A stretch of 53,281 nucleotides of DNA from positions 1 to 53,281 of the IMG/VR virus record IMGVR_UViG_3300047094_001628; one strand, 5' to 3'. The position numbers and the translations under genes are program-made. Under the pieces are notes generated by a model that was given only the letters and a program-made list of their open reading frames with translations, was not told where the DNA came from and searched no databases. Of the stretch, positions 1 through 53,281 are shown piece after piece (position 1 is the first letter of the stretch; each line of letters starts with the position of its first letter). The stretch comes from a virus (taxonomy: Duplodnaviria; Caudoviricetes).

Positions 1-879
1 TAGATCATTTCCTGAAATTAAAATTTCACTTTCACTTTTTATTTTGTGTTGATCATTTTTAACATCTTCAAAAAACTTAGATATTAATCCATTAGATTCT
101 ATTTCAAAATAGTGAAAACTTTCAGGATGCATATAAGTTAAAAGTGTAAAAAGTGATTCTTCAGTACCCATATATCCCTTAGATAAAGTATCAGACATAA
201 GATGGTAATAAAGAGAATTGAAACTTTCTATTTTTTCTTTGGGGCCACCAAAAAACCCACCACGACATACTTTATCAATTTTTTTGTTGGTCATACGACA
301 CATTTCAGAATAGTCAAATCCGTGAATTTCATTATTCGCTTCGTATGGAAATGCGACAAAAGTTATGTTTTTTAACTTTTCTAGCTTTGTTAAAACTTTG
401 TCGTGAGTAAAATAACCTGGGTGTACTGTATTAGTTATACCTGCGTCTATCCAAAATAGATTTGTTGAATTAAATCTGTCCATTATTCGAGCATCATTCA
501 ATAAAAAAACTTTGGACATTACCAATGGGTTATACATTTCAAGACGAGCTTGTGTAGATTCAGGTAACCAACCTGATTGATTATACCAATTTGGATTTTT
601 TCTAATAATTTGAATCTTATCAAAAAATTCATTTTTGAACCAATCTTGAGACCTTACAATAAATTGAGTTTTCGATCTATCCCTTTTGGTTAAAACCCAA
701 TCTTCTAGTTCCTTTTCCCCGAAAATGATAAGGTTTTCTTCAATTGATAATAGTTGTTCTAGTTTCGAAAGATAGTGGTTGAAACTTCTTGACCAACCCT
801 CCGTAAGACTTTCTCTATTTATGTTCCACAGTCCAGTTACCAATGTTAATGATTTGGTTTTTTCTACATTTGATTTCAC
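1..879 (-). CDS. HtrL/YibB (WlaTC)-family putative glycosyltransferase, 3' end runs off the window
   Basis: Not in the ORF track; translated by hand from GTG at 879: VKSNVEKTKSLTLVTGLWNINRES...YNPLVMSKVFLL...FWIDAG...GGFFGG...MGTEE, open to position 1. TLVT, WIDAG and GGFFGG are HtrL-family motifs. Confidence 0.7.
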   Translation of the reverse strand, partial: MKSNVEKTKSLTLVTGLWNINRESLTEGWSRSFNHYLSKLEQLLSIEENLIIFGEKELEDWVLTKRDRSKTQFIVRSQDWFKNEFFDKIQIIRKNPNWYNQSGWLPESTQARLEMYNPLVMSKVFLLNDARIMDRFNSTNLFWIDAGITNTVHPGYFTHDKVLTKLEKLKNITFVAFPYEANNEIHGFDYSEMCRMTNKKIDKVCRGGFFGGPKEKIESFNSLYYHLMSDTLSKGYMGTEESLFTLLTYMHPESFHYFEIESNGLISKFFEDVKNDQHKIKSESEILISGNDL

Positions 880-965
880 CGATTATAAATTTTTTAATTT
901 TATATTTTTTTTCATAATAATTTTTATCTATTAAGTATTATTCACTTACAACTTTACTTGACTTA

Positions 966-1646
966 TTAATTTATTGTAGTGGTGTCCCCACTAGTAATAA
1001 AAAAATTATTTTTTCTCCTTTCTTCGTATACTAAATTATCTTCATTGTTAAATTGAAAATTTTTGATTTCAGTTTCATCTCCACCTTTCCAATCGTGAAA
1101 AAAAGGACAAAAACCAGGGGTGAAAACATTTCTACCTAACATCTTAGAGATTTCTGTGTACTCATTATCTGCGAAAATACTTTTGTAAGATGAATGATAT
1201 ATGTACCCAAATCTTTTGAAGTAATCCCATCCCATTATACAATTTATATCTAATAAATCACTCCATCTTGTACTTTGTGTGTGTAGCATACAATCTAATC
1301 CTAAATTCGAGTTTTGAAAGTACTCAATAATCTTTGTGTCGTAACAATCAACTACTGGAATCATATCATCACTAGCAAGAATTAAAATATCAAAAAATTG
1401 ATTTTCTAAATTAGCATTTATTGCCTCAATTTTATTTTTATTGTTACCATAGAAAACTTCATGATTTATATTTAATTCATTTATAAAATTAATTATATCT
1501 AAATTGTTCATCGAAAAATCATCAACATCAAAAGAAAAAACAAATTTAGTATTTTGGGGATTTTCTAATTTATCCCGATAAAGTTTCAAAACTTTTTTAA
1601 ATTGGTCGGGTCTACCCCGTGATGGGAATTTAATTAAAATTTTCAT
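966..1646 (-). CDS. GT-A fold (GT2-like) glycosyltransferase
   Basis: KFPSRGRP N-terminus, ILILASDDM DxD-type motif, ADNEY; close paralogue of 21452..22111. Confidence 0.7.
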   Translation of the reverse strand: MKILIKFPSRGRPDQFKKVLKLYRDKLENPQNTKFVFSFDVDDFSMNNLDIINFINELNINHEVFYGNNKNKIEAINANLENQFFDILILASDDMIPVVDCYDTKIIEYFQNSNLGLDCMLHTQSTRWSDLLDINCIMGWDYFKRFGYIYHSSYKSIFADNEYTEISKMLGRNVFTPGFCPFFHDWKGGDETEIKNFQFNNEDNLVYEERRKNNFFITSGDTTTIN

Positions 1647-3163
1647 AATTCAATTGGATTATTTTTTATGTAATTTTTACCATTTATTTCTGATTGTGAT
1701 TCCAAACTTCCTTGATATTTCTTAGAACCATCTGTGTAAGCGACGAAAGGACCATCACCGATATTACCGTATAAAAAAGTCCCCCAATTATCTCTTATTT
1801 CCTCCCACTCGTGTTCGGAAATTTCTTTTCTGTATTTATAAATTAAAGTTTCTTCAATACTCTGTAGACCATTAATAATAAAACCATCAGTTTGTTTTTT
1901 AACAATTTCTTCGAACCAAAACCTCATCTTAGATGTTCTAAACATAACAGGATTGTTTGACCATCGACAAGTTGTGACTAATTTCAACTCTTCAACTCTT
2001 TTCTCTAATTCAAAAGGGGTTACATTTTTGTTTTTATCCTCTGATATTTCGGAATCTCTCGAGATATTATCGTCCTTAGAAAACCAAACAGCGTTTATAA
2101 AATTGTGTTTTTTAAAAACCTCCAATAAAGTAAGAAAATCTATCTTGTTTTCATTCAAGAAAACCCAGTCATGTTCTAAAAAAATAAAAAAAGGAGTTGT
2201 TATTTTCTTTAAAAGATTATCAAAAGAAGAAAGTGACCCTCCTGTAATGAAATCTAGTTCAATATTAATTTCATTTTTCTTATCTCTTAAGTATGAAATA
2301 AGTTTAAACCTATTCGTGTGATTTTCTTCGGAACTTTCATCATAATTGATAATAAATTTACACTTTATTAAATCTTTTGGTAAACTGTATAAAAGATAAT
2401 TAAGATAGAATAAAAAATTTTCTGTATAATTACCTGTAATTACAATTGTTATATTTCTTTCGATTTCAAACTTTTTTTTCCTACTTGATATGTTCTCATA
2501 AAAAAATTTATCAAAACTACCGTTAATCCAGACATCATAGTTCACGGGTCCGTTGGGTTGGAGTGTTGATTCTAATCCTACGGAATGATGTATCAACATA
2601 GGGGTTGTACACAGAGTTTTAAAACCTTTATGATTCATATAAGGTAGATAATCATCAATAGCTAATAAATCTTTTTGATAATTTAAATTTTCTAAAATAT
2701 ATTTTATTGCTCTTTTTTTTATTATGTAAGCCCACGCACCAGTGGATTTATGTACCTGTGCTAAATTTTCTGTTACAGGAATCAAAAAACTTTTAGGATT
2801 ACAACCTAGTAATATGATATCCCAATCGACATTTTTGGTATCATAAATTACCTCGGTGAGCTGTTGTTCGAAATATTTTTTATCATCAGATATTGGATAA
2901 TATAATTCATCTCTGATATCAAAATCGTCTTCTGAAATAAAAACAGTTTCGTATCCATTTTGAATACAATTTTCTAAAACGGCTAAATGACTTTTTGTAC
3001 AAGAGTATTGTTTCCAGTTGTCTTCCAAAGCATTAAATCTCTCAAGTGACTCGATCTTATAAACGTTAATTTGATTTTCAATTTTGTTTTTTCGTTCAGT
3101 GGATCGTTCTAAATTAATATAAAACCCAGCCTCTGCAATTTCTTTTCCTAAAATACTAAACAT
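1643..3163 (-). CDS. Two-domain glycosyltransferase: N-terminal GT25-like domain plus C-terminal GT-A-like domain
   Basis: YINLERSTER, SCTKSH, SEDD, WDIILLG, GAWAYII and AID are GT25 hallmarks; the C-terminal half has FIFLEHDW and WSNNP. Confidence 0.7.
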   Translation of the reverse strand: MFSILGKEIAEAGFYINLERSTERKNKIENQINVYKIESLERFNALEDNWKQYSCTKSHLAVLENCIQNGYETVFISEDDFDIRDELYYPISDDKKYFEQQLTEVIYDTKNVDWDIILLGCNPKSFLIPVTENLAQVHKSTGAWAYIIKKRAIKYILENLNYQKDLLAIDDYLPYMNHKGFKTLCTTPMLIHHSVGLESTLQPNGPVNYDVWINGSFDKFFYENISSRKKKFEIERNITIVITGNYTENFLFYLNYLLYSLPKDLIKCKFIINYDESSEENHTNRFKLISYLRDKKNEINIELDFITGGSLSSFDNLLKKITTPFFIFLEHDWVFLNENKIDFLTLLEVFKKHNFINAVWFSKDDNISRDSEISEDKNKNVTPFELEKRVEELKLVTTCRWSNNPVMFRTSKMRFWFEEIVKKQTDGFIINGLQSIEETLIYKYRKEISEHEWEEIRDNWGTFLYGNIGDGPFVAYTDGSKKYQGSLESQSEINGKNYIKNNPIEL

Positions 3164-3344
3164 AATGAAATACTTTTATGAGTGGATGATTTTTATATTT
3201 GGAAAACATATCTAGGTAGTTAGTCGAAAAAAGAAAGGAATTTTTCAAATTTAATTCTAAAAACTTTTTCAAACTAAACTGTTTTAATTTATTTACATGA
3301 TTAGGATAATTAATTTCTGTCGTAACCCAAAATTTTTCTAACAT
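3156..3344 (-). CDS. Short hypothetical protein, possibly a truncated gene remnant
   Basis: 62-aa ORF filling the gap between the GT60 and GT25 genes and overlapping the next start by 8 nt. Confidence 0.4.
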   Translation of the reverse strand: MLEKFWVTTEINYPNHVNKLKQFSLKKFLELNLKNSFLFSTNYLDMFSKYKNHPLIKVFHYV

Positions 3345-3365
3345 ATTAACATATCTTTTTTATTT

Positions 3366-4613
3366 TTATAAATTTCCAGTTAATCTTTCACACCAACCTT
3401 TGGACTCGGAGTGAGGCCAAACGACCCAATATTTAGGCATATGAGAGGTTTGAAACTCTCTCCACACTTTACAATATCCATCAGGGTCATTCATCATTCT
3501 TGCAATTTCAGATTTGTCTGCATCTTTTCTGAAGATTGTCTCATCTGTTTCATCGTGAAAAGCCACAACCCAAAAGTCATAATCTTTTTCTTGAACTTGT
3601 GAATACCCAATATCAATGCAATGTTTAAAAATCATTGCAAAGTCGGATTTCCATTCTTCTTCAGAAGAATAGTTATATGGATTTGGTGGATGATGTTTAT
3701 CTAGTGTATATTGTTGAACGGCTCTTTTTTCGAAAAGTAGTCCAGAATATTTCTCATAATCTCTAAGTGATCTGACTTTACCAAACCCATATTTACCTTC
3801 GTGACCCTCTTGGGTTAAACCATCCATACCAAACAATTTTCTGTTCGTTAAATGAGACACATTATTTTTTTCAACCCAATGTTTATCATCATCCCATTGT
3901 TTGGTTCTACCTTTTCTAGTATACTCATGCCAAATAAGAACTTTATGTGGATGGAATAAGTCGTATCCCCAAGTATAAGCTCTAGCTGCTATGGAAATTT
4001 CTTCTCCGTGAAAATAGTATTCTGGATTATGTTGAACTTCTTTACAAAACTTACCCAACGTAAAAGCGTAGTGTGCTGAATAAAATCTAGCAGTAACAGG
4101 CTCTGTCATTGATTGCCAATTTGGTATCGTTTCAGGTAAGAAAAATACAGCACCTTCAGGTATAAATCGGTCAAAAACCATTCTCCATGGTTCTTGTATT
4201 CTCGCGGCAGGATCATTGTCAGGATCAAAGGAAGACACATAACCTGTAAGTAATGGTTTCTTATAACCTTTTTTCTGTAATTGTTTGACCATTGCAATCA
4301 TTTCAGTATCCCAATGAGGTGCAAACCTCATATGTGAATCTAACTGCATTGTATACTGTTCCTTATTGTATAATTGTTGAATTTGGTTTCTAGCCCAACA
4401 TGCTCCTTTTGACTCGGTATAAGGGATGTTTAAAATCCTAAATCTTTCATCGGTCATGTATTCTGTCAAGTCGTCAAACTTGTCCTCGGGATGAAATTGA
4501 CGAGCAATTCCAAAAACTAAATTTTCAGGTTTATCAGCATTTTCTAAACAACTCAAGATTGTTTTTTTTAACTCAGGATCTCGATATGACGCAATTTGAA
4601 TGAATATTTTCAT
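3366..4613 (-). CDS. GT60-family (Gnt1-like, Pfam GlcNAc) polypeptide alpha-N-acetylglucosaminyltransferase
   Basis: IFIQIASYRDPEL, SKGACWAR, QLDSHMRF (DSH motif), FHGEE and AYTWGYDLFHP are characteristic of the family. Confidence 0.85.
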   Translation of the reverse strand: MKIFIQIASYRDPELKKTILSCLENADKPENLVFGIARQFHPEDKFDDLTEYMTDERFRILNIPYTESKGACWARNQIQQLYNKEQYTMQLDSHMRFAPHWDTEMIAMVKQLQKKGYKKPLLTGYVSSFDPDNDPAARIQEPWRMVFDRFIPEGAVFFLPETIPNWQSMTEPVTARFYSAHYAFTLGKFCKEVQHNPEYYFHGEEISIAARAYTWGYDLFHPHKVLIWHEYTRKGRTKQWDDDKHWVEKNNVSHLTNRKLFGMDGLTQEGHEGKYGFGKVRSLRDYEKYSGLLFEKRAVQQYTLDKHHPPNPYNYSSEEEWKSDFAMIFKHCIDIGYSQVQEKDYDFWVVAFHDETDETIFRKDADKSEIARMMNDPDGYCKVWREFQTSHMPKYWVVWPHSESKGWCERLTGNL

Positions 4614-4682
4614 AGTAAAATTTACTTTTGAAAAAAAAGTAATTAAACACTTATAAAGGTAAACAAATACTACTACATTGTT

Positions 4683-7600
4683 TTAACAAAGACCAGAAAT
4701 TGATGTAATTTCACCAGTACCTCCATCAATTTGGTAATGAATAATACCGTTTGAAACAAATCCAAATCCAGTCGCAGGGGTATTCAAATTTGTATCAATA
4801 TAAAGGATATCACCGATCTGAAGGCCTGAAAAACTCGCTCTAATACCATAGAATGTGTTACCATCATTCGAACAAGCTTCAGGATCACTTCCTCCAGTAC
4901 CTAAATTAGTGTATGCATAAGAAACAAAACCACTTTGTGAAGGTGTAACGGATGGAGTATTCGTTGGTGTTACAGTTTTAGTTGGGGTTACTGATGACGT
5001 TATAGACGTTGTAGGAGTATTCGTTGGTGTTACTGATGACGTTATAGACGTTGTAGGAGTATTCGTTGGTGTTACTGATGACGTTATAGACGTTGTAGGA
5101 GTATTCGTTGGTGTTAATCCAATCGTGGGTGTGACTGACGGAGTAATACTTGGTGTAGGGGTTGGTGTTGGTGTTGTATTACAACTACCCCAAATTGGTG
5201 GTGTCATAATAATAGGTATTCCAAAACGACCATAGTCTGGAGAATAAAAATCAGTTGGTTCTACAGGAATATTTGAAACACACCAAGAAGTTAATACAAA
5301 TTCCAATTGTGGGAAAGTATTCATACCTGCTCCAAAGAACATGTAATCCATATTAGTTGTTGAACTTACGTTCCAATTTGAAATTCCAGTGTAACTTGTT
5401 GTTGAATTAAATATAGTTTCACGGAATGCTGCGGTAAATCCTGTTACATTACTTACGTTCCAGTTAGTAATACCTGTTGGTGGTGTTGAAAAATTACCAG
5501 GACTAGAACCGAAGATGAAATTCATACTAGTCACCGAACTAACATCCCAATTCACAACCTCACCAATTGACGACCCAAATGATAGTTGATCCATATTCGT
5601 TACTTTTGATACATCCCAATTATCCAAACCTAAGATTGGGTAATAAGTACTATTATAACTAAAGGTGCCAACCATAGAAGTTATGTTTGACACATTCCAT
5701 CCAGAAAAAGAAGTAAGTAGAACAGAACCCCCAGGTAGTTGAGTTAGATATGGATTACAAGATCTAAATGCGTAGTCCATATTTGTTACCCCATCAAGGA
5801 TGTAGAATGGTATAACTGATGGTAACTTTAATTCATTTTGATTATAAACATTACTTACAACTCCTCGATCAAACCAAGACCCTTCGTTGTGACCTATTCT
5901 AAAATTACCAAATTGCTCAACCCCCAAAAAGTTTGTTTTACTTTTACCTGTGGCATTACCTAACTTCCAACCTGTTATTTTTCCAGAAATTGTTACGGTT
6001 CTAACATTACTTGCACCTGTGTAAACAAATCGTGGTCTAGTTGCTGGTGCAACATTGTTGGTATAAGTGTGACTTCGTGTATTATATGAGTTAGAAGTAA
6101 TTACACCATCACCCCAATTAATTGTACCGTCATACGTACCACCACTAATATATGGTAATGTAATTGTATCACCTGATTGAGCGTAATAGAATAAGATTGT
6201 ATCCTGATAAGTTATAGGAGTATAAGTCGGTGTTGGAGTCACAGAAGTTTGAGTTTGGGTTGGTGTGGGTGTTGGTGATTTAGTTGGAGTATTTGTTTGA
6301 GTTCTAGTTGGTGTAGGTGTTTGAGTATTTGTAGGTGTTTGAGTGTTTGTCGGAGTATTAGTTGGGGTTTGTGAATTTGTAGGTGGTGGTGTGGACCCTG
6401 AGCTACGACTTTGTGTCGGTGTCACAGTATTTGTTGGAGTTTTTGTTGTTGTTGGTGTTGATGTTGGTGTCTTTGTAGGTGTTTTGGTTGGTAATGGAGT
6501 TCTAGATGGTTGAGGAGGACAAGTACCCCAAATTGGTGGTGTTACGATGATTGGTATTCCGAAAATTCCACTTCCTAGAGTGTAAAACCCTGTTGGTTGT
6601 GAAGAAATATTTGAAACACACCAACCACTCAATACAAATTGTAATTGTGGATTGGTATCCATACCTGATTGTAAAAACATATTGTTCATATTTGTCGCAG
6701 ACCTCACATTCCATGAAGAAATTCCTGTTACTGTAGAATTTGAACTAAATATAGAACTTGAGAATGAACCTGAAAAACTGACCACGTTAGAGACATCCCA
6801 ATTTTCAATACCTGTTGGGACGTATGCTAGTGAAAAATTACCCATACTAGCAAAAATACTTGCCATATTGGTTACGGATGAAACATTCCAACTACTAACA
6901 TCACCGATTGAACCTCCCAAAGATAATTCTCTCATGTCTGTAACCTTAGATACATCCCAATTATTCAGACCATCACAAACAACACCATTGTAACTAAACG
7001 TACCTACCATAGAAGTTATGTTTGAAACATTCCAACCAGAGAAAGAATATGGAACAAATTGTTCGAAATATGGATTAGAAAATCTAAATGCGTAATCCAT
7101 ATTAGTAACACCTTCCAAAAGATAGAAAGGTATCTCTAACGGAAGTTTTAGTCCATAATGGTCAAAATTACTATTAGGTGAAGTAACTACCCCGAAATCG
7201 AACCATGAACCCTGATTATGACCAATTCTGAAATCACCGAATTGTCCAACACCTAAGAAATATCTTTTACTTATACCAGTTGCGTCACCTAACTTCCATC
7301 CATTTATTTTTCCAGAAATTGTTATGGTTCTAACATTAGTTGCTCCAGTTGTAACAAAGATATATGGATAACCATTACTAACATTTGCAGTAGGAGCAAC
7401 ATTGTTGGTATAAGTATGACTTCGTGTATTATAAGAGTTAGAAGTAATTACACCATCACCCCAATCAATTGTACCATCGTATGTACCGCCACTGATGTAT
7501 GGTAATGTAATTGTATCACCCGATTGAGCGTAATAGAATAGGATGGTATCTTGATAAGCTATGGGAGTATAAGATGGTGTATTTGTGGGAGTTAAAGATG

Positions 7601-10600
7601 GAGTATTACTAGGAGTAGGAGTAGGAACCGAAGAACAAAGAACTGAAGACGTAATTGTAGACCCTGAATTTTGCCAATAAATTACATAACTTACCGATAA
7701 ATCTTCGTTAGCGGAGAATGCTCTGTATCTATTTGCAAAACTAGATATAGGGGTTCCATCATTATAGTAAAGTACATCCCCAGAACCCAATTGACTCAAC
7801 GGTTTAGTTGTATACCCTATTTGGGTAGGTTCCAAATTATCACATGCAGTTTGTGCCGTTGTATAAGTTGTAACACCAAATCTACCATAGATCGGATAAC
7901 TAGAAGGTGTCGTTGGTGTTGGCGTAGGAGTATTGGATAGTGTTTGTGTAGGACAAGGGACTCCGAATTGAGGTAAGAATGTTATTTGAGAACCTGTTGA
8001 GAAGCCAAACGGTACAGATGGGATCAAACCTACACTCCATGTCGACAAATTTTGGTTGAATAAAGATGCTCCTGAGAACATACTAGTCATACCTGTTACA
8101 TTACAAACACTCCAATTTCCTATATTACTATTAATATTCGAATTAGAAAACATATAGGACATATCTGTCACCTTCGAAACATTCCAACCTCCAATTGTTA
8201 ATCCAGAACTCGCACTACTACCTAAGAACATAGAATTGGCATTCACCAAAGATCTAACATCCCAATTTGATAATGAATCTGTAAAGTTATTATATGAAAA
8301 CATATAACTCATATCTGTCACATTTCTAACAAACCATTGGCTTAGATTTACGATTGTCGAAGATTGTCCAGATGCACTTAAATTCATAAATGTTCCCTTC
8401 ATTTCATTAATAGTCCCAACACTCCAACTTTGTATGTTCATTTGGCTCGGTGCGATCAGTGTTGTGTTTTCAAATGTGTAATTTAAACTATTTGTATTGA
8501 ATATTGGAAAATAAAATTCATCCGAAATTATTAAACCATCCCTAATACCTCTGAAAGCATAGTCAAAGTTATACCATGGCATAGTTCCCCACTGAACAAC
8601 TTCAGATATTTTATTAGCATTTGAATATTTTACGACATTCGGTTGAGGATTACCTGTTAAGTATGGGTAATACAATCCTCCAAAAGCACCAACAGTAGAA
8701 CCCGATGGAGGTCCAATAGTTACAGTATAGACACCTGGTGTGTTATATTGTTTAGTAATGGTACCACCTGTGAAAGTTTGAGAATTACCATCACCCCAAT
8801 TTATATTATAACTCAAGCCAACTTCAAAAACTGAAAGTGTAAATTCATTTTCTGATATCGGAAAATCAGAATCACCAATTCTTGTGGTGTCTATTTTGAA
8901 TATGAATGGTAACGTTGGAGTATCAGGGTCAACATATTCTTCAGGAACCTGAGGTAGTACGGGTGGTGCCTGATTAAATAAACTTGTAGCACTTAAAGTA
9001 TAAACGAATGAGGGGTCACCTACGATAGCCAAACTATTAAATGACGAAGTTCCATTTAAACTGTTATAATCAATATCTGCTAAATCATAACGAGTTTGTC
9101 CTGAAGTTTGATTTGGAGGTATTGTTACATACCCAAATATCTCAATGGAACCACCGACATTTCTACCTAATGTATTTACAAAATCAACTCTAGTTGACAC
9201 GCTACTTGCAGTAAATCCAGTGATTAAATAAGTTATTTTGACAGAACCTGGGTTAAAAAAACCTGTCATTCCTAACGGAGTTTCCACACAAGGAGTACCG
9301 AACTGTGGTAAATTTGGATTAGATGTTGTAGCACTCAGTGATGGTTGATTTCCACCGAAATTTGCGGGTCTTGGTGATATTAATGGCATTTTCCAATCAC
9401 TCAAATTTTGATTGAAAGTACCACCAGTTGCAATACGATTTGGGTCAATATACAAAAATGATGTGGCAATTGATACATTACACACGTCCCAAGTACTTAT
9501 ATCTTGATTGAAATTGGGACAATTTCTGAACATATTCTGTATATTTGTAACATTACTGACATTCCAACCTGACAAAGGTTGATTGAAAACAGGGTATGTT
9601 TCACCAGTAAAGGGTAAGACCGTTATCCTAGATAAAAAATTAGGGAGGTTAGTGACACTAGATACATCCCAAACTCCAATTCCAGGATCGTTAAACCATT
9701 GAGAATTACTGAACATAGCACCGAGATTAGTGACATTACCCATCTCCCATAAATGAATATTATCAATTAACCCTGAATTCTGAATTGTCCCTGCTCTATC
9801 AGAAAATTTAAAACAATCTGAAAACCATGAAATACACTCAGTTACATCGGTCATATTCAGACTGCCAGTAACTGCGGAAAATTCACAATTACTACAACCT
9901 TGGAATGCACCCCTTGTTTGAATAGCTCCGTTGTTGATCTGTAACGGACCCCATTCTAAAACTTTTACTATTTTAAGTGCATTTACACTATCCCCCGAAA
10001 ATGACCACCCTTTTATAGTTCCAGTAATGGAAATTGTGTATGTACCAGGATTTGTATATGTATGAGAATTATCACTAAAACTAGTGATAGTATCCGATGT
10101 ACTATCACCCCAATCAACCACACAATTATAGTCGCCATAACTTACGAGGGGTAATTGAATTGTTTCATTATTTTCTATAGTTGTCCATTGGGACCTAAAT
10201 GTTGGTTCAACAAAACCTTGAGTTTTGGTGGGTGTAGGTGTTTGTGTATTGGTCGGAGTGTTGGTATTAGTTGGCGTTACAGTAGGTGTTAAAGTGTTAG
10301 TCGGAGTATTTGTTTGAGTTCGAGTTGGTGTTGGTGTTTGAGTTGGAGTCGGTGAAGGTGTGACACCAATCATAGAACATAATTGTACGTCAGTTATTGT
10401 AGTTCCATCGGTTTGATAAAAAATGTAATATTTTGTCGTTACAGATGAAGAATCGGCTATTGCTTTGTAACGATCTCCACTACCTTGTATAGGTTGATTT
10501 GTATCTATATCATAAATTTGGTCCCCAGGTCTCAATTCATTTAAAGGGCTGAGAATATATCCATAAAGTATAGCACTTTCAGTAGTCAAAAGATCACAAG

Positions 10601-11267
10601 CAGATCGAGCCGATGAACTACCGCCCACTGGAAATTCATTTGAATATACAGTATATTTAATGGGCAAAGTAGATGATGGTGTGACCGTAGAGGTGTTAGT
10701 CGGGGTTTGAGTCTGTGTTTGGGTAGGTGTTGTTGTAGGGGTATTTGTGGGTAAAATTTGATTACACGAAGTGACACTAGTTATTATAGAACTTGAATTT
10801 TGATAATAAATTACATAACCTGTTGTTGAGTTGTCTTGTGTTGAACTCAATGCCCTATACCTATTTGCAACTCCTACAACTATGGGTTCATTAGTCGCGA
10901 CATCAAAAATTTGATCGCCTGACCCAAGTTCCGACAAAGGTTTACGAGTGTAACCAATTAAAATTAATGAAGTACCGCCATCACGTAAATCAGAACACGC
11001 AGTTGTAGAGTCTGTTTGTAACGTTAAAGTGTCCGAATAGACATAATATTTAGTAACAGAAGCTGTTGTACTCGGAAAATCAATTGTATTTGTTATGTTT
11101 TGACCCTCACTTGCGGTTAATAAGGTACCCGTTATGTACCAAACATTGATTACCTCACTAGGTAATATCTGTTGATTATCTATTAATATATTATCACCAC
11201 ATCTTCGATAACTAATTGAACTAATTTGAGATAATGTATTTTGGATTGTTGACTTTTTACAAAACAT
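4683..11267 (-). CDS. Giant modular surface/fibre protein (2194 aa): four PKD-like plus DUF285/BspA-type 26-residue-repeat modules separated by Thr/Pro-rich linkers
   Basis: Four (D/N)WGD PKD-like starts, many WDVSxVTxM/FNQxLSxW repeats, long TPTNTPT tracts, no signal peptide. Confidence 0.8.
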   Translation of the reverse strand: MFCKKSTIQNTLSQISSISYRRCGDNILIDNQQILPSEVINVWYITGTLLTASEGQNITNTIDFPSTTASVTKYYVYSDTLTLQTDSTTACSDLRDGGTSLILIGYTRKPLSELGSGDQIFDVATNEPIVVGVANRYRALSSTQDNSTTGYVIYYQNSSSIITSVTSCNQILPTNTPTTTPTQTQTQTPTNTSTVTPSSTLPIKYTVYSNEFPVGGSSSARSACDLLTTESAILYGYILSPLNELRPGDQIYDIDTNQPIQGSGDRYKAIADSSSVTTKYYIFYQTDGTTITDVQLCSMIGVTPSPTPTQTPTPTRTQTNTPTNTLTPTVTPTNTNTPTNTQTPTPTKTQGFVEPTFRSQWTTIENNETIQLPLVSYGDYNCVVDWGDSTSDTITSFSDNSHTYTNPGTYTISITGTIKGWSFSGDSVNALKIVKVLEWGPLQINNGAIQTRGAFQGCSNCEFSAVTGSLNMTDVTECISWFSDCFKFSDRAGTIQNSGLIDNIHLWEMGNVTNLGAMFSNSQWFNDPGIGVWDVSSVTNLPNFLSRITVLPFTGETYPVFNQPLSGWNVSNVTNIQNMFRNCPNFNQDISTWDVCNVSIATSFLYIDPNRIATGGTFNQNLSDWKMPLISPRPANFGGNQPSLSATTSNPNLPQFGTPCVETPLGMTGFFNPGSVKITYLITGFTASSVSTRVDFVNTLGRNVGGSIEIFGYVTIPPNQTSGQTRYDLADIDYNSLNGTSSFNSLAIVGDPSFVYTLSATSLFNQAPPVLPQVPEEYVDPDTPTLPFIFKIDTTRIGDSDFPISENEFTLSVFEVGLSYNINWGDGNSQTFTGGTITKQYNTPGVYTVTIGPPSGSTVGAFGGLYYPYLTGNPQPNVVKYSNANKISEVVQWGTMPWYNFDYAFRGIRDGLIISDEFYFPIFNTNSLNYTFENTTLIAPSQMNIQSWSVGTINEMKGTFMNLSASGQSSTIVNLSQWFVRNVTDMSYMFSYNNFTDSLSNWDVRSLVNANSMFLGSSASSGLTIGGWNVSKVTDMSYMFSNSNINSNIGNWSVCNVTGMTSMFSGASLFNQNLSTWSVGLIPSVPFGFSTGSQITFLPQFGVPCPTQTLSNTPTPTPTTPSSYPIYGRFGVTTYTTAQTACDNLEPTQIGYTTKPLSQLGSGDVLYYNDGTPISSFANRYRAFSANEDLSVSYVIYWQNSGSTITSSVLCSSVPTPTPSNTPSLTPTNTPSYTPIAYQDTILFYYAQSGDTITLPYISGGTYDGTIDWGDGVITSNSYNTRSHTYTNNVAPTANVSNGYPYIFVTTGATNVRTITISGKINGWKLGDATGISKRYFLGVGQFGDFRIGHNQGSWFDFGVVTSPNSNFDHYGLKLPLEIPFYLLEGVTNMDYAFRFSNPYFEQFVPYSFSGWNVSNITSMVGTFSYNGVVCDGLNNWDVSKVTDMRELSLGGSIGDVSSWNVSSVTNMASIFASMGNFSLAYVPTGIENWDVSNVVSFSGSFSSSIFSSNSTVTGISSWNVRSATNMNNMFLQSGMDTNPQLQFVLSGWCVSNISSQPTGFYTLGSGIFGIPIIVTPPIWGTCPPQPSRTPLPTKTPTKTPTSTPTTTKTPTNTVTPTQSRSSGSTPPPTNSQTPTNTPTNTQTPTNTQTPTPTRTQTNTPTKSPTPTPTQTQTSVTPTPTYTPITYQDTILFYYAQSGDTITLPYISGGTYDGTINWGDGVITSNSYNTRSHTYTNNVAPATRPRFVYTGASNVRTVTISGKITGWKLGNATGKSKTNFLGVEQFGNFRIGHNEGSWFDRGVVSNVYNQNELKLPSVIPFYILDGVTNMDYAFRSCNPYLTQLPGGSVLLTSFSGWNVSNITSMVGTFSYNSTYYPILGLDNWDVSKVTNMDQLSFGSSIGEVVNWDVSSVTSMNFIFGSSPGNFSTPPTGITNWNVSNVTGFTAAFRETIFNSTTSYTGISNWNVSSTTNMDYMFFGAGMNTFPQLEFVLTSWCVSNIPVEPTDFYSPDYGRFGIPIIMTPPIWGSCNTTPTPTPTPSITPSVTPTIGLTPTNTPTTSITSSVTPTNTPTTSITSSVTPTNTPTTSITSSVTPTKTVTPTNTPSVTPSQSGFVSYAYTNLGTGGSDPEACSNDGNTFYGIRASFSGLQIGDILYIDTNLNTPATGFGFVSNGIIHYQIDGGTGEITSISGLC
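4987..5116. repeat. Perfect 42-bp tandem repeat x3 encoding TPTNTPTTSITSSV
   Basis: gttactgatgacgttatagacgttgtaggagtattcgttggt starts at 4987, 5029 and 5071. Confidence 0.95.
5180..7560 (-). repeat. Internal duplication of a PKD plus DUF285 module (about 5180-6215 versus about 6517-7560)
   Basis: YQDTILFYYAQSGDTITLPYISGGTYDGTI(D/N)WGDGVITSNSYNTRSHTYTNNVAP occurs twice almost identically; both copies end ...PPIWGxC. Confidence 0.9.
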
Positions 11268-11282
11268 ACTTTTAAAATTTAC

Positions 11283-11290
11283 TATAAATA
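11283..11290 (-). promoter_or_regulatory. Candidate late-promoter motif TATTTATA
   Basis: Lies 15 nt upstream of ATG 11267; the same motif recurs before many structural genes. Confidence 0.6.
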
Positions 11291-11462
11291 CAAACGCAAT
11301 AGAAAATCGTTGAGTTAAAGAATACTTACAAATAAATTTTTAATCAAAAAACTTTATTCAAAACTAAAAATTCCGTAATTAAAAAGTTTTCAGAATTTGT
11401 ACTTGAAAACTGAACAGTTATCTCTGAGTGTTTGTTAGAGTTGGTGTTGGTGTTGGAGTATT

Positions 11463-14063
11463 TTACACATAAATAACATTAACACAAGGACATTGTGGTG
11501 AAACTGAATTCACTGTAAAACCACTTACACATTCACCTTGTTGTAATACAGGACTTAAATTAAAGTTGTGAGTATGGTCGTTTTGTTTTATTGTTTCGGT
11601 ACCACTAAAAATGGTGCCCAAATCACCATAAGCGGTACCCGAAACAACATAGTCACACACGGCATTTCCATTTTGAGTAAACCCAGGATCATCAAAAACT
11701 TTCAAATTAAAGTTACTACAACCCCCTAGATTTACTTCCAAATATTGGGTTGTGAATGTCGCACAAGTCGGGGTATTCGTCGGTGTGTTTGTGGGTGTTT
11801 GGGTATTAGTAGGTGTTTGACTATTTGTCGGTGTTTGTGTTATTGTGTTAGATGGAGTGTTTGTAGGTGTTTGACTATTTGTTGGTGTTTGTGTATTGGT
11901 TGGTGTTTGAGTCGGAGTATTAGTTGGGGTTGCCGTCGGAGTTGAATCAAGACACGTAAAACAATAAGCGTTCAAGAAATCGTATTTTGGTTCTAATATT
12001 CTTGCATTATGTTGTATTTCAGGTATAGTCAAAGGTTTAGCATACATCGAAAAAGAAGAAATTCCCCCATCAAATGACCCTGCAAAATTCTGTTCAATTA
12101 AAATATTAGTAGTTAACGCACTTAAACTTGTTCCACTCAAGATGTTTGGTGGGAATAATTCAGGATCTTGAATATAATAATTTAAATCATTGGTAGGAAT
12201 AGCACTAAAAATTAAATTCTCGTGTAGTCCTTGTGTACCTCCACCCCATGAAATATTAAATGGAACCCCCACTTGAGTTTCTTTATGGCCATAAAGTCCT
12301 CTCGGAATAATTTCTTCGACATTGTCAAAAGTTTCGAATAATTTACCATTTACAAAAATTTTGAATTTTCCTTTACGGAAACCTTTTTCCAATAACCACT
12401 CATTGTTAAGTTGTACCAACTCTTCTTTTTCAGGATTTAATTGGTAATGTGTTATTGGCGGTGAAATTAATGAAACTGAATTACTATCTGTAGATGCTGT
12501 GAATACTAAATTAGAAATTACACCTAAACCACCAAGGTAAACTAAATCACATTCATCCAATGCCGTATTTCTTTCAAAAACCACATCAATTAAAACCCAA
12601 TGTTCATCTAATGAATAAGTCGTTCCACTACATTCATCGTATATTCTTTTTGTAGTACAATAGTTGTTAATTGAGTATCCTGTTTGAGATTCGAAACCTG
12701 TGGTTTCACAACTACCACTAGTTATACAATCACCCGTCATAGTTAAGGTTCTAATACATATTTTTGGATTGGTTGGATCACCGCTAAATCTTATGGCAAG
12801 TGCGTTGGACATCCCGTTATAGGCTGCATCTTGTTCTGCTACAGGGACTTGTGGTTCATCAGGACAACAAGGACTTTCCGTGTAGTGATAATCTGTAACC
12901 CCAGTAGGTGGATACACAAAATAACAATCGGAATTATTGTATTCTAAAAAATTTAATTTATCAACAATCCAATATTGAAAATCTCCTTTTCCAACACGAT
13001 AGGTTGTAACAAATTGTAAAGAACTTGTTTCAGCTGAATACCCAATAACATTACCTGTTAAAAAAGCAAGTTCGTTATGATATACAACACAAGTATCCCC
13101 TGAAGTCCATAACAAATCCTGGCCAACTTGAATTGTCGCACCTGAAACACTCAAGTCAAAATGAGATGTGGAGTTAGTTGAGTATCCTAGATTTAGTGTT
13201 GTACAATCACAAGTTGTTAAATCTTTTAATCTTTTAGTTACCCGATCATAATCAGGATCTGTGGGATTTTTTCCTTGTGCAAAATGCCAATATTTGTTTT
13301 CGGCACGAGTACCTAAGTAGAAAAAAATACCCGAATTGTTTGGGTAATATTGGTTTAGAGTTGTTTTACCTGATGGCGTTGAATACTGATTGTATATCCT
13401 TGGTTTCAGTGTCATTTCAACTGTCCAACCTTTGGTATATCTTTCAGGTAGTATTTTATAATTATACCCGAAAAGTTCATAAAAACCTTGATAAAATCCT
13501 CCGTAAAGTTCATTGTAAACTCCAACTGTATTAGCTGTATACGATACCATTTCATAGGCAGTTTCTGCGGTAATTCCCGAAAATCTATGATTTGGATGGT
13601 TCGTATATCCGGTTACTTGAAATAATTTTAATCTTCTATCAAATTTTAATCGATCGAACTTTTCACTATCGTCCAATAACCCTTCAGTATATGAGATACT
13701 TTGACCTGTCATTCCTGTAACTAATCCATTGTCAGTACCTGTCAAACCTATATCACAAATACTTTTTCCTGAAAAACAATCCAAAATATAATCATAAGGA
13801 TTATAATAGTTTTCAGAAACTATTACGTTTTCCCTTTTATACTCACCAAATGGTAAATCTATTTTCTGAGATGATCCTGAAAAATTTAAATCAATTTTTA
13901 CAGGTAATACATCACCATCATTAGCACCAATAATTAATGGCGAAAAAACAACTTCTTCATTGTATTGTCGTTCATCATTGGCTAAAGAGATATCCGAAAT
14001 TTGTAATACAGGTTGTAAATACAACTTTGATTTGACATATTGATTGATGTTTTGATAAGCCAT
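11463..14063 (-). CDS. Large putative virion protein with a split LamG/ConA-like lectin fold and a C-terminal Thr/Pro repeat
   Basis: GWTVEMTLKP, FKIFVNGKL, NISWGGG and FDGGISSFSMYAKPLTIPEIQHN resemble LamG motifs; TPTNTQTP tract at about 11765-11945; Cys-rich. Confidence 0.6.
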   Translation of the reverse strand: MAYQNINQYVKSKLYLQPVLQISDISLANDERQYNEEVVFSPLIIGANDGDVLPVKIDLNFSGSSQKIDLPFGEYKRENVIVSENYYNPYDYILDCFSGKSICDIGLTGTDNGLVTGMTGQSISYTEGLLDDSEKFDRLKFDRRLKLFQVTGYTNHPNHRFSGITAETAYEMVSYTANTVGVYNELYGGFYQGFYELFGYNYKILPERYTKGWTVEMTLKPRIYNQYSTPSGKTTLNQYYPNNSGIFFYLGTRAENKYWHFAQGKNPTDPDYDRVTKRLKDLTTCDCTTLNLGYSTNSTSHFDLSVSGATIQVGQDLLWTSGDTCVVYHNELAFLTGNVIGYSAETSSLQFVTTYRVGKGDFQYWIVDKLNFLEYNNSDCYFVYPPTGVTDYHYTESPCCPDEPQVPVAEQDAAYNGMSNALAIRFSGDPTNPKICIRTLTMTGDCITSGSCETTGFESQTGYSINNYCTTKRIYDECSGTTYSLDEHWVLIDVVFERNTALDECDLVYLGGLGVISNLVFTASTDSNSVSLISPPITHYQLNPEKEELVQLNNEWLLEKGFRKGKFKIFVNGKLFETFDNVEEIIPRGLYGHKETQVGVPFNISWGGGTQGLHENLIFSAIPTNDLNYYIQDPELFPPNILSGTSLSALTTNILIEQNFAGSFDGGISSFSMYAKPLTIPEIQHNARILEPKYDFLNAYCFTCLDSTPTATPTNTPTQTPTNTQTPTNSQTPTNTPSNTITQTPTNSQTPTNTQTPTNTPTNTPTCATFTTQYLEVNLGGCSNFNLKVFDDPGFTQNGNAVCDYVVSGTAYGDLGTIFSGTETIKQNDHTHNFNLSPVLQQGECVSGFTVNSVSPQCPCVNVIYV

Positions 14064-14067
14064 ATGA

Positions 14068-14093
14068 ATAAATACAATTAGAAAGTATTTATA
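14068..14093. promoter_or_regulatory. Back-to-back TATTTAT motifs serving divergent genes
   Basis: Minus-strand TATTTAT at 14068-14074 precedes ATG 14063; plus-strand TATTTATA at 14086-14093 precedes ATG 14106. Confidence 0.6.
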
Positions 14094-14105
14094 TTAAAAA
14101 AAATT

Positions 14106-14918
14106 ATGATTCAATACGGAGAGGAATATTTTTTTAACAATATGTATTTCTTTATGAAGAAAAACATCGACTCTATCGATGTTTATTATTCGAACGGGAA
14201 AAATTTATCCGAATCTAGACGTGACGAGGAAATTATGTCTTTCCCACATTCTTCAGAAAAAAATTTAAAGTTGATTTTCGAAAAAATACAAAAATCCAAA
14301 AAAAGATTTTCTAAGAAACAAATTCAAAAGATTTTATCGAAGATTAAACCTAGTAAAAATGGTGAAATAGATGAATTGGTGGACTTTGACGGTAGTTTGA
14401 GTAATTCAAAAATTCCAATACATGATCCGAAAATGTCTCCAAGGAAAACTATGGACCAAACAGTATACGCAGTGGCTCAACCAGGAAATCCCGTTATGAG
14501 AGGATACCGAGTTTATTGGGGCGAAAGTGTTCAAAGAGAAGAAGATATGTCCAAAGCATTTGGATGGGAAGAAACAAAAGACCTATCTCCAAAAGAAACG
14601 GTAGATACTTTAGAAGATATGGGAGTTGAGAATCCTGAAGAAAGAGCTTTAGAGTTTGGTAAAGTCATCAAAGTGAACAAAAAGAAATTACCAGGTTCTG
14701 ATATTCGTATGATCGTTAAGGAAAGAAAAAATAAAATGAAAGATGTGGTAGAAGACATTCTAGCTAAAAGACATTCTAGTGGAGATATCAAAAATAAAGA
14801 AGTTGAAGTATCCGCAGTCTTGAAAAAGAACCTAAAATCTTTAATTAGCATGGCAAAAAAAGAAGGGTTAGAAATGTCTGACATTATAAAAATGGTAAAA
14901 AATTCAGATAATGAATAG
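14106..14918 (+). CDS. Hypothetical phage protein, possibly head-associated
   Basis: 270-aa ORF after a TATTTATA motif; charged, no recognised domain. Confidence 0.7.
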   Translation: MIQYGEEYFFNNMYFFMKKNIDSIDVYYSNGKNLSESRRDEEIMSFPHSSEKNLKLIFEKIQKSKKRFSKKQIQKILSKIKPSKNGEIDELVDFDGSLSNSKIPIHDPKMSPRKTMDQTVYAVAQPGNPVMRGYRVYWGESVQREEDMSKAFGWEETKDLSPKETVDTLEDMGVENPEERALEFGKVIKVNKKKLPGSDIRMIVKERKNKMKDVVEDILAKRHSSGDIKNKEVEVSAVLKKNLKSLISMAKKEGLEMSDIIKMVKNSDNE

Positions 14919-15378
14919 TCAATTGTATGATAGAAAATGGAATTTTCCCGAAGATATGAGAAATCATATGAAAATTTGTTTTGCTAAAGTGAAAAATGCA
15001 GATCAAAATACGGAAGGGTATAATCGAAACTTACGATTACAGAAAACTCAACAAGTATCATACCCTGAATTAAAAAGGATTAAAAATTTTTTTGATACCT
15101 TTCAAGGTCATAACGTAGATGCTCCTTTTATTTTGAATGGTGAAAATAAAATGAAAGATTTTGTTAACACTTGTTTATCAAATGCTAGACAAAGTATACA
15201 GGGGTCGGAAAAAATTAAAAGGGACACCGGAATGGATAATGAGTTCATTCAAGTACCAACCGCAGATATCAACCTTAACATCGCTAAAACAACACCAAAA
15301 AAAACAAACATACAACAATACGATTTGAAAGTAACAGAAAATCTTAAAAGAATAAACGAAATTTTCAGTAAAATTTAA
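14911..15378 (+). CDS. Hypothetical phage protein
   Basis: 155-aa ORF overlapping the previous gene; VSYPELKRIKNFF segment. Confidence 0.7.
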   Translation: MNSQLYDRKWNFPEDMRNHMKICFAKVKNADQNTEGYNRNLRLQKTQQVSYPELKRIKNFFDTFQGHNVDAPFILNGENKMKDFVNTCLSNARQSIQGSEKIKRDTGMDNEFIQVPTADINLNIAKTTPKKTNIQQYDLKVTENLKRINEIFSKI

Positions 15379-15383
15379 AAACT

Positions 15384-15674
15384 ATGGCACTAGAACCACT
15401 TGATTTTTCTCAACCAGAAAACAGACTTACAACAATTGCCGATGTTGAGAGAAAAAAAAACATTGTAAAAAATGATTTTAAACAACAAGGAAACGAATAT
15501 TCATCAACCAACCCTGCGGCAGTTGGGGATGGTGATGAAATCGGTAGAGGTACGGGATCTTACTTGGACGTATACAATGAACAAGCAGGCACCTCTGTTG
15601 ACATTTTGGAACGTAAGTTAAACATTAAATTCAATTTATATCAACCAAACAAACCATACAGAGTTGAACAGTAA
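15384..15674 (+). CDS. Hypothetical protein
   Basis: 96-aa ORF in a tightly packed operon. Confidence 0.7.
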   Translation: MALEPLDFSQPENRLTTIADVERKKNIVKNDFKQQGNEYSSTNPAAVGDGDEIGRGTGSYLDVYNEQAGTSVDILERKLNIKFNLYQPNKPYRVEQ

Positions 15675-16069
15675 TGAAACTTATTGAATCTCTATATCAT
15701 CTAATTTTAGAGGCCGCGTCTATTAACGATATTCGACAGTCTATAGAAAAAAAACAAGTGTGTACAATCTATTACACAGGAGATGAACCTGGTGGTAGAG
15801 GTTTAAGAGAAATTGAGCCACTATGTTTGGGTTATTCTAAGGCAAACAATTTAGTTTTAAGAGCGTGGGACAAAACAGGTGCTTCACACACAGGATATTT
15901 AGGTTCTCAACCTTTACCAGGATGGAGGTTATTTAGAGTCGATAAAATCACAATGTATAAACCTTTGCGAACAAATTTTAATCAACCTAGACCAAATTAC
16001 AATTTTAATGGTGACAAAAGTATGAGTAGGATTATTATTAATGCAAAGTTTAACGCACAAACAGTATAA
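15674..16069 (+). CDS. Stand-alone WYL-domain protein
   Basis: IRQSIEKKQVCTIYY...REIEPLCLG...LRAWD...GWRLFRVDKI matches the WYL pattern (R.VEP, R.FR.DRI); no HTH or WCX domain. Confidence 0.75.
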   Translation: MKLIESLYHLILEAASINDIRQSIEKKQVCTIYYTGDEPGGRGLREIEPLCLGYSKANNLVLRAWDKTGASHTGYLGSQPLPGWRLFRVDKITMYKPLRTNFNQPRPNYNFNGDKSMSRIIINAKFNAQTV

Positions 16070-16070
16070 T

Positions 16071-16625
16071 ATGAATCAAGACCTATTACAGAAGTTAGCA
16101 GTCGCTAAAAAAATTATGGATAAACAAAACGAAATGCCACGAGGTAATTCACCTATGAGTATTTCGTCACCTAGTGTTCAAAGTTTTGAACCTATCAACG
16201 CAAATTATAACATCCCACAAGAATTTTTGCAGGAACAAAAACAAGTACCACAACAAAACTCGAACGTTCCAATGTCCCAAAAAATTCAAAATTCTAAATT
16301 ACCAGATGAGATCAAAAGACTGATGTTGGAACACCCAATCGAACAACCACAAACACAACCTGTATTGTCAAATGAACTAGTGGAAGCCGCAGCTAGGTTA
16401 ATGAAAACCGATGCCGCTGGTAATACAAAAGGGGAACCAAAAAAAATTCAATCTAATTTTGATTACAATACGTTGAAATCCATGTTGAAAGAAACGATTG
16501 AAGAGGTTCTCACTGAAAAAGGACTTTTATACGAAGAAAGTTCATCGACTAAACAAGTGTTAACGTTTAGGGTCGGGAGTCACGTTTTCGAAGGTGTTGT
16601 AACAAAAATTAAAAAGGTTAAGTAA
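16071..16625 (+). CDS. Hypothetical protein
   Basis: Likely start at ATG 16071, directly after the WYL stop; contains SKLPDEIKRLMLEHPI. Confidence 0.7.
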   Translation: MNQDLLQKLAVAKKIMDKQNEMPRGNSPMSISSPSVQSFEPINANYNIPQEFLQEQKQVPQQNSNVPMSQKIQNSKLPDEIKRLMLEHPIEQPQTQPVLSNELVEAAARLMKTDAAGNTKGEPKKIQSNFDYNTLKSMLKETIEEVLTEKGLLYEESSSTKQVLTFRVGSHVFEGVVTKIKKVK

Positions 16626-16676
16626 ACACTTTTTTTATTCATCGTTTTTCTTAGTTTTTAAGTCTAAGAAATAACT

Positions 16677-17894
16677 ATGCAAAAATCAAAGATTAATATT
16701 TTAGTATTACCTTCAGATACTACAGGAGTTGGTAAATTTAGGTCATTAGATCCGCACATAATGTTACAAAATATGTACGGTGATGAATTTCATATTGACA
16801 TTGATTATCAACCTCAACTCAATGACATAAATTTTTGGAAAAAATACCAAATAGTACATTTCCATCGAACCATTGGTCAAAACTACGATGTTTCTGCCAA
16901 CCTTATTAAAATGGTTGGTCAATTGGGAATAAAAACAATAATGGATTTGGACGATTATTGGCTCCCAACAAAAGACCACCCCATTCACGATTTAGTCGTA
17001 TCAAATAAAATTCATGAAAAAATAATAGAAAACCTTAAAGTTAGTGATTATGTTACGACGACAACGAGTCTTTTTGCTCAAGAAATGTCGAAACACAACA
17101 AAAATGTGGTCGTATTTCCAAATGCAATTAGTAAAACAGAAACACAGTTTAATGCAGTTACAGAACCATCAGATAAGTTAAGATTTGGATGGTTGGGTGG
17201 ATCATCTCACTTACACGATATTACTATACTTGAATCAATTTTTTCTCGTATGCATGAATTCAAAGACACTACTGAAGTGTATCTTTGTGGTTTCGACATT
17301 AGAGGTAGTGTTACCGAAATCAACCAACAAACAGGTGAACAGAAAAAAAGGGATATTAAACCTCACGAAACGGTGTGGTACAAATACGAACAAGTTTTTA
17401 CAGACAATTACAAACTAATTTCACCCGAATATCATAATTTTCTTATGAGATTTAAAGAAGAAGATGATAGACAATTTTCTCACGAATTTTACAAAAGAGT
17501 TTGGACAAGACCTATCCAACAATACGCAAAAAACTACGCAAAGTTTGATGTATCGTTAGCTCCAATTAAAAATCATATATTCAATAGGATGAAATCTCAA
17601 TTGAAAGTAATTGAGGCTGGTTTTTATAAAAAAGCGTTAATTGCGTCGAATTTGGGACCTTATACTATAGATTTGACTCACGCCCTAGACAATGGTATAT
17701 TTACAAACGGAAACGCCCTTTTAGTAGATGAAAACAGAAATCATAGTGATTGGTTCAAATTTACTAAAAAACTTATCCAAAATCCAAATTTTGCAAAAGA
17801 CTTGGGTGAAAGATTATATGAGACAGTACACGAAAAATATAGCTTAGAAAAAGTTACAAAAGATAGAGCAGAATTTTACAAATCCATACTATGA
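16677..17894 (+). CDS. GT-B fold (GT4-like) glycosyltransferase
   Basis: MDLDD, VTTTT, FPNAI, GWLGGSSHLHD, DVSLAPI..HIFNRMKSQLKVIEAG. Confidence 0.8.
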   Translation: MQKSKINILVLPSDTTGVGKFRSLDPHIMLQNMYGDEFHIDIDYQPQLNDINFWKKYQIVHFHRTIGQNYDVSANLIKMVGQLGIKTIMDLDDYWLPTKDHPIHDLVVSNKIHEKIIENLKVSDYVTTTTSLFAQEMSKHNKNVVVFPNAISKTETQFNAVTEPSDKLRFGWLGGSSHLHDITILESIFSRMHEFKDTTEVYLCGFDIRGSVTEINQQTGEQKKRDIKPHETVWYKYEQVFTDNYKLISPEYHNFLMRFKEEDDRQFSHEFYKRVWTRPIQQYAKNYAKFDVSLAPIKNHIFNRMKSQLKVIEAGFYKKALIASNLGPYTIDLTHALDNGIFTNGNALLVDENRNHSDWFKFTKKLIQNPNFAKDLGERLYETVHEKYSLEKVTKDRAEFYKSIL

Positions 17895-18592
17895 TAACAC
17901 AACAAATAAATAAAATCCTTTTTTTTGACATTGAAACCGTAGGTTTATTCAGGAACTACGAAGAACTAGAGAAGAATAATGAAATGTTATTAAAACAATT
18001 TCATAACTATTTCGACTGGTTTTTAAAAAGATTTCCTGAAGATAAGGAATTACCTAAAGAACAAGTTTTTATTAACAGAGCGGCGCTTGTACCAGAATTT
18101 TCGAAAATCGTTTGTGCAAGTTTTGCATTTGTCACACCTGATGGTAAAGTTCACAAACAGACCATTTCAGGTGATGATGAAAAACAAGTATTGTTAGAAA
18201 TAAATCAATTGTTTAATAAAGTTCAAAAATCTGATTTTTGGTTGTGTGGACATAATGTAAAAAATTTTGATATACCACACCTTCTTAAAAGAATGGTAAT
18301 TAACGGAATAAAACCATCTACACTTTTACCTAGTTATGAAACAAAACCTTGGGAAATTAGAGCAATTGACACAATGGATGTTTGGAAATTTGGTAATCCC
18401 TTTGGTTTATCTTCTTTGGAATTGATGTGTGCTGCTATGGGGGTACCTTCCTCCAAGGAAGGTGAGATCACTGGAAATCGAGTACATGAAGCATATTGGG
18501 AATACAATCAATTGAATTTGATTGTTGAATATTGTGAACGTGATGTATTGGTTTTAGTAGATTTAATAAAAAAACTTAAAGAGTTGAAATGA
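17891..18592 (+). CDS. DEDD 3'-5' exonuclease (PolB-exo-related, DNA_pol_B_exo2-like)
   Basis: ExoI FFDIET, ExoII GHNVKNFDIP, ExoIII YCERDV. Confidence 0.85.
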   Translation: MITQQINKILFFDIETVGLFRNYEELEKNNEMLLKQFHNYFDWFLKRFPEDKELPKEQVFINRAALVPEFSKIVCASFAFVTPDGKVHKQTISGDDEKQVLLEINQLFNKVQKSDFWLCGHNVKNFDIPHLLKRMVINGIKPSTLLPSYETKPWEIRAIDTMDVWKFGNPFGLSSLELMCAAMGVPSSKEGEITGNRVHEAYWEYNQLNLIVEYCERDVLVLVDLIKKLKELK

Positions 18593-19263
18593 TGAAAGAT
18601 TCAGATTTAAATGAAAATAAAGAGGACTTTGACTTTGATTTAGATTCAACACTTGATCAATTACATGAGGAGTTGAAAGAGTTGTCACGTAATCTCGAAG
18701 AAAATGGAGATAATGAATTATCTAATTTATCAGAAAAACTTGGTGTAGATTTTGAAAAACTAATAGAAACTCTTTCTTCGAGTGAAAATTCAAACATAAT
18801 TAGTGAAAATGTTTTTGATGGTCGAATTAGATTGAACTATGTTAAAATTCATCCAGATGCTGTTGACCCAAAATACAATTATGGAACTGATTCATGTTTT
18901 GATTTACACTCAGTTATAGATTATGAGTTGGGTGGATTTCAAAGAGCTTTGATACCGACTGGTTTAAAGTTTGACATTCCAGCGTATAATGAACTTCAAG
19001 TGCGAACTAAAAGTGGACTAGCAATCAACCAAGGGTTGGTAGTATTAAATAGTCCAGGAACAATAGATTCAGGTTACAATGGTGAAATAAAAGTAATAGT
19101 TTATAATACAACGTCTGAATCAATTTTTATAAAAAAACAACAAAAAATTGCTCAATGTGGACTGTATCCTGTTTATGTTGGATCTGTAGTCATTTTACAA
19201 CAACTAGATAGTATACAAGAAAAAGACAGAGGGGCAAATGGTTTTGGTTCAACAGGAATTTAA
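18589..19263 (+). CDS. dut: Trimeric dUTPase with an acidic N-terminal extension
   Basis: FDL, KSGLA, GTIDSGYNGEI, IAQ and RGANGFGSTG match dUTPase motifs 1-5. Confidence 0.92.
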   Translation: MMKDSDLNENKEDFDFDLDSTLDQLHEELKELSRNLEENGDNELSNLSEKLGVDFEKLIETLSSSENSNIISENVFDGRIRLNYVKIHPDAVDPKYNYGTDSCFDLHSVIDYELGGFQRALIPTGLKFDIPAYNELQVRTKSGLAINQGLVVLNSPGTIDSGYNGEIKVIVYNTTSESIFIKKQQKIAQCGLYPVYVGSVVILQQLDSIQEKDRGANGFGSTGI

Positions 19264-19265
19264 TT

Positions 19266-20765
19266 ATGATAACAGTAATATATTCAACACATAAAGATTC
19301 AAATTATAACAAATCTTTTAAACACAATCTAACAAAAAGTATTGGAATTAAAAATTTCGAAATACTTGAGTATGAAAATTTTAATCAATATTCACTTGCT
19401 GAAGTTTACAACCGAGGGATACGTAAGTCTAAATACGAAATAATTGTCTGTATTCACAATGATATTAGATTAGAAACTGGATGGGGTAAAAAACTACTCA
19501 AAAATTTTGAGGATAACCCTGATTATGGTATTATTGGGAAAGCAGGTTCTTGTTATTTTCCCGAATCAGGAGTTTATTGGGAAAAAATGCACCAAACAAT
19601 GGTTGGTCAAGTTTACCACCATCCCGAAGGTCAACATAAATTTTTAAGTAGATATTCAACAAAACTACCTGAGTTAATTCCTGTGGTTACAATCGATGGA
19701 TTGTTTATTTCATTTAATAAAACAAAAGTAAAACATCAATTTGATGAAACAATTGGTAGATTTCACTTTTATGACCATTCGTTTTGTTTACCAAATTATT
19801 TAGATGGGGTTAAAATTGGTGTGACATCATCATTTGACATTACTCATCAATCCATAGGACAACCCAACCAAGAATTTTTTGAGACTAAAGAAAAGTTTAT
19901 AAAAAAATTTGGTTCGGTATTACCATTAGACTTGAAACCAGAAAAAATATATGTTGAAGAGGTTAACGAAAAACCATTAAAAAATATTGGTAAAGTGGCG
20001 GTAGTAATCCCAACTAAGGGAAATGTGGAAATGTTATTTGATTGTGTCAGATCTTTTTTTGAACATTGTAATCATAACCTATTTACAATTTTTATTGCTG
20101 ATACAGGGTCAAACGGAAATGAAAAAGATTGGATCAGACAAAATATTTTAACAATGGGTAATGTTGAATTGATAGAGTATGACTACTATAATTTTGCTAA
20201 AATTAATAATGACGTTGTTAGAAATCACATAAGTGAAGATTATTCTTTTATTTTATTTTGTAATAATGATATTAAATTAATGAACAATGTAATATACAAC
20301 ATGTTGACAATTTTTAAGGAAAACGTAAATGTTGGTACTGTTGGTGCGAGACTTCACTTCGATGATAATACCATTCAACACAGTGGTATTATGATTAATA
20401 CAGATGAGAATGGTGGATTACGTCTCGGTCATATTGGATATCAGTCATATTATAATTTCATTAATAATAACACAACTATACTTGGGAACACAGGTGCTTT
20501 ATTAATGATTAGGAAAAATATTTTTGTTAAGTGTGGGATGTTCAATGAAAATTATGTAGAATATTTTGAAGACGTTGAATTAAATTTAACTAGTATACTT
20601 TTAGGTTATAAAAATTATATTTCTGGTAAATCTGTTGCAATTCATTATGAATCTAAATCAAGGAATGAGGTTCCAGGTATTTATGAAAGACAACAATTGG
20701 ATGGTAAAAGATTATCCGAATTTTTCAACAAACACCGACATAAATTATTTACAAATGGAAGATAA
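19266..20765 (+). CDS. Double-domain GT2-type glycosyltransferase
   Basis: N-domain YN.GI..SKYEIIVCIHND...DGLF...FHFYD; C-domain VVIPT...FCNND...QHSG...TGALLM...EDVEL. Confidence 0.85.
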   Translation: MITVIYSTHKDSNYNKSFKHNLTKSIGIKNFEILEYENFNQYSLAEVYNRGIRKSKYEIIVCIHNDIRLETGWGKKLLKNFEDNPDYGIIGKAGSCYFPESGVYWEKMHQTMVGQVYHHPEGQHKFLSRYSTKLPELIPVVTIDGLFISFNKTKVKHQFDETIGRFHFYDHSFCLPNYLDGVKIGVTSSFDITHQSIGQPNQEFFETKEKFIKKFGSVLPLDLKPEKIYVEEVNEKPLKNIGKVAVVIPTKGNVEMLFDCVRSFFEHCNHNLFTIFIADTGSNGNEKDWIRQNILTMGNVELIEYDYYNFAKINNDVVRNHISEDYSFILFCNNDIKLMNNVIYNMLTIFKENVNVGTVGARLHFDDNTIQHSGIMINTDENGGLRLGHIGYQSYYNFINNNTTILGNTGALLMIRKNIFVKCGMFNENYVEYFEDVELNLTSILLGYKNYISGKSVAIHYESKSRNEVPGIYERQQLDGKRLSEFFNKHRHKLFTNGR

Positions 20766-21315
20766 AATAACATTTATTATACCGTCATTGAATAGGCCAA
20801 CAATTATTAATTCCATTGAATCACTATTAAAACAGACTAAACCGAATTGGGAGTGTGTAGTTATTTATGATGGGGTTGATGGTCCTGATTTTAATGATGA
20901 CCGGATTAAAGTACTTAAGATAACTAAAACAGGTACAATCGGTCCTTTTAATGGACAATCAGGACTAGTCAGAAATTTTGGTATCAAAGAGTCTAAAACT
21001 AAATGGATTGGATTTTTAGATGATGACGATACCATACATAAAGACTATGTAAAAGATTTATTCGATAAGTATTCTAACTATGATTTCGTGGTTTGGAGAA
21101 TGGTCTACACTGATGGTCGAATATTACCCCCACCAAATAATGATGATTTGTCATTTGGAAGTGTTGGTATTTCTTTTTGTTTTAAAAATAAATTTGAAAA
21201 TCTATTATTTGATAACAACAGGAACGGTGAAGATTATGATATGGTAACAAAATTAAAATCACTAACTTCAAATTTTATAGTTACGCCTGAAGTATATTAT
21301 AATGTAAGACACTAA
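20755..21315 (+). CDS. GT2 glycosyltransferase
   Basis: Likely start MEDKITFIIPS at 20755; RNFGIK, WIGFLDDDD, GEDY. Confidence 0.85.
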   Translation: MEDKITFIIPSLNRPTIINSIESLLKQTKPNWECVVIYDGVDGPDFNDDRIKVLKITKTGTIGPFNGQSGLVRNFGIKESKTKWIGFLDDDDTIHKDYVKDLFDKYSNYDFVVWRMVYTDGRILPPPNNDDLSFGSVGISFCFKNKFENLLFDNNRNGEDYDMVTKLKSLTSNFIVTPEVYYNVRH

Positions 21316-21349
21316 AATAAATATTAACTATTTACCAAAGAATGTTTAT

Positions 21350-21439
21350 ATGATTAACATAATAGAAATAACTAATGAAAATCAATTAACGAATAGTTAT
21401 ATTTTAACTTCTGAGGTGATGTATAAAAAAAATCATTAA
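21350..21439 (+). pseudogene. 29-codon relic whose C-terminus resembles the end of the preceding GT2
   Basis: MINIIEITNENQLTNSYILTSEVMYKKNH* versus ...SLTSNFIVTPEVYYNVRH* of 20755..21315. Confidence 0.45.
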
Positions 21440-21451
21440 AGACAATTAATT

Positions 21452-22111
21452 ATGAAAATTTTAATTAAATTTCCCACAAGAGGTAGACCTAAAAAATTTC
21501 TAGAAGTTTTAGATATGTATTATAGTTTTTTATCTGATATAGATAGAACAATATTTCAAATAACAATCGATGAAGATGATATATTAATGAATAACAATAA
21601 TGTAATTGATAAATTAAAAAATTATAAAAATTTATTTTATAATATCGGTATCAGTAAAACTAAAATTCACGCTGTTAATAGAGATATTATTGTTGGAGAT
21701 TGGGATGTATTATTATTAGCGTCTGATGATATGATACCAATAAAAAATGGTTATGATGATATAATACGAAAATATATGATAGATAAGTATCCTGACACTG
21801 ATGGGGTATTGTGGTTTTATGATGGGAATCGAAAAGATTTAAATACCCTATCTATTTTAGGTTCAAGATATTATCAAAGATTTAATTATATCTACAATCC
21901 TGATTATAAATCGTTATGGGCCGACAATGAATTTATGGCAGTTGCGGATATATTAAATAAACAAACATTTTATGATGAAGTAATTATACATCACCAACAT
22001 CCTGATTGGGGATATGGTAGTAGAGATAAAGTTCATACTCTAAATAATATGAATGACACATATGATAAAAATGTCTTTTTATTAAGAAAAAAAAATAATT
22101 TCTATTTATGA
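21452..22111 (+). CDS. GT-A fold (GT2-like) glycosyltransferase
   Basis: MKILIKFPTRGRP, LLASDDMIP, ADNEF; paralogue of 966..1646. Confidence 0.75.
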   Translation: MKILIKFPTRGRPKKFLEVLDMYYSFLSDIDRTIFQITIDEDDILMNNNNVIDKLKNYKNLFYNIGISKTKIHAVNRDIIVGDWDVLLLASDDMIPIKNGYDDIIRKYMIDKYPDTDGVLWFYDGNRKDLNTLSILGSRYYQRFNYIYNPDYKSLWADNEFMAVADILNKQTFYDEVIIHHQHPDWGYGSRDKVHTLNNMNDTYDKNVFLLRKKNNFYL

Positions 22112-22839
22112 ATACACATTTAATTGTTTTTGGAACTGATGATTATAAAAATTCAATATCATCGTTGATAAAAAGTTCGGAAAATTATTTCGATATTACT
22201 CATGTTTTTAATCTAAATGATATTGACGAAAACTTTAAAAATAAAAATAAAAATATTTTAGAACAAGGTAGAGGTGCGGGTTATTGGTTATGGAAACCAT
22301 ACTTTATACATAAAGTATTGTTAGATTCGAATGATGGTGATGTTATTTTTTATGTCGATGCTGGAAATATTTTCATAAACGACCCATCACTTTTATACGA
22401 AAAATTATCTGAAAATAATGATATAATATTATTTGATAATAGAGATGGGATGGCTGACGGAGAACCACCTCCAAATAAAGATTGGACAAAAAAAGATACA
22501 TTTATTTTAATGGGGTTAGATGATAGTAAGTATACTGATGGTCCACACGTTAATGCGTCATATCAGATATACAAAAAATCCCCAAAAACAATAAGTTTTG
22601 TTAAAGAATTATTAGAATGGTCTCAAAATGAAAACATTTTAACAGATATCTCAAACATTACAGGAAACAATTATCCATCATTCAAAGACCATAGACACGA
22701 CCAAAGTGTTTTATCTTTAATGGCGTTAAAGTACAACATTAATCTAGAAATCGATCCATCTGAATGGGGTAATAAATGTGGTATAAGGAAAACTCCTCAG
22801 TTATTTCTACACCATAGAGATAGAAATTTTATACTATGA
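22108..22839 (+). CDS. Putative GT-A glycosyltransferase (GYWxWKP...DAG...HRHDQS family)
   Basis: RGAGYWLWKPY, FYVDAG, DHRHDQSVLSL; located in a glycan cluster. Confidence 0.6.
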   Translation: MNTHLIVFGTDDYKNSISSLIKSSENYFDITHVFNLNDIDENFKNKNKNILEQGRGAGYWLWKPYFIHKVLLDSNDGDVIFYVDAGNIFINDPSLLYEKLSENNDIILFDNRDGMADGEPPPNKDWTKKDTFILMGLDDSKYTDGPHVNASYQIYKKSPKTISFVKELLEWSQNENILTDISNITGNNYPSFKDHRHDQSVLSLMALKYNINLEIDPSEWGNKCGIRKTPQLFLHHRDRNFIL

Positions 22840-23558
22840 TAGATTTTTTCGAAAAAAATAAAAAAAATAATTTAAATGAAATTTATGAATTATTTTTAAA
22901 TGAATATAATAACGATTTGACATTAATTAATCATCGAACTTATATTGAAGATAATAATTTAGGATATGGTGAAAAACCATTTCATGTTATTTGGAGAGAA
23001 ATTGTAAACTCCCAAGCTAAAAAATTTAAATTTTTAGAAATAGGAGTTTATAAAGGTCAAGTTTTAAGTTTAGTTAAACTCTTGTCCGATTTAAAAAATA
23101 AAGAATGTGAATTTTATGGTGTAACACCTTTGAGTAATGTGGGAGATAAATATTCAAAAAATTATGATACTGTAGATTACGTTTTAATCATAGAATCATT
23201 ATTTAAGAAATTTAATTTAGAATTTAATTTAAACACAAACATAATCAATGGGAGTTCTGTTGAGGAAGGTATAAAAAATAAGGTTAAACAATTAGGTATT
23301 TTTGATGTTGTTTACATCGATGGTTGTCATGATTATGATTGTGTTGTTTCTGATATATTATTAATGAAAGAAATTACAAAAAATGGTTCTTACATTATTA
23401 TGGATGACGCATCTTGTTATAAACCAATAAATCGAATCGGAGCACACTTGGGACACCATGACGTATGTAATGCTGTAAGGGACCATATTGAAAATGATAA
23501 TTGTTTTGAAGAGGTTATTTGTGTTGGACATAATAGAGTATTTAAAAAAATAAAATGA
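22836..23558 (+). CDS. Class I SAM-dependent methyltransferase (Methyltransf_24-like)
   Basis: FLEIGVYKG, FDVVYIDGCHDY, IIMDD. Confidence 0.85.
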   Translation: MIDFFEKNKKNNLNEIYELFLNEYNNDLTLINHRTYIEDNNLGYGEKPFHVIWREIVNSQAKKFKFLEIGVYKGQVLSLVKLLSDLKNKECEFYGVTPLSNVGDKYSKNYDTVDYVLIIESLFKKFNLEFNLNTNIINGSSVEEGIKNKVKQLGIFDVVYIDGCHDYDCVVSDILLMKEITKNGSYIIMDDASCYKPINRIGAHLGHHDVCNAVRDHIENDNCFEEVICVGHNRVFKKIK

Positions 23559-24328
23559 CAAAAAATAGTATTACATGTGTATTGACTACACATAATAAAG
23601 AAAATTTAATTGAATTGGTTTCAAACGGTATTGTTCAAAACGTATCTGATTTGACAAAACAAATTGTTGTTGTTTTTGATGGATGTATAGATAATACTGA
23701 AAATTTAACGAAAAATATCTTTAAAAATTTCAAAGGAGTAGTTGATTATATTTATACTGATGATGTTTTTGAACTGAAAGCTAATAATGCCGGATTAAAA
23801 GTTGTGGAATCGGAATATGTGATTTTAATTCAAGATGATATGGTAATAAAGGAAAAAGATTTTGATAAAAGAATGTTAAAACCTTTTTTATTCTTTTTAG
23901 ATGTTTTTGCTGTAACATCACAAACCGCACATAATAATATAGTCATTGGTAATACTTTATCTACGGTTGATGAGGCGGATAGACGGCGTGGATACCCTAG
24001 AGATAAATTTGCAATCAGAGAGATTGCGAATAGAGGTCCTTTAATGTATAACTACAGTGACTTAGTTAAATTAAATTTTTTTGATGAATTTTTATGTCCA
24101 AATTCATATGATGACCACGATATTTCTTATCGTGCTTACAAAGAATTAAATAAGATTAGTGGTTTATATTGGATTGATTATAATTCTGAACCTGGATGGG
24201 GTACTGGTAGACAAAAAAATCAACATATACATAATACGGCACATCACAGAAATTCAAAAATAATAATTGAACGTCATTCAGATGTTTTAAATGGTGTAAT
24301 TAAAAATGAAGATAGAAATTTGAATTAA
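23555..24328 (+). CDS. GT2 glycosyltransferase
   Basis: VLTTHN, VVFDGCID, ANNAG, ILIQDDM, YDDHD. Confidence 0.8.
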   Translation: MTKNSITCVLTTHNKENLIELVSNGIVQNVSDLTKQIVVVFDGCIDNTENLTKNIFKNFKGVVDYIYTDDVFELKANNAGLKVVESEYVILIQDDMVIKEKDFDKRMLKPFLFFLDVFAVTSQTAHNNIVIGNTLSTVDEADRRRGYPRDKFAIREIANRGPLMYNYSDLVKLNFFDEFLCPNSYDDHDISYRAYKELNKISGLYWIDYNSEPGWGTGRQKNQHIHNTAHHRNSKIIIERHSDVLNGVIKNEDRNLN

Positions 24329-24331
24329 ATA

Positions 24332-24652
24332 ATGATATACGTATTTGATTTAGATAACACTTTATGTGACACAAAGAAAAAAGACGATGGTAATTGGGAT
24401 TACTTGAATGCTAAACCATTTATAGATAGAATTAAAATGGTAAATGAATTATATGATAATGGTAATCGTATTATTGTAGAAACCGCAAGAGGCTGTGTTT
24501 CAAAAAAGAATTGGTATGAACAAACATATCATCAGTTAGTTAGTTTTGGTTTAAAGTTTCATGAATTAAGAACTGGTGTTAAATTTAATGCAGATTTTTT
24601 CATCGATGATAAAGCAATAAATTCAAACGATTTTTTTAATGGGAATAATTAA
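24332..24652 (+). CDS. Small HAD phosphatase (capsule-biosynthesis EcbF/BcbF-like)
   Basis: FDLDNTL motif I, ETAR motif II, K...FIDDKA motifs III/IV. Confidence 0.8.
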   Translation: MIYVFDLDNTLCDTKKKDDGNWDYLNAKPFIDRIKMVNELYDNGNRIIVETARGCVSKKNWYEQTYHQLVSFGLKFHELRTGVKFNADFFIDDKAINSNDFFNGNN

Positions 24653-25973
24653 TCGAGTTATAAAAAAACAACCTAAATTTATAAAAAAAATTTATTATGA
24701 TTTAGTACCATTCAAATATAGATACGGTAAAACGTTTTTAGATACTTGTGACTTTTTAAATGAAGTAGATAAGTGGTCTTACAATAGGTCAGTAGAACAC
24801 CAATTTGACCAATTAAAACAGATTTTAAACCACTGTAATCAGAATGTACCATATTACAGTAAACTATTTGCAAATTACGGTTTTAATCCGAACATACAAT
24901 CGTTTGATGATATAAAAAAATTACCGTTACTCACTAAGGATATTATCAACAATAATTTTGATGATTTGATTTCCAAAAATTTTAATGGTAAAAAAATAAT
25001 GTTTAAAACATCGGGTTCTACAGGAAAAAGATTAAGATTTTATGGTGAAGACTCAATGTATAAAAAAGAAGCGGCATATATCTTACATAGTTTTAAATCA
25101 CATAGTGGGGACCTTTATGATAAATGGACAATATGGATTAGAAGGCATTCCCCTAAAGATATGAATGATTTAGTTGTGAGAGACTATGAACTTAAACGGA
25201 TTTATATCTCACCATTCCATTTAAATGATGATACTATTTTTTACTATGTTAATTTAATCGACCAAAGTAAATCAACAACTATTGTAACATACCCGTCAAC
25301 CGCATTTTGGTTATCCTGTTTGTTTGAAAAACACAACATAAGGTTACAACATGTAAAATCAATACATGGGGCATCTGAAAAATGTTTAGATGTGTGGAGA
25401 GATAAGATAAAACAGGTATTTGGTTTTAATTTAAAAATGCATTATGGTCAAGTTGAAAAGGTTTCTTTTATGTATCAATCTAATAATAGTGAATATTACC
25501 ATAATGATTTAACATATTCATTTACCGAATTTGATGAATCAAAAACTATTATTGGGACATCTTTTCTGAATTATGTGATGCCGTTTATTCGTTATGAGAC
25601 AAATGATGTGGTCACATTAAATGAGAATGTGGAATATGATATTTCAAGACCATTAGTTGTTTCTAAAATAGATGGTAGGGTGGATGATATGATTGTTTCA
25701 GAAAATGACACGAAAATACCCTCTGTCAACTTTTACACAGTAATGTCAAAAAGAGAAGAGATTAGTATGTTCCAACTCTACCAAAAATCAGATAAATCGT
25801 TATATTTTAAAATAGTAATTAACTATAATTTTAACGATTCTGTTTTGGATAAACTTCGTGACGAAATTGTTAAAAGGGTGGGTAATTTACCATTACAATT
25901 TGAAATTGTTAATGAAATACCAAGAGACTTAAACACTGGTAAAATAAGGTGCGTAATAACGGAATTAAAATGA
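24639..25973 (+). CDS. CapK/PaaK-like adenylate-forming (ANL) ligase
   Basis: VPYY, LPLLTK, TSGSTG P-loop, YGQVE, MPFIRYETND, GRVDD, TGK. Confidence 0.85.
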   Translation: MGIINRVIKKQPKFIKKIYYDLVPFKYRYGKTFLDTCDFLNEVDKWSYNRSVEHQFDQLKQILNHCNQNVPYYSKLFANYGFNPNIQSFDDIKKLPLLTKDIINNNFDDLISKNFNGKKIMFKTSGSTGKRLRFYGEDSMYKKEAAYILHSFKSHSGDLYDKWTIWIRRHSPKDMNDLVVRDYELKRIYISPFHLNDDTIFYYVNLIDQSKSTTIVTYPSTAFWLSCLFEKHNIRLQHVKSIHGASEKCLDVWRDKIKQVFGFNLKMHYGQVEKVSFMYQSNNSEYYHNDLTYSFTEFDESKTIIGTSFLNYVMPFIRYETNDVVTLNENVEYDISRPLVVSKIDGRVDDMIVSENDTKIPSVNFYTVMSKREEISMFQLYQKSDKSLYFKIVINYNFNDSVLDKLRDEIVKRVGNLPLQFEIVNEIPRDLNTGKIRCVITELK

Positions 25974-27025
25974 TAAAAACTAATAAAAGATTAGAACTAA
26001 TTAATGAATATAAACCATCAAAAAGAACTGTTGATGGTGATATAAAAAAATTAGATTGGAATGAGTGTAACTTACCTTACAATGAGGAATATACTAATAT
26101 CTTATTATCATCATTGTCCTCTGTTAATTATAGTGAATATCCAAACATCAACAATGAAAATTTAATAAAAAAATTAAGTCTTTATTGTGGTGTTGAATCA
26201 AAAAATGTCCAAATTTTTAATGGTTCCGACTCCGCATTACACAACATATTTACAACATTTTTAAATTCTGAGACAAATGTGTTAATTTATTATCCGAATT
26301 ATAGTCAAATTGAAACATATATTAAACTTTACTCGGACAATGTAAATCACTCTAACATATACAACCCATTTGGTCAACACGAATATAATTTTTACGATAT
26401 CATTCACAACGATGTAATTTACATTAGTAATCCAAATAACCCAACTGGGTTTTGTTTAGATGTTAAAGTCATTGAGCGTTTATTAACTATCTACCCAAAT
26501 AAATTATTTATCATTGACGAAGCATATTACGAATTTTCAAAAAAATCCTGTTCAACATTAGTCAAGACACATGGTAATTTAATTGTAACTCGAACTTTTT
26601 CTAAAGCGTTTTCACTAGCGTCAATCAGATTAGGTTATATTTGTGCGAATGAAGAATTAATTAATTCAATAAATAAAATTAGAAATAGTAAAGAAGTCAA
26701 CTCTTTTGCACAAAAATTGGGTGAAATTGCTTTGGATAATATAGAATATATTGAAGATCGGGTGAATATTATTATTCAAAATAGAAAAAGATTTGAACAA
26801 ATATTAAAAAATAACAATATTGAATTCATAAAATCTGAATCAAACTTTATTTTAATTAGGGTTCTTGATAGTAAAAGAGTAATCGAAGATTTGTTTAATC
26901 AAAAGATATTAGTTAGAGATAGAGGTATGTTTTTTGGTTTAGACAATACAATTAGGATTACCATAGGTGATTGGGAGGATATGGAAATAATAATAAAAAC
27001 AATTTTAAACAAAAATGAATACTAA
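25970..27025 (+). CDS. PLP-dependent class I/II enzyme (HisC/CobD-like aminotransferase or decarboxylase)
   Basis: LDWNE, NGSD, NPNNPTG, IDEAY, RTFSKAFSLASIRLGY (PLP lysine); likely start at the ATGA overlap at 25970. Confidence 0.88.
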   Translation: MIKTNKRLELINEYKPSKRTVDGDIKKLDWNECNLPYNEEYTNILLSSLSSVNYSEYPNINNENLIKKLSLYCGVESKNVQIFNGSDSALHNIFTTFLNSETNVLIYYPNYSQIETYIKLYSDNVNHSNIYNPFGQHEYNFYDIIHNDVIYISNPNNPTGFCLDVKVIERLLTIYPNKLFIIDEAYYEFSKKSCSTLVKTHGNLIVTRTFSKAFSLASIRLGYICANEELINSINKIRNSKEVNSFAQKLGEIALDNIEYIEDRVNIIIQNRKRFEQILKNNNIEFIKSESNFILIRVLDSKRVIEDLFNQKILVRDRGMFFGLDNTIRITIGDWEDMEIIIKTILNKNEY

Positions 27026-28244
27026 TAAAATATCATTAATTGGTTTAGGTAAACTTGGTTTACCATTATTAGCCACATTTGGTAAGAATGGTCAAAAAAT
27101 AATTGGTATTGATGTTGATATAAATAAAATCAACACACTTAAGAATAATGAGTTACCCTTTTATGAGACAAATTTGAAAGAGTATCTGATAAGCGGTCGC
27201 GAAAACATTGAATATTCCGATAATTTCAAATACATAATTAACAAAACCGATATTACCATTATATTAGTTAATACCCCTTCAAATGAAAATGGGGAGTTTT
27301 CAAATAAGTACGTACATAATGCTGTAATTAGTATTTGTCAAGAATTAAAAAATTCTGACAAAGAGGACTTCTTATTTATCATAAGTTCAACAGTGATGCC
27401 CGGTAGTCATGATGACATTATTAAAATGATTGAGACTAATACAGGTAGGAAATTAAATAAGGGATTTGGTGTTGTATACATACCTGATTTAGTCGCTTTA
27501 GGTTGTGTTATTAAAGACTTTGAAAACCCTGATGTAATTATTATGGGTGAGAGTGATTCTAAGTACGGTGATATTGCGGAAAAAATATATTCTAAAATAT
27601 TAAAAAACAATCCACCAGTTGTTAGGATGTCCCTAATTGAAGGTGAAATAACTAAAATTAGTTTAAACACATTTGTCACAATGAAAATTAGTTTTGCTAA
27701 TTTTATTGGAAATATTTCAGAAAAATTAAATGTCAACCCAAATAACATAACTAAAGCACTTGGTTATGACAAGAGAATTTCACCATATTACATTAAAAGT
27801 GGTTTATCTTTTGGCGGAACATGTTTTCCTAGAGATACGTGGGCATTTATTAAGATGTCGGAGAATCTTGGATTAGACGCCGTTCAGGTTAAAGCAACTC
27901 AAAAAATAAATGAAAATCAAAATATAATTCTTTATGACAAGGTAAAAAAATATAAAGACAAAAAAATTGGGATATATGGGTTATCATTTAAACCAAATAC
28001 ATATGTAACCACAGAGTCTCCTGGTAATATTCTTTATGAAAAATTATTAAGTCAAGGGTACGATGCTGTATTCTATGATAAATTAATTTTATCACCTTAT
28101 ACAAATAGATTTAATTCTTTTATTGAAGATTCGGACATTATTGTAATCACACATGATGTCAATAATGAATTTGATAATTTTGATTTAAATAATAAAATAA
28201 TAATTAACCCTTGGAGAGTGAAAGTATGTACAGATATGATATAA
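27015..28244 (+). CDS. UDP-glucose/GDP-mannose 6-dehydrogenase family
   Basis: IGLGKLG, VNTP, SSTVMPG, KISFAN, FGGTCFPRD (catalytic Cys), GLSFKPNT. Confidence 0.9.
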   Translation: MNTNKISLIGLGKLGLPLLATFGKNGQKIIGIDVDINKINTLKNNELPFYETNLKEYLISGRENIEYSDNFKYIINKTDITIILVNTPSNENGEFSNKYVHNAVISICQELKNSDKEDFLFIISSTVMPGSHDDIIKMIETNTGRKLNKGFGVVYIPDLVALGCVIKDFENPDVIIMGESDSKYGDIAEKIYSKILKNNPPVVRMSLIEGEITKISLNTFVTMKISFANFIGNISEKLNVNPNNITKALGYDKRISPYYIKSGLSFGGTCFPRDTWAFIKMSENLGLDAVQVKATQKINENQNIILYDKVKKYKDKKIGIYGLSFKPNTYVTTESPGNILYEKLLSQGYDAVFYDKLILSPYTNRFNSFIEDSDIIVITHDVNNEFDNFDLNNKIIINPWRVKVCTDMI

Positions 28245-28834
28245 TAAACCATTTTATATCCAAACTAAATTTAAAAACATATTTAGAAATTGGTGTGTTT
28301 GATGGGGAGTGTATAGAAAAAGTAAATTGCCCAATCAAGGATGGGGTAGACCCATCTTTTGAAAAAGGATTATCTATTGGAGTTAATTACAAAATGACAT
28401 CTGATGACTTTTTTAATAATAATAGAGATAAAATTTATGATATTATTTTTATTGATGGATTACATCATTCTGAACAGGTAGATATTGATATTGAAAATTC
28501 TTTAAAACAAACCAATAATAATGGTATTGTGATTCTCCATGATTGTAATCCGCCAACATTAGAACATACTTTAATACCGAGAGTTCAACCTCAATGGAAT
28601 GGGGATGTTTACAAATCAATATTGAAATTTAGAAAAAATAACAAAAATCATGAGTATTTTACGGTTGATTGTGATTGGGGGGTTGGTGTTATTATGAAAA
28701 ATTACAAATCGAAAAATGAAGAAAAAAACGCGGATTTTGAAAAAGGTATTGAAAGTTGGGATTATTTTGATTTAAACAGAAACAATTTACTTAATTTGAT
28801 AACCACAGAAGAATTTCAAACATTGTACTTATGA
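28226..28834 (+). CDS. Class I SAM-dependent methyltransferase (Methyltransf_24-like)
   Basis: YLEIGV, GVDP, YDIIFIDGLH, HDCNP, WNGDVYK; likely start at ATG 28226. Confidence 0.85.
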   Translation: MYRYDIINHFISKLNLKTYLEIGVFDGECIEKVNCPIKDGVDPSFEKGLSIGVNYKMTSDDFFNNNRDKIYDIIFIDGLHHSEQVDIDIENSLKQTNNNGIVILHDCNPPTLEHTLIPRVQPQWNGDVYKSILKFRKNNKNHEYFTVDCDWGVGVIMKNYKSKNEEKNADFEKGIESWDYFDLNRNNLLNLITTEEFQTLYL

Positions 28835-29697
28835 GTAGGCCAATCTTAAAAACTACTTGGAATGCGGGATTTTTTAGTTGTTGCACTGACATACTAAGAC
28901 AACTAACAAAATATCACCATAATAATAAAAAACTCCCAATTTTAGATTCATCAGAACAATGGGAGTTGTATAAAGATAACGGTATTGATGACGTTAGTAT
29001 TTTTTGGTTGAGATTAGTTGAATCTAAAACTGAAGGAGACATTACATCTGAGTTTTTTAATAGATTACCAAATTTTAATGAGTTTGAAAGTGAAAGTTTT
29101 TCAACTAATTGTTTATATCCTCAAGTATGTAATGAAGACCAATATAGTCCCTACAATTTAATAAATTTTAATTATACAAATAAAATTGTTGATGCATACT
29201 TTACACCATCAAACAAAGTTATTAAATTGTATGATGAACTGATTTTGAAATACAATATTGATTTAAGTAAAACAATATCGGTACTGTATAGAGGTAACGA
29301 TAAACATTTGGAAACAAATTTACCAAATTACGATGAGGTTCTACAAAAAACATTACAAGTTAAATCAGAATTTCCAAACTATAAAATTTTAATTCAATCC
29401 GATGAAATTGATTTTTGTAATTATATGACAGATAATATACCTGAAGTGATAGTAATAGAAGAAACAAAAAAAATTTCAAGGTCTGACACTGCAATACAAT
29501 ATACTTTATCTAAAGGAGAAAGATTACAAACCGCGTTAACCTTTTTATCTGTTATGATGATAGTTTCAAATAGCTCTCAAATAATTTTGAATAGTGGGAA
29601 TGTTGGTTTGTGGGTTTGTTTATTTAGAAAAAAGTTTGACGGTGTACATCAGTTTTTGAGTAGAATAAACAGTGATGATAGAACTTGGATACAATAA
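28831..29697 (+). CDS. GT23/NodZ-like GDP-sugar (fucosyl-type) transferase
   Basis: AGFFS N-terminal motif, ISVLYRGNDK..E (compare VHVRxTDK), LIQSDE, SGNV. Confidence 0.6.
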   Translation: MSRPILKTTWNAGFFSCCTDILRQLTKYHHNNKKLPILDSSEQWELYKDNGIDDVSIFWLRLVESKTEGDITSEFFNRLPNFNEFESESFSTNCLYPQVCNEDQYSPYNLINFNYTNKIVDAYFTPSNKVIKLYDELILKYNIDLSKTISVLYRGNDKHLETNLPNYDEVLQKTLQVKSEFPNYKILIQSDEIDFCNYMTDNIPEVIVIEETKKISRSDTAIQYTLSKGERLQTALTFLSVMMIVSNSSQIILNSGNVGLWVCLFRKKFDGVHQFLSRINSDDRTWIQ

Positions 29698-29712
29698 ATT
29701 AATTGATAAATT

Positions 29713-30846
29713 ATGAAACAATTTAAAAATATATTAGTTTTAGGTGGGGGTGGATTCATAGGTGGACATTTAGCTAAACGACTGAAATCAGAAGGACACT
29801 ATGTACGTGTTGTTGATTTGAAAAAACACGAGTATTTCAAAGAAAATGAAATTTGTGATGAATTTCTTACTTATGATTTAAGAGATCCTCACAATGTAAA
29901 AGCCGTTATGAGGTTGGAAGTTAATAATGGTAACCATCCCCAACCATTTAAGTATCTTAAACAACCTTTTTCCAAAGAAATAGGGTTTGATGAAGTATAT
30001 CAATTGGCCGCTGATATGGGTGGGGCGGGATACATCTTTACAGGTGAACATGACGCGGATGTAATGCATAATTCGGCAATGATAAATCTTAATGTTGCTC
30101 ATGAATGTGTGAAAACAAAAGTTGGAAAATTGTTTTATTCATCCTCTGCTTGTATGTATCCTGAACATAACCAACTTAACCCTGACAATCCAAATTGTGA
30201 AGAATCATCGGCATATCCCGCAAATCCAGATTCAGAGTATGGATGGGAAAAATTATTTTCTGAAAGATTATTTCTCGCATTTGCACGAAATTATGGTTTG
30301 AATGTTAGAATTGCTAGATTTCACAATATCTTTGGTCCTCAAGGAACATGGTTTGGTGGTAAAGAAAAATCTCCAGCGGCCATGTGCAGGAAAGTCGCAG
30401 AAATAGATGACGCTACAAAAATAATAGGTCAAACGAGACCTGAATACGAAATTGAAGTGTGGGGGGATGGAAAACAAACACGTTCCTTCTTGTATGTTGA
30501 AGAATGTGTAGAAGCCGTTTTACGACTTATGGAAAGTGATTTCACAGGTCCAGTTAATATCGGATCGGAAGAAATGGTTTCAATAAATGAATTAGCTCAG
30601 ATCGCTATAGATATTTCTAGTAAAGATATAAAAATCACAAACATTGATGGTGATGAATTTGTAAACAAATACGGATTCAAGTGTCCAACTGGTGTGAGAG
30701 GTAGAAATTCAGACAATAAACTTTATAAAGAAAAAGTGGGATGGGAAAGTTCTATGACTTTAAGAGATGGTATGAAAAAAACTTACACTTGGATTCAAGA
30801 AATGGTAAACAAAAAAAAGTATGGCAAAAGTTCGAATAGCAATTGA
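29713..30846 (+). CDS. GDP-mannose 3,5-epimerase-like extended SDR
   Basis: GGGGFIG, QLAADMGGAGYI, SSACMYP, YGWEK, RFHNIFGP, GGKEKSPAAMCRK, GVRGRNSDN. Confidence 0.9.
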   Translation: MKQFKNILVLGGGGFIGGHLAKRLKSEGHYVRVVDLKKHEYFKENEICDEFLTYDLRDPHNVKAVMRLEVNNGNHPQPFKYLKQPFSKEIGFDEVYQLAADMGGAGYIFTGEHDADVMHNSAMINLNVAHECVKTKVGKLFYSSSACMYPEHNQLNPDNPNCEESSAYPANPDSEYGWEKLFSERLFLAFARNYGLNVRIARFHNIFGPQGTWFGGKEKSPAAMCRKVAEIDDATKIIGQTRPEYEIEVWGDGKQTRSFLYVEECVEAVLRLMESDFTGPVNIGSEEMVSINELAQIAIDISSKDIKITNIDGDEFVNKYGFKCPTGVRGRNSDNKLYKEKVGWESSMTLRDGMKKTYTWIQEMVNKKKYGKSSNSN

Positions 30847-31417
30847 TATAGAAGGTGTTTTAAGGGATACATTTGAAAAAATAGAACAAATTTACCAAAA
30901 GTTCTTTATTGATGAATTAGAGTTGGTCGATGATGATTTCAAATTTGAAATCTATAAACCTTATAACACTAATGATTACCGAAATCATTTCAATTTTAAA
31001 AATGACGACGAATATTATAACTTTATGTTCAACGAATTTACTATGCAAATTTTTGGACATGCTCCATCAACTGAGATGGGTACATTTCATATTTTAAATG
31101 AAATTTATAAAGAGTATTTTGGTAAAGTAGAGTTTTTGTTAATTTCAAAACAAGTAGGTAAAAGTAAACCAGCAACCTTGTTCTTCGTATCCAAATTCGG
31201 ATGTGAAATTGAAAAAATTGTTTTTTATAATAACAAAACCAAAAACAAAATATGGAAAGAATTTGATATTTTATTAACAACAGACCCCGAATTATTACAA
31301 ATTAACAAAAATAAAACTTTAATTAAATTCGAAAAACCTTATAATTCTGATATAAAAATAAAATATTCTATAAGTTCGATCACAGAACTTTCAGAACTTG
31401 TAAAAAATTTAATATGA
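30821..31417 (+). CDS. Degenerate HAD / 5'(3')-nucleotidase-like protein
   Basis: IAIDIEGVLRD (DxE instead of DxD), KPYN; no terminal DD motif. Confidence 0.55.
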   Translation: MAKVRIAIDIEGVLRDTFEKIEQIYQKFFIDELELVDDDFKFEIYKPYNTNDYRNHFNFKNDDEYYNFMFNEFTMQIFGHAPSTEMGTFHILNEIYKEYFGKVEFLLISKQVGKSKPATLFFVSKFGCEIEKIVFYNNKTKNKIWKEFDILLTTDPELLQINKNKTLIKFEKPYNSDIKIKYSISSITELSELVKNLI

Positions 31418-31686
31418 TGCTAGACGTTTTAGGAGAACAATACTATCTTAATATCAACGCAATTGATAATTTTATAGATAGACCAGACTTTTCAGGGACA
31501 GGTGAAAATCAACATATTTCCGTAATTAAGTTTGAAATAGTAAAAACTTTAACAGATGTTATTTTTTCAGAAATGCAACCCGTTGATGAAAAAATGATCG
31601 CAAGTAAAAATTCTAATGATTTAAGTGTTTCTTTCAGATTAGCGTGGAACACTATGTTATTTAATAAATTTATTCAAAAATTATAA
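31414..31686 (+). CDS. Hypothetical protein
   Basis: 90-aa ORF translationally coupled within the operon. Confidence 0.7.
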   Translation: MMLDVLGEQYYLNINAIDNFIDRPDFSGTGENQHISVIKFEIVKTLTDVIFSEMQPVDEKMIASKNSNDLSVSFRLAWNTMLFNKFIQKL

Positions 31687-31690
31687 CAAA

Positions 31691-32746
31691 ATGAGTGAAG
31701 ATTTAAAACAAAATCTACAGAGGTCTCTTTACAACATAGATACCAAATCGAACAAAATATATTTCTTTGTTCAAGACACTAAAGGAAATGCAAAAGCATC
31801 TATTAGATTCATTTATGACATTGCTAGTTCCTTAAGTAAGGATGGATATAAAATTGTTATGTTGTATGAAAAACCTGATTATATGCCAATAGATAGTTGG
31901 TCTTTTAGGAAGTACGAAGGATTAGAGTTTCAAGTGATTGAAGGTACAAATTTACAAATTGCTCCTGAAGATATTTTGGTAATTCCTGAAATTTTCGGAT
32001 TTGTTATGGAACAAGTTAAAAATTTACCTTGTGGTAAGATTGTTCTTTGTCAGGCGTATGATCACGTTTTAGAAACTTTGAGTCCAGGAGCAACATGGCA
32101 ACAATACGGATTTTATAAATGTATTGCTACTTCGGAGACTCAAAAAGAAGAAATCTCGAAAATAATGAGAAATGTTTCTTTCGATATCATTAGACCTACA
32201 ATTTCAGATTGTTTTGTTAAACAGACCCATCCACCAAAACCAATTATTTTGGTTCATACTAGAGAACAGAGGGAAGGACTTAATTTGATTAAAAGTTTTT
32301 ATCTCAAATATCCTCAATTTAGATTTTTCACATTTAGAGACCTTAGAGGTTTAAGCGAGGAGGAGTTTGCAAATGCTATGAATGATGCTTTTTTGGGAGT
32401 GTGGTTAGATTCGACATCATCGTTTGGTACCTTCCCTATAGAGTGTATGGCGTCAGGAATTCCAGTAATAGGTAAAATTCCAAATTTGAAACCTGAATGG
32501 ATGAATGAAAAAAATGGTGTATGGGTTGAAAATACATTACAAATTGTCGATGTTATTGCAGATTTTGCACAAACATGGTTAGAGGATAGTGTTTTACCCA
32601 CATTGTATAGTGAAGGTGAAACTACAGCAAGTAGTTACAGAATGACTGAAGAATTCGACACTGAGGTTGTCAGAATATTTAACGAGTTTCAAATGAAAAG
32701 AAAAGAATTTTTCTTTCAACAATTAAACCAACTAAATCAAAAATAA
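31691..32746 (+). CDS. GT-B (GT4-like) glycosyltransferase
   Basis: DILVIPE, SSFGTFPIECMASGIPVIG (FG...EAMA.G.PV motif). Confidence 0.78.
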   Translation: MSEDLKQNLQRSLYNIDTKSNKIYFFVQDTKGNAKASIRFIYDIASSLSKDGYKIVMLYEKPDYMPIDSWSFRKYEGLEFQVIEGTNLQIAPEDILVIPEIFGFVMEQVKNLPCGKIVLCQAYDHVLETLSPGATWQQYGFYKCIATSETQKEEISKIMRNVSFDIIRPTISDCFVKQTHPPKPIILVHTREQREGLNLIKSFYLKYPQFRFFTFRDLRGLSEEEFANAMNDAFLGVWLDSTSSFGTFPIECMASGIPVIGKIPNLKPEWMNEKNGVWVENTLQIVDVIADFAQTWLEDSVLPTLYSEGETTASSYRMTEEFDTEVVRIFNEFQMKRKEFFFQQLNQLNQK

Positions 32747-32747
32747 A

Positions 32748-33551
32748 ATGGAAAGTTTAGATATAAGTGTTATTTTACCTATAAAATCAGGATTGGTTAG
32801 AGATTTTGATGAATACTTTGACAAAGCGATTAAATCTCTACAAATACAAGAGGTTTCACTCAATGAGTTAATAATTGTTCATACTGAAGAAGAAACTTTA
32901 GTAGAAAAACTAAAAAATTATAATTTTGATAATTTGAATGTTAAATTATTACCTTACACTGAAACCCCAAATTTTCAATCACAACTTAATTATGGTATTG
33001 AAAATGCTCAGTCAACATATGTAAGTTTTCTTGAATTTGATGACGAGTATTCTAATGTTTGGTTTAGAAATGTCCAAAAGTATATCAAATTCTATCCTGA
33101 GGTGGATGTTTTTCTACCTATAGTTGTGGATGTCGATGATAAAGGAGTGTTTTTAGGGTTTACTAACGAAGCCACTTTTGCTGCTAATTTTTCTCAAGAA
33201 ATTGGGTATTTATCCAACGAAACACTACTACAGTATCAAAATTTTCAGACATCGGGTTGTGTAGTTAAAAAATCTAATTATTTGGAAATTGGAGGATTTA
33301 AACCCTCGATGAAATTGACATTTGTGTATGAATTTCTTTTAAGAATGACATATAATTCCGCGAAAATTATGACAATTCCAAGAATAGGATACAAGCACAC
33401 CACTATGAGAGAAGGGTCTATTTTTTGGAACTACAAAAATGGTACTACTACGATGACAGAAGATGAAGTCAAATTTTGGATTGCCGCGGCTAAAAAAGAA
33501 TTTTATTTCAAAGATGACAGAAACATAAAGTTTGATACACAAATGGGTTAA
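32748..33551 (+). CDS. GT2 glycosyltransferase
   Basis: ISVILPI, NYGIENA..YVSFLEFDD, IGGFK. Confidence 0.78.
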   Translation: MESLDISVILPIKSGLVRDFDEYFDKAIKSLQIQEVSLNELIIVHTEEETLVEKLKNYNFDNLNVKLLPYTETPNFQSQLNYGIENAQSTYVSFLEFDDEYSNVWFRNVQKYIKFYPEVDVFLPIVVDVDDKGVFLGFTNEATFAANFSQEIGYLSNETLLQYQNFQTSGCVVKKSNYLEIGGFKPSMKLTFVYEFLLRMTYNSAKIMTIPRIGYKHTTMREGSIFWNYKNGTTTMTEDEVKFWIAAAKKEFYFKDDRNIKFDTQMG

Positions 33552-34276
33552 TGTCCATCGAGAATATAGAAAATAAGAAACTTAAAAAGGTTTCAAAAGA
33601 AAATTATTTTGATCAGAGGGAGGAAGATGCTGTCCTTAAATTTCTTCAGACAGATTCGGCTGAAGAAAGAAATATCATCTATAATACCTATTTAAAGGGC
33701 CCCCTAGACAAAATGATATCCTCCATTATTAGGAGGTATAAATTGTATCGTAAAGATATGGATTTTATTGAAATCCATAATGATACTCATGGTTTTTTGA
33801 TGACTAAAGTTGAGAAATTCAAACCAGCTAAAAATAAAAAAGCATATTCTTACTTTGGGACAATATGTAAAAATTATCTGATGGGTCAAATCATAAAAGA
33901 CCAAAAAGACACCAATAGAAATGTGTCTTATGAAGATATTTCACCTACTTTGGAGAATAGACCAGATATGATTTATTATTTGGAAAATGAAAAAACAGAA
34001 GCCGATGACATCATACAAGTATTTATAACAGATCTTAAATTATATTTGGAATCGGGTAATTTATCAGAAAATGAAGTAAAGTTGGGGATATCACTTTTAG
34101 AACTATTCGAAAACTATAAAACAAACTTTGAAGGTACAGAAAATAACAAATACAATAAAAACATTATACTCCTCTCGATTAGAGAAATGACAAATCTTAA
34201 TACGAAAGAAATAAGATCGTCAATGAAAAAGTTTAAAAAGTTGTATTTAAGTGTATTAAACAAACTAATCGATTAA
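33551..34276 (+). CDS. Phage RNA polymerase sigma-like factor (gp55-like, putative late sigma)
   Basis: Region-2-like KFKPAKNKKAYSYFGTICKN (compare FDPEK..PFAYFTQI in gp55-type sigmas); ENYF N-terminus; HTH-like C-terminus. Confidence 0.6.
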   Translation: MSIENIENKKLKKVSKENYFDQREEDAVLKFLQTDSAEERNIIYNTYLKGPLDKMISSIIRRYKLYRKDMDFIEIHNDTHGFLMTKVEKFKPAKNKKAYSYFGTICKNYLMGQIIKDQKDTNRNVSYEDISPTLENRPDMIYYLENEKTEADDIIQVFITDLKLYLESGNLSENEVKLGISLLELFENYKTNFEGTENNKYNKNIILLSIREMTNLNTKEIRSSMKKFKKLYLSVLNKLID

Positions 34277-34291
34277 TAATCGTTTTTAAAC

Positions 34292-34298
34292 TATTTAT
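34292..34298 (+). promoter_or_regulatory. Candidate late-promoter motif TATTTAT
   Basis: Lies 5 nt upstream of ATG 34304. Confidence 0.55.
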
Positions 34299-34303
34299 TT
34301 GTT

Positions 34304-34675
34304 ATGGCAACACCTAGAAAAAAAGAAATTAATTTATCCAAGGACTCAGTTCTTGCTCTTCTTCAAGAAATTTACAATGAACTTGTTGAACAAAGAACTA
34401 CCGCAATCAGAGTTCAGAATAAAATGTTATCATTTTTGAAAGATCCTGAGGATATGCAAAGTATTGGCCCTGTATTAGAAAAACAACAAAAAATCATAAA
34501 TGATGTTGTCGAAAAAAAACTAACTTTAGCTAAACTCCAATCAACAATTTGGGAAAAATCAGTGAATAAACAGTCCGATATGTCATTAACTGATATTGAC
34601 GAGGAAATGTTACAATCTCTTATTTTAAAAGATGTTGAATCATTAGAGGACGACAAATATAAAATGACCAAATGA
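34304..34675 (+). CDS. Hypothetical coiled-coil protein
   Basis: 123-aa helical ORF after a TATTTAT motif. Confidence 0.7.
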   Translation: MATPRKKEINLSKDSVLALLQEIYNELVEQRTTAIRVQNKMLSFLKDPEDMQSIGPVLEKQQKIINDVVEKKLTLAKLQSTIWEKSVNKQSDMSLTDIDEEMLQSLILKDVESLEDDKYKMTK

Positions 34676-34676
34676 A

Positions 34677-36752
34677 ATGGGTGGTGTATATGATGAGCAA
34701 TGGCAAGGGATCAGGGATGAAATTGAAGCTGTAGCTGCCTATAATGAAGTTCAAAATCAAAAACAAGAACTTGTAAAAAAAAGAGAATCAAACCTAGAAA
34801 CTGGTTCAAAGAAACTTGTCGAACAATTAAAAAGTATTCAGAATCAAAAAAAAGAATATCAGAGACAAGTTAAAAACAAATTAGACCAACTTGTTGAAGT
34901 TCTAAATACAATCCCTGTTCAACAATTTTTAACACAAACGACCTCAGCGATTGCTAGTGTTGAGGGTAGTGTAAGTAGTTCGGGTAGTGCAATTTCAAGT
35001 TCATTAGATAAAACTAAGAACAAAGTAGATGAAGCAAAATCAAAAGTAGATTCTGTAAAAAAGATCTTCGTAAAAACTCTGAATAGAGTTAGATCGGAAC
35101 TACCTGAATTATTCATCGCTGAGGTAATAAATCAATTAGGTTGTTCACAAGAACAAACTTTCTTGGGTAATGATGTTTCTAACCTAACTAATCAAACGGG
35201 AGCAAATACCAATTCATTATACATACCAATTCAATCAATTGATTTATTCGGTATCTTACAGACTACCCCAGACTCTAAAGTTGGTAAAATTTTTTATGAA
35301 ACGGGAACAACATACAATGTACAAGCAAACGGAACCTATCCATTTAATAAGGATTTACATGAGTTGACTCAAACACCAGGACAAACATATTTAGATGCGA
35401 CTGGTGATTTTTATAATGGAGTTTCAGGTCAACCTTTGTTTAATATAGAATTTACAACAACTGATAATTTAGGAAATCCTGGTGGTTTTTTCAAAATAGA
35501 TTTAATCAATAGACCTCAAAGTAATATCGTATCACAATTTTTTACAGATTATTATGGAAAATTAGAACTTGTCAATTTACAAAATATATTTGGACAAATT
35601 TTTGACGCGATTTGTGGTGCCGTAAGTATACAAATGAATTTGTCCTCCCAACAACTAGAGGTAAAAGGAAAATATCAACTCTTGTTACAAAGAGTTTTGG
35701 GTTTATGTTTTGACCAAAGACAAGAGATTGACGTATCGGGTATTGCAAAAGTTTCACCAACTCAAGACGTTGACGCATCTTTTTTTCAATTCAATGAAAT
35801 AGATTTGAGAGAAATTGATTACACAATCGAAAATTTAAGAAAAGGAGTTGTAGAGTTTCAAGATTGTGATAATGTAAAATTACCTGTCAATAACGAAGAA
35901 ATAACCAATCAAATATTAAGTGTCTTAAGTGCAAATACTTCTGGAGAGATTTTACAAGCATTTGAATCAGTAGAAAGTACATTTGTTGATAATTTACAAA
36001 ATAATATAGCAATACCTGGGTTGAATTTAAGATTAGTTGTAGATACTGAATTATTAAAAGCAATACCACAAGCCTTGTATTCTTCTATTTTGACCCCCAA
36101 AATTATATTAGGGTTTTATATGATGTTGGCCTCGATTTTACCATCCTATAGACAATTATTAGCAAAAGTTCAAAACATTGTACAATTTTCTGAAATTTTC
36201 AGTAAATTATTTATTAATCTGTCATCTAAAGTAATGGCTAAGTTTATCAAAATATTAGTCCAAGAAATTAAGAAGGAAATTGTTTTATTAATGAGAATTA
36301 TTATAAGAGAACTCAAAAAAAATGGTGCGAAAAAAGAAGCTATCATACTTCAATTATTGACTGTGAGTGGATTATTAGTAAAACTGTTTGGTGATTACAG
36401 ACGATGTCAAAGTATTATTGACGAAATACAACAAATATTTCAAGTAGCGCTCACAGGAACTAAGATTGAAATTCCCGCAATACTATTACCACTATCTAAA
36501 TTCAGATCTGGATATTCAGAAGCACGTGCAAATTTGGAAATAGTTAAAGAATTTCAAAAAGTAGGAATCCCAACAGGTGCTATGCCGAGTGGGGCTCCGA
36601 ATTTTATGACACAATCATTTTTTGGATCTCAACAAGGGTCAGAAAGAGAGAGGGCTTTGAATTCAAAAACAAGTGTTTTAGTACCATTACCACCTGCAAT
36701 TGGTCTAGGAGCCCCACAACCACCAGTCGAAGCTTGGGGATTAAATATATGA
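34677..36752 (+). CDS. Hypothetical protein, probably virion or baseplate associated
   Basis: 691 aa, coiled-coil N-terminus, upstream of the spike gene. Confidence 0.6.
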   Translation: MGGVYDEQWQGIRDEIEAVAAYNEVQNQKQELVKKRESNLETGSKKLVEQLKSIQNQKKEYQRQVKNKLDQLVEVLNTIPVQQFLTQTTSAIASVEGSVSSSGSAISSSLDKTKNKVDEAKSKVDSVKKIFVKTLNRVRSELPELFIAEVINQLGCSQEQTFLGNDVSNLTNQTGANTNSLYIPIQSIDLFGILQTTPDSKVGKIFYETGTTYNVQANGTYPFNKDLHELTQTPGQTYLDATGDFYNGVSGQPLFNIEFTTTDNLGNPGGFFKIDLINRPQSNIVSQFFTDYYGKLELVNLQNIFGQIFDAICGAVSIQMNLSSQQLEVKGKYQLLLQRVLGLCFDQRQEIDVSGIAKVSPTQDVDASFFQFNEIDLREIDYTIENLRKGVVEFQDCDNVKLPVNNEEITNQILSVLSANTSGEILQAFESVESTFVDNLQNNIAIPGLNLRLVVDTELLKAIPQALYSSILTPKIILGFYMMLASILPSYRQLLAKVQNIVQFSEIFSKLFINLSSKVMAKFIKILVQEIKKEIVLLMRIIIRELKKNGAKKEAIILQLLTVSGLLVKLFGDYRRCQSIIDEIQQIFQVALTGTKIEIPAILLPLSKFRSGYSEARANLEIVKEFQKVGIPTGAMPSGAPNFMTQSFFGSQQGSERERALNSKTSVLVPLPPAIGLGAPQPPVEAWGLNI

Positions 36753-36753
36753 T

Positions 36754-36975
36754 ATGATACAGTCATCTAAAATTGATATTGAGAAATTGAATACCATTAT
36801 CACAGAAATAAAATCTAGTGGTAATAGTGAATTAATTCAGGCTATGGATTTTTTATCTGAAGATTTTGAAGAAACAAAACAAATGATAATAAATCTATCC
36901 ACACATTTAGACAATGTGGAAAATCTTTATAATAAAGTTCTTCATGAATATAATTTGAGGAATAACTATGAGTAA
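36754..36975 (+). CDS. Hypothetical small coiled-coil protein
   Basis: 73-aa ORF in the operon. Confidence 0.65.
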   Translation: MIQSSKIDIEKLNTIITEIKSSGNSELIQAMDFLSEDFEETKQMIINLSTHLDNVENLYNKVLHEYNLRNNYE

Positions 36976-38458
36976 AATATTATATCCAGCAACGGTTGTT
37001 AACAACCAAGACCCAATGTTGTTGGGTAGGGTCAGAGCTTATCCATTTGACCAAAATATCGAATCTGTACTTAAGGGGTATGATTTTGTACCAGACGTAG
37101 ATGATTGGACTGAAAAAGATCCTTTTATAATTCTACCTCTACTTCCTTTGTTCATCTCTCAAGTACCTGCAGTTGGAGAAAGAATTAGTGTTATTTTACA
37201 AAATAGTGAAAGAAGATTCCAAGATGCTTATTACGTACAAGGTGCGTATAGTAGTCCTATGACTATAAAGTATGAAAATGCTCAAGCTGCTGGAAAAAAT
37301 ACTTCATTGGGGTATAGAATAAAACAAAATTTAGCACTTAAAAATAAAAATGGGTCATTCAAAAACGTTAAAAGTTTCGGTGTATTCCCTGAATTAAATG
37401 ATGTCTCAATACTTGGACGTGGAACTTCGGACGTAATAGTAAAACCAGAGAGTGTTCTTATAAGAGCAGGTAAAACTTTAAGTTTGCAAACTAATAAATT
37501 TCCGTTAGCAAATGAAAAAAGAGCATATATTCAAGTTTCTAGTTTTGATACCAAATCTGTAGATCTAAAATCACAAGATTTGATTAAAATTAATCAGTTG
37601 AACCAACAAACACAATTACTTATTGAATGGAATATCTATAATTTGGACAATCAACAAAATGCTTTTACAGGCGATATTACTTTGTATAAACTGAAACCAG
37701 GTGAAAAGACATTAACAGATAATATCAATTATGATTCAGACTTAACTAATTTATCATATGTTATCTTCTCACAACAATTTATGGGACTTACTTTAGATGA
37801 TTCTGTTTCAGCAATCAATTCATTTATAAATCAAGTGAATAATGGTTCTATGACTAATGGACCTAGTTTGGGTAACGATAGATTCCCGTTCGCATATAGA
37901 CCAAATACACAAATAAGAAATATTCTTAAACCTGGTTCAGATGTTAATAACGCAATAATTTTTTCAAATGCATCTTCCTTTATTTCCAAAATAACCTTAA
38001 ATCCAGGACAAGGTCCCAAAGGTTTTTCATTTGCTTTGGTGAGTAGTAAAGGATCTATAGGTAAACCAAGTGAATTAACTATTGAAACTATTACCCCAAA
38101 ACAAATAACAAGTGAGTTTGGAACGTTTATGATGAGTGCCGCGGATACTTTAATAATGATGTCCCACAGAACAGGAAATATAGCTTTTGATCCAAAATTA
38201 TCCCCTAACCCAAACACTATGATGGGGATTACACAACAACAACTACAACAAAATGTTTTACCTAACACCTATGCTATGGTAAGAGGTGACATATTATTTG
38301 ACTATTTAGAAAAAATATCTCGTTTTCTACAAAATCATGTTCATTCTCACCCAAGTTTACCACCAGATTCCCTTACTTGGGCTGGTGATCAAAAATCAGA
38401 ATTATTTTCTTTTCCATGGAGATTTAGAGCTCTCAATGAAAATATCCGAATAAATTGA
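36968..38458 (+). CDS. Baseplate central spike protein (gp5/gpV/VgrG-like OB fold)
   Basis: ATVVNNQDPMLLGRVRA and VPAVGERISV are gp5 OB-fold motifs; C-terminal NHVHSH metal-binding tip. Confidence 0.7.
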   Translation: MSKILYPATVVNNQDPMLLGRVRAYPFDQNIESVLKGYDFVPDVDDWTEKDPFIILPLLPLFISQVPAVGERISVILQNSERRFQDAYYVQGAYSSPMTIKYENAQAAGKNTSLGYRIKQNLALKNKNGSFKNVKSFGVFPELNDVSILGRGTSDVIVKPESVLIRAGKTLSLQTNKFPLANEKRAYIQVSSFDTKSVDLKSQDLIKINQLNQQTQLLIEWNIYNLDNQQNAFTGDITLYKLKPGEKTLTDNINYDSDLTNLSYVIFSQQFMGLTLDDSVSAINSFINQVNNGSMTNGPSLGNDRFPFAYRPNTQIRNILKPGSDVNNAIIFSNASSFISKITLNPGQGPKGFSFALVSSKGSIGKPSELTIETITPKQITSEFGTFMMSAADTLIMMSHRTGNIAFDPKLSPNPNTMMGITQQQLQQNVLPNTYAMVRGDILFDYLEKISRFLQNHVHSHPSLPPDSLTWAGDQKSELFSFPWRFRALNENIRIN

Positions 38459-38466
38459 TATTTATA
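38459..38466 (+). promoter_or_regulatory. Candidate late-promoter motif TATTTATA
   Basis: Lies 13 nt upstream of ATG 38480. Confidence 0.55.
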
Positions 38467-38479
38467 ATAAAATCTATGA

Positions 38480-39961
38480 ATGTCAATTTTCCGTTCCTAT
38501 TTTTCAAAAAATAATACCATACAAAAGACTAGTTTTGTAAATACGGGTAGAAACCCCGTAATGCAATTATTTTATGGTACGAGTCTTCAAACAACAGCCC
38601 CAAATGGGTTTACAAGGTTTATCTTTGATTTAGATCTTGATCCATTATTGGAAAACATAGCTTCAGGTGTTATATCCACAGGTTGTACATCCGCTATGAC
38701 CCACACCTTGAAGATGACCAACACTTCAAGTTTTGATATCGATCTTCTTAATACAGAAGCTTCCGATCAATCGATAAGAGCAACTTCATTTGACTTAATT
38801 CTTTTTAGAATACCAAAATCTTCTGGGTCAACAGGGAACACACAAACTTGGGATGAAGGTGTTGGATACGATTATGTGGATACACCCGCATTAGATAGTT
38901 GGGGTTACAATAAGAATTTTTCTACAAGACCATCAAATTGGTATCAAACAACTACAATTACAAATTGGTCTTTGCCTGGCATTTACAGTAACGACAATAC
39001 TAGTACGGGTAATACAGGATTAAATTATTCTGCTTTGACTATTGTTGATACTCAACACTTTGAATTTGGAAACGAAGATATCAATTTTGATATGACCCAC
39101 GAAATAAATTCGATTATAACGGGTTCTACGACAGGTTCTACGGGTTGGGGGATTGCATACGTCCCTCAAATAGAAAACATCACAGGACTCACCGTAACGT
39201 ATTCTGTGGGGTTTTTTACAAGACATACACAAACATTCTATCAACCATTCTTACAAACCACATTTGATGATTTGATTGAAGACAATCGAGTCACCTTTGT
39301 ACAAGGTAGAACAAACAAATTGTACTTGTATATTTTTGCGAATGGTGATTATTTAAATTTAGATCAAAATCCAATTGTAGATATTTTAGACCCTGATGAT
39401 GAACCCATAGCAGGTTATACAGGTTTGACTACTTGTTTGGTAACCAAGGGTGTTTATGAGGTTGTAATTCCACCTTTATCAGGTTACAATACTCCTTGTC
39501 AATTTACAGATAAATGGACAAATATTATCGCGCAAGGTAATAATCTTGATGATGTTGAAAACCAATTTGTTTTACAATCCTCCTCGGCATTTTATCAGAT
39601 TGGTAGTGTGTCTAAAGACCCATTATTGTATGGGTTTGATTTTAGTGGTATCAAACAAAATGAAAAAATTGTAAATACCGATATACGAAAAGTGATGGTG
39701 GTAATAAAACAAGCATATTCAAGTGCATATGTTTTACAAAACATAGAAGCTCAGTACCGAGTATATGTAAGAGAAGGACAAACAGAAGTAGAAGTTCAAG
39801 GGTGGACACCTATAAACCGAACACCTAACGAGTATTATTTTATTTTCGACACAAGAGATAAAATACCCAATGAATATTACGTTGACATCAAAGTGAATAC
39901 TTCTGGACAAAAAGATACTTATAAAAGACAATTAACTTTTCAAATAGTAAACCAAAAATGA
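38480..39961 (+). CDS. Putative virion/baseplate structural protein with a DNRLRE-like beta domain
   Basis: TRFIFDLD, TWDEGVG, NW...WSLPG, FDMT; beta-rich; follows the spike gene. Confidence 0.5.
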   Translation: MSIFRSYFSKNNTIQKTSFVNTGRNPVMQLFYGTSLQTTAPNGFTRFIFDLDLDPLLENIASGVISTGCTSAMTHTLKMTNTSSFDIDLLNTEASDQSIRATSFDLILFRIPKSSGSTGNTQTWDEGVGYDYVDTPALDSWGYNKNFSTRPSNWYQTTTITNWSLPGIYSNDNTSTGNTGLNYSALTIVDTQHFEFGNEDINFDMTHEINSIITGSTTGSTGWGIAYVPQIENITGLTVTYSVGFFTRHTQTFYQPFLQTTFDDLIEDNRVTFVQGRTNKLYLYIFANGDYLNLDQNPIVDILDPDDEPIAGYTGLTTCLVTKGVYEVVIPPLSGYNTPCQFTDKWTNIIAQGNNLDDVENQFVLQSSSAFYQIGSVSKDPLLYGFDFSGIKQNEKIVNTDIRKVMVVIKQAYSSAYVLQNIEAQYRVYVREGQTEVEVQGWTPINRTPNEYYFIFDTRDKIPNEYYVDIKVNTSGQKDTYKRQLTFQIVNQK

Positions 39962-40590
39962 AAAAAATTATTTTAAACCAAAGTCAGTATAAATTATTAG
40001 AAAAATTAGTATCAGAACAAGAAGACAGATATATGTTTTTTTCTAATTTAGAACAAATTAGAGATCAAGCAAATGAATTGTTAAAATATGATAGAAATAA
40101 GGTAGAACAACTATTGGATGATGGTCATGATTGGGCTCAGGATCATGTTGCGTCATCAACAGAATCTATTGACCAAGTCTATGATTTTATGAAGAATAAT
40201 TTCAACAACGAAACTAATATGATACAGGAACAACCAATGTTGACTAACAATATGAAAAGTTCAATAGAGTGTCTTAAAAGTATCAAGAAAGACATAAGTT
40301 GGCAAGAAGTATTACAATGGTTCAATGAAAATAATATTGATTATTTTGGTATGAATGATTTGGAAATGTACATAAAATATTTAGAGGAGAGATCAGATAG
40401 TAAACAACTACAGGTTCAAGAAGGTCGAAAAAAAACAGGAACAAAATTATGTGCAAGAGGTAAATCGGCAGCAAAAGCAAAATTTGATGTATATCCAAGT
40501 GCCTATGCTAACGGCTATGCGGTGCAAGTATGTAAAGGAAAAGTTAAAGGTTTGGATGGAAAAAAAAGATGTTCACCACCCTATTGTTGA
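39958..40590 (+). CDS. Modular hypothetical phage protein with a C-terminal KFDVYPSAYANG domain
   Basis: MKKIILNQSQY...LVSE leader, HDWAQDH domain, basic Cys-containing PSAYANG tail. Confidence 0.7.
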   Translation: MKKIILNQSQYKLLEKLVSEQEDRYMFFSNLEQIRDQANELLKYDRNKVEQLLDDGHDWAQDHVASSTESIDQVYDFMKNNFNNETNMIQEQPMLTNNMKSSIECLKSIKKDISWQEVLQWFNENNIDYFGMNDLEMYIKYLEERSDSKQLQVQEGRKKTGTKLCARGKSAAKAKFDVYPSAYANGYAVQVCKGKVKGLDGKKRCSPPYC

Positions 40591-40622
40591 TTTGGATTAT
40601 TCAGTCAAGTCTATTATATTTG
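40591..40622 (+). promoter_or_regulatory. Bacteroidota housekeeping-sigma promoter (-33 TTTG, -7 TAnnTTTG)
   Basis: TTTG at 40591-40594, 20-nt spacer, TATATTTG at 40615-40622, 17 nt before ATG 40640. Confidence 0.75.
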
Positions 40623-40639
40623 TGGGACTAAACCAAACC

Positions 40640-41044
40640 ATGAAAAAATTATACTTGAAAATCAAAAGGTACTTCAAAAAAATTTATATCCAAGGTCTGA
40701 GGTATTATAGGCCCAAAATGCAGTCTCGTTACGAAATAATTGCTCTCAAAATTTGTATGAATTTGATTGACGATGAATCGAGTGAACTTTTAATGACACC
40801 TATCACAAATAAAAGGTACATCAAAAACGAGTCCAAAAATTTGTTTGTCACTATTGATTCAGTTAATGTGAATATTGTAAATGACCATTGTGCTTATACA
40901 GTATTTATGAACGAATTTCTACACGGCAAACTCGTAGACAGATTCAATGAAAAAATTGAATTAAAAAGATCTATGATGGAAAAAAAAATAACCCAAAATA
41001 TCAAATACTCACTCAGAGGTATTCTTCATTTTCTTGAATCGTAG
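40640..41044 (+). CDS. Hypothetical protein, probably early/middle
   Basis: Likely start MKKLYLK at 40640 after the host-type promoter; the 3' end overlaps the convergent gene by 32 nt. Confidence 0.7.
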   Translation: MKKLYLKIKRYFKKIYIQGLRYYRPKMQSRYEIIALKICMNLIDDESSELLMTPITNKRYIKNESKNLFVTIDSVNVNIVNDHCAYTVFMNEFLHGKLVDRFNEKIELKRSMMEKKITQNIKYSLRGILHFLES

Positions 41045-41591
41045 GACATATTTCTTTGGCCATTTTTTTGGCGTCTTTTTCATCAATTAGTCCTATTCTA
41101 AACATAAGACAATAATATTTAGAATTTTGATCCAAGTGATCTTTGGCTATTTTTTTGGCCTTGGTAGGATTTTTAGTATGTTCCAATTCTACTAAAGTCC
41201 CTAATTCAAGCATTTGTTTTCTATTTATTGTTTCCTGCAGAAGATTTTTAATCATGGCTCTCATAGCCTCATTTTTTTTAGTTTTTTTGGGTTTATATGA
41301 TGTGTATACAGGTTTTTGACCTTTTCCTGATTGTGTGTCTTTTTTTTCTGCAGTTCTTTTTTGTTGACATGCGGTTTTCTTTTGAGCGTCAGTCATTCTT
41401 GATGCGACTCCTTTAGCTCTACATTTCGGATACGCACCTTTGTCAGTATCTCCTCTCCCACATGGTGGATGTCCACCACCCTCTTTTTTTCTACAAATAT
41501 TAACCCAAGGTCCTTGTGGTTGTTTGGTTCCCTTTTTTTTCTTTTTGGTTCCGAACCAAACAGCTAAATCCTCCCTGAGTTGATTATTCAT
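41013..41591 (-). CDS. Modular basic protein: WFG..WVNI..CGR..YPKC domain plus C-terminal DUF5661-like domain
   Basis: LREDLAVWFG, PPCGR, YPKCR; LGTLVELEHT...KIAKDHL...YY. The ATG at 41612 is part of the TATTTAT motif (41611-41617), so 41591 is the preferred start. Confidence 0.7.
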   Translation of the reverse strand: MNNQLREDLAVWFGTKKKKKGTKQPQGPWVNICRKKEGGGHPPCGRGDTDKGAYPKCRAKGVASRMTDAQKKTACQQKRTAEKKDTQSGKGQKPVYTSYKPKKTKKNEAMRAMIKNLLQETINRKQMLELGTLVELEHTKNPTKAKKIAKDHLDQNSKYYCLMFRIGLIDEKDAKKMAKEICPTIQENEEYL

Positions 41592-41625
41592 TTTTTTTGT
41601 GTATCTTACCATAAATACCTAGCGT

Positions 41626-41865
41626 ATGGAAAATGAACAACAAAATTCAAAAATTTTAGGAACTTTATTTGGTTCCATAAATTATGACTCGGAAGAAAAT
41701 TTGTCAAAATTTATTGATGAAATTAATTCTGCCCAAGCGGCTTATTGTATTCAACAAGCCCTGAATTATGCTCACATAAATGGAGTATTTTCGTTAAAAG
41801 AAAGTGAAGTTATATCTAAATCTTTAAGAATTCTCATTCTATCCTCCCCAAAATCTGAAACCTAA
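41626..41865 (+). CDS. Hypothetical protein
   Basis: 79-aa ORF ending at a bidirectional terminator. Confidence 0.7.
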   Translation: MENEQQNSKILGTLFGSINYDSEENLSKFIDEINSAQAAYCIQQALNYAHINGVFSLKESEVISKSLRILILSSPKSET

Positions 41866-41896
41866 AAAAAAAGGGGACAATTTCTTGTCCCCTTTT
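41864..41896. terminator. Bidirectional intrinsic terminator downstream of the major capsid gene
   Basis: Minus strand reads AAAAGGGGACAA-GAAA-TTGTCCCC-T9; the plus strand also ends in TTTT. Confidence 0.9.
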
Positions 41897-41914
41897 CAAT
41901 TACCATTGAGAAGA

Positions 41915-43777
41915 TTAACGTAATTCTCTCAAATCGAAAGTACGGATACCGTCACAAGTCACACGACCATAGAAACGGTTGTTAACCATTTTCTTAGCGT
42001 ATCTTGTCATTATACCTTTGATAGGTGTAAAGTTGAACGGATTGTACATAGTAGGCGTCAATTGTAGAGGTACATACGGAGCGTAAATGTAACCTGTGTC
42101 TAACAATGAAGTACCTTTGTGACCGATGATAAGTTGGTTTGGTGGGAAATATGGATCTCTGTAAACCTGATATCTGCCGGATAGTGTACCAATTCTCTCA
42201 ATACCCATGTTGTATTGATCTTGCTCAGGAGCAGCGTTTGATACGTGGAAATATTCCAAATCATCAAAGATTGCTGAAATCTCAGAAGAACAAACGATCC
42301 AGTTAGCACCACCTCTCAATGTCGACTTATGGATTTGTGCCGACAATTGGTTGATAGCGGTAATAAGTGTTTGGTTCCAATCTTTCTGAGTATAAGGAGT
42401 AGTTCCTGTAGAAGCCAATCTCTTCCAACCGTTGTAATCCCATCTCAAGTTCCAAGCAGCACCTTTTCTCAAATCTCTCAAAATCTCTCTGTCGATTTCT
42501 GCGGCAACTTGTTCAGAAAGAAGAGCTGTAAGCTCAGCTTCTGCATCAATGTTGTGGAACGCTGAAACGTCTTGAGCAAGTTCAGGAGACCATTGTGCTC
42601 TCAATTTACGTTCTGTTACAGATACTGTAACTGATTCTAAATCGAAAGAAACCTCACCGATTTGATCTTCGAATTCAAGTTCTTTATAAACTCTGTAAAT
42701 CGCGATAAAGGCGTTGTTGGTTGTAGCTGTTGAAGCAAATGTTGATCCTGTGTAACCATCAGGTGTTGTTTGTCCACAAGAAACACATACTGGTTGTTGT
42801 AAATCAACCTCCAAATAAATAATACCATTCGCATCACAAACATTATTGTATGCACCGCCCGAATTGTTACCAATCGGCCAAGTAGTGTTGGTTTGTGAAC
42901 CGTATTGAACGATACCTTTACCGTACTTTTGAGTTACCACTCTGAAAAGGTAAGGATTACCATTACCAGGAGCTCGACTTGAAGTTGTTGCGTTACCATA
43001 AGCTCCGAAAATGTTCAAACCTGAAAGGAATTCTTCGGTATCCATGGTATTACCATTTGGTCCGATCAATTGACCAGCACCAGCGTTTGAGAATCCACTC
43101 ATCGCTAAAATTACTTTACGATAATCAGATGATGTGTATGCTGAGGGGACTAAAAATCCACTAGCATCCCAAGCAACTGTCATTGTTGTAGCAGTTGTGG
43201 CTGTCCATTTACCTTTGGAGTAGTCAAAAAGACCTGGAGGGTTTAATGTTGCCTCATCACCTTCATAAAATAAATCGTAAAGATCTTTTTGGTAATAAGG
43301 GTTATAAGTACCTGTGCTGTCCGCTGCAGTATAACCTGCATTTTGATTTCCTGGATAGTTACCAGGTGAACCAATTGGAGCATAGTGGTCACCACTTTGA
43401 CCTAACCATCCCAAATCATTTGGTGATGTTCCACCCGAATAACCTTGAATTTTAGGAACAAAGTAGAACAATTTACCGATAGGTAAGTTCATTGCTTGTA
43501 CCGATACGATATCGTTTGCCAAAAGTTTTGAGAAAACCCTTCTTACGATAGGAAATACAACGGTTTCAAAAGAACCACTGTCAGAAGTCGATGATGCTTC
43601 GTTTATCAAGAATGACGCTTGGTTCTCATATAACTGAGCAACGTTTTCTTTCATATGACCTTTTAGTCCTTCTAAGAACCCAAGTTTGTCCCACTTGTTG
43701 ATTGTATCTTCTTTGATAACTTTAAGGTGTTTTAACCCAATGTTACCAACAAGACCGCTTTCTAATAATGCACCCAT
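41915..43777 (-). CDS. Major capsid protein (T4 gp23-like) with a large insertion
   Basis: FPIVRRVF, VSVQAMNLP, RKLRAQWSPELAQD, DAEAELT, EIDREIL, YAPYVPL, GIMTRY. Confidence 0.96.
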   Translation of the reverse strand: MGALLESGLVGNIGLKHLKVIKEDTINKWDKLGFLEGLKGHMKENVAQLYENQASFLINEASSTSDSGSFETVVFPIVRRVFSKLLANDIVSVQAMNLPIGKLFYFVPKIQGYSGGTSPNDLGWLGQSGDHYAPIGSPGNYPGNQNAGYTAADSTGTYNPYYQKDLYDLFYEGDEATLNPPGLFDYSKGKWTATTATTMTVAWDASGFLVPSAYTSSDYRKVILAMSGFSNAGAGQLIGPNGNTMDTEEFLSGLNIFGAYGNATTSSRAPGNGNPYLFRVVTQKYGKGIVQYGSQTNTTWPIGNNSGGAYNNVCDANGIIYLEVDLQQPVCVSCGQTTPDGYTGSTFASTATTNNAFIAIYRVYKELEFEDQIGEVSFDLESVTVSVTERKLRAQWSPELAQDVSAFHNIDAEAELTALLSEQVAAEIDREILRDLRKGAAWNLRWDYNGWKRLASTGTTPYTQKDWNQTLITAINQLSAQIHKSTLRGGANWIVCSSEISAIFDDLEYFHVSNAAPEQDQYNMGIERIGTLSGRYQVYRDPYFPPNQLIIGHKGTSLLDTGYIYAPYVPLQLTPTMYNPFNFTPIKGIMTRYAKKMVNNRFYGRVTCDGIRTFDLRELR

Positions 43778-43797
43778 TTTTTTTTATTTAGTTTTGT

Positions 43798-45390
43798 TTA
43801 TTTGTTTATTTTTTGCATGATATCCTTCATTCTCAAGAACTGAGGATTTTCATAAGTTTTTGATTCGATTAAATTTTGTGAAGAACCTGAACTATGTGTT
43901 TTTTCGATTTTTTCCATAGATTCAGTCACAACATTTTTCGAGGAATTTGTTAATTCGTTTTTAATTGAATTGTAAAGATTTTTGGATTCTTTGATTGATT
44001 CAACATCATCAAACCTTCTAAGAATGTTAATTTTTTCTTGTTTTGAAGTAGGATGTTCTGTGAACAATCTAGTTGCATAAGCCAAATTGGAATTGAAAAC
44101 AGCAACTTCATTAAGTTTTTCTCTGAAAACATTTAAAGCTTTTTGATACTCAACATTCTTCTGTCTTAGAGATTGAACTTCTTCACTCACTGCCGAATTC
44201 GGGATTACTTTAGCTTTTGGTAAACCTTTTCTCAGTCCGTAATTTCTAGTTCCGTTACTTAGTGTTCTAGCCGCTTCTTTAGTTTCACCTTTTGAGAAAG
44301 CTCTGGCGATTCTGTTTTCCACAGCAGAAATGTCATGTTTCTTACCTTCCTTATATTCAAATTTCTTGGGAGAAAGATTCATTCCAGTACCTTTAGCTTT
44401 TCCTGTAGGTTGTATTTTTCCAATACCCTCTTTTGTTTCAGTTTTTTTAGCTTTAGGGGCTGTTTTTTCACCTGGTCTATGGAAAGGACTGCGTTTTTTA
44501 TCTTTACCAGTTTCAACTTTTTCTTTTTCTTTTGGTTTTGTAGTTGTAGATTCTTTGGTTTCGGCTTTTGAACCCAATGGTTTACCAGCTTTCCAATTTG
44601 AAAACATTATTGGTTTCATACCACTTTTTGATTCATGCATAGATTCCTCCATATCTTCTTCATCGATTTCGTCATCTGTGTCTTCCTCATCCATAGAAAT
44701 TTCATACACAACCTCATCCATTTCTTCATCCATTTCTTCATCCATTTCTTCATCCATTTCTTCATCCATTTCCTCATCCATTTCTTCTGAGAAAATATCA
44801 TTCATGATTTGGTCCATTTGGGAATCGGACATTTTTTCGGTAATAGATTCGTTTGTTGAGATGATATATTCTACATCTTCTTCTTCGTCATCAAGGTGAA
44901 TTTTATCACCTTCTTTTTTCACGATAATTCTATCAGATGGACCCATTTTTTTGAAAACACTTAATACGTCTTCCATCGATGCGTCATCAGGGATTTCTAC
45001 AACATCTTCATCTTCAATGTCGATATCTAATTCGTCGGAATCCATATCCATTTCATCTTCAGAGTCCATATCCATTTCATCTTCAGAGTCCATATCCATA
45101 TCATCTTCAGAGTCCATATCCATATCATCTTCAGAATCCATATCCATATCATCTTCAGAATCCATATCCATATCATCTTCAGAATCCATATCAATTTCAT
45201 CTTCAGAATCTATTTCAGGTTCAGCTTGTTCTTTTAGTTTATTTTTAGTCTTTAACGACTCTTTTACTAGCTCAGAGATTTCTTCCTTCATTGTTGAAGC
45301 AAGTATTCCTTTTGCGTTTTCAGTTACAACATCTTCTAGATTTTTCATCTGAAGAAGAGCTTCTTCTACTAATGACTTTTTGTCTGCCAT
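43798..45390 (-). CDS. Prohead core/scaffold protein (gp22-like) with acidic repeats
   Basis: Lies between the protease and major capsid genes; coiled-coil, highly acidic, conserved-looking C-terminus LNEVAVFNSNLAY. Confidence 0.8.
   Translation of the reverse strand: MADKKSLVEEALLQMKNLEDVVTENAKGILASTMKEEISELVKESLKTKNKLKEQAEPEIDSEDEIDMDSEDDMDMDSEDDMDMDSEDDMDMDSEDDMDMDSEDEMDMDSEDEMDMDSDELDIDIEDEDVVEIPDDASMEDVLSVFKKMGPSDRIIVKKEGDKIHLDDEEEDVEYIISTNESITEKMSDSQMDQIMNDIFSEEMDEEMDEEMDEEMDEEMDEEMDEVVYEISMDEEDTDDEIDEEDMEESMHESKSGMKPIMFSNWKAGKPLGSKAETKESTTTKPKEKEKVETGKDKKRSPFHRPGEKTAPKAKKTETKEGIGKIQPTGKAKGTGMNLSPKKFEYKEGKKHDISAVENRIARAFSKGETKEAARTLSNGTRNYGLRKGLPKAKVIPNSAVSEEVQSLRQKNVEYQKALNVFREKLNEVAVFNSNLAYATRLFTEHPTSKQEKINILRRFDDVESIKESKNLYNSIKNELTNSSKNVVTESMEKIEKTHSSGSSQNLIESKTYENPQFLRMKDIMQKINK
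44714..44785. repeat. 12-bp tandem repeat x6 encoding (EMDE)n
   Basis: tcatccatttc(t/c) units from 44714. Confidence 0.92.
45041..45208. repeat. 24-bp tandem repeat x7 encoding (SEDD/EMDMD)n
   Basis: tccatatccat(a/t)tcatcttcaga(g/a) units at 24-bp spacing from 45041. Confidence 0.92.
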
Positions 45391-45409
45391 AAAATATTAA
45401 ATTTTTCCA

Positions 45410-45417
45410 TATAAATA
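45410..45417 (-). promoter_or_regulatory. Candidate late-promoter motif TATTTATA for the scaffold/capsid transcript
   Basis: Lies 19 nt upstream of ATG 45390 and just downstream of a terminator, so a promoter is needed here. Confidence 0.65.
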
Positions 45418-45473
45418 TATCCATAGCGCAAAAAATATTGATTTTTAAAATTTTATTTGTAAAAAAATTAAAC

Positions 45474-45502
45474 AAAAAAAAACCCCACTCTTTGGTGGGG
45501 TT
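45474..45502 (-). terminator. Intrinsic terminator after the protease/DUF4494-like genes
   Basis: Minus strand reads AACCCCAC-CAAAGA-GTGGGGTT followed by a T-run. Confidence 0.85.
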
Positions 45503-45507
45503 CATTT

Positions 45508-45720
45508 TTACTCGATCACTTCATCGATTTTACTCTCAATCACTGACGTTATTCGCCAATCATGTTGAAAGCCTTGATACTTTCCAGTTACTTTTGCCTC
45601 AACATCAGTAACTGAAATTGCTCGTACCAATTTCATTTCAGTGATTTTTTTGATCTTACCTGAATTTTCATCAGGTAGATCGTATTGTACTTTACATACA
45701 AAATATTTAGAATCTTCCAT
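45508..45720 (-). CDS. DUF4494-like small protein (single-repeat form)
   Basis: YFVCKVQY...GKIKKITEMKLVRAISVTDVEAKV resembles Bacteroidota DUF4494 (WFECKVRY...KKVTE.YLV.A.SFTEAEA). Confidence 0.6.
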   Translation of the reverse strand: MEDSKYFVCKVQYDLPDENSGKIKKITEMKLVRAISVTDVEAKVTGKYQGFQHDWRITSVIESKIDEVIE

Positions 45721-45723
45721 AAA

Positions 45724-46455
45724 TTATTTTCTTAAAAAGTTATTCAATTTATTCATCAAGTCAATAGACCGATTCATAGGATTTGTGTTATCAGTGGATT
45801 CTGACGATATCTGCCTTAATTTTTTTTCTTCTTCAATATTTTCATCGAATGAATGTCGATCGTCAATGTTTGAGAACAAATAAGCTCCTGGTGTGGAAGG
45901 TGAAGAAACTAGGTCAAAACATATTAATTCAAAATCCTTTTGAACTTCGTTTTGCTCTCCAACTTTTTTCAGAGACCCAACACCCCTAGATGATATTCCT
46001 AAAGTTACTCCTTGTCTTAGTAAATTTGCGGCTTGATCTCCCTTGGTTGATACAATCCCCCTCTCATGAAATCCAGGTGACGTTAAAAGTTTTAGTTTTC
46101 CAAGTAACATTTGACCTTCCCACCATAAGTCACTAATTATGTGAGACACTCGGTCTAAATCAATCAATGAAGACTCTGGATGGTTTAATTCAGATAATGC
46201 TACTCCTTTCTTAATTAATTTTTTGTAATTCTCAGCTTCTCTTTTAAGAATTTGTTCTGGATAAATTCTACCATTTCTATTTGGTGTATTATATTTTTGT
46301 AATACAGCATAGAATTCAAAAGGTTTCGAATAATCTAATTGAGTTTTTTGTTCTTCCAAAACTTTTATGTTTCTGTGATCTGTGGCAGACACAAATCCTG
46401 CGTCCATCTCAATCAAGATACCTTTTCCCACTTCGTTTGGTCCTAATATTTTCAT
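45724..46455 (-). CDS. Prohead maturation protease (T4 gp21-like)
   Basis: NRNGRIYP, ELNHP, VSH, LGISSRGVGS, FDLVSSPSTPGA. Confidence 0.95.
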   Translation of the reverse strand: MKILGPNEVGKGILIEMDAGFVSATDHRNIKVLEEQKTQLDYSKPFEFYAVLQKYNTPNRNGRIYPEQILKREAENYKKLIKKGVALSELNHPESSLIDLDRVSHIISDLWWEGQMLLGKLKLLTSPGFHERGIVSTKGDQAANLLRQGVTLGISSRGVGSLKKVGEQNEVQKDFELICFDLVSSPSTPGAYLFSNIDDRHSFDENIEEEKKLRQISSESTDNTNPMNRSIDLMNKLNNFLRK

Positions 46456-46463
46456 AAAAAATT

Positions 46464-46475
46464 TATAAATAAATA
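46464..46475 (-). promoter_or_regulatory. Tandem TATTTAT(TTATA) candidate late promoter
   Basis: TATTTATTTATA ends 8 nt upstream of ATG 46455. Confidence 0.6.
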
Positions 46476-46925
46476 TTAGCTAGTTTCGATTGTTTTTGTT
46501 TTTTTTGTTTTTTCAAAATCGAAATAAATATTTTGAGAAAAATTATGGGAATTTATGAAAGAAGTTATATCTTGCAAATGTTTTTTTAAGGTCAGAGATT
46601 TGAACTCAACATTTTTATTTACAAAAAAAGTTATTTCTAAATTCATAAAACTTTTTTTACCCATAACAAGACCACTAGTTCTAAGATCTAAATCACAAAT
46701 GAATGTAGATTGAAATAAATTAAGATCTAAAAAATCACCTATGGTTTCTTTGATTTCTCTATTTAATATGTTTATGACTCTCGACCAATTTTCAACATTT
46801 TTTTTGGGTGTTACCCAACTTTGGATATTCAAATACAATGATTTAAATGTTCTTGAATCCACCGTACCGTACGTACTTTTTAATCTTGTAAATCCATTTA
46901 ATTTACACGTTTTGCCTTTTTTCAT
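46476..46925 (-). CDS. Hypothetical protein divergent from bS21
   Basis: 149 aa; YGTVD, DLDLRTSG, KKSFMNLEIT. Confidence 0.75.
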   Translation of the reverse strand: MKKGKTCKLNGFTRLKSTYGTVDSRTFKSLYLNIQSWVTPKKNVENWSRVINILNREIKETIGDFLDLNLFQSTFICDLDLRTSGLVMGKKSFMNLEITFFVNKNVEFKSLTLKKHLQDITSFINSHNFSQNIYFDFEKTKKTKTIETS

Positions 46926-46960
46926 TAATTAACTTCATAACAATGGTTTATTTTTTTTCA

Positions 46961-46992
46961 AAAAAATAGTTATAATATTGATATAAATCAAA
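46961..46992 (-). promoter_or_regulatory. Bacteroidota-type promoter, TTTG-N20-TAnnTTTT
   Basis: Minus-strand TTTG at 46992-46989 and TATTTTTT at 46968-46961, upstream of ATG 46925. Confidence 0.5.
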
Positions 46993-47022
46993 TTTTTTCC
47001 ATTATTAATATAATTAGTTGAT

Positions 47023-47214
47023 ATGATAATAATAAAAATTAATGGTACGTCGAATCTCGACAAAAGCCTCAAATTATTGAAAGGAAAAATAATCAGAACC
47101 AAACAGAATGAAATTCTTTTATCAAGATTATCTCATGAAAGTAAATCTCAAAAAAGAAGAAAGGAAATTCTAAAAGCTCAGTTTATACAAAAAAAACGTA
47201 GTTCTGAGGGGTAA
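47023..47214 (+). CDS. rpsU: Phage-encoded ribosomal protein bS21 (Bacteroidia type, divergent)
   Basis: 63 aa, basic; MIIIKI...NLDKSLK..K.K..RTK...L..R...S..RR..I.KAQFIQ aligns in register with Bacteroidota bS21; the antisense position among head genes matches described bS21 phages. Confidence 0.85.
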   Translation: MIIIKINGTSNLDKSLKLLKGKIIRTKQNEILLSRLSHESKSQKRRKEILKAQFIQKKRSSEG

Positions 47215-47216
47215 AT

Positions 47217-47918
47217 TTACAAACTCTCGTATAGGTTTTTTAACCTAACAAAGTTAATCCTATCAAAAGTTTCTTTCTCAATGGTACTGATGGTTTCTTG
47301 AATTTTTGAAGAAATGTCTTCAGTATTTTCTTTTGAGATGTCTAGTAATTTATTGATAGTATTGGTTTTGACTTCGTCATATTTTTTTTGAAGAGTTTCT
47401 TCACTCTCTGTCAAAATACTCATCAACTCTTTTTGAGTATTTTCATCTAAATTCGAAATATAATTAGACGCGGTACTATTTGCGATCTTCAGAATAGAAT
47501 TAATGGGTAAGTTGATATTTTCTTTCTTTTCTGTATCTTCTGAAAGTTGATTAATTAACCTTTTTTTAGAGTGTGCACACTCCACCAAATTTGTAAAATC
47601 AGGGTAAATTAAATTATCAATATCCTCGTATATGTTATCAGTTTTGATTTCTTTAACCCAAAATTCGGCCAATTTTTTCTTTACCGATTTTTTATTTTCT
47701 TCAATCTGTTTTACAGATTCTTGAATAAAAATTTCAGCAGTGTCCTTATCTAAAGACCTTGTGTTTTTTAATGATTGATAGTGATAAAATACAGAAGTTA
47801 AATCTTTATTTTCAAGAACCAATTTCTTGAATTTTTTAATCTCCTGTTCGAAAATACCATTTTGGTATGACGAGATTAGATGATCTTCTATTGATGAAAA
47901 AAGTTCTCCGAATTTCAT
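47217..47918 (-). CDS. Hypothetical helical protein between portal and bS21
   Basis: 233-aa ORF preceded by a TATTTAAT variant motif (47930-47937). Confidence 0.75.
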   Translation of the reverse strand: MKFGELFSSIEDHLISSYQNGIFEQEIKKFKKLVLENKDLTSVFYHYQSLKNTRSLDKDTAEIFIQESVKQIEENKKSVKKKLAEFWVKEIKTDNIYEDIDNLIYPDFTNLVECAHSKKRLINQLSEDTEKKENINLPINSILKIANSTASNYISNLDENTQKELMSILTESEETLQKKYDEVKTNTINKLLDISKENTEDISSKIQETISTIEKETFDRINFVRLKNLYESL

Positions 47919-47930
47919 AATGTTTATTTA

Positions 47931-49775
47931 TTAAATATTATCGTCCGACAATTTATCCAACACTTGACTTATTGATTGTAATATTTTTTCTCCTTTATCA
48001 AAATCAATCTCACTTTTTTCTTCGATTTCCAATCTTTCTAGAATAATATTTGTGGACTTCTTTTTATTTTCAGGAGCTAATACTGGTTCTTCAGGAGGAG
48101 GAAGTGTTTCACCACCAGGTCCAGGTGCCATACCACCTAATTCACCACCCATAGGCGGCAAAGGTTCCGCACCACTAGGTGGAACAGATCCACTCGTGGC
48201 AGTTTCACCACTTAAAACTGATTTACTGTACAGTTTATCAATATTATCAAATATACCCGTTCTATTAATAACGTTAGGAGTATTTGCCAACTCAGCGGCA
48301 ACTGCGATCTCCATTCTTTGTTGGTTAAGATCCAATTTGATTTCATCGTCAGAGAAACCAAGTATGTGTTTTTTAGCCCAAGCATTAGATACAGGTGCAA
48401 TTCCCTCAATTTTTGTAACAGCATCTCGATACAATAACATTTTTTCTTTCCAAACTTCCACAGTAAGTAAATCAGCTTGTTTTGATGGATTGGTCAAAGA
48501 CAATTGAAATGAACCTAGTTCATCCTCAAACCCTAAAAGAAATAAATGAATTATTGCGATTTTATTTAGTTCAGCAATCATACATTTTTGAATACGATTG
48601 ATCGTTCTAGCAAAACGAATATCTTGAAGTGATAAATTTTTCCCATCTCCGACGGGTTCTTCAAATCCTAAAAATGCTTTAGGAATTCTTAAAGCTGTTA
48701 GAAGTTTCTTCTGAATGTACTCGATATCAGCAATTTCAGAAAGATTTTGAGCCCCTGCTAAGGTATCAATAGGTGTTGGTGCGGCAGGGTCTCTAACAGG
48801 AATAAAGAAATCTTGGTCAACCGCCATTTGATTGAATCTCATATCGACATTACCCGTTTTAGGATCAGCTATTTGGTCTTTTTTGAATTGTTGTGCAAAT
48901 CTTTGTACATATGGATACACATCAGCGTCATCCATATTCCCGACATAAACTTTGAAAACTCTTCTCTCAGGTGCTCGTGAGGTCCTATAAACTAACATCG
49001 CATCCTCAGCTAACACCAATTGTTTCCAAATTCTTCTTGCCTTCTCAGTCATCGATGTACCATATGGTAACTTACGATCATCTCCTAACAATCTAAAATG
49101 TGCAATTTCCCAACTATTAAAATCAAGTTGTTTGTTTTTCCAAGTGAATGTCAAACTTTTCACATCTGGTCTTGATGATTGTGCAGCCCCAAAACCTGAG
49201 GTTGCTCTACCTTTCATACCAACCTCGATCCTTTCTATCTCTATATTTGGTAATTGTAGACACCCAACAACACCTCTTTCAGGATCTAATTTCAAAAACA
49301 CAAAATTATCACCATACTTAGCGGTATTACGCGTCCACATAGGTAAATTTGTATTGATATCTAAAGCATTATTAAACAAGTCAGCTAAAATTGATTTAAT
49401 CCTCGGTGAGTCCGAATAGATTTGTAACATAAATCCATTTTCATCGACCGTAGTTGATTCTTCAGCGTATGTGTCTAATGCTGAGGCAATTTCAGGTGTG
49501 TATTCCATACTTTCAAAATCATAATATGAAGCCAATCTTGTTGGTTCATAATATACCGCTTGATTGTATAGATTATTTTCAACTTTAGCCCATTGACTTA
49601 CAAGATAATATGTTTGTTGAGCTTGAAGTTTTTGTTTTTCATATTCGTCTTTATTTTGGGTCTTGAGTAATTCTTTTTTATCAAAAGTATATGTTGGTAA
49701 ATCTTGACCCAATAAAGAATTTGGCCCTAAACTTTGAGATAATCTCTGCCAAATCGTTAAATTTTTATTTTCCAT
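47931..49775 (-). CDS. Portal protein (T4 gp20-like)
   Basis: MEYTPEIASALD, KYGD, LAEDAMLVYRTSRAPERRVFKVYVGN, DFFIPVR, IDTLAG, ALRIPK; ATG 49775 preferred over TTG 49784. Confidence 0.95.
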   Translation of the reverse strand: MENKNLTIWQRLSQSLGPNSLLGQDLPTYTFDKKELLKTQNKDEYEKQKLQAQQTYYLVSQWAKVENNLYNQAVYYEPTRLASYYDFESMEYTPEIASALDTYAEESTTVDENGFMLQIYSDSPRIKSILADLFNNALDINTNLPMWTRNTAKYGDNFVFLKLDPERGVVGCLQLPNIEIERIEVGMKGRATSGFGAAQSSRPDVKSLTFTWKNKQLDFNSWEIAHFRLLGDDRKLPYGTSMTEKARRIWKQLVLAEDAMLVYRTSRAPERRVFKVYVGNMDDADVYPYVQRFAQQFKKDQIADPKTGNVDMRFNQMAVDQDFFIPVRDPAAPTPIDTLAGAQNLSEIADIEYIQKKLLTALRIPKAFLGFEEPVGDGKNLSLQDIRFARTINRIQKCMIAELNKIAIIHLFLLGFEDELGSFQLSLTNPSKQADLLTVEVWKEKMLLYRDAVTKIEGIAPVSNAWAKKHILGFSDDEIKLDLNQQRMEIAVAAELANTPNVINRTGIFDNIDKLYSKSVLSGETATSGSVPPSGAEPLPPMGGELGGMAPGPGGETLPPPEEPVLAPENKKKSTNIILERLEIEEKSEIDFDKGEKILQSISQVLDKLSDDNI

Positions 49776-49783
49776 AATTAACA

Positions 49784-49790
49784 ATAAATA
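49784..49790 (-). promoter_or_regulatory. Candidate late-promoter motif TATTTAT
   Basis: Lies 8 nt upstream of portal ATG 49775. Confidence 0.55.
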
Positions 49791-49804
49791 TTCGACTAAT
49801 TAAA

Positions 49805-51574
49805 TCAACGCTTACCACTTCCAAACAACCATGAATATTCTTTATAATCGTTTAACGAAGGTTGATTTCTAAACGCAGGATTTTCTCTATAATTTGTATT
49901 TGGTAATGCGGGATTAAAATGTGTTGTCGCTGGTTGTTCGTACGATTTAACCTCCCATGATTCTAGTAAAACCTTTGCTTGTTGTGAAACTTTTTGTAAC
50001 TGAGCAAATGAATAATCCGCAACATAGACCGCCATAGCCAAAGACATAATAAGGTCATCATGTTGTCCTTTCATATGGTCTGGTCTACCATTCACATAAA
50101 CAAAAGTGTTCATTTCGTTGACTAAACGAATAGAATGTATTTTCAAACCATGTCGAAAATATTCTTCTAACGCAGCAATAATTTGAACTCTTTTATTGTT
50201 GAAATTAATACCAGGTATTTTATCCTGCATTTTTGGGTCAAATTTCCATTTATTCGCAATGTCCATACCATCCACATAAAGTTCTTTATAACCAAGTTCT
50301 TGGAGTTTTCTTGCTGTAGAAACTCCCATTCCACCTGTAATATCAACTACTACAAAGGCTTTATACATAGTTGCCCATTTATAAACTATGTCAGCTAAAT
50401 TATCAGGTGGGAGTTTTCCCAAATACTCAACAGCTTGTTCTTTATCGTCAAAATCAAAAATCTGGAAAGTTGAAAAGTCTTCACTATCACCTCTCGAAAC
50501 GTCTACACCCATAATGTATCTGTGACCTATGATAGGTTCGTTCCACAACCATAATCCACCACTAACCATTTTATTTAATGGGTCTTTAACATCGTTTTCT
50601 AATATTTTTTGGACCAAGTTTGAATCGAATACGTTATCTCCTGACCCCAAAAAATTACACTCTAATTCTTGAGCGACTTTTCTTTTGTCATATTTTAATT
50701 TTTTGACCATTTTTTCAAACCAATTCGAGGTTGGTTTGAATCCATCATCTATAAGTCTTTGTATTTCGTCATAATCTCTATCCGCAGGTAATTTTTCTGA
50801 AACATCAACTATTTCAGGGTTTGGATATTCATCTCTGTTCAAATAAAAATGTATTAAATCATCTACTTTGATAAATTGTAAATCTTTTGTGTATCGTGGA
50901 TCTCTCCACCAAAACATTTCTGATATTTTGAAATCGTTAATACCTCTTATTGATTGATCGTAAATTTCGTAATAAATTGGATCATACCCGTTTGGTGTTG
51001 ATATTACAATAACTTTACCACCTGTGGATAATGAGGCCATACAAGCCGCCCAAAAATCACTATCGGCCTCGATATACGCCGCCTCGTCGAATATTAGAAT
51101 TGTAGGAGTATAACCACGTAACGCATCCTTCGATGTTGCAACCGCTTTTACTTCACATCCATTCGATATTTTAAAGTGTCTTTGCGAGTTTTTTTCTGCA
51201 CTATATGTTATACCAACCCAACTAGGCCATTGGTCAATAAATCCTCTAACTTTATTTGCAAATTCAACAGCCGTATCTAACTTATTTGCAATACACAAAA
51301 CCTTTTCAGGTTTGTTCTTGAGAGCAAAAGCTAATTTTTTACTTATCCAAGCCGCAGTTACTGTTGATACCCCAGCTTGTCTATATTTTTTGGCAATGTT
51401 TTCGTTATACTCTTCGTAATCTTTGATAAGTTTTGCTTGATCAGGAAATAACTCTAATGGAACATATTTTGATTGAGTATTGTCGTAAGTTTGTAAATAC
51501 GTTCTTAAAGCATATTCAGTATTCCTTACACATTTAGTGTACTCAAGTAATAATTGTTCTTTTGAAAAACCCAT
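49805..51574 (-). CDS. Terminase large subunit (T4 gp17-like)
   Basis: KYRQAGVST Walker A variant, ILIFDEAA Walker B, ISTPNG, QELECNF, MGVDVSRG..ED, HDDLIM. Confidence 0.95.
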   Translation of the reverse strand: MGFSKEQLLLEYTKCVRNTEYALRTYLQTYDNTQSKYVPLELFPDQAKLIKDYEEYNENIAKKYRQAGVSTVTAAWISKKLAFALKNKPEKVLCIANKLDTAVEFANKVRGFIDQWPSWVGITYSAEKNSQRHFKISNGCEVKAVATSKDALRGYTPTILIFDEAAYIEADSDFWAACMASLSTGGKVIVISTPNGYDPIYYEIYDQSIRGINDFKISEMFWWRDPRYTKDLQFIKVDDLIHFYLNRDEYPNPEIVDVSEKLPADRDYDEIQRLIDDGFKPTSNWFEKMVKKLKYDKRKVAQELECNFLGSGDNVFDSNLVQKILENDVKDPLNKMVSGGLWLWNEPIIGHRYIMGVDVSRGDSEDFSTFQIFDFDDKEQAVEYLGKLPPDNLADIVYKWATMYKAFVVVDITGGMGVSTARKLQELGYKELYVDGMDIANKWKFDPKMQDKIPGINFNNKRVQIIAALEEYFRHGLKIHSIRLVNEMNTFVYVNGRPDHMKGQHDDLIMSLAMAVYVADYSFAQLQKVSQQAKVLLESWEVKSYEQPATTHFNPALPNTNYRENPAFRNQPSLNDYKEYSWLFGSGKR

Positions 51575-51584
51575 TCCATCAACT

Positions 51585-52823
51585 TTATTTGAGCAAATCG
51601 TCTAGATTTATATCTTTCAATTCATCATCATCATCATCGTCGTCATCCTCTCCCTCAATTTCATTCAACTTATTCACAATTTCACTCACCATTCTGTCTA
51701 TGATTTGATTAGCTTTAGGATCTCCAACTAAAATTTTTTTAGTCAAATTAATAAAATCCTCAGCACTTATCATCACAAATTTTTGGAAAAGATAATTTTG
51801 AATAATTCTTTGTCCTGGTTCAAAGATTTTGTTCGGGTAAGCGGTAATTAACTTTTCCCAAAAAATTGGACCAAATCTTAAATCCCAAACTTCAGCAGGT
51901 AATGTATCTTCATAACCCGTCACCGCTTTTTGTTGGTCAGGGTTTGATGGTAAACCATGAGTTCCTATGACATCGTATGTTCCTTTGACTAATTCATGTA
52001 ATAGAACAGGAAATATAACACCTCGAGCAATTACTGTTGGTGGATCAGTATTTGTATCAATTTCTTCTGAACCAGCTTTACTACTCATCAAATTACTCAA
52101 CATATTTTCATTCAAAATCCAATAAAGTATTTCATTTATAGACATTAATGTGCCATACAAATTCAACAATCTAGGGTCTAAAGCATTCAATTTTTCTTCA
52201 ACTAGATGAAACATATACTGACCTTTAGCCCCAGCACCTTGAACAAACATATTAATTAAACGTCTTTTACTTCTTTCAATATTAAATTCGTCCAAGGCCT
52301 TTATTAACGCATCAACAGGGTTTACCTCTTCATTTTCAGGATCTTTGAAAAGTTGAAGTATTTCTTCTTCGGTTTTTTCTTCAGGTTCCATCTGAAACCC
52401 TTCATCAGGAATTTCAGATTGACTTACTAAGTAAGCCTGGTATTGTATGTCTGTAGGTGGTACTTCTAATTCTTCTCTTACTAATTCAATAGATAAATTT
52501 TCTAGATATTCTTTGTGTTGTCTTTCAATTCTTACGATTTCTCTCAAAGCCCCCATTAATAACATTTGTAAATTACCAATACTTCTTATATCGATAGGGC
52601 CTGGAATTTGAGTATATCTTCTAATATTATCGACAACTTGTTTGAATCTATCGGATGCAATAATTTCCTCAAAAGTTTGGTTTCCTGTGGTTTTTGGTAA
52701 AAAAGGTTGTTTTGAAACGGGAGTCTCTCCTCTTTCAATTTTCCTTTGAATACTAGGATCCATCCTTTCAGGTCTTCCACCATAATCGATGGGGGCTTCT
52801 TTTATATGTTTTTTGTAAGACAT
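51585..52823 (-). CDS. Hypothetical large-phage protein with an LLHELVKG motif and poly-Asp tail
   Basis: KRRLINMFVQG, ARGVIFPVLLHELVKG, AEVWDLRFGP. Confidence 0.75.
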   Translation of the reverse strand: MSYKKHIKEAPIDYGGRPERMDPSIQRKIERGETPVSKQPFLPKTTGNQTFEEIIASDRFKQVVDNIRRYTQIPGPIDIRSIGNLQMLLMGALREIVRIERQHKEYLENLSIELVREELEVPPTDIQYQAYLVSQSEIPDEGFQMEPEEKTEEEILQLFKDPENEEVNPVDALIKALDEFNIERSKRRLINMFVQGAGAKGQYMFHLVEEKLNALDPRLLNLYGTLMSINEILYWILNENMLSNLMSSKAGSEEIDTNTDPPTVIARGVIFPVLLHELVKGTYDVIGTHGLPSNPDQQKAVTGYEDTLPAEVWDLRFGPIFWEKLITAYPNKIFEPGQRIIQNYLFQKFVMISAEDFINLTKKILVGDPKANQIIDRMVSEIVNKLNEIEGEDDDDDDDDELKDINLDDLLK

Positions 52824-53281
52824 TATTTTTTAAATTTTATATTTAATTGATCAAATGTTAAATAATCTGGTATTTTAACCTTACCAGGATTTGGTACTAA
52901 ATCACGAATTTTGTTTTCAGTTGTTTCTATCTCCTTAAGATCACTTTCTAATTTTCCTTTTGTAATTGAAAACACTGGAGTTTGTGATTTCTTATTCATT
53001 TTGAATTTTCCAATTTGTTTGTTGTTGTGTAAGGGTCTTTTGATAATAGATTGGTTTTGTGCAATCATCTCAATAAGTGTTGCTTTGTCTGTTTGTGGTA
53101 ATAAATTTGTTTTTATCTGATTTCTTGTTATGTTCTCCAAAATTGGAATTATTGGGTTCTTGTTTTCCTTAATTTGTTTTTTGACATCCATAACACATCT
53201 CTCATATTGTTTCATTTGGTTTTTAGACCAATCACTTCGTTCAGTACTACCAAATTTTTTACCCATGGTTGCGGTACATAT
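52823..53281 (-). CDS. Hypothetical protein, 5' end outside the window
   Basis: The frame stays open past ATG 53266 to the edge (ICTAT-MGKK...YERCV). Confidence 0.7.
   Translation of the reverse strand: MCTATMGKKFGSTERSDWSKNQMKQYERCVMDVKKQIKENKNPIIPILENITRNQIKTNLLPQTDKATLIEMIAQNQSIIKRPLHNNKQIGKFKMNKKSQTPVFSITKGKLESDLKEIETTENKIRDLVPNPGKVKIPDYLTFDQLNIKFKK

Follow-up and report, generated by a model that had tools for sequence, protein, structure and literature searches.

The 53,281-nt window analysed here, a piece of a T4-like phage genome whose complete relatives measure 274–321 kb, carries a gene cassette that is best explained as a phage-encoded system for cytoplasmic O-glycosylation of Thr/Pro linkers, with extension of the glycans by neighbouring glycosyltransferases. 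We consider this reading reasonably probable. Our analysis established the family membership, fold and conserved catalytic residues of the GT60 enzyme, the linker nature of the Thr/Pro (TP) tracts, and the genomic association of the two in phages and bacteria. Some hints point to a host within the Bacteroidota.

On the minus strand the genes are ordered 866-aa protein, 2194-aa protein, 415-aa GT60 protein, 506-aa GT25-like protein, 226-aa glycosyltransferase and HtrL-like protein (Table 1). The initial annotation had described two TP-tract proteins upstream of a GT60 gene on the same strand, with GT25, small glycosyltransferase and HtrL-like genes after it, and the open reading frames agree with this. 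It had also described the two tract proteins as free of signal peptides; judged by eye, their N-termini contain no hydrophobic signal-like stretch.

Table 1. Coordinates of the cassette and adjoining features in the window.
Feature	Position	Strand	Evidence
866-aa modular protein	11463..14063	-	ORF; TP tracts; 1698 core homologues; low-confidence model
866-aa protein, conserved core (aa 1-706)	11946-14063	-	
866-aa protein, Thr/Pro linker (aa ~707-776)	11736-11945	-	
866-aa protein, small Cys-containing C-terminal domain	aa 777-866	-	
Vestigial Thr/Pro-coding stretch, spacer directly past the 866-aa stop codon	11440..11459	-	DNA pattern match and sequence
2194-aa modular protein	4683..11267	-	PF03382 E 1.2e-85, 7 stretches; linker map
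415-aa soluble GT60-family glycosyltransferase, proposed initiator	3366..4613	-	PF11397; PHROG 24687 E 2e-168; AlphaFold2 model
506-aa protein, candidate extender	1643..3163	-	PF01755 marginal; PHROG 2835 'glucosyltransferase' E 3.1e-7
226-aa putative glycosyltransferase	966..1646	-	PHROG 14945 'glycosyltransferase' E 2.6e-7
HtrL/YibB-like protein, 293 aa present, C-terminus cut by window edge	1..879	-	PF09612 E 4e-17
Divergent sugar cluster: 6-7 glycosyltransferases, two methyltransferases, sugar-nucleotide enzymes	16677..33551	+	Pfam and PHROG matches

The 415-aa protein matched PF11397, which we take to be equivalent to CAZy family GT60, in two stretches (E 1.6e-65, 222.3 bits against a cut-off of 21). 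It consists of a GT-A catalytic domain (aa 1 to ~300) and a beta-rich C-terminal domain (aa ~325–415, ~90–110 aa), which is kept across the prokaryotic clade of GT60 proteins. In 45 aligned sequences with 34–89% identity, D92-S93-H94 is nearly invariant and H229 is invariant, and each of D92-S93-H94, E204-E205 and H229 is either invariant or at least 90% conserved. By analogy, the DxH motif and the later His would bind metal. No membrane segment is visible in the sequence or in the AlphaFold2 model, which has a pLDDT of 95.8. In a Foldseek search against the PDB, about the first 35 ranks among the matches listed were GT27 ppGalNAc-Ts (best E 6.2e-11). An independent scan of 48,161 chains gave mouse GalNAc-T1 (Z 21.3, 275 aligned) and T. 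gondii GalNAc-T3 (Z 19.9), and generic GT-A folds trailed GT27 (Z ≤ 16.9). A phmmer search of the PDB with the GT60 protein gave no match. The earlier identification of this gene as GT60 is borne out by a PF11397 match well over the cut-off and by a fold nearest to that of polypeptide GalNAc-transferases, the initiators of mucin-type O-glycosylation. According to the available text of two reviews, GT60 enzymes are polypeptide alpha-GlcNAc-transferases related to GT27 (PMC8724618, PMC6939170), and they do not have the C-terminal ricin-like lectin domain of GT27 (PMC8724618).

Among all window ORFs of at least 80 aa, Thr/Pro tracts are restricted to the 866-aa and 2194-aa proteins. The TPTxTPT DNA pattern occurs at 17 sites in the window, all of them minus-strand and within 5011–11942 (11 in the 2194-aa gene, 5 in the 866-aa gene and 1 in the spacer), and was absent from 100 dinucleotide-preserving shuffles of the window (0.00 expected). 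The 2194-aa protein has at least six Thr/Pro linkers (aa 298–347, 1103–1129, 1208–1237, 1585–1676, 2022–2054 and 2094–2110), which are 17–92 aa long with a maximum of 37 Thr within one linker, and which divide DUF285 (BspA-like repeat) modules and small domains. It also contains an internal duplication, aa 1239–1583 being 66.6% identical to aa 1688–2029. These are dense Thr/Ser/Pro tracts of the acceptor type that characterizes a mucin-type O-glycosylation system.

The TP tracts are interdomain linkers of variable length. In homologues of the 866-aa core (1698 at E ≤ 0.001), the tract starts at the core end. Among the 40 closest, it is present in all 33 proteins longer than 740 aa and in none of the 7 of 740 aa or less, and in most of the 33 it begins within ~20 residues of the core end (aa 703–724); for the 120 homologues listed, the counts were 58 of 64 long proteins versus 8 of 56 short ones. 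In one relative (L005), the ORF homologous to the 866-aa protein extends across a TP linker to include what is here the final domain of the 2194-aa protein. Gain and loss of modules occurs at linker DNA.

The 866-aa protein has no Pfam family match, and its core no match among 50,697 phage records. The ordered part of its low-confidence model (pLDDT 50) resembles ConA/LamG/CBM40 jelly rolls and two phage tailspikes. The 2194-aa protein matches PHROGs solely of no stated function, and DUF285 modules are present in other jumbo phages, without functional label. The lectin-like fold of the low-confidence model, the modular architecture and analogy suggest that both are putative virion proteins.

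The pairing of GT60 with TP tracts recurs in other phages. Eighty viral loci fell into 32 clusters at 90% GT60 identity; the available flanks contained TPTxTPT sites in 26 clusters and no strict site in the other 6, among them L072 and L076 with full 10-kb flanks. Around GT60, site density was 1.19 per kb on the upstream side and 0.52 per kb on the downstream side, compared with 0.05–0.32 per kb genome-wide. All five GT60-positive phage genomes, which represent about two to five lineages, have 16–103 TPTxTPT sites (0–1 for the reversed-pattern control), whereas five GT60-negative relatives have none in 1,470,294 bases. Xanthomonas phage XaC1, which is GT60-negative, has 0 sites and XacN1 has 51. 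PF11397 was found in 17 of 76 distinct IMG/VR records chosen solely for a TPTxTPTxTPT site, and in 4 of the 50,697 records of an isolate-phage collection.

The tracts might instead be unmodified flexible linkers, with GT60, HtrL and the other glycosyltransferases using another acceptor (a phage protein, or a lipid-linked or free glycan) and the closeness of the genes arising from a shared hypervariable accessory region. The region is indeed highly variable: modules come and go at linker DNA, the upstream ORFs in related loci span 157 to 1618 aa, and the ORF directly upstream on the same strand is TP-positive in only half of the dereplicated clusters (15 of 30, with 15 tract-free). Moreover, 6 of 9 near-complete TP-bearing viral records are without PF11397, and TP tracts therefore do not require the GT60 enzyme. 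However, the five GT60-negative relatives are tract-free, the fold of the enzyme is nearest to peptide-modifying GT27 enzymes, and the same closeness is seen in bacterial chromosomes, beside unrelated proteins that share the tract alone. We regard unmodified linkers as unlikely, although as the strongest competitor to linker glycosylation.

In bacteria, 13 of 40 GT60 loci have a TPTxTPT site within 10 kb and 27 have no nearby site. A conservative null gives at most 2.8, and none of 200,000 simulations reached 13 loci. The GT60 locus holds most of the genome-wide sites in four bacterial genomes (27/29, 14/17, 18/25 and 3/4). The bacterial partner proteins are unrelated to each other and include T6SS VgrG spikes with (TP)n tails, a PqqD-domain protein, and LamG and BNR/fn3 proteins; in Burkholderiales, GT60 lies beside genes for T6SS and not for LPS. 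The initial annotation had suggested checking whether GT60 and TP-repeat genes co-occur, and the result was positive both in phages (5/5 vs 0/5) and in bacteria. Across lineages, the proposed initiating transferase is genetically linked to its candidate acceptors; the relation is one of association. Since other phages and bacteria show the pairing too, the Thr-Pro linkers are probably the targets of GT60. More tentatively, and with less confidence than we place in the phage cassette, GT60 and HtrL may form a prokaryote-wide module for cytoplasmic mucin-type O-glycosylation of the Thr/Pro linkers of Sec-independent exposed proteins, that is, phage fibres or adhesins and T6SS spikes such as VgrG with (TP)n tails. 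The stalks of viral and cellular contractile injection machines would then alike be coated with sugars by a relative of the enzymes that initiate mucin glycosylation in eukaryotes.

An HtrL-like gene is a conserved partner of GT60: the two occur together in XacN1, in Xoo-sp13 and in 70 of the 80 related viral loci, and among bacterial loci in 31 of 80. The HtrL-like protein of the window matched PF09612 with 63.1 bits (cut-off 24.1), and its match to TIGR02192 (E 5e-21) was below threshold, at 75.6 against a cut-off of 264.9. The NCBIfam equivalog cut-off was not reached, and the protein is therefore a family member and not an orthologue of E. coli YibB. The 506-aa protein has a marginal match to PF01755 (GT25; E 1.3e-5, 25.6 bits against a cut-off of 24) in residues 53–171 alone, its C-terminal half matched no family, and a gene of this type adjoins GT60 in just some related loci. 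The 226-aa protein, previously called GT2-like, matched no Pfam family, and PHROG 14945 was its sole match. The estimate of about ten more glycosyltransferases at 16.7–33.5 kb was an over-count: there are 6–7, namely four Pfam GT2-type proteins, two PHROG glycosyltransferases and one weak GT1 hint. The cluster also encodes two methyltransferases, an aminotransferase, a UDP-sugar dehydrogenase and an epimerase/dehydratase, and may be linked to the GT60 cassette. A dUTPase/dCTP-deaminase-like gene is present in it as well.

Family descriptions place HtrL/YibB and GT25 in LPS-core gene clusters, and a large cluster of sugar-nucleotide and glycosyltransferase genes adjoins the cassette. Both would suit a cassette that alters a glycan of the host envelope (LPS core, O-antigen or capsule) in the infected cell, for instance to prevent superinfection or facilitate release. 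We find this improbable, since the GT60 protein is without a membrane segment, its nearest folds are polypeptide transferases, its neighbours in Burkholderiales belong to T6SS and not to LPS, and the TP-tract association in phages and bacteria would be left unexplained. Least likely of all, and highly improbable, is that the glycosyltransferases act on phage DNA to give glycosylated hydroxymethyl-pyrimidines, as happens in T4 and other phages. The phage is T4-like, the cluster beside the cassette has its dUTPase/dCTP-deaminase-like gene, and many phage glycosyltransferases hypermodify DNA (bioRxiv 10.1101/2023.12.21.572611, PMC13326640). Yet in the available text of these two papers neither GT60 nor PF11397 appears, and the GT-A DNA enzymes described there have R...DDD...EDY/F motifs (bioRxiv 10.1101/2023.12.21.572611, PMC13326640). 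PF12851 (Tet_JBP) was not found in any of 5 GT60-positive genomes, a weak argument as no positive control matched, and DNA modification, too, leaves the TP association unexplained.

For linker glycosylation, we infer the following acceptor, sugar, enzyme order, virion location and physical effect. The soluble 415-aa GT60 enzyme would act in the cytoplasm of the infected cell and move HexNAc, likely GlcNAc on family precedent, from a UDP-sugar to Thr (and Ser) hydroxyls of Thr/Pro linkers. As acceptors it would use the linkers between modules of the two proteins (866 and 2194 aa) whose genes lie immediately upstream, and those of further TP-linker proteins from other parts of the genome of roughly 290 kb. 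Extra sugars would be added by the HtrL-like partner and here also by the GT25-like fusion and the 226-aa glycosyltransferase. The product would be extended, protease-resistant, mucin-like stalks that keep lectin-like and adhesin-like modules off the particle. An enzyme of the Skp1 type would instead add GlcNAc to hydroxyproline after hydroxylation of linker prolines, and not to Thr. The tracts are Pro-rich, and Gnt1 is a soluble cytoplasmic GT60 that acts on hydroxyproline (PMC6939170), but a Pfam scan of 46 window ORFs gave no match to a 2OG oxygenase family, and PF13640 was found in 1 of 5 GT60-positive genomes, ~210 kb from GT60. We consider this route very unlikely.

Very few cases of protein glycosylation on phage particles are known. 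Mucin-type O-glycosylation initiated by GT27 or GT60 is regarded, in the available text of a review, as a eukaryotic process of the secretory pathway (PMC8724618). If our reading is true, freshwater jumbo phages of a large, abundant group make mucin-like stalks in the cytoplasm with a GT27/GT60 relative, and many bacteria do likewise, including users of T6SS spikes. This would bear on the display and protection of receptor-binding modules, on the range of hosts that phages infect and how well they withstand proteases and antibodies, and on the evolutionary origin of GT27/GT60 enzymes. It would also provide a simple soluble enzyme to glycosylate Thr/Pro linkers in bacteria.

The nearest solved structures are those of metazoan and apicomplexan GT27 enzymes. 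The phage enzyme has the DxH metal motif and the later His, but just 10–14% sequence identity to them. The protist GT60 enzymes (the T. cruzi enzyme acting on mucin Thr and the Dictyostelium Golgi enzyme) share PF11397 and a GT-A fold related to GT27, and their acceptors are Thr-rich mucin-like tracts, as described in the available text (PMC3769586, PMC8724618). Whereas these enzymes belong to the secretory pathway, their phage and bacterial relatives are soluble and show no membrane anchor; they also have the additional beta-rich C-terminal domain, and an HtrL-like gene usually accompanies theirs. Closer in location is Gnt1 of Dictyostelium and Toxoplasma, a soluble cytoplasmic GT60 that acts on hydroxyproline of an acceptor protein made in the cytoplasm (PMC6939170). 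However, it modifies a single hydroxyproline of a single protein and requires a prolyl hydroxylase, and the hydroxylase-type family is present in 1 of 5 related genomes.

Among phages, mycobacteriophage virion glycosylation is similar in that phage-encoded glycosyltransferases act on the phage's own structural proteins. The system was reportedly described by Freeman et al. in 2023, with enzymes of other glycosyltransferase families. The glycans are on the C-termini of capsid and tail-tube subunits, as summarised in the available text of a later source (PMC12619734). Literature searches found no paper on the pairing of GT60 with Thr-Pro tracts. The initial claim that such a system had not been described has to be qualified in view of the XacN1 paper, which already had a phage glycosyltransferase homologue and virion glycoproteins. 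In that paper ORF334 is one of two phage glycosyltransferases, the virions contain at least two glycoproteins, which the text does not name, and the phage enzymes are suggested as their makers; neither GT60 nor Thr/Pro tracts are mentioned in its available text (PMC5852040). These glycoproteins count, indirectly, in favour of linker glycosylation. XacN1 belongs to another phage lineage with another host, and the neighbours of ORF334 include a carbamoyltransferase. Nevertheless, ORF334 is 47.6% identical to the window GT60 over 99% of the protein, an HtrL-like gene lies ~4 kb from it, and the 51 TPTxTPT sites of XacN1 are in several large proteins, some beside tail genes.

Thr/Pro-rich tracts (TP tracts) in the window were confined to two large proteins of 866 and 2194 aa, and the gene behind them on the same strand encodes a 415-aa PF11397-family glycosyltransferase (GT60), so this gene order stands as it was described in the initial annotation. 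The genes placed after GT60 fared unevenly. The HtrL-like gene was confirmed, the GT25 assignment of the 506-aa protein is marginal, and the supposed GT2-like character of the 226-aa protein comes down to a PHROG label. Similarly, the plus-strand sugar cluster is present, but only six to seven of about ten proposed glycosyltransferases could be supported. Genes for a PolB-type exonuclease and an N-terminally extended dUTPase lie among those of this cluster, and the divergent region between both gene blocks encodes a small protein that matches the WYL domain. NCBIfam has no family for GT60 or for the 506-aa, 226-aa and 866-aa proteins.

Features of the window and of related loci (positions refer to the window unless a locus is named)
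Feature	Position	Strand	Remarks
293-aa HtrL/YibB-like protein	1-879	-	63.1 bits; cut by window edge
226-aa protein	966-1646	-	only match is a PHROG labelled glycosyltransferase
506-aa protein	1643-3163	-	GT25 match, 25.6 bits against a cut-off of 24
415-aa GT60	3366-4613	-	PF11397, 222.3 bits
2194-aa protein	4683-11267	-	ORF; seven DUF285 stretches
Vestigial TP-coding stretch	11440-11459		after the stop codon of the 866-aa gene
866-aa protein	11463-14063	-	ORF
WYL-domain-match protein	15674-16069	+	E 1.1e-4
Sugar cluster	16677-33551	+	glycosyltransferases incl. GT2-type, two methyltransferases, aminotransferase, UDP-sugar dehydrogenase, epimerase/dehydratase
Gp23-type major capsid protein	41915-43777	-	620 aa; E 2.4e-72
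Fused core, linkers and C-terminal domains, related phage	L005:2-2185		one ORF
TP-tract protein with SprB repeats beside collagen-repeat protein, G001	L290:4713-7322 and L290:2-2266
VgrG with long (TP)n tail and two tandem GT60 paralogues, Paraherbaspirillum soli	L233:8529-16389		adjoins T6SS genes
VgrG-(TP)n near one GT60 gene, Achromobacter and Ralstonia loci	L264:15052-17535, L283:12270-15131
PqqD-domain protein and GT60, Gemmatimonadaceae	L224:8455-12972		1.17-Mb contig

The window is part of the genome of a T4-like phage and encodes a Gp23-type major capsid protein, a portal (E 1.9e-72) and a large terminase that are both T4-type, and a prohead protease. Its IMG/VR record consists of this 53-kb contig only, but related contigs rated 93-100% complete by CheckV measure 274-321 kb, and the phage is therefore probably a jumbo phage. 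The nearest capsid proteins from isolates, those of Microcystis phage Mel-JY01 and Flavobacterium phage immuto, are about 41% identical. Pfam and phage matches to the capsid protein fall into two pieces covering about half of its length, and it therefore carries a large extra region. No tRNA genes were found in the window. The 866-aa gene has a T4 late-promoter motif, TATAAATA, 23 nt ahead of its start codon; the motif occurs nine times in the window against 10.15 expected, which is the level of chance, and no conclusion on timing was drawn from it.

The DNA pattern encoding TPTxTPT occurs 17 times in the window, always on the minus strand and between 5011 and 11942, and never in 100 shuffled sequences. 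All site statistics given here use this strict pattern, since a looser tract criterion gave many false positives in spurious frames of high-GC bacterial DNA and was dropped. The arrangement of the tracts within the proteins indicates that they are linkers. The core of the 866-aa protein (aa 1-706) has 1698 homologues at E <= 0.001. Among the closest 40, a TP tract is present in each of the 33 proteins exceeding 740 aa, in most of them starting within about 20 residues of the core end (aa 703-724), and in none of the seven of 740 aa or less. Across the 120 core homologues listed, tracts were found in 58 of 64 long proteins versus 8 of 56 short ones, and the modules that follow the linker vary (LamG, papain-like and others). 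The 2194-aa protein has six such linkers (17-92 residues) between its DUF285 modules and small domains. Even near-identical phages differ in the length of their linkers and in the modules they carry. In a related locus whose GT60 is 98% identical (L005), a single ORF runs from the core through some 200 linker residues (about 70 in the window) into the C-terminal domain of the 866-aa protein and then, by way of another linker, into the domain that ends the 2194-aa protein. The 866-aa gene of the window ends instead, with a vestige of TP-coding sequence behind its stop codon. These differences make the linker DNA look like a site of module swapping, at which recombination may change both modules and linker length.

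The PF11397 family is very large, with 4366 clusters at 50% identity (E <= 0.001), and it includes giant proteins in which up to four GT60-like stretches occur (for example P0122, 2461 aa, and P0125, 2022 aa). An alignment of 45 sequences, 34-89% identical to the window GT60, showed that a first-strand SYRD motif (A8, Y10, R11, D12), D92-S93-H94, E204-E205 and H229 are invariant or at least 90% conserved. A sequence search against solved structures gave no match. The AlphaFold2 model (pLDDT 95.8, pTM 0.91) was compared with the PDB by Foldseek, in which GT27 polypeptide GalNAc-transferases fill approximately the first 35 listed ranks (best E 6.2e-11). In a second search, independent of Foldseek and covering 48,161 chains, the best match was mouse GalNAc-T1 (Z 21.3, rmsd 3.6, 275 aligned), with Toxoplasma GalNAc-T3 next (Z 19.9) and generic GT-A enzymes behind them (Z <=16.9). 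The model also has an extra beta-rich domain after residue ~325, which is kept in bacterial homologues aligning over residues 3-415. No membrane segment was found in the phage GT60. Reviews describe the members of GT60 as polypeptide alpha-GlcNAc-transferases that are related to GT27 (PMC8724618, PMC6939170), and the Trypanosoma cruzi enzyme acts on Thr of mucins (PMC8724618; PMC3769586). Another member, Gnt1, acts on hydroxyproline of Skp1 (PMC6939170), and the linkers could in principle be modified by such a route. This seems less likely, because a prolyl-hydroxylase-type family was found in only one of five related genomes and far from GT60. Tet_JBP had no match in the GT60-positive genomes, in a search whose control was also silent.

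The co-occurrence of GT60 and TP-tract genes that the initial annotation had proposed to look for in related genomes was found. All five GT60-positive genomes, with PF11397 in each, carry TPTxTPT sites (71, 103, 35 and 16 in four relatives and 51 in Xanthomonas phage XacN1; 0-1 with a reversed-pattern control), versus none in the five genomes that lack PF11397, an absence of the family that tblastn backs (Mel-JY01, LR756508, immuto, Xanthomonas phage XaC1 and PA5oct; 1,470,294 bases). The wider viral set of 80 related loci, with GT60 59-99% identical, formed 32 clusters at 90% identity. Sites were present in the available flanks of 26 clusters; the six clusters with no strict site in theirs count against the reading and include L072 and L076, two with full 10-kb flanks on both sides. 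Of the 30 clusters whose upstream sequence reaches at least 1 kb, 15 have a tract in the immediately upstream same-strand ORF. Near GT60 there are 1.19 sites per kb on the upstream side and 0.52 on the downstream side, compared with 0.05-0.32 per kb over the whole genomes of four near-complete relatives. An HtrL-like gene accompanies GT60 in 70 of the 80 loci (weakly in one) and also in XacN1 and Xoo-sp13; in four of the ten loci without it, the downstream sequence extends for about 3 kb at most. In the reverse direction, IMG/VR records chosen solely for a TPTxTPTxTPT site, a non-random sample made up mostly of fragments, contained PF11397 in at least 17 of the 76 distinct records listed and, among the matches listed, in three of nine records at least 90% complete. 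PF11397 occurs in 4 of 50,697 isolate-phage records; the GT60 of Stenotrophomonas phages CM1 and RAS14 is 44.8% identical to that of the window. The positives represent few lineages: a clade from freshwater, the XacN1 group and three records whose enzymes are more divergent (G060, G068 and G076), in the last of which tracts lie within 1 kb of the GT60 gene.

The association extends to bacteria. A scan with one genome per species gave 559 relatives, of which 80 loci were kept, and site counts in the first 40 were compared with those of the whole genomes. At least one site was present in 13 of these 40 loci and none in 27, against an expectation of at most 2.8 under a null in which every site of a genome counts as its own independent cluster, a choice that exaggerates chance; 13 was not attained in any of 200,000 simulations. 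For four genomes, the GT60 locus contains the majority of all sites (27/29, 14/17, 18/25 and 3/4). Loci from Paraherbaspirillum soli, an Achromobacter and a Ralstonia have as partner a VgrG spike of the T6SS that contains Phage_GPD, OB and gp5 C-terminal domains and ends in a (TP)n tail. In a Gemmatimonadaceae locus, GT60 comes directly after a PqqD-domain protein whose C-terminal tail is rich in Thr/Pro; a P-loop protein precedes these two, and an HtrL-like domain fused to a further domain follows them. Other partners are LamG and BNR/fn3 proteins. The partners are mutually unrelated and have only the tract in common, as a relation between enzyme and acceptor predicts. HtrL lies beside GT60 in 31 of the 80 bacterial loci; in related Gemmatimonadota loci it directly follows GT60. 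The closest cellular GT60/HtrL pairs, 64-69% identical, come from Saprospiraceae and Bacteroidia MAGs. A search without positive control found no T4-type major capsid gene in the five MAGs with the closest cellular GT60 genes, a weak indication that these loci are cellular.

We infer that the 866-aa and 2194-aa proteins may be located on the virion. The model of the 866-aa protein has a mean pLDDT of 50, and its ordered part resembles lectin-type jelly rolls including two phage tailspikes (Z 10-13.8, ~190 aligned), which at this confidence is a lead only. In a viral structure library, the only convincing match was an uncharacterised 45%-identical homologue (other rows TM ~0.09). A protein-atlas look-up of the core gave unnamed viral clusters, with LamG hints below 0.9, and tblastn of the core against isolate phages gave no homologue. 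In G001, a complete relative, other TP-tract genes adjoin a collagen-repeat gene, carry SprB repeats or lie within the structural block, a few genes beyond the terminase; one TP-tract protein with SprB repeats lies beside a collagen-repeat protein. SprB repeats are a Bacteroidota feature. These settings fit fibre or adhesin roles but do not prove them.

We consider it rather probable that these genes encode mucin-type O-glycosylation of Thr/Pro linkers, in a cytoplasmic form belonging to prokaryotes and viruses. GT60 would be the initiating enzyme on the linkers, and further glycosyltransferases would extend the sugar. The full-text literature searched, which covers few subscription journals and no supplements, contained no description of a pairing of GT60 with Thr/Pro proteins in phages, and mentioned PF11397 for a brown alga only. 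Virion glycosylation is known in mycobacteriophages (cited in PMC12619734), and the 'Moraphages', large freshwater phages with predicted Bacteroidota hosts, have four core glycosyltransferases (PMC12619734). XacN1 virions contain at least two glycoproteins, for which phage enzymes were suggested as makers, and ORF334 was reported as one of two phage glycosyltransferases (PMC5852040). ORF334 is a 47.6%-identical homologue of the window GT60, and the TPTxTPT sites of XacN1 lie in ORF232-237, in ORF369-372 beside the tail-sheath completion gene and in the giant ORF384. Glycosylated virions are already known in mycobacteriophages and suggested in XacN1, and what appears to be new is the proposed cytoplasmic mucin-type variant in prokaryotes and their viruses.
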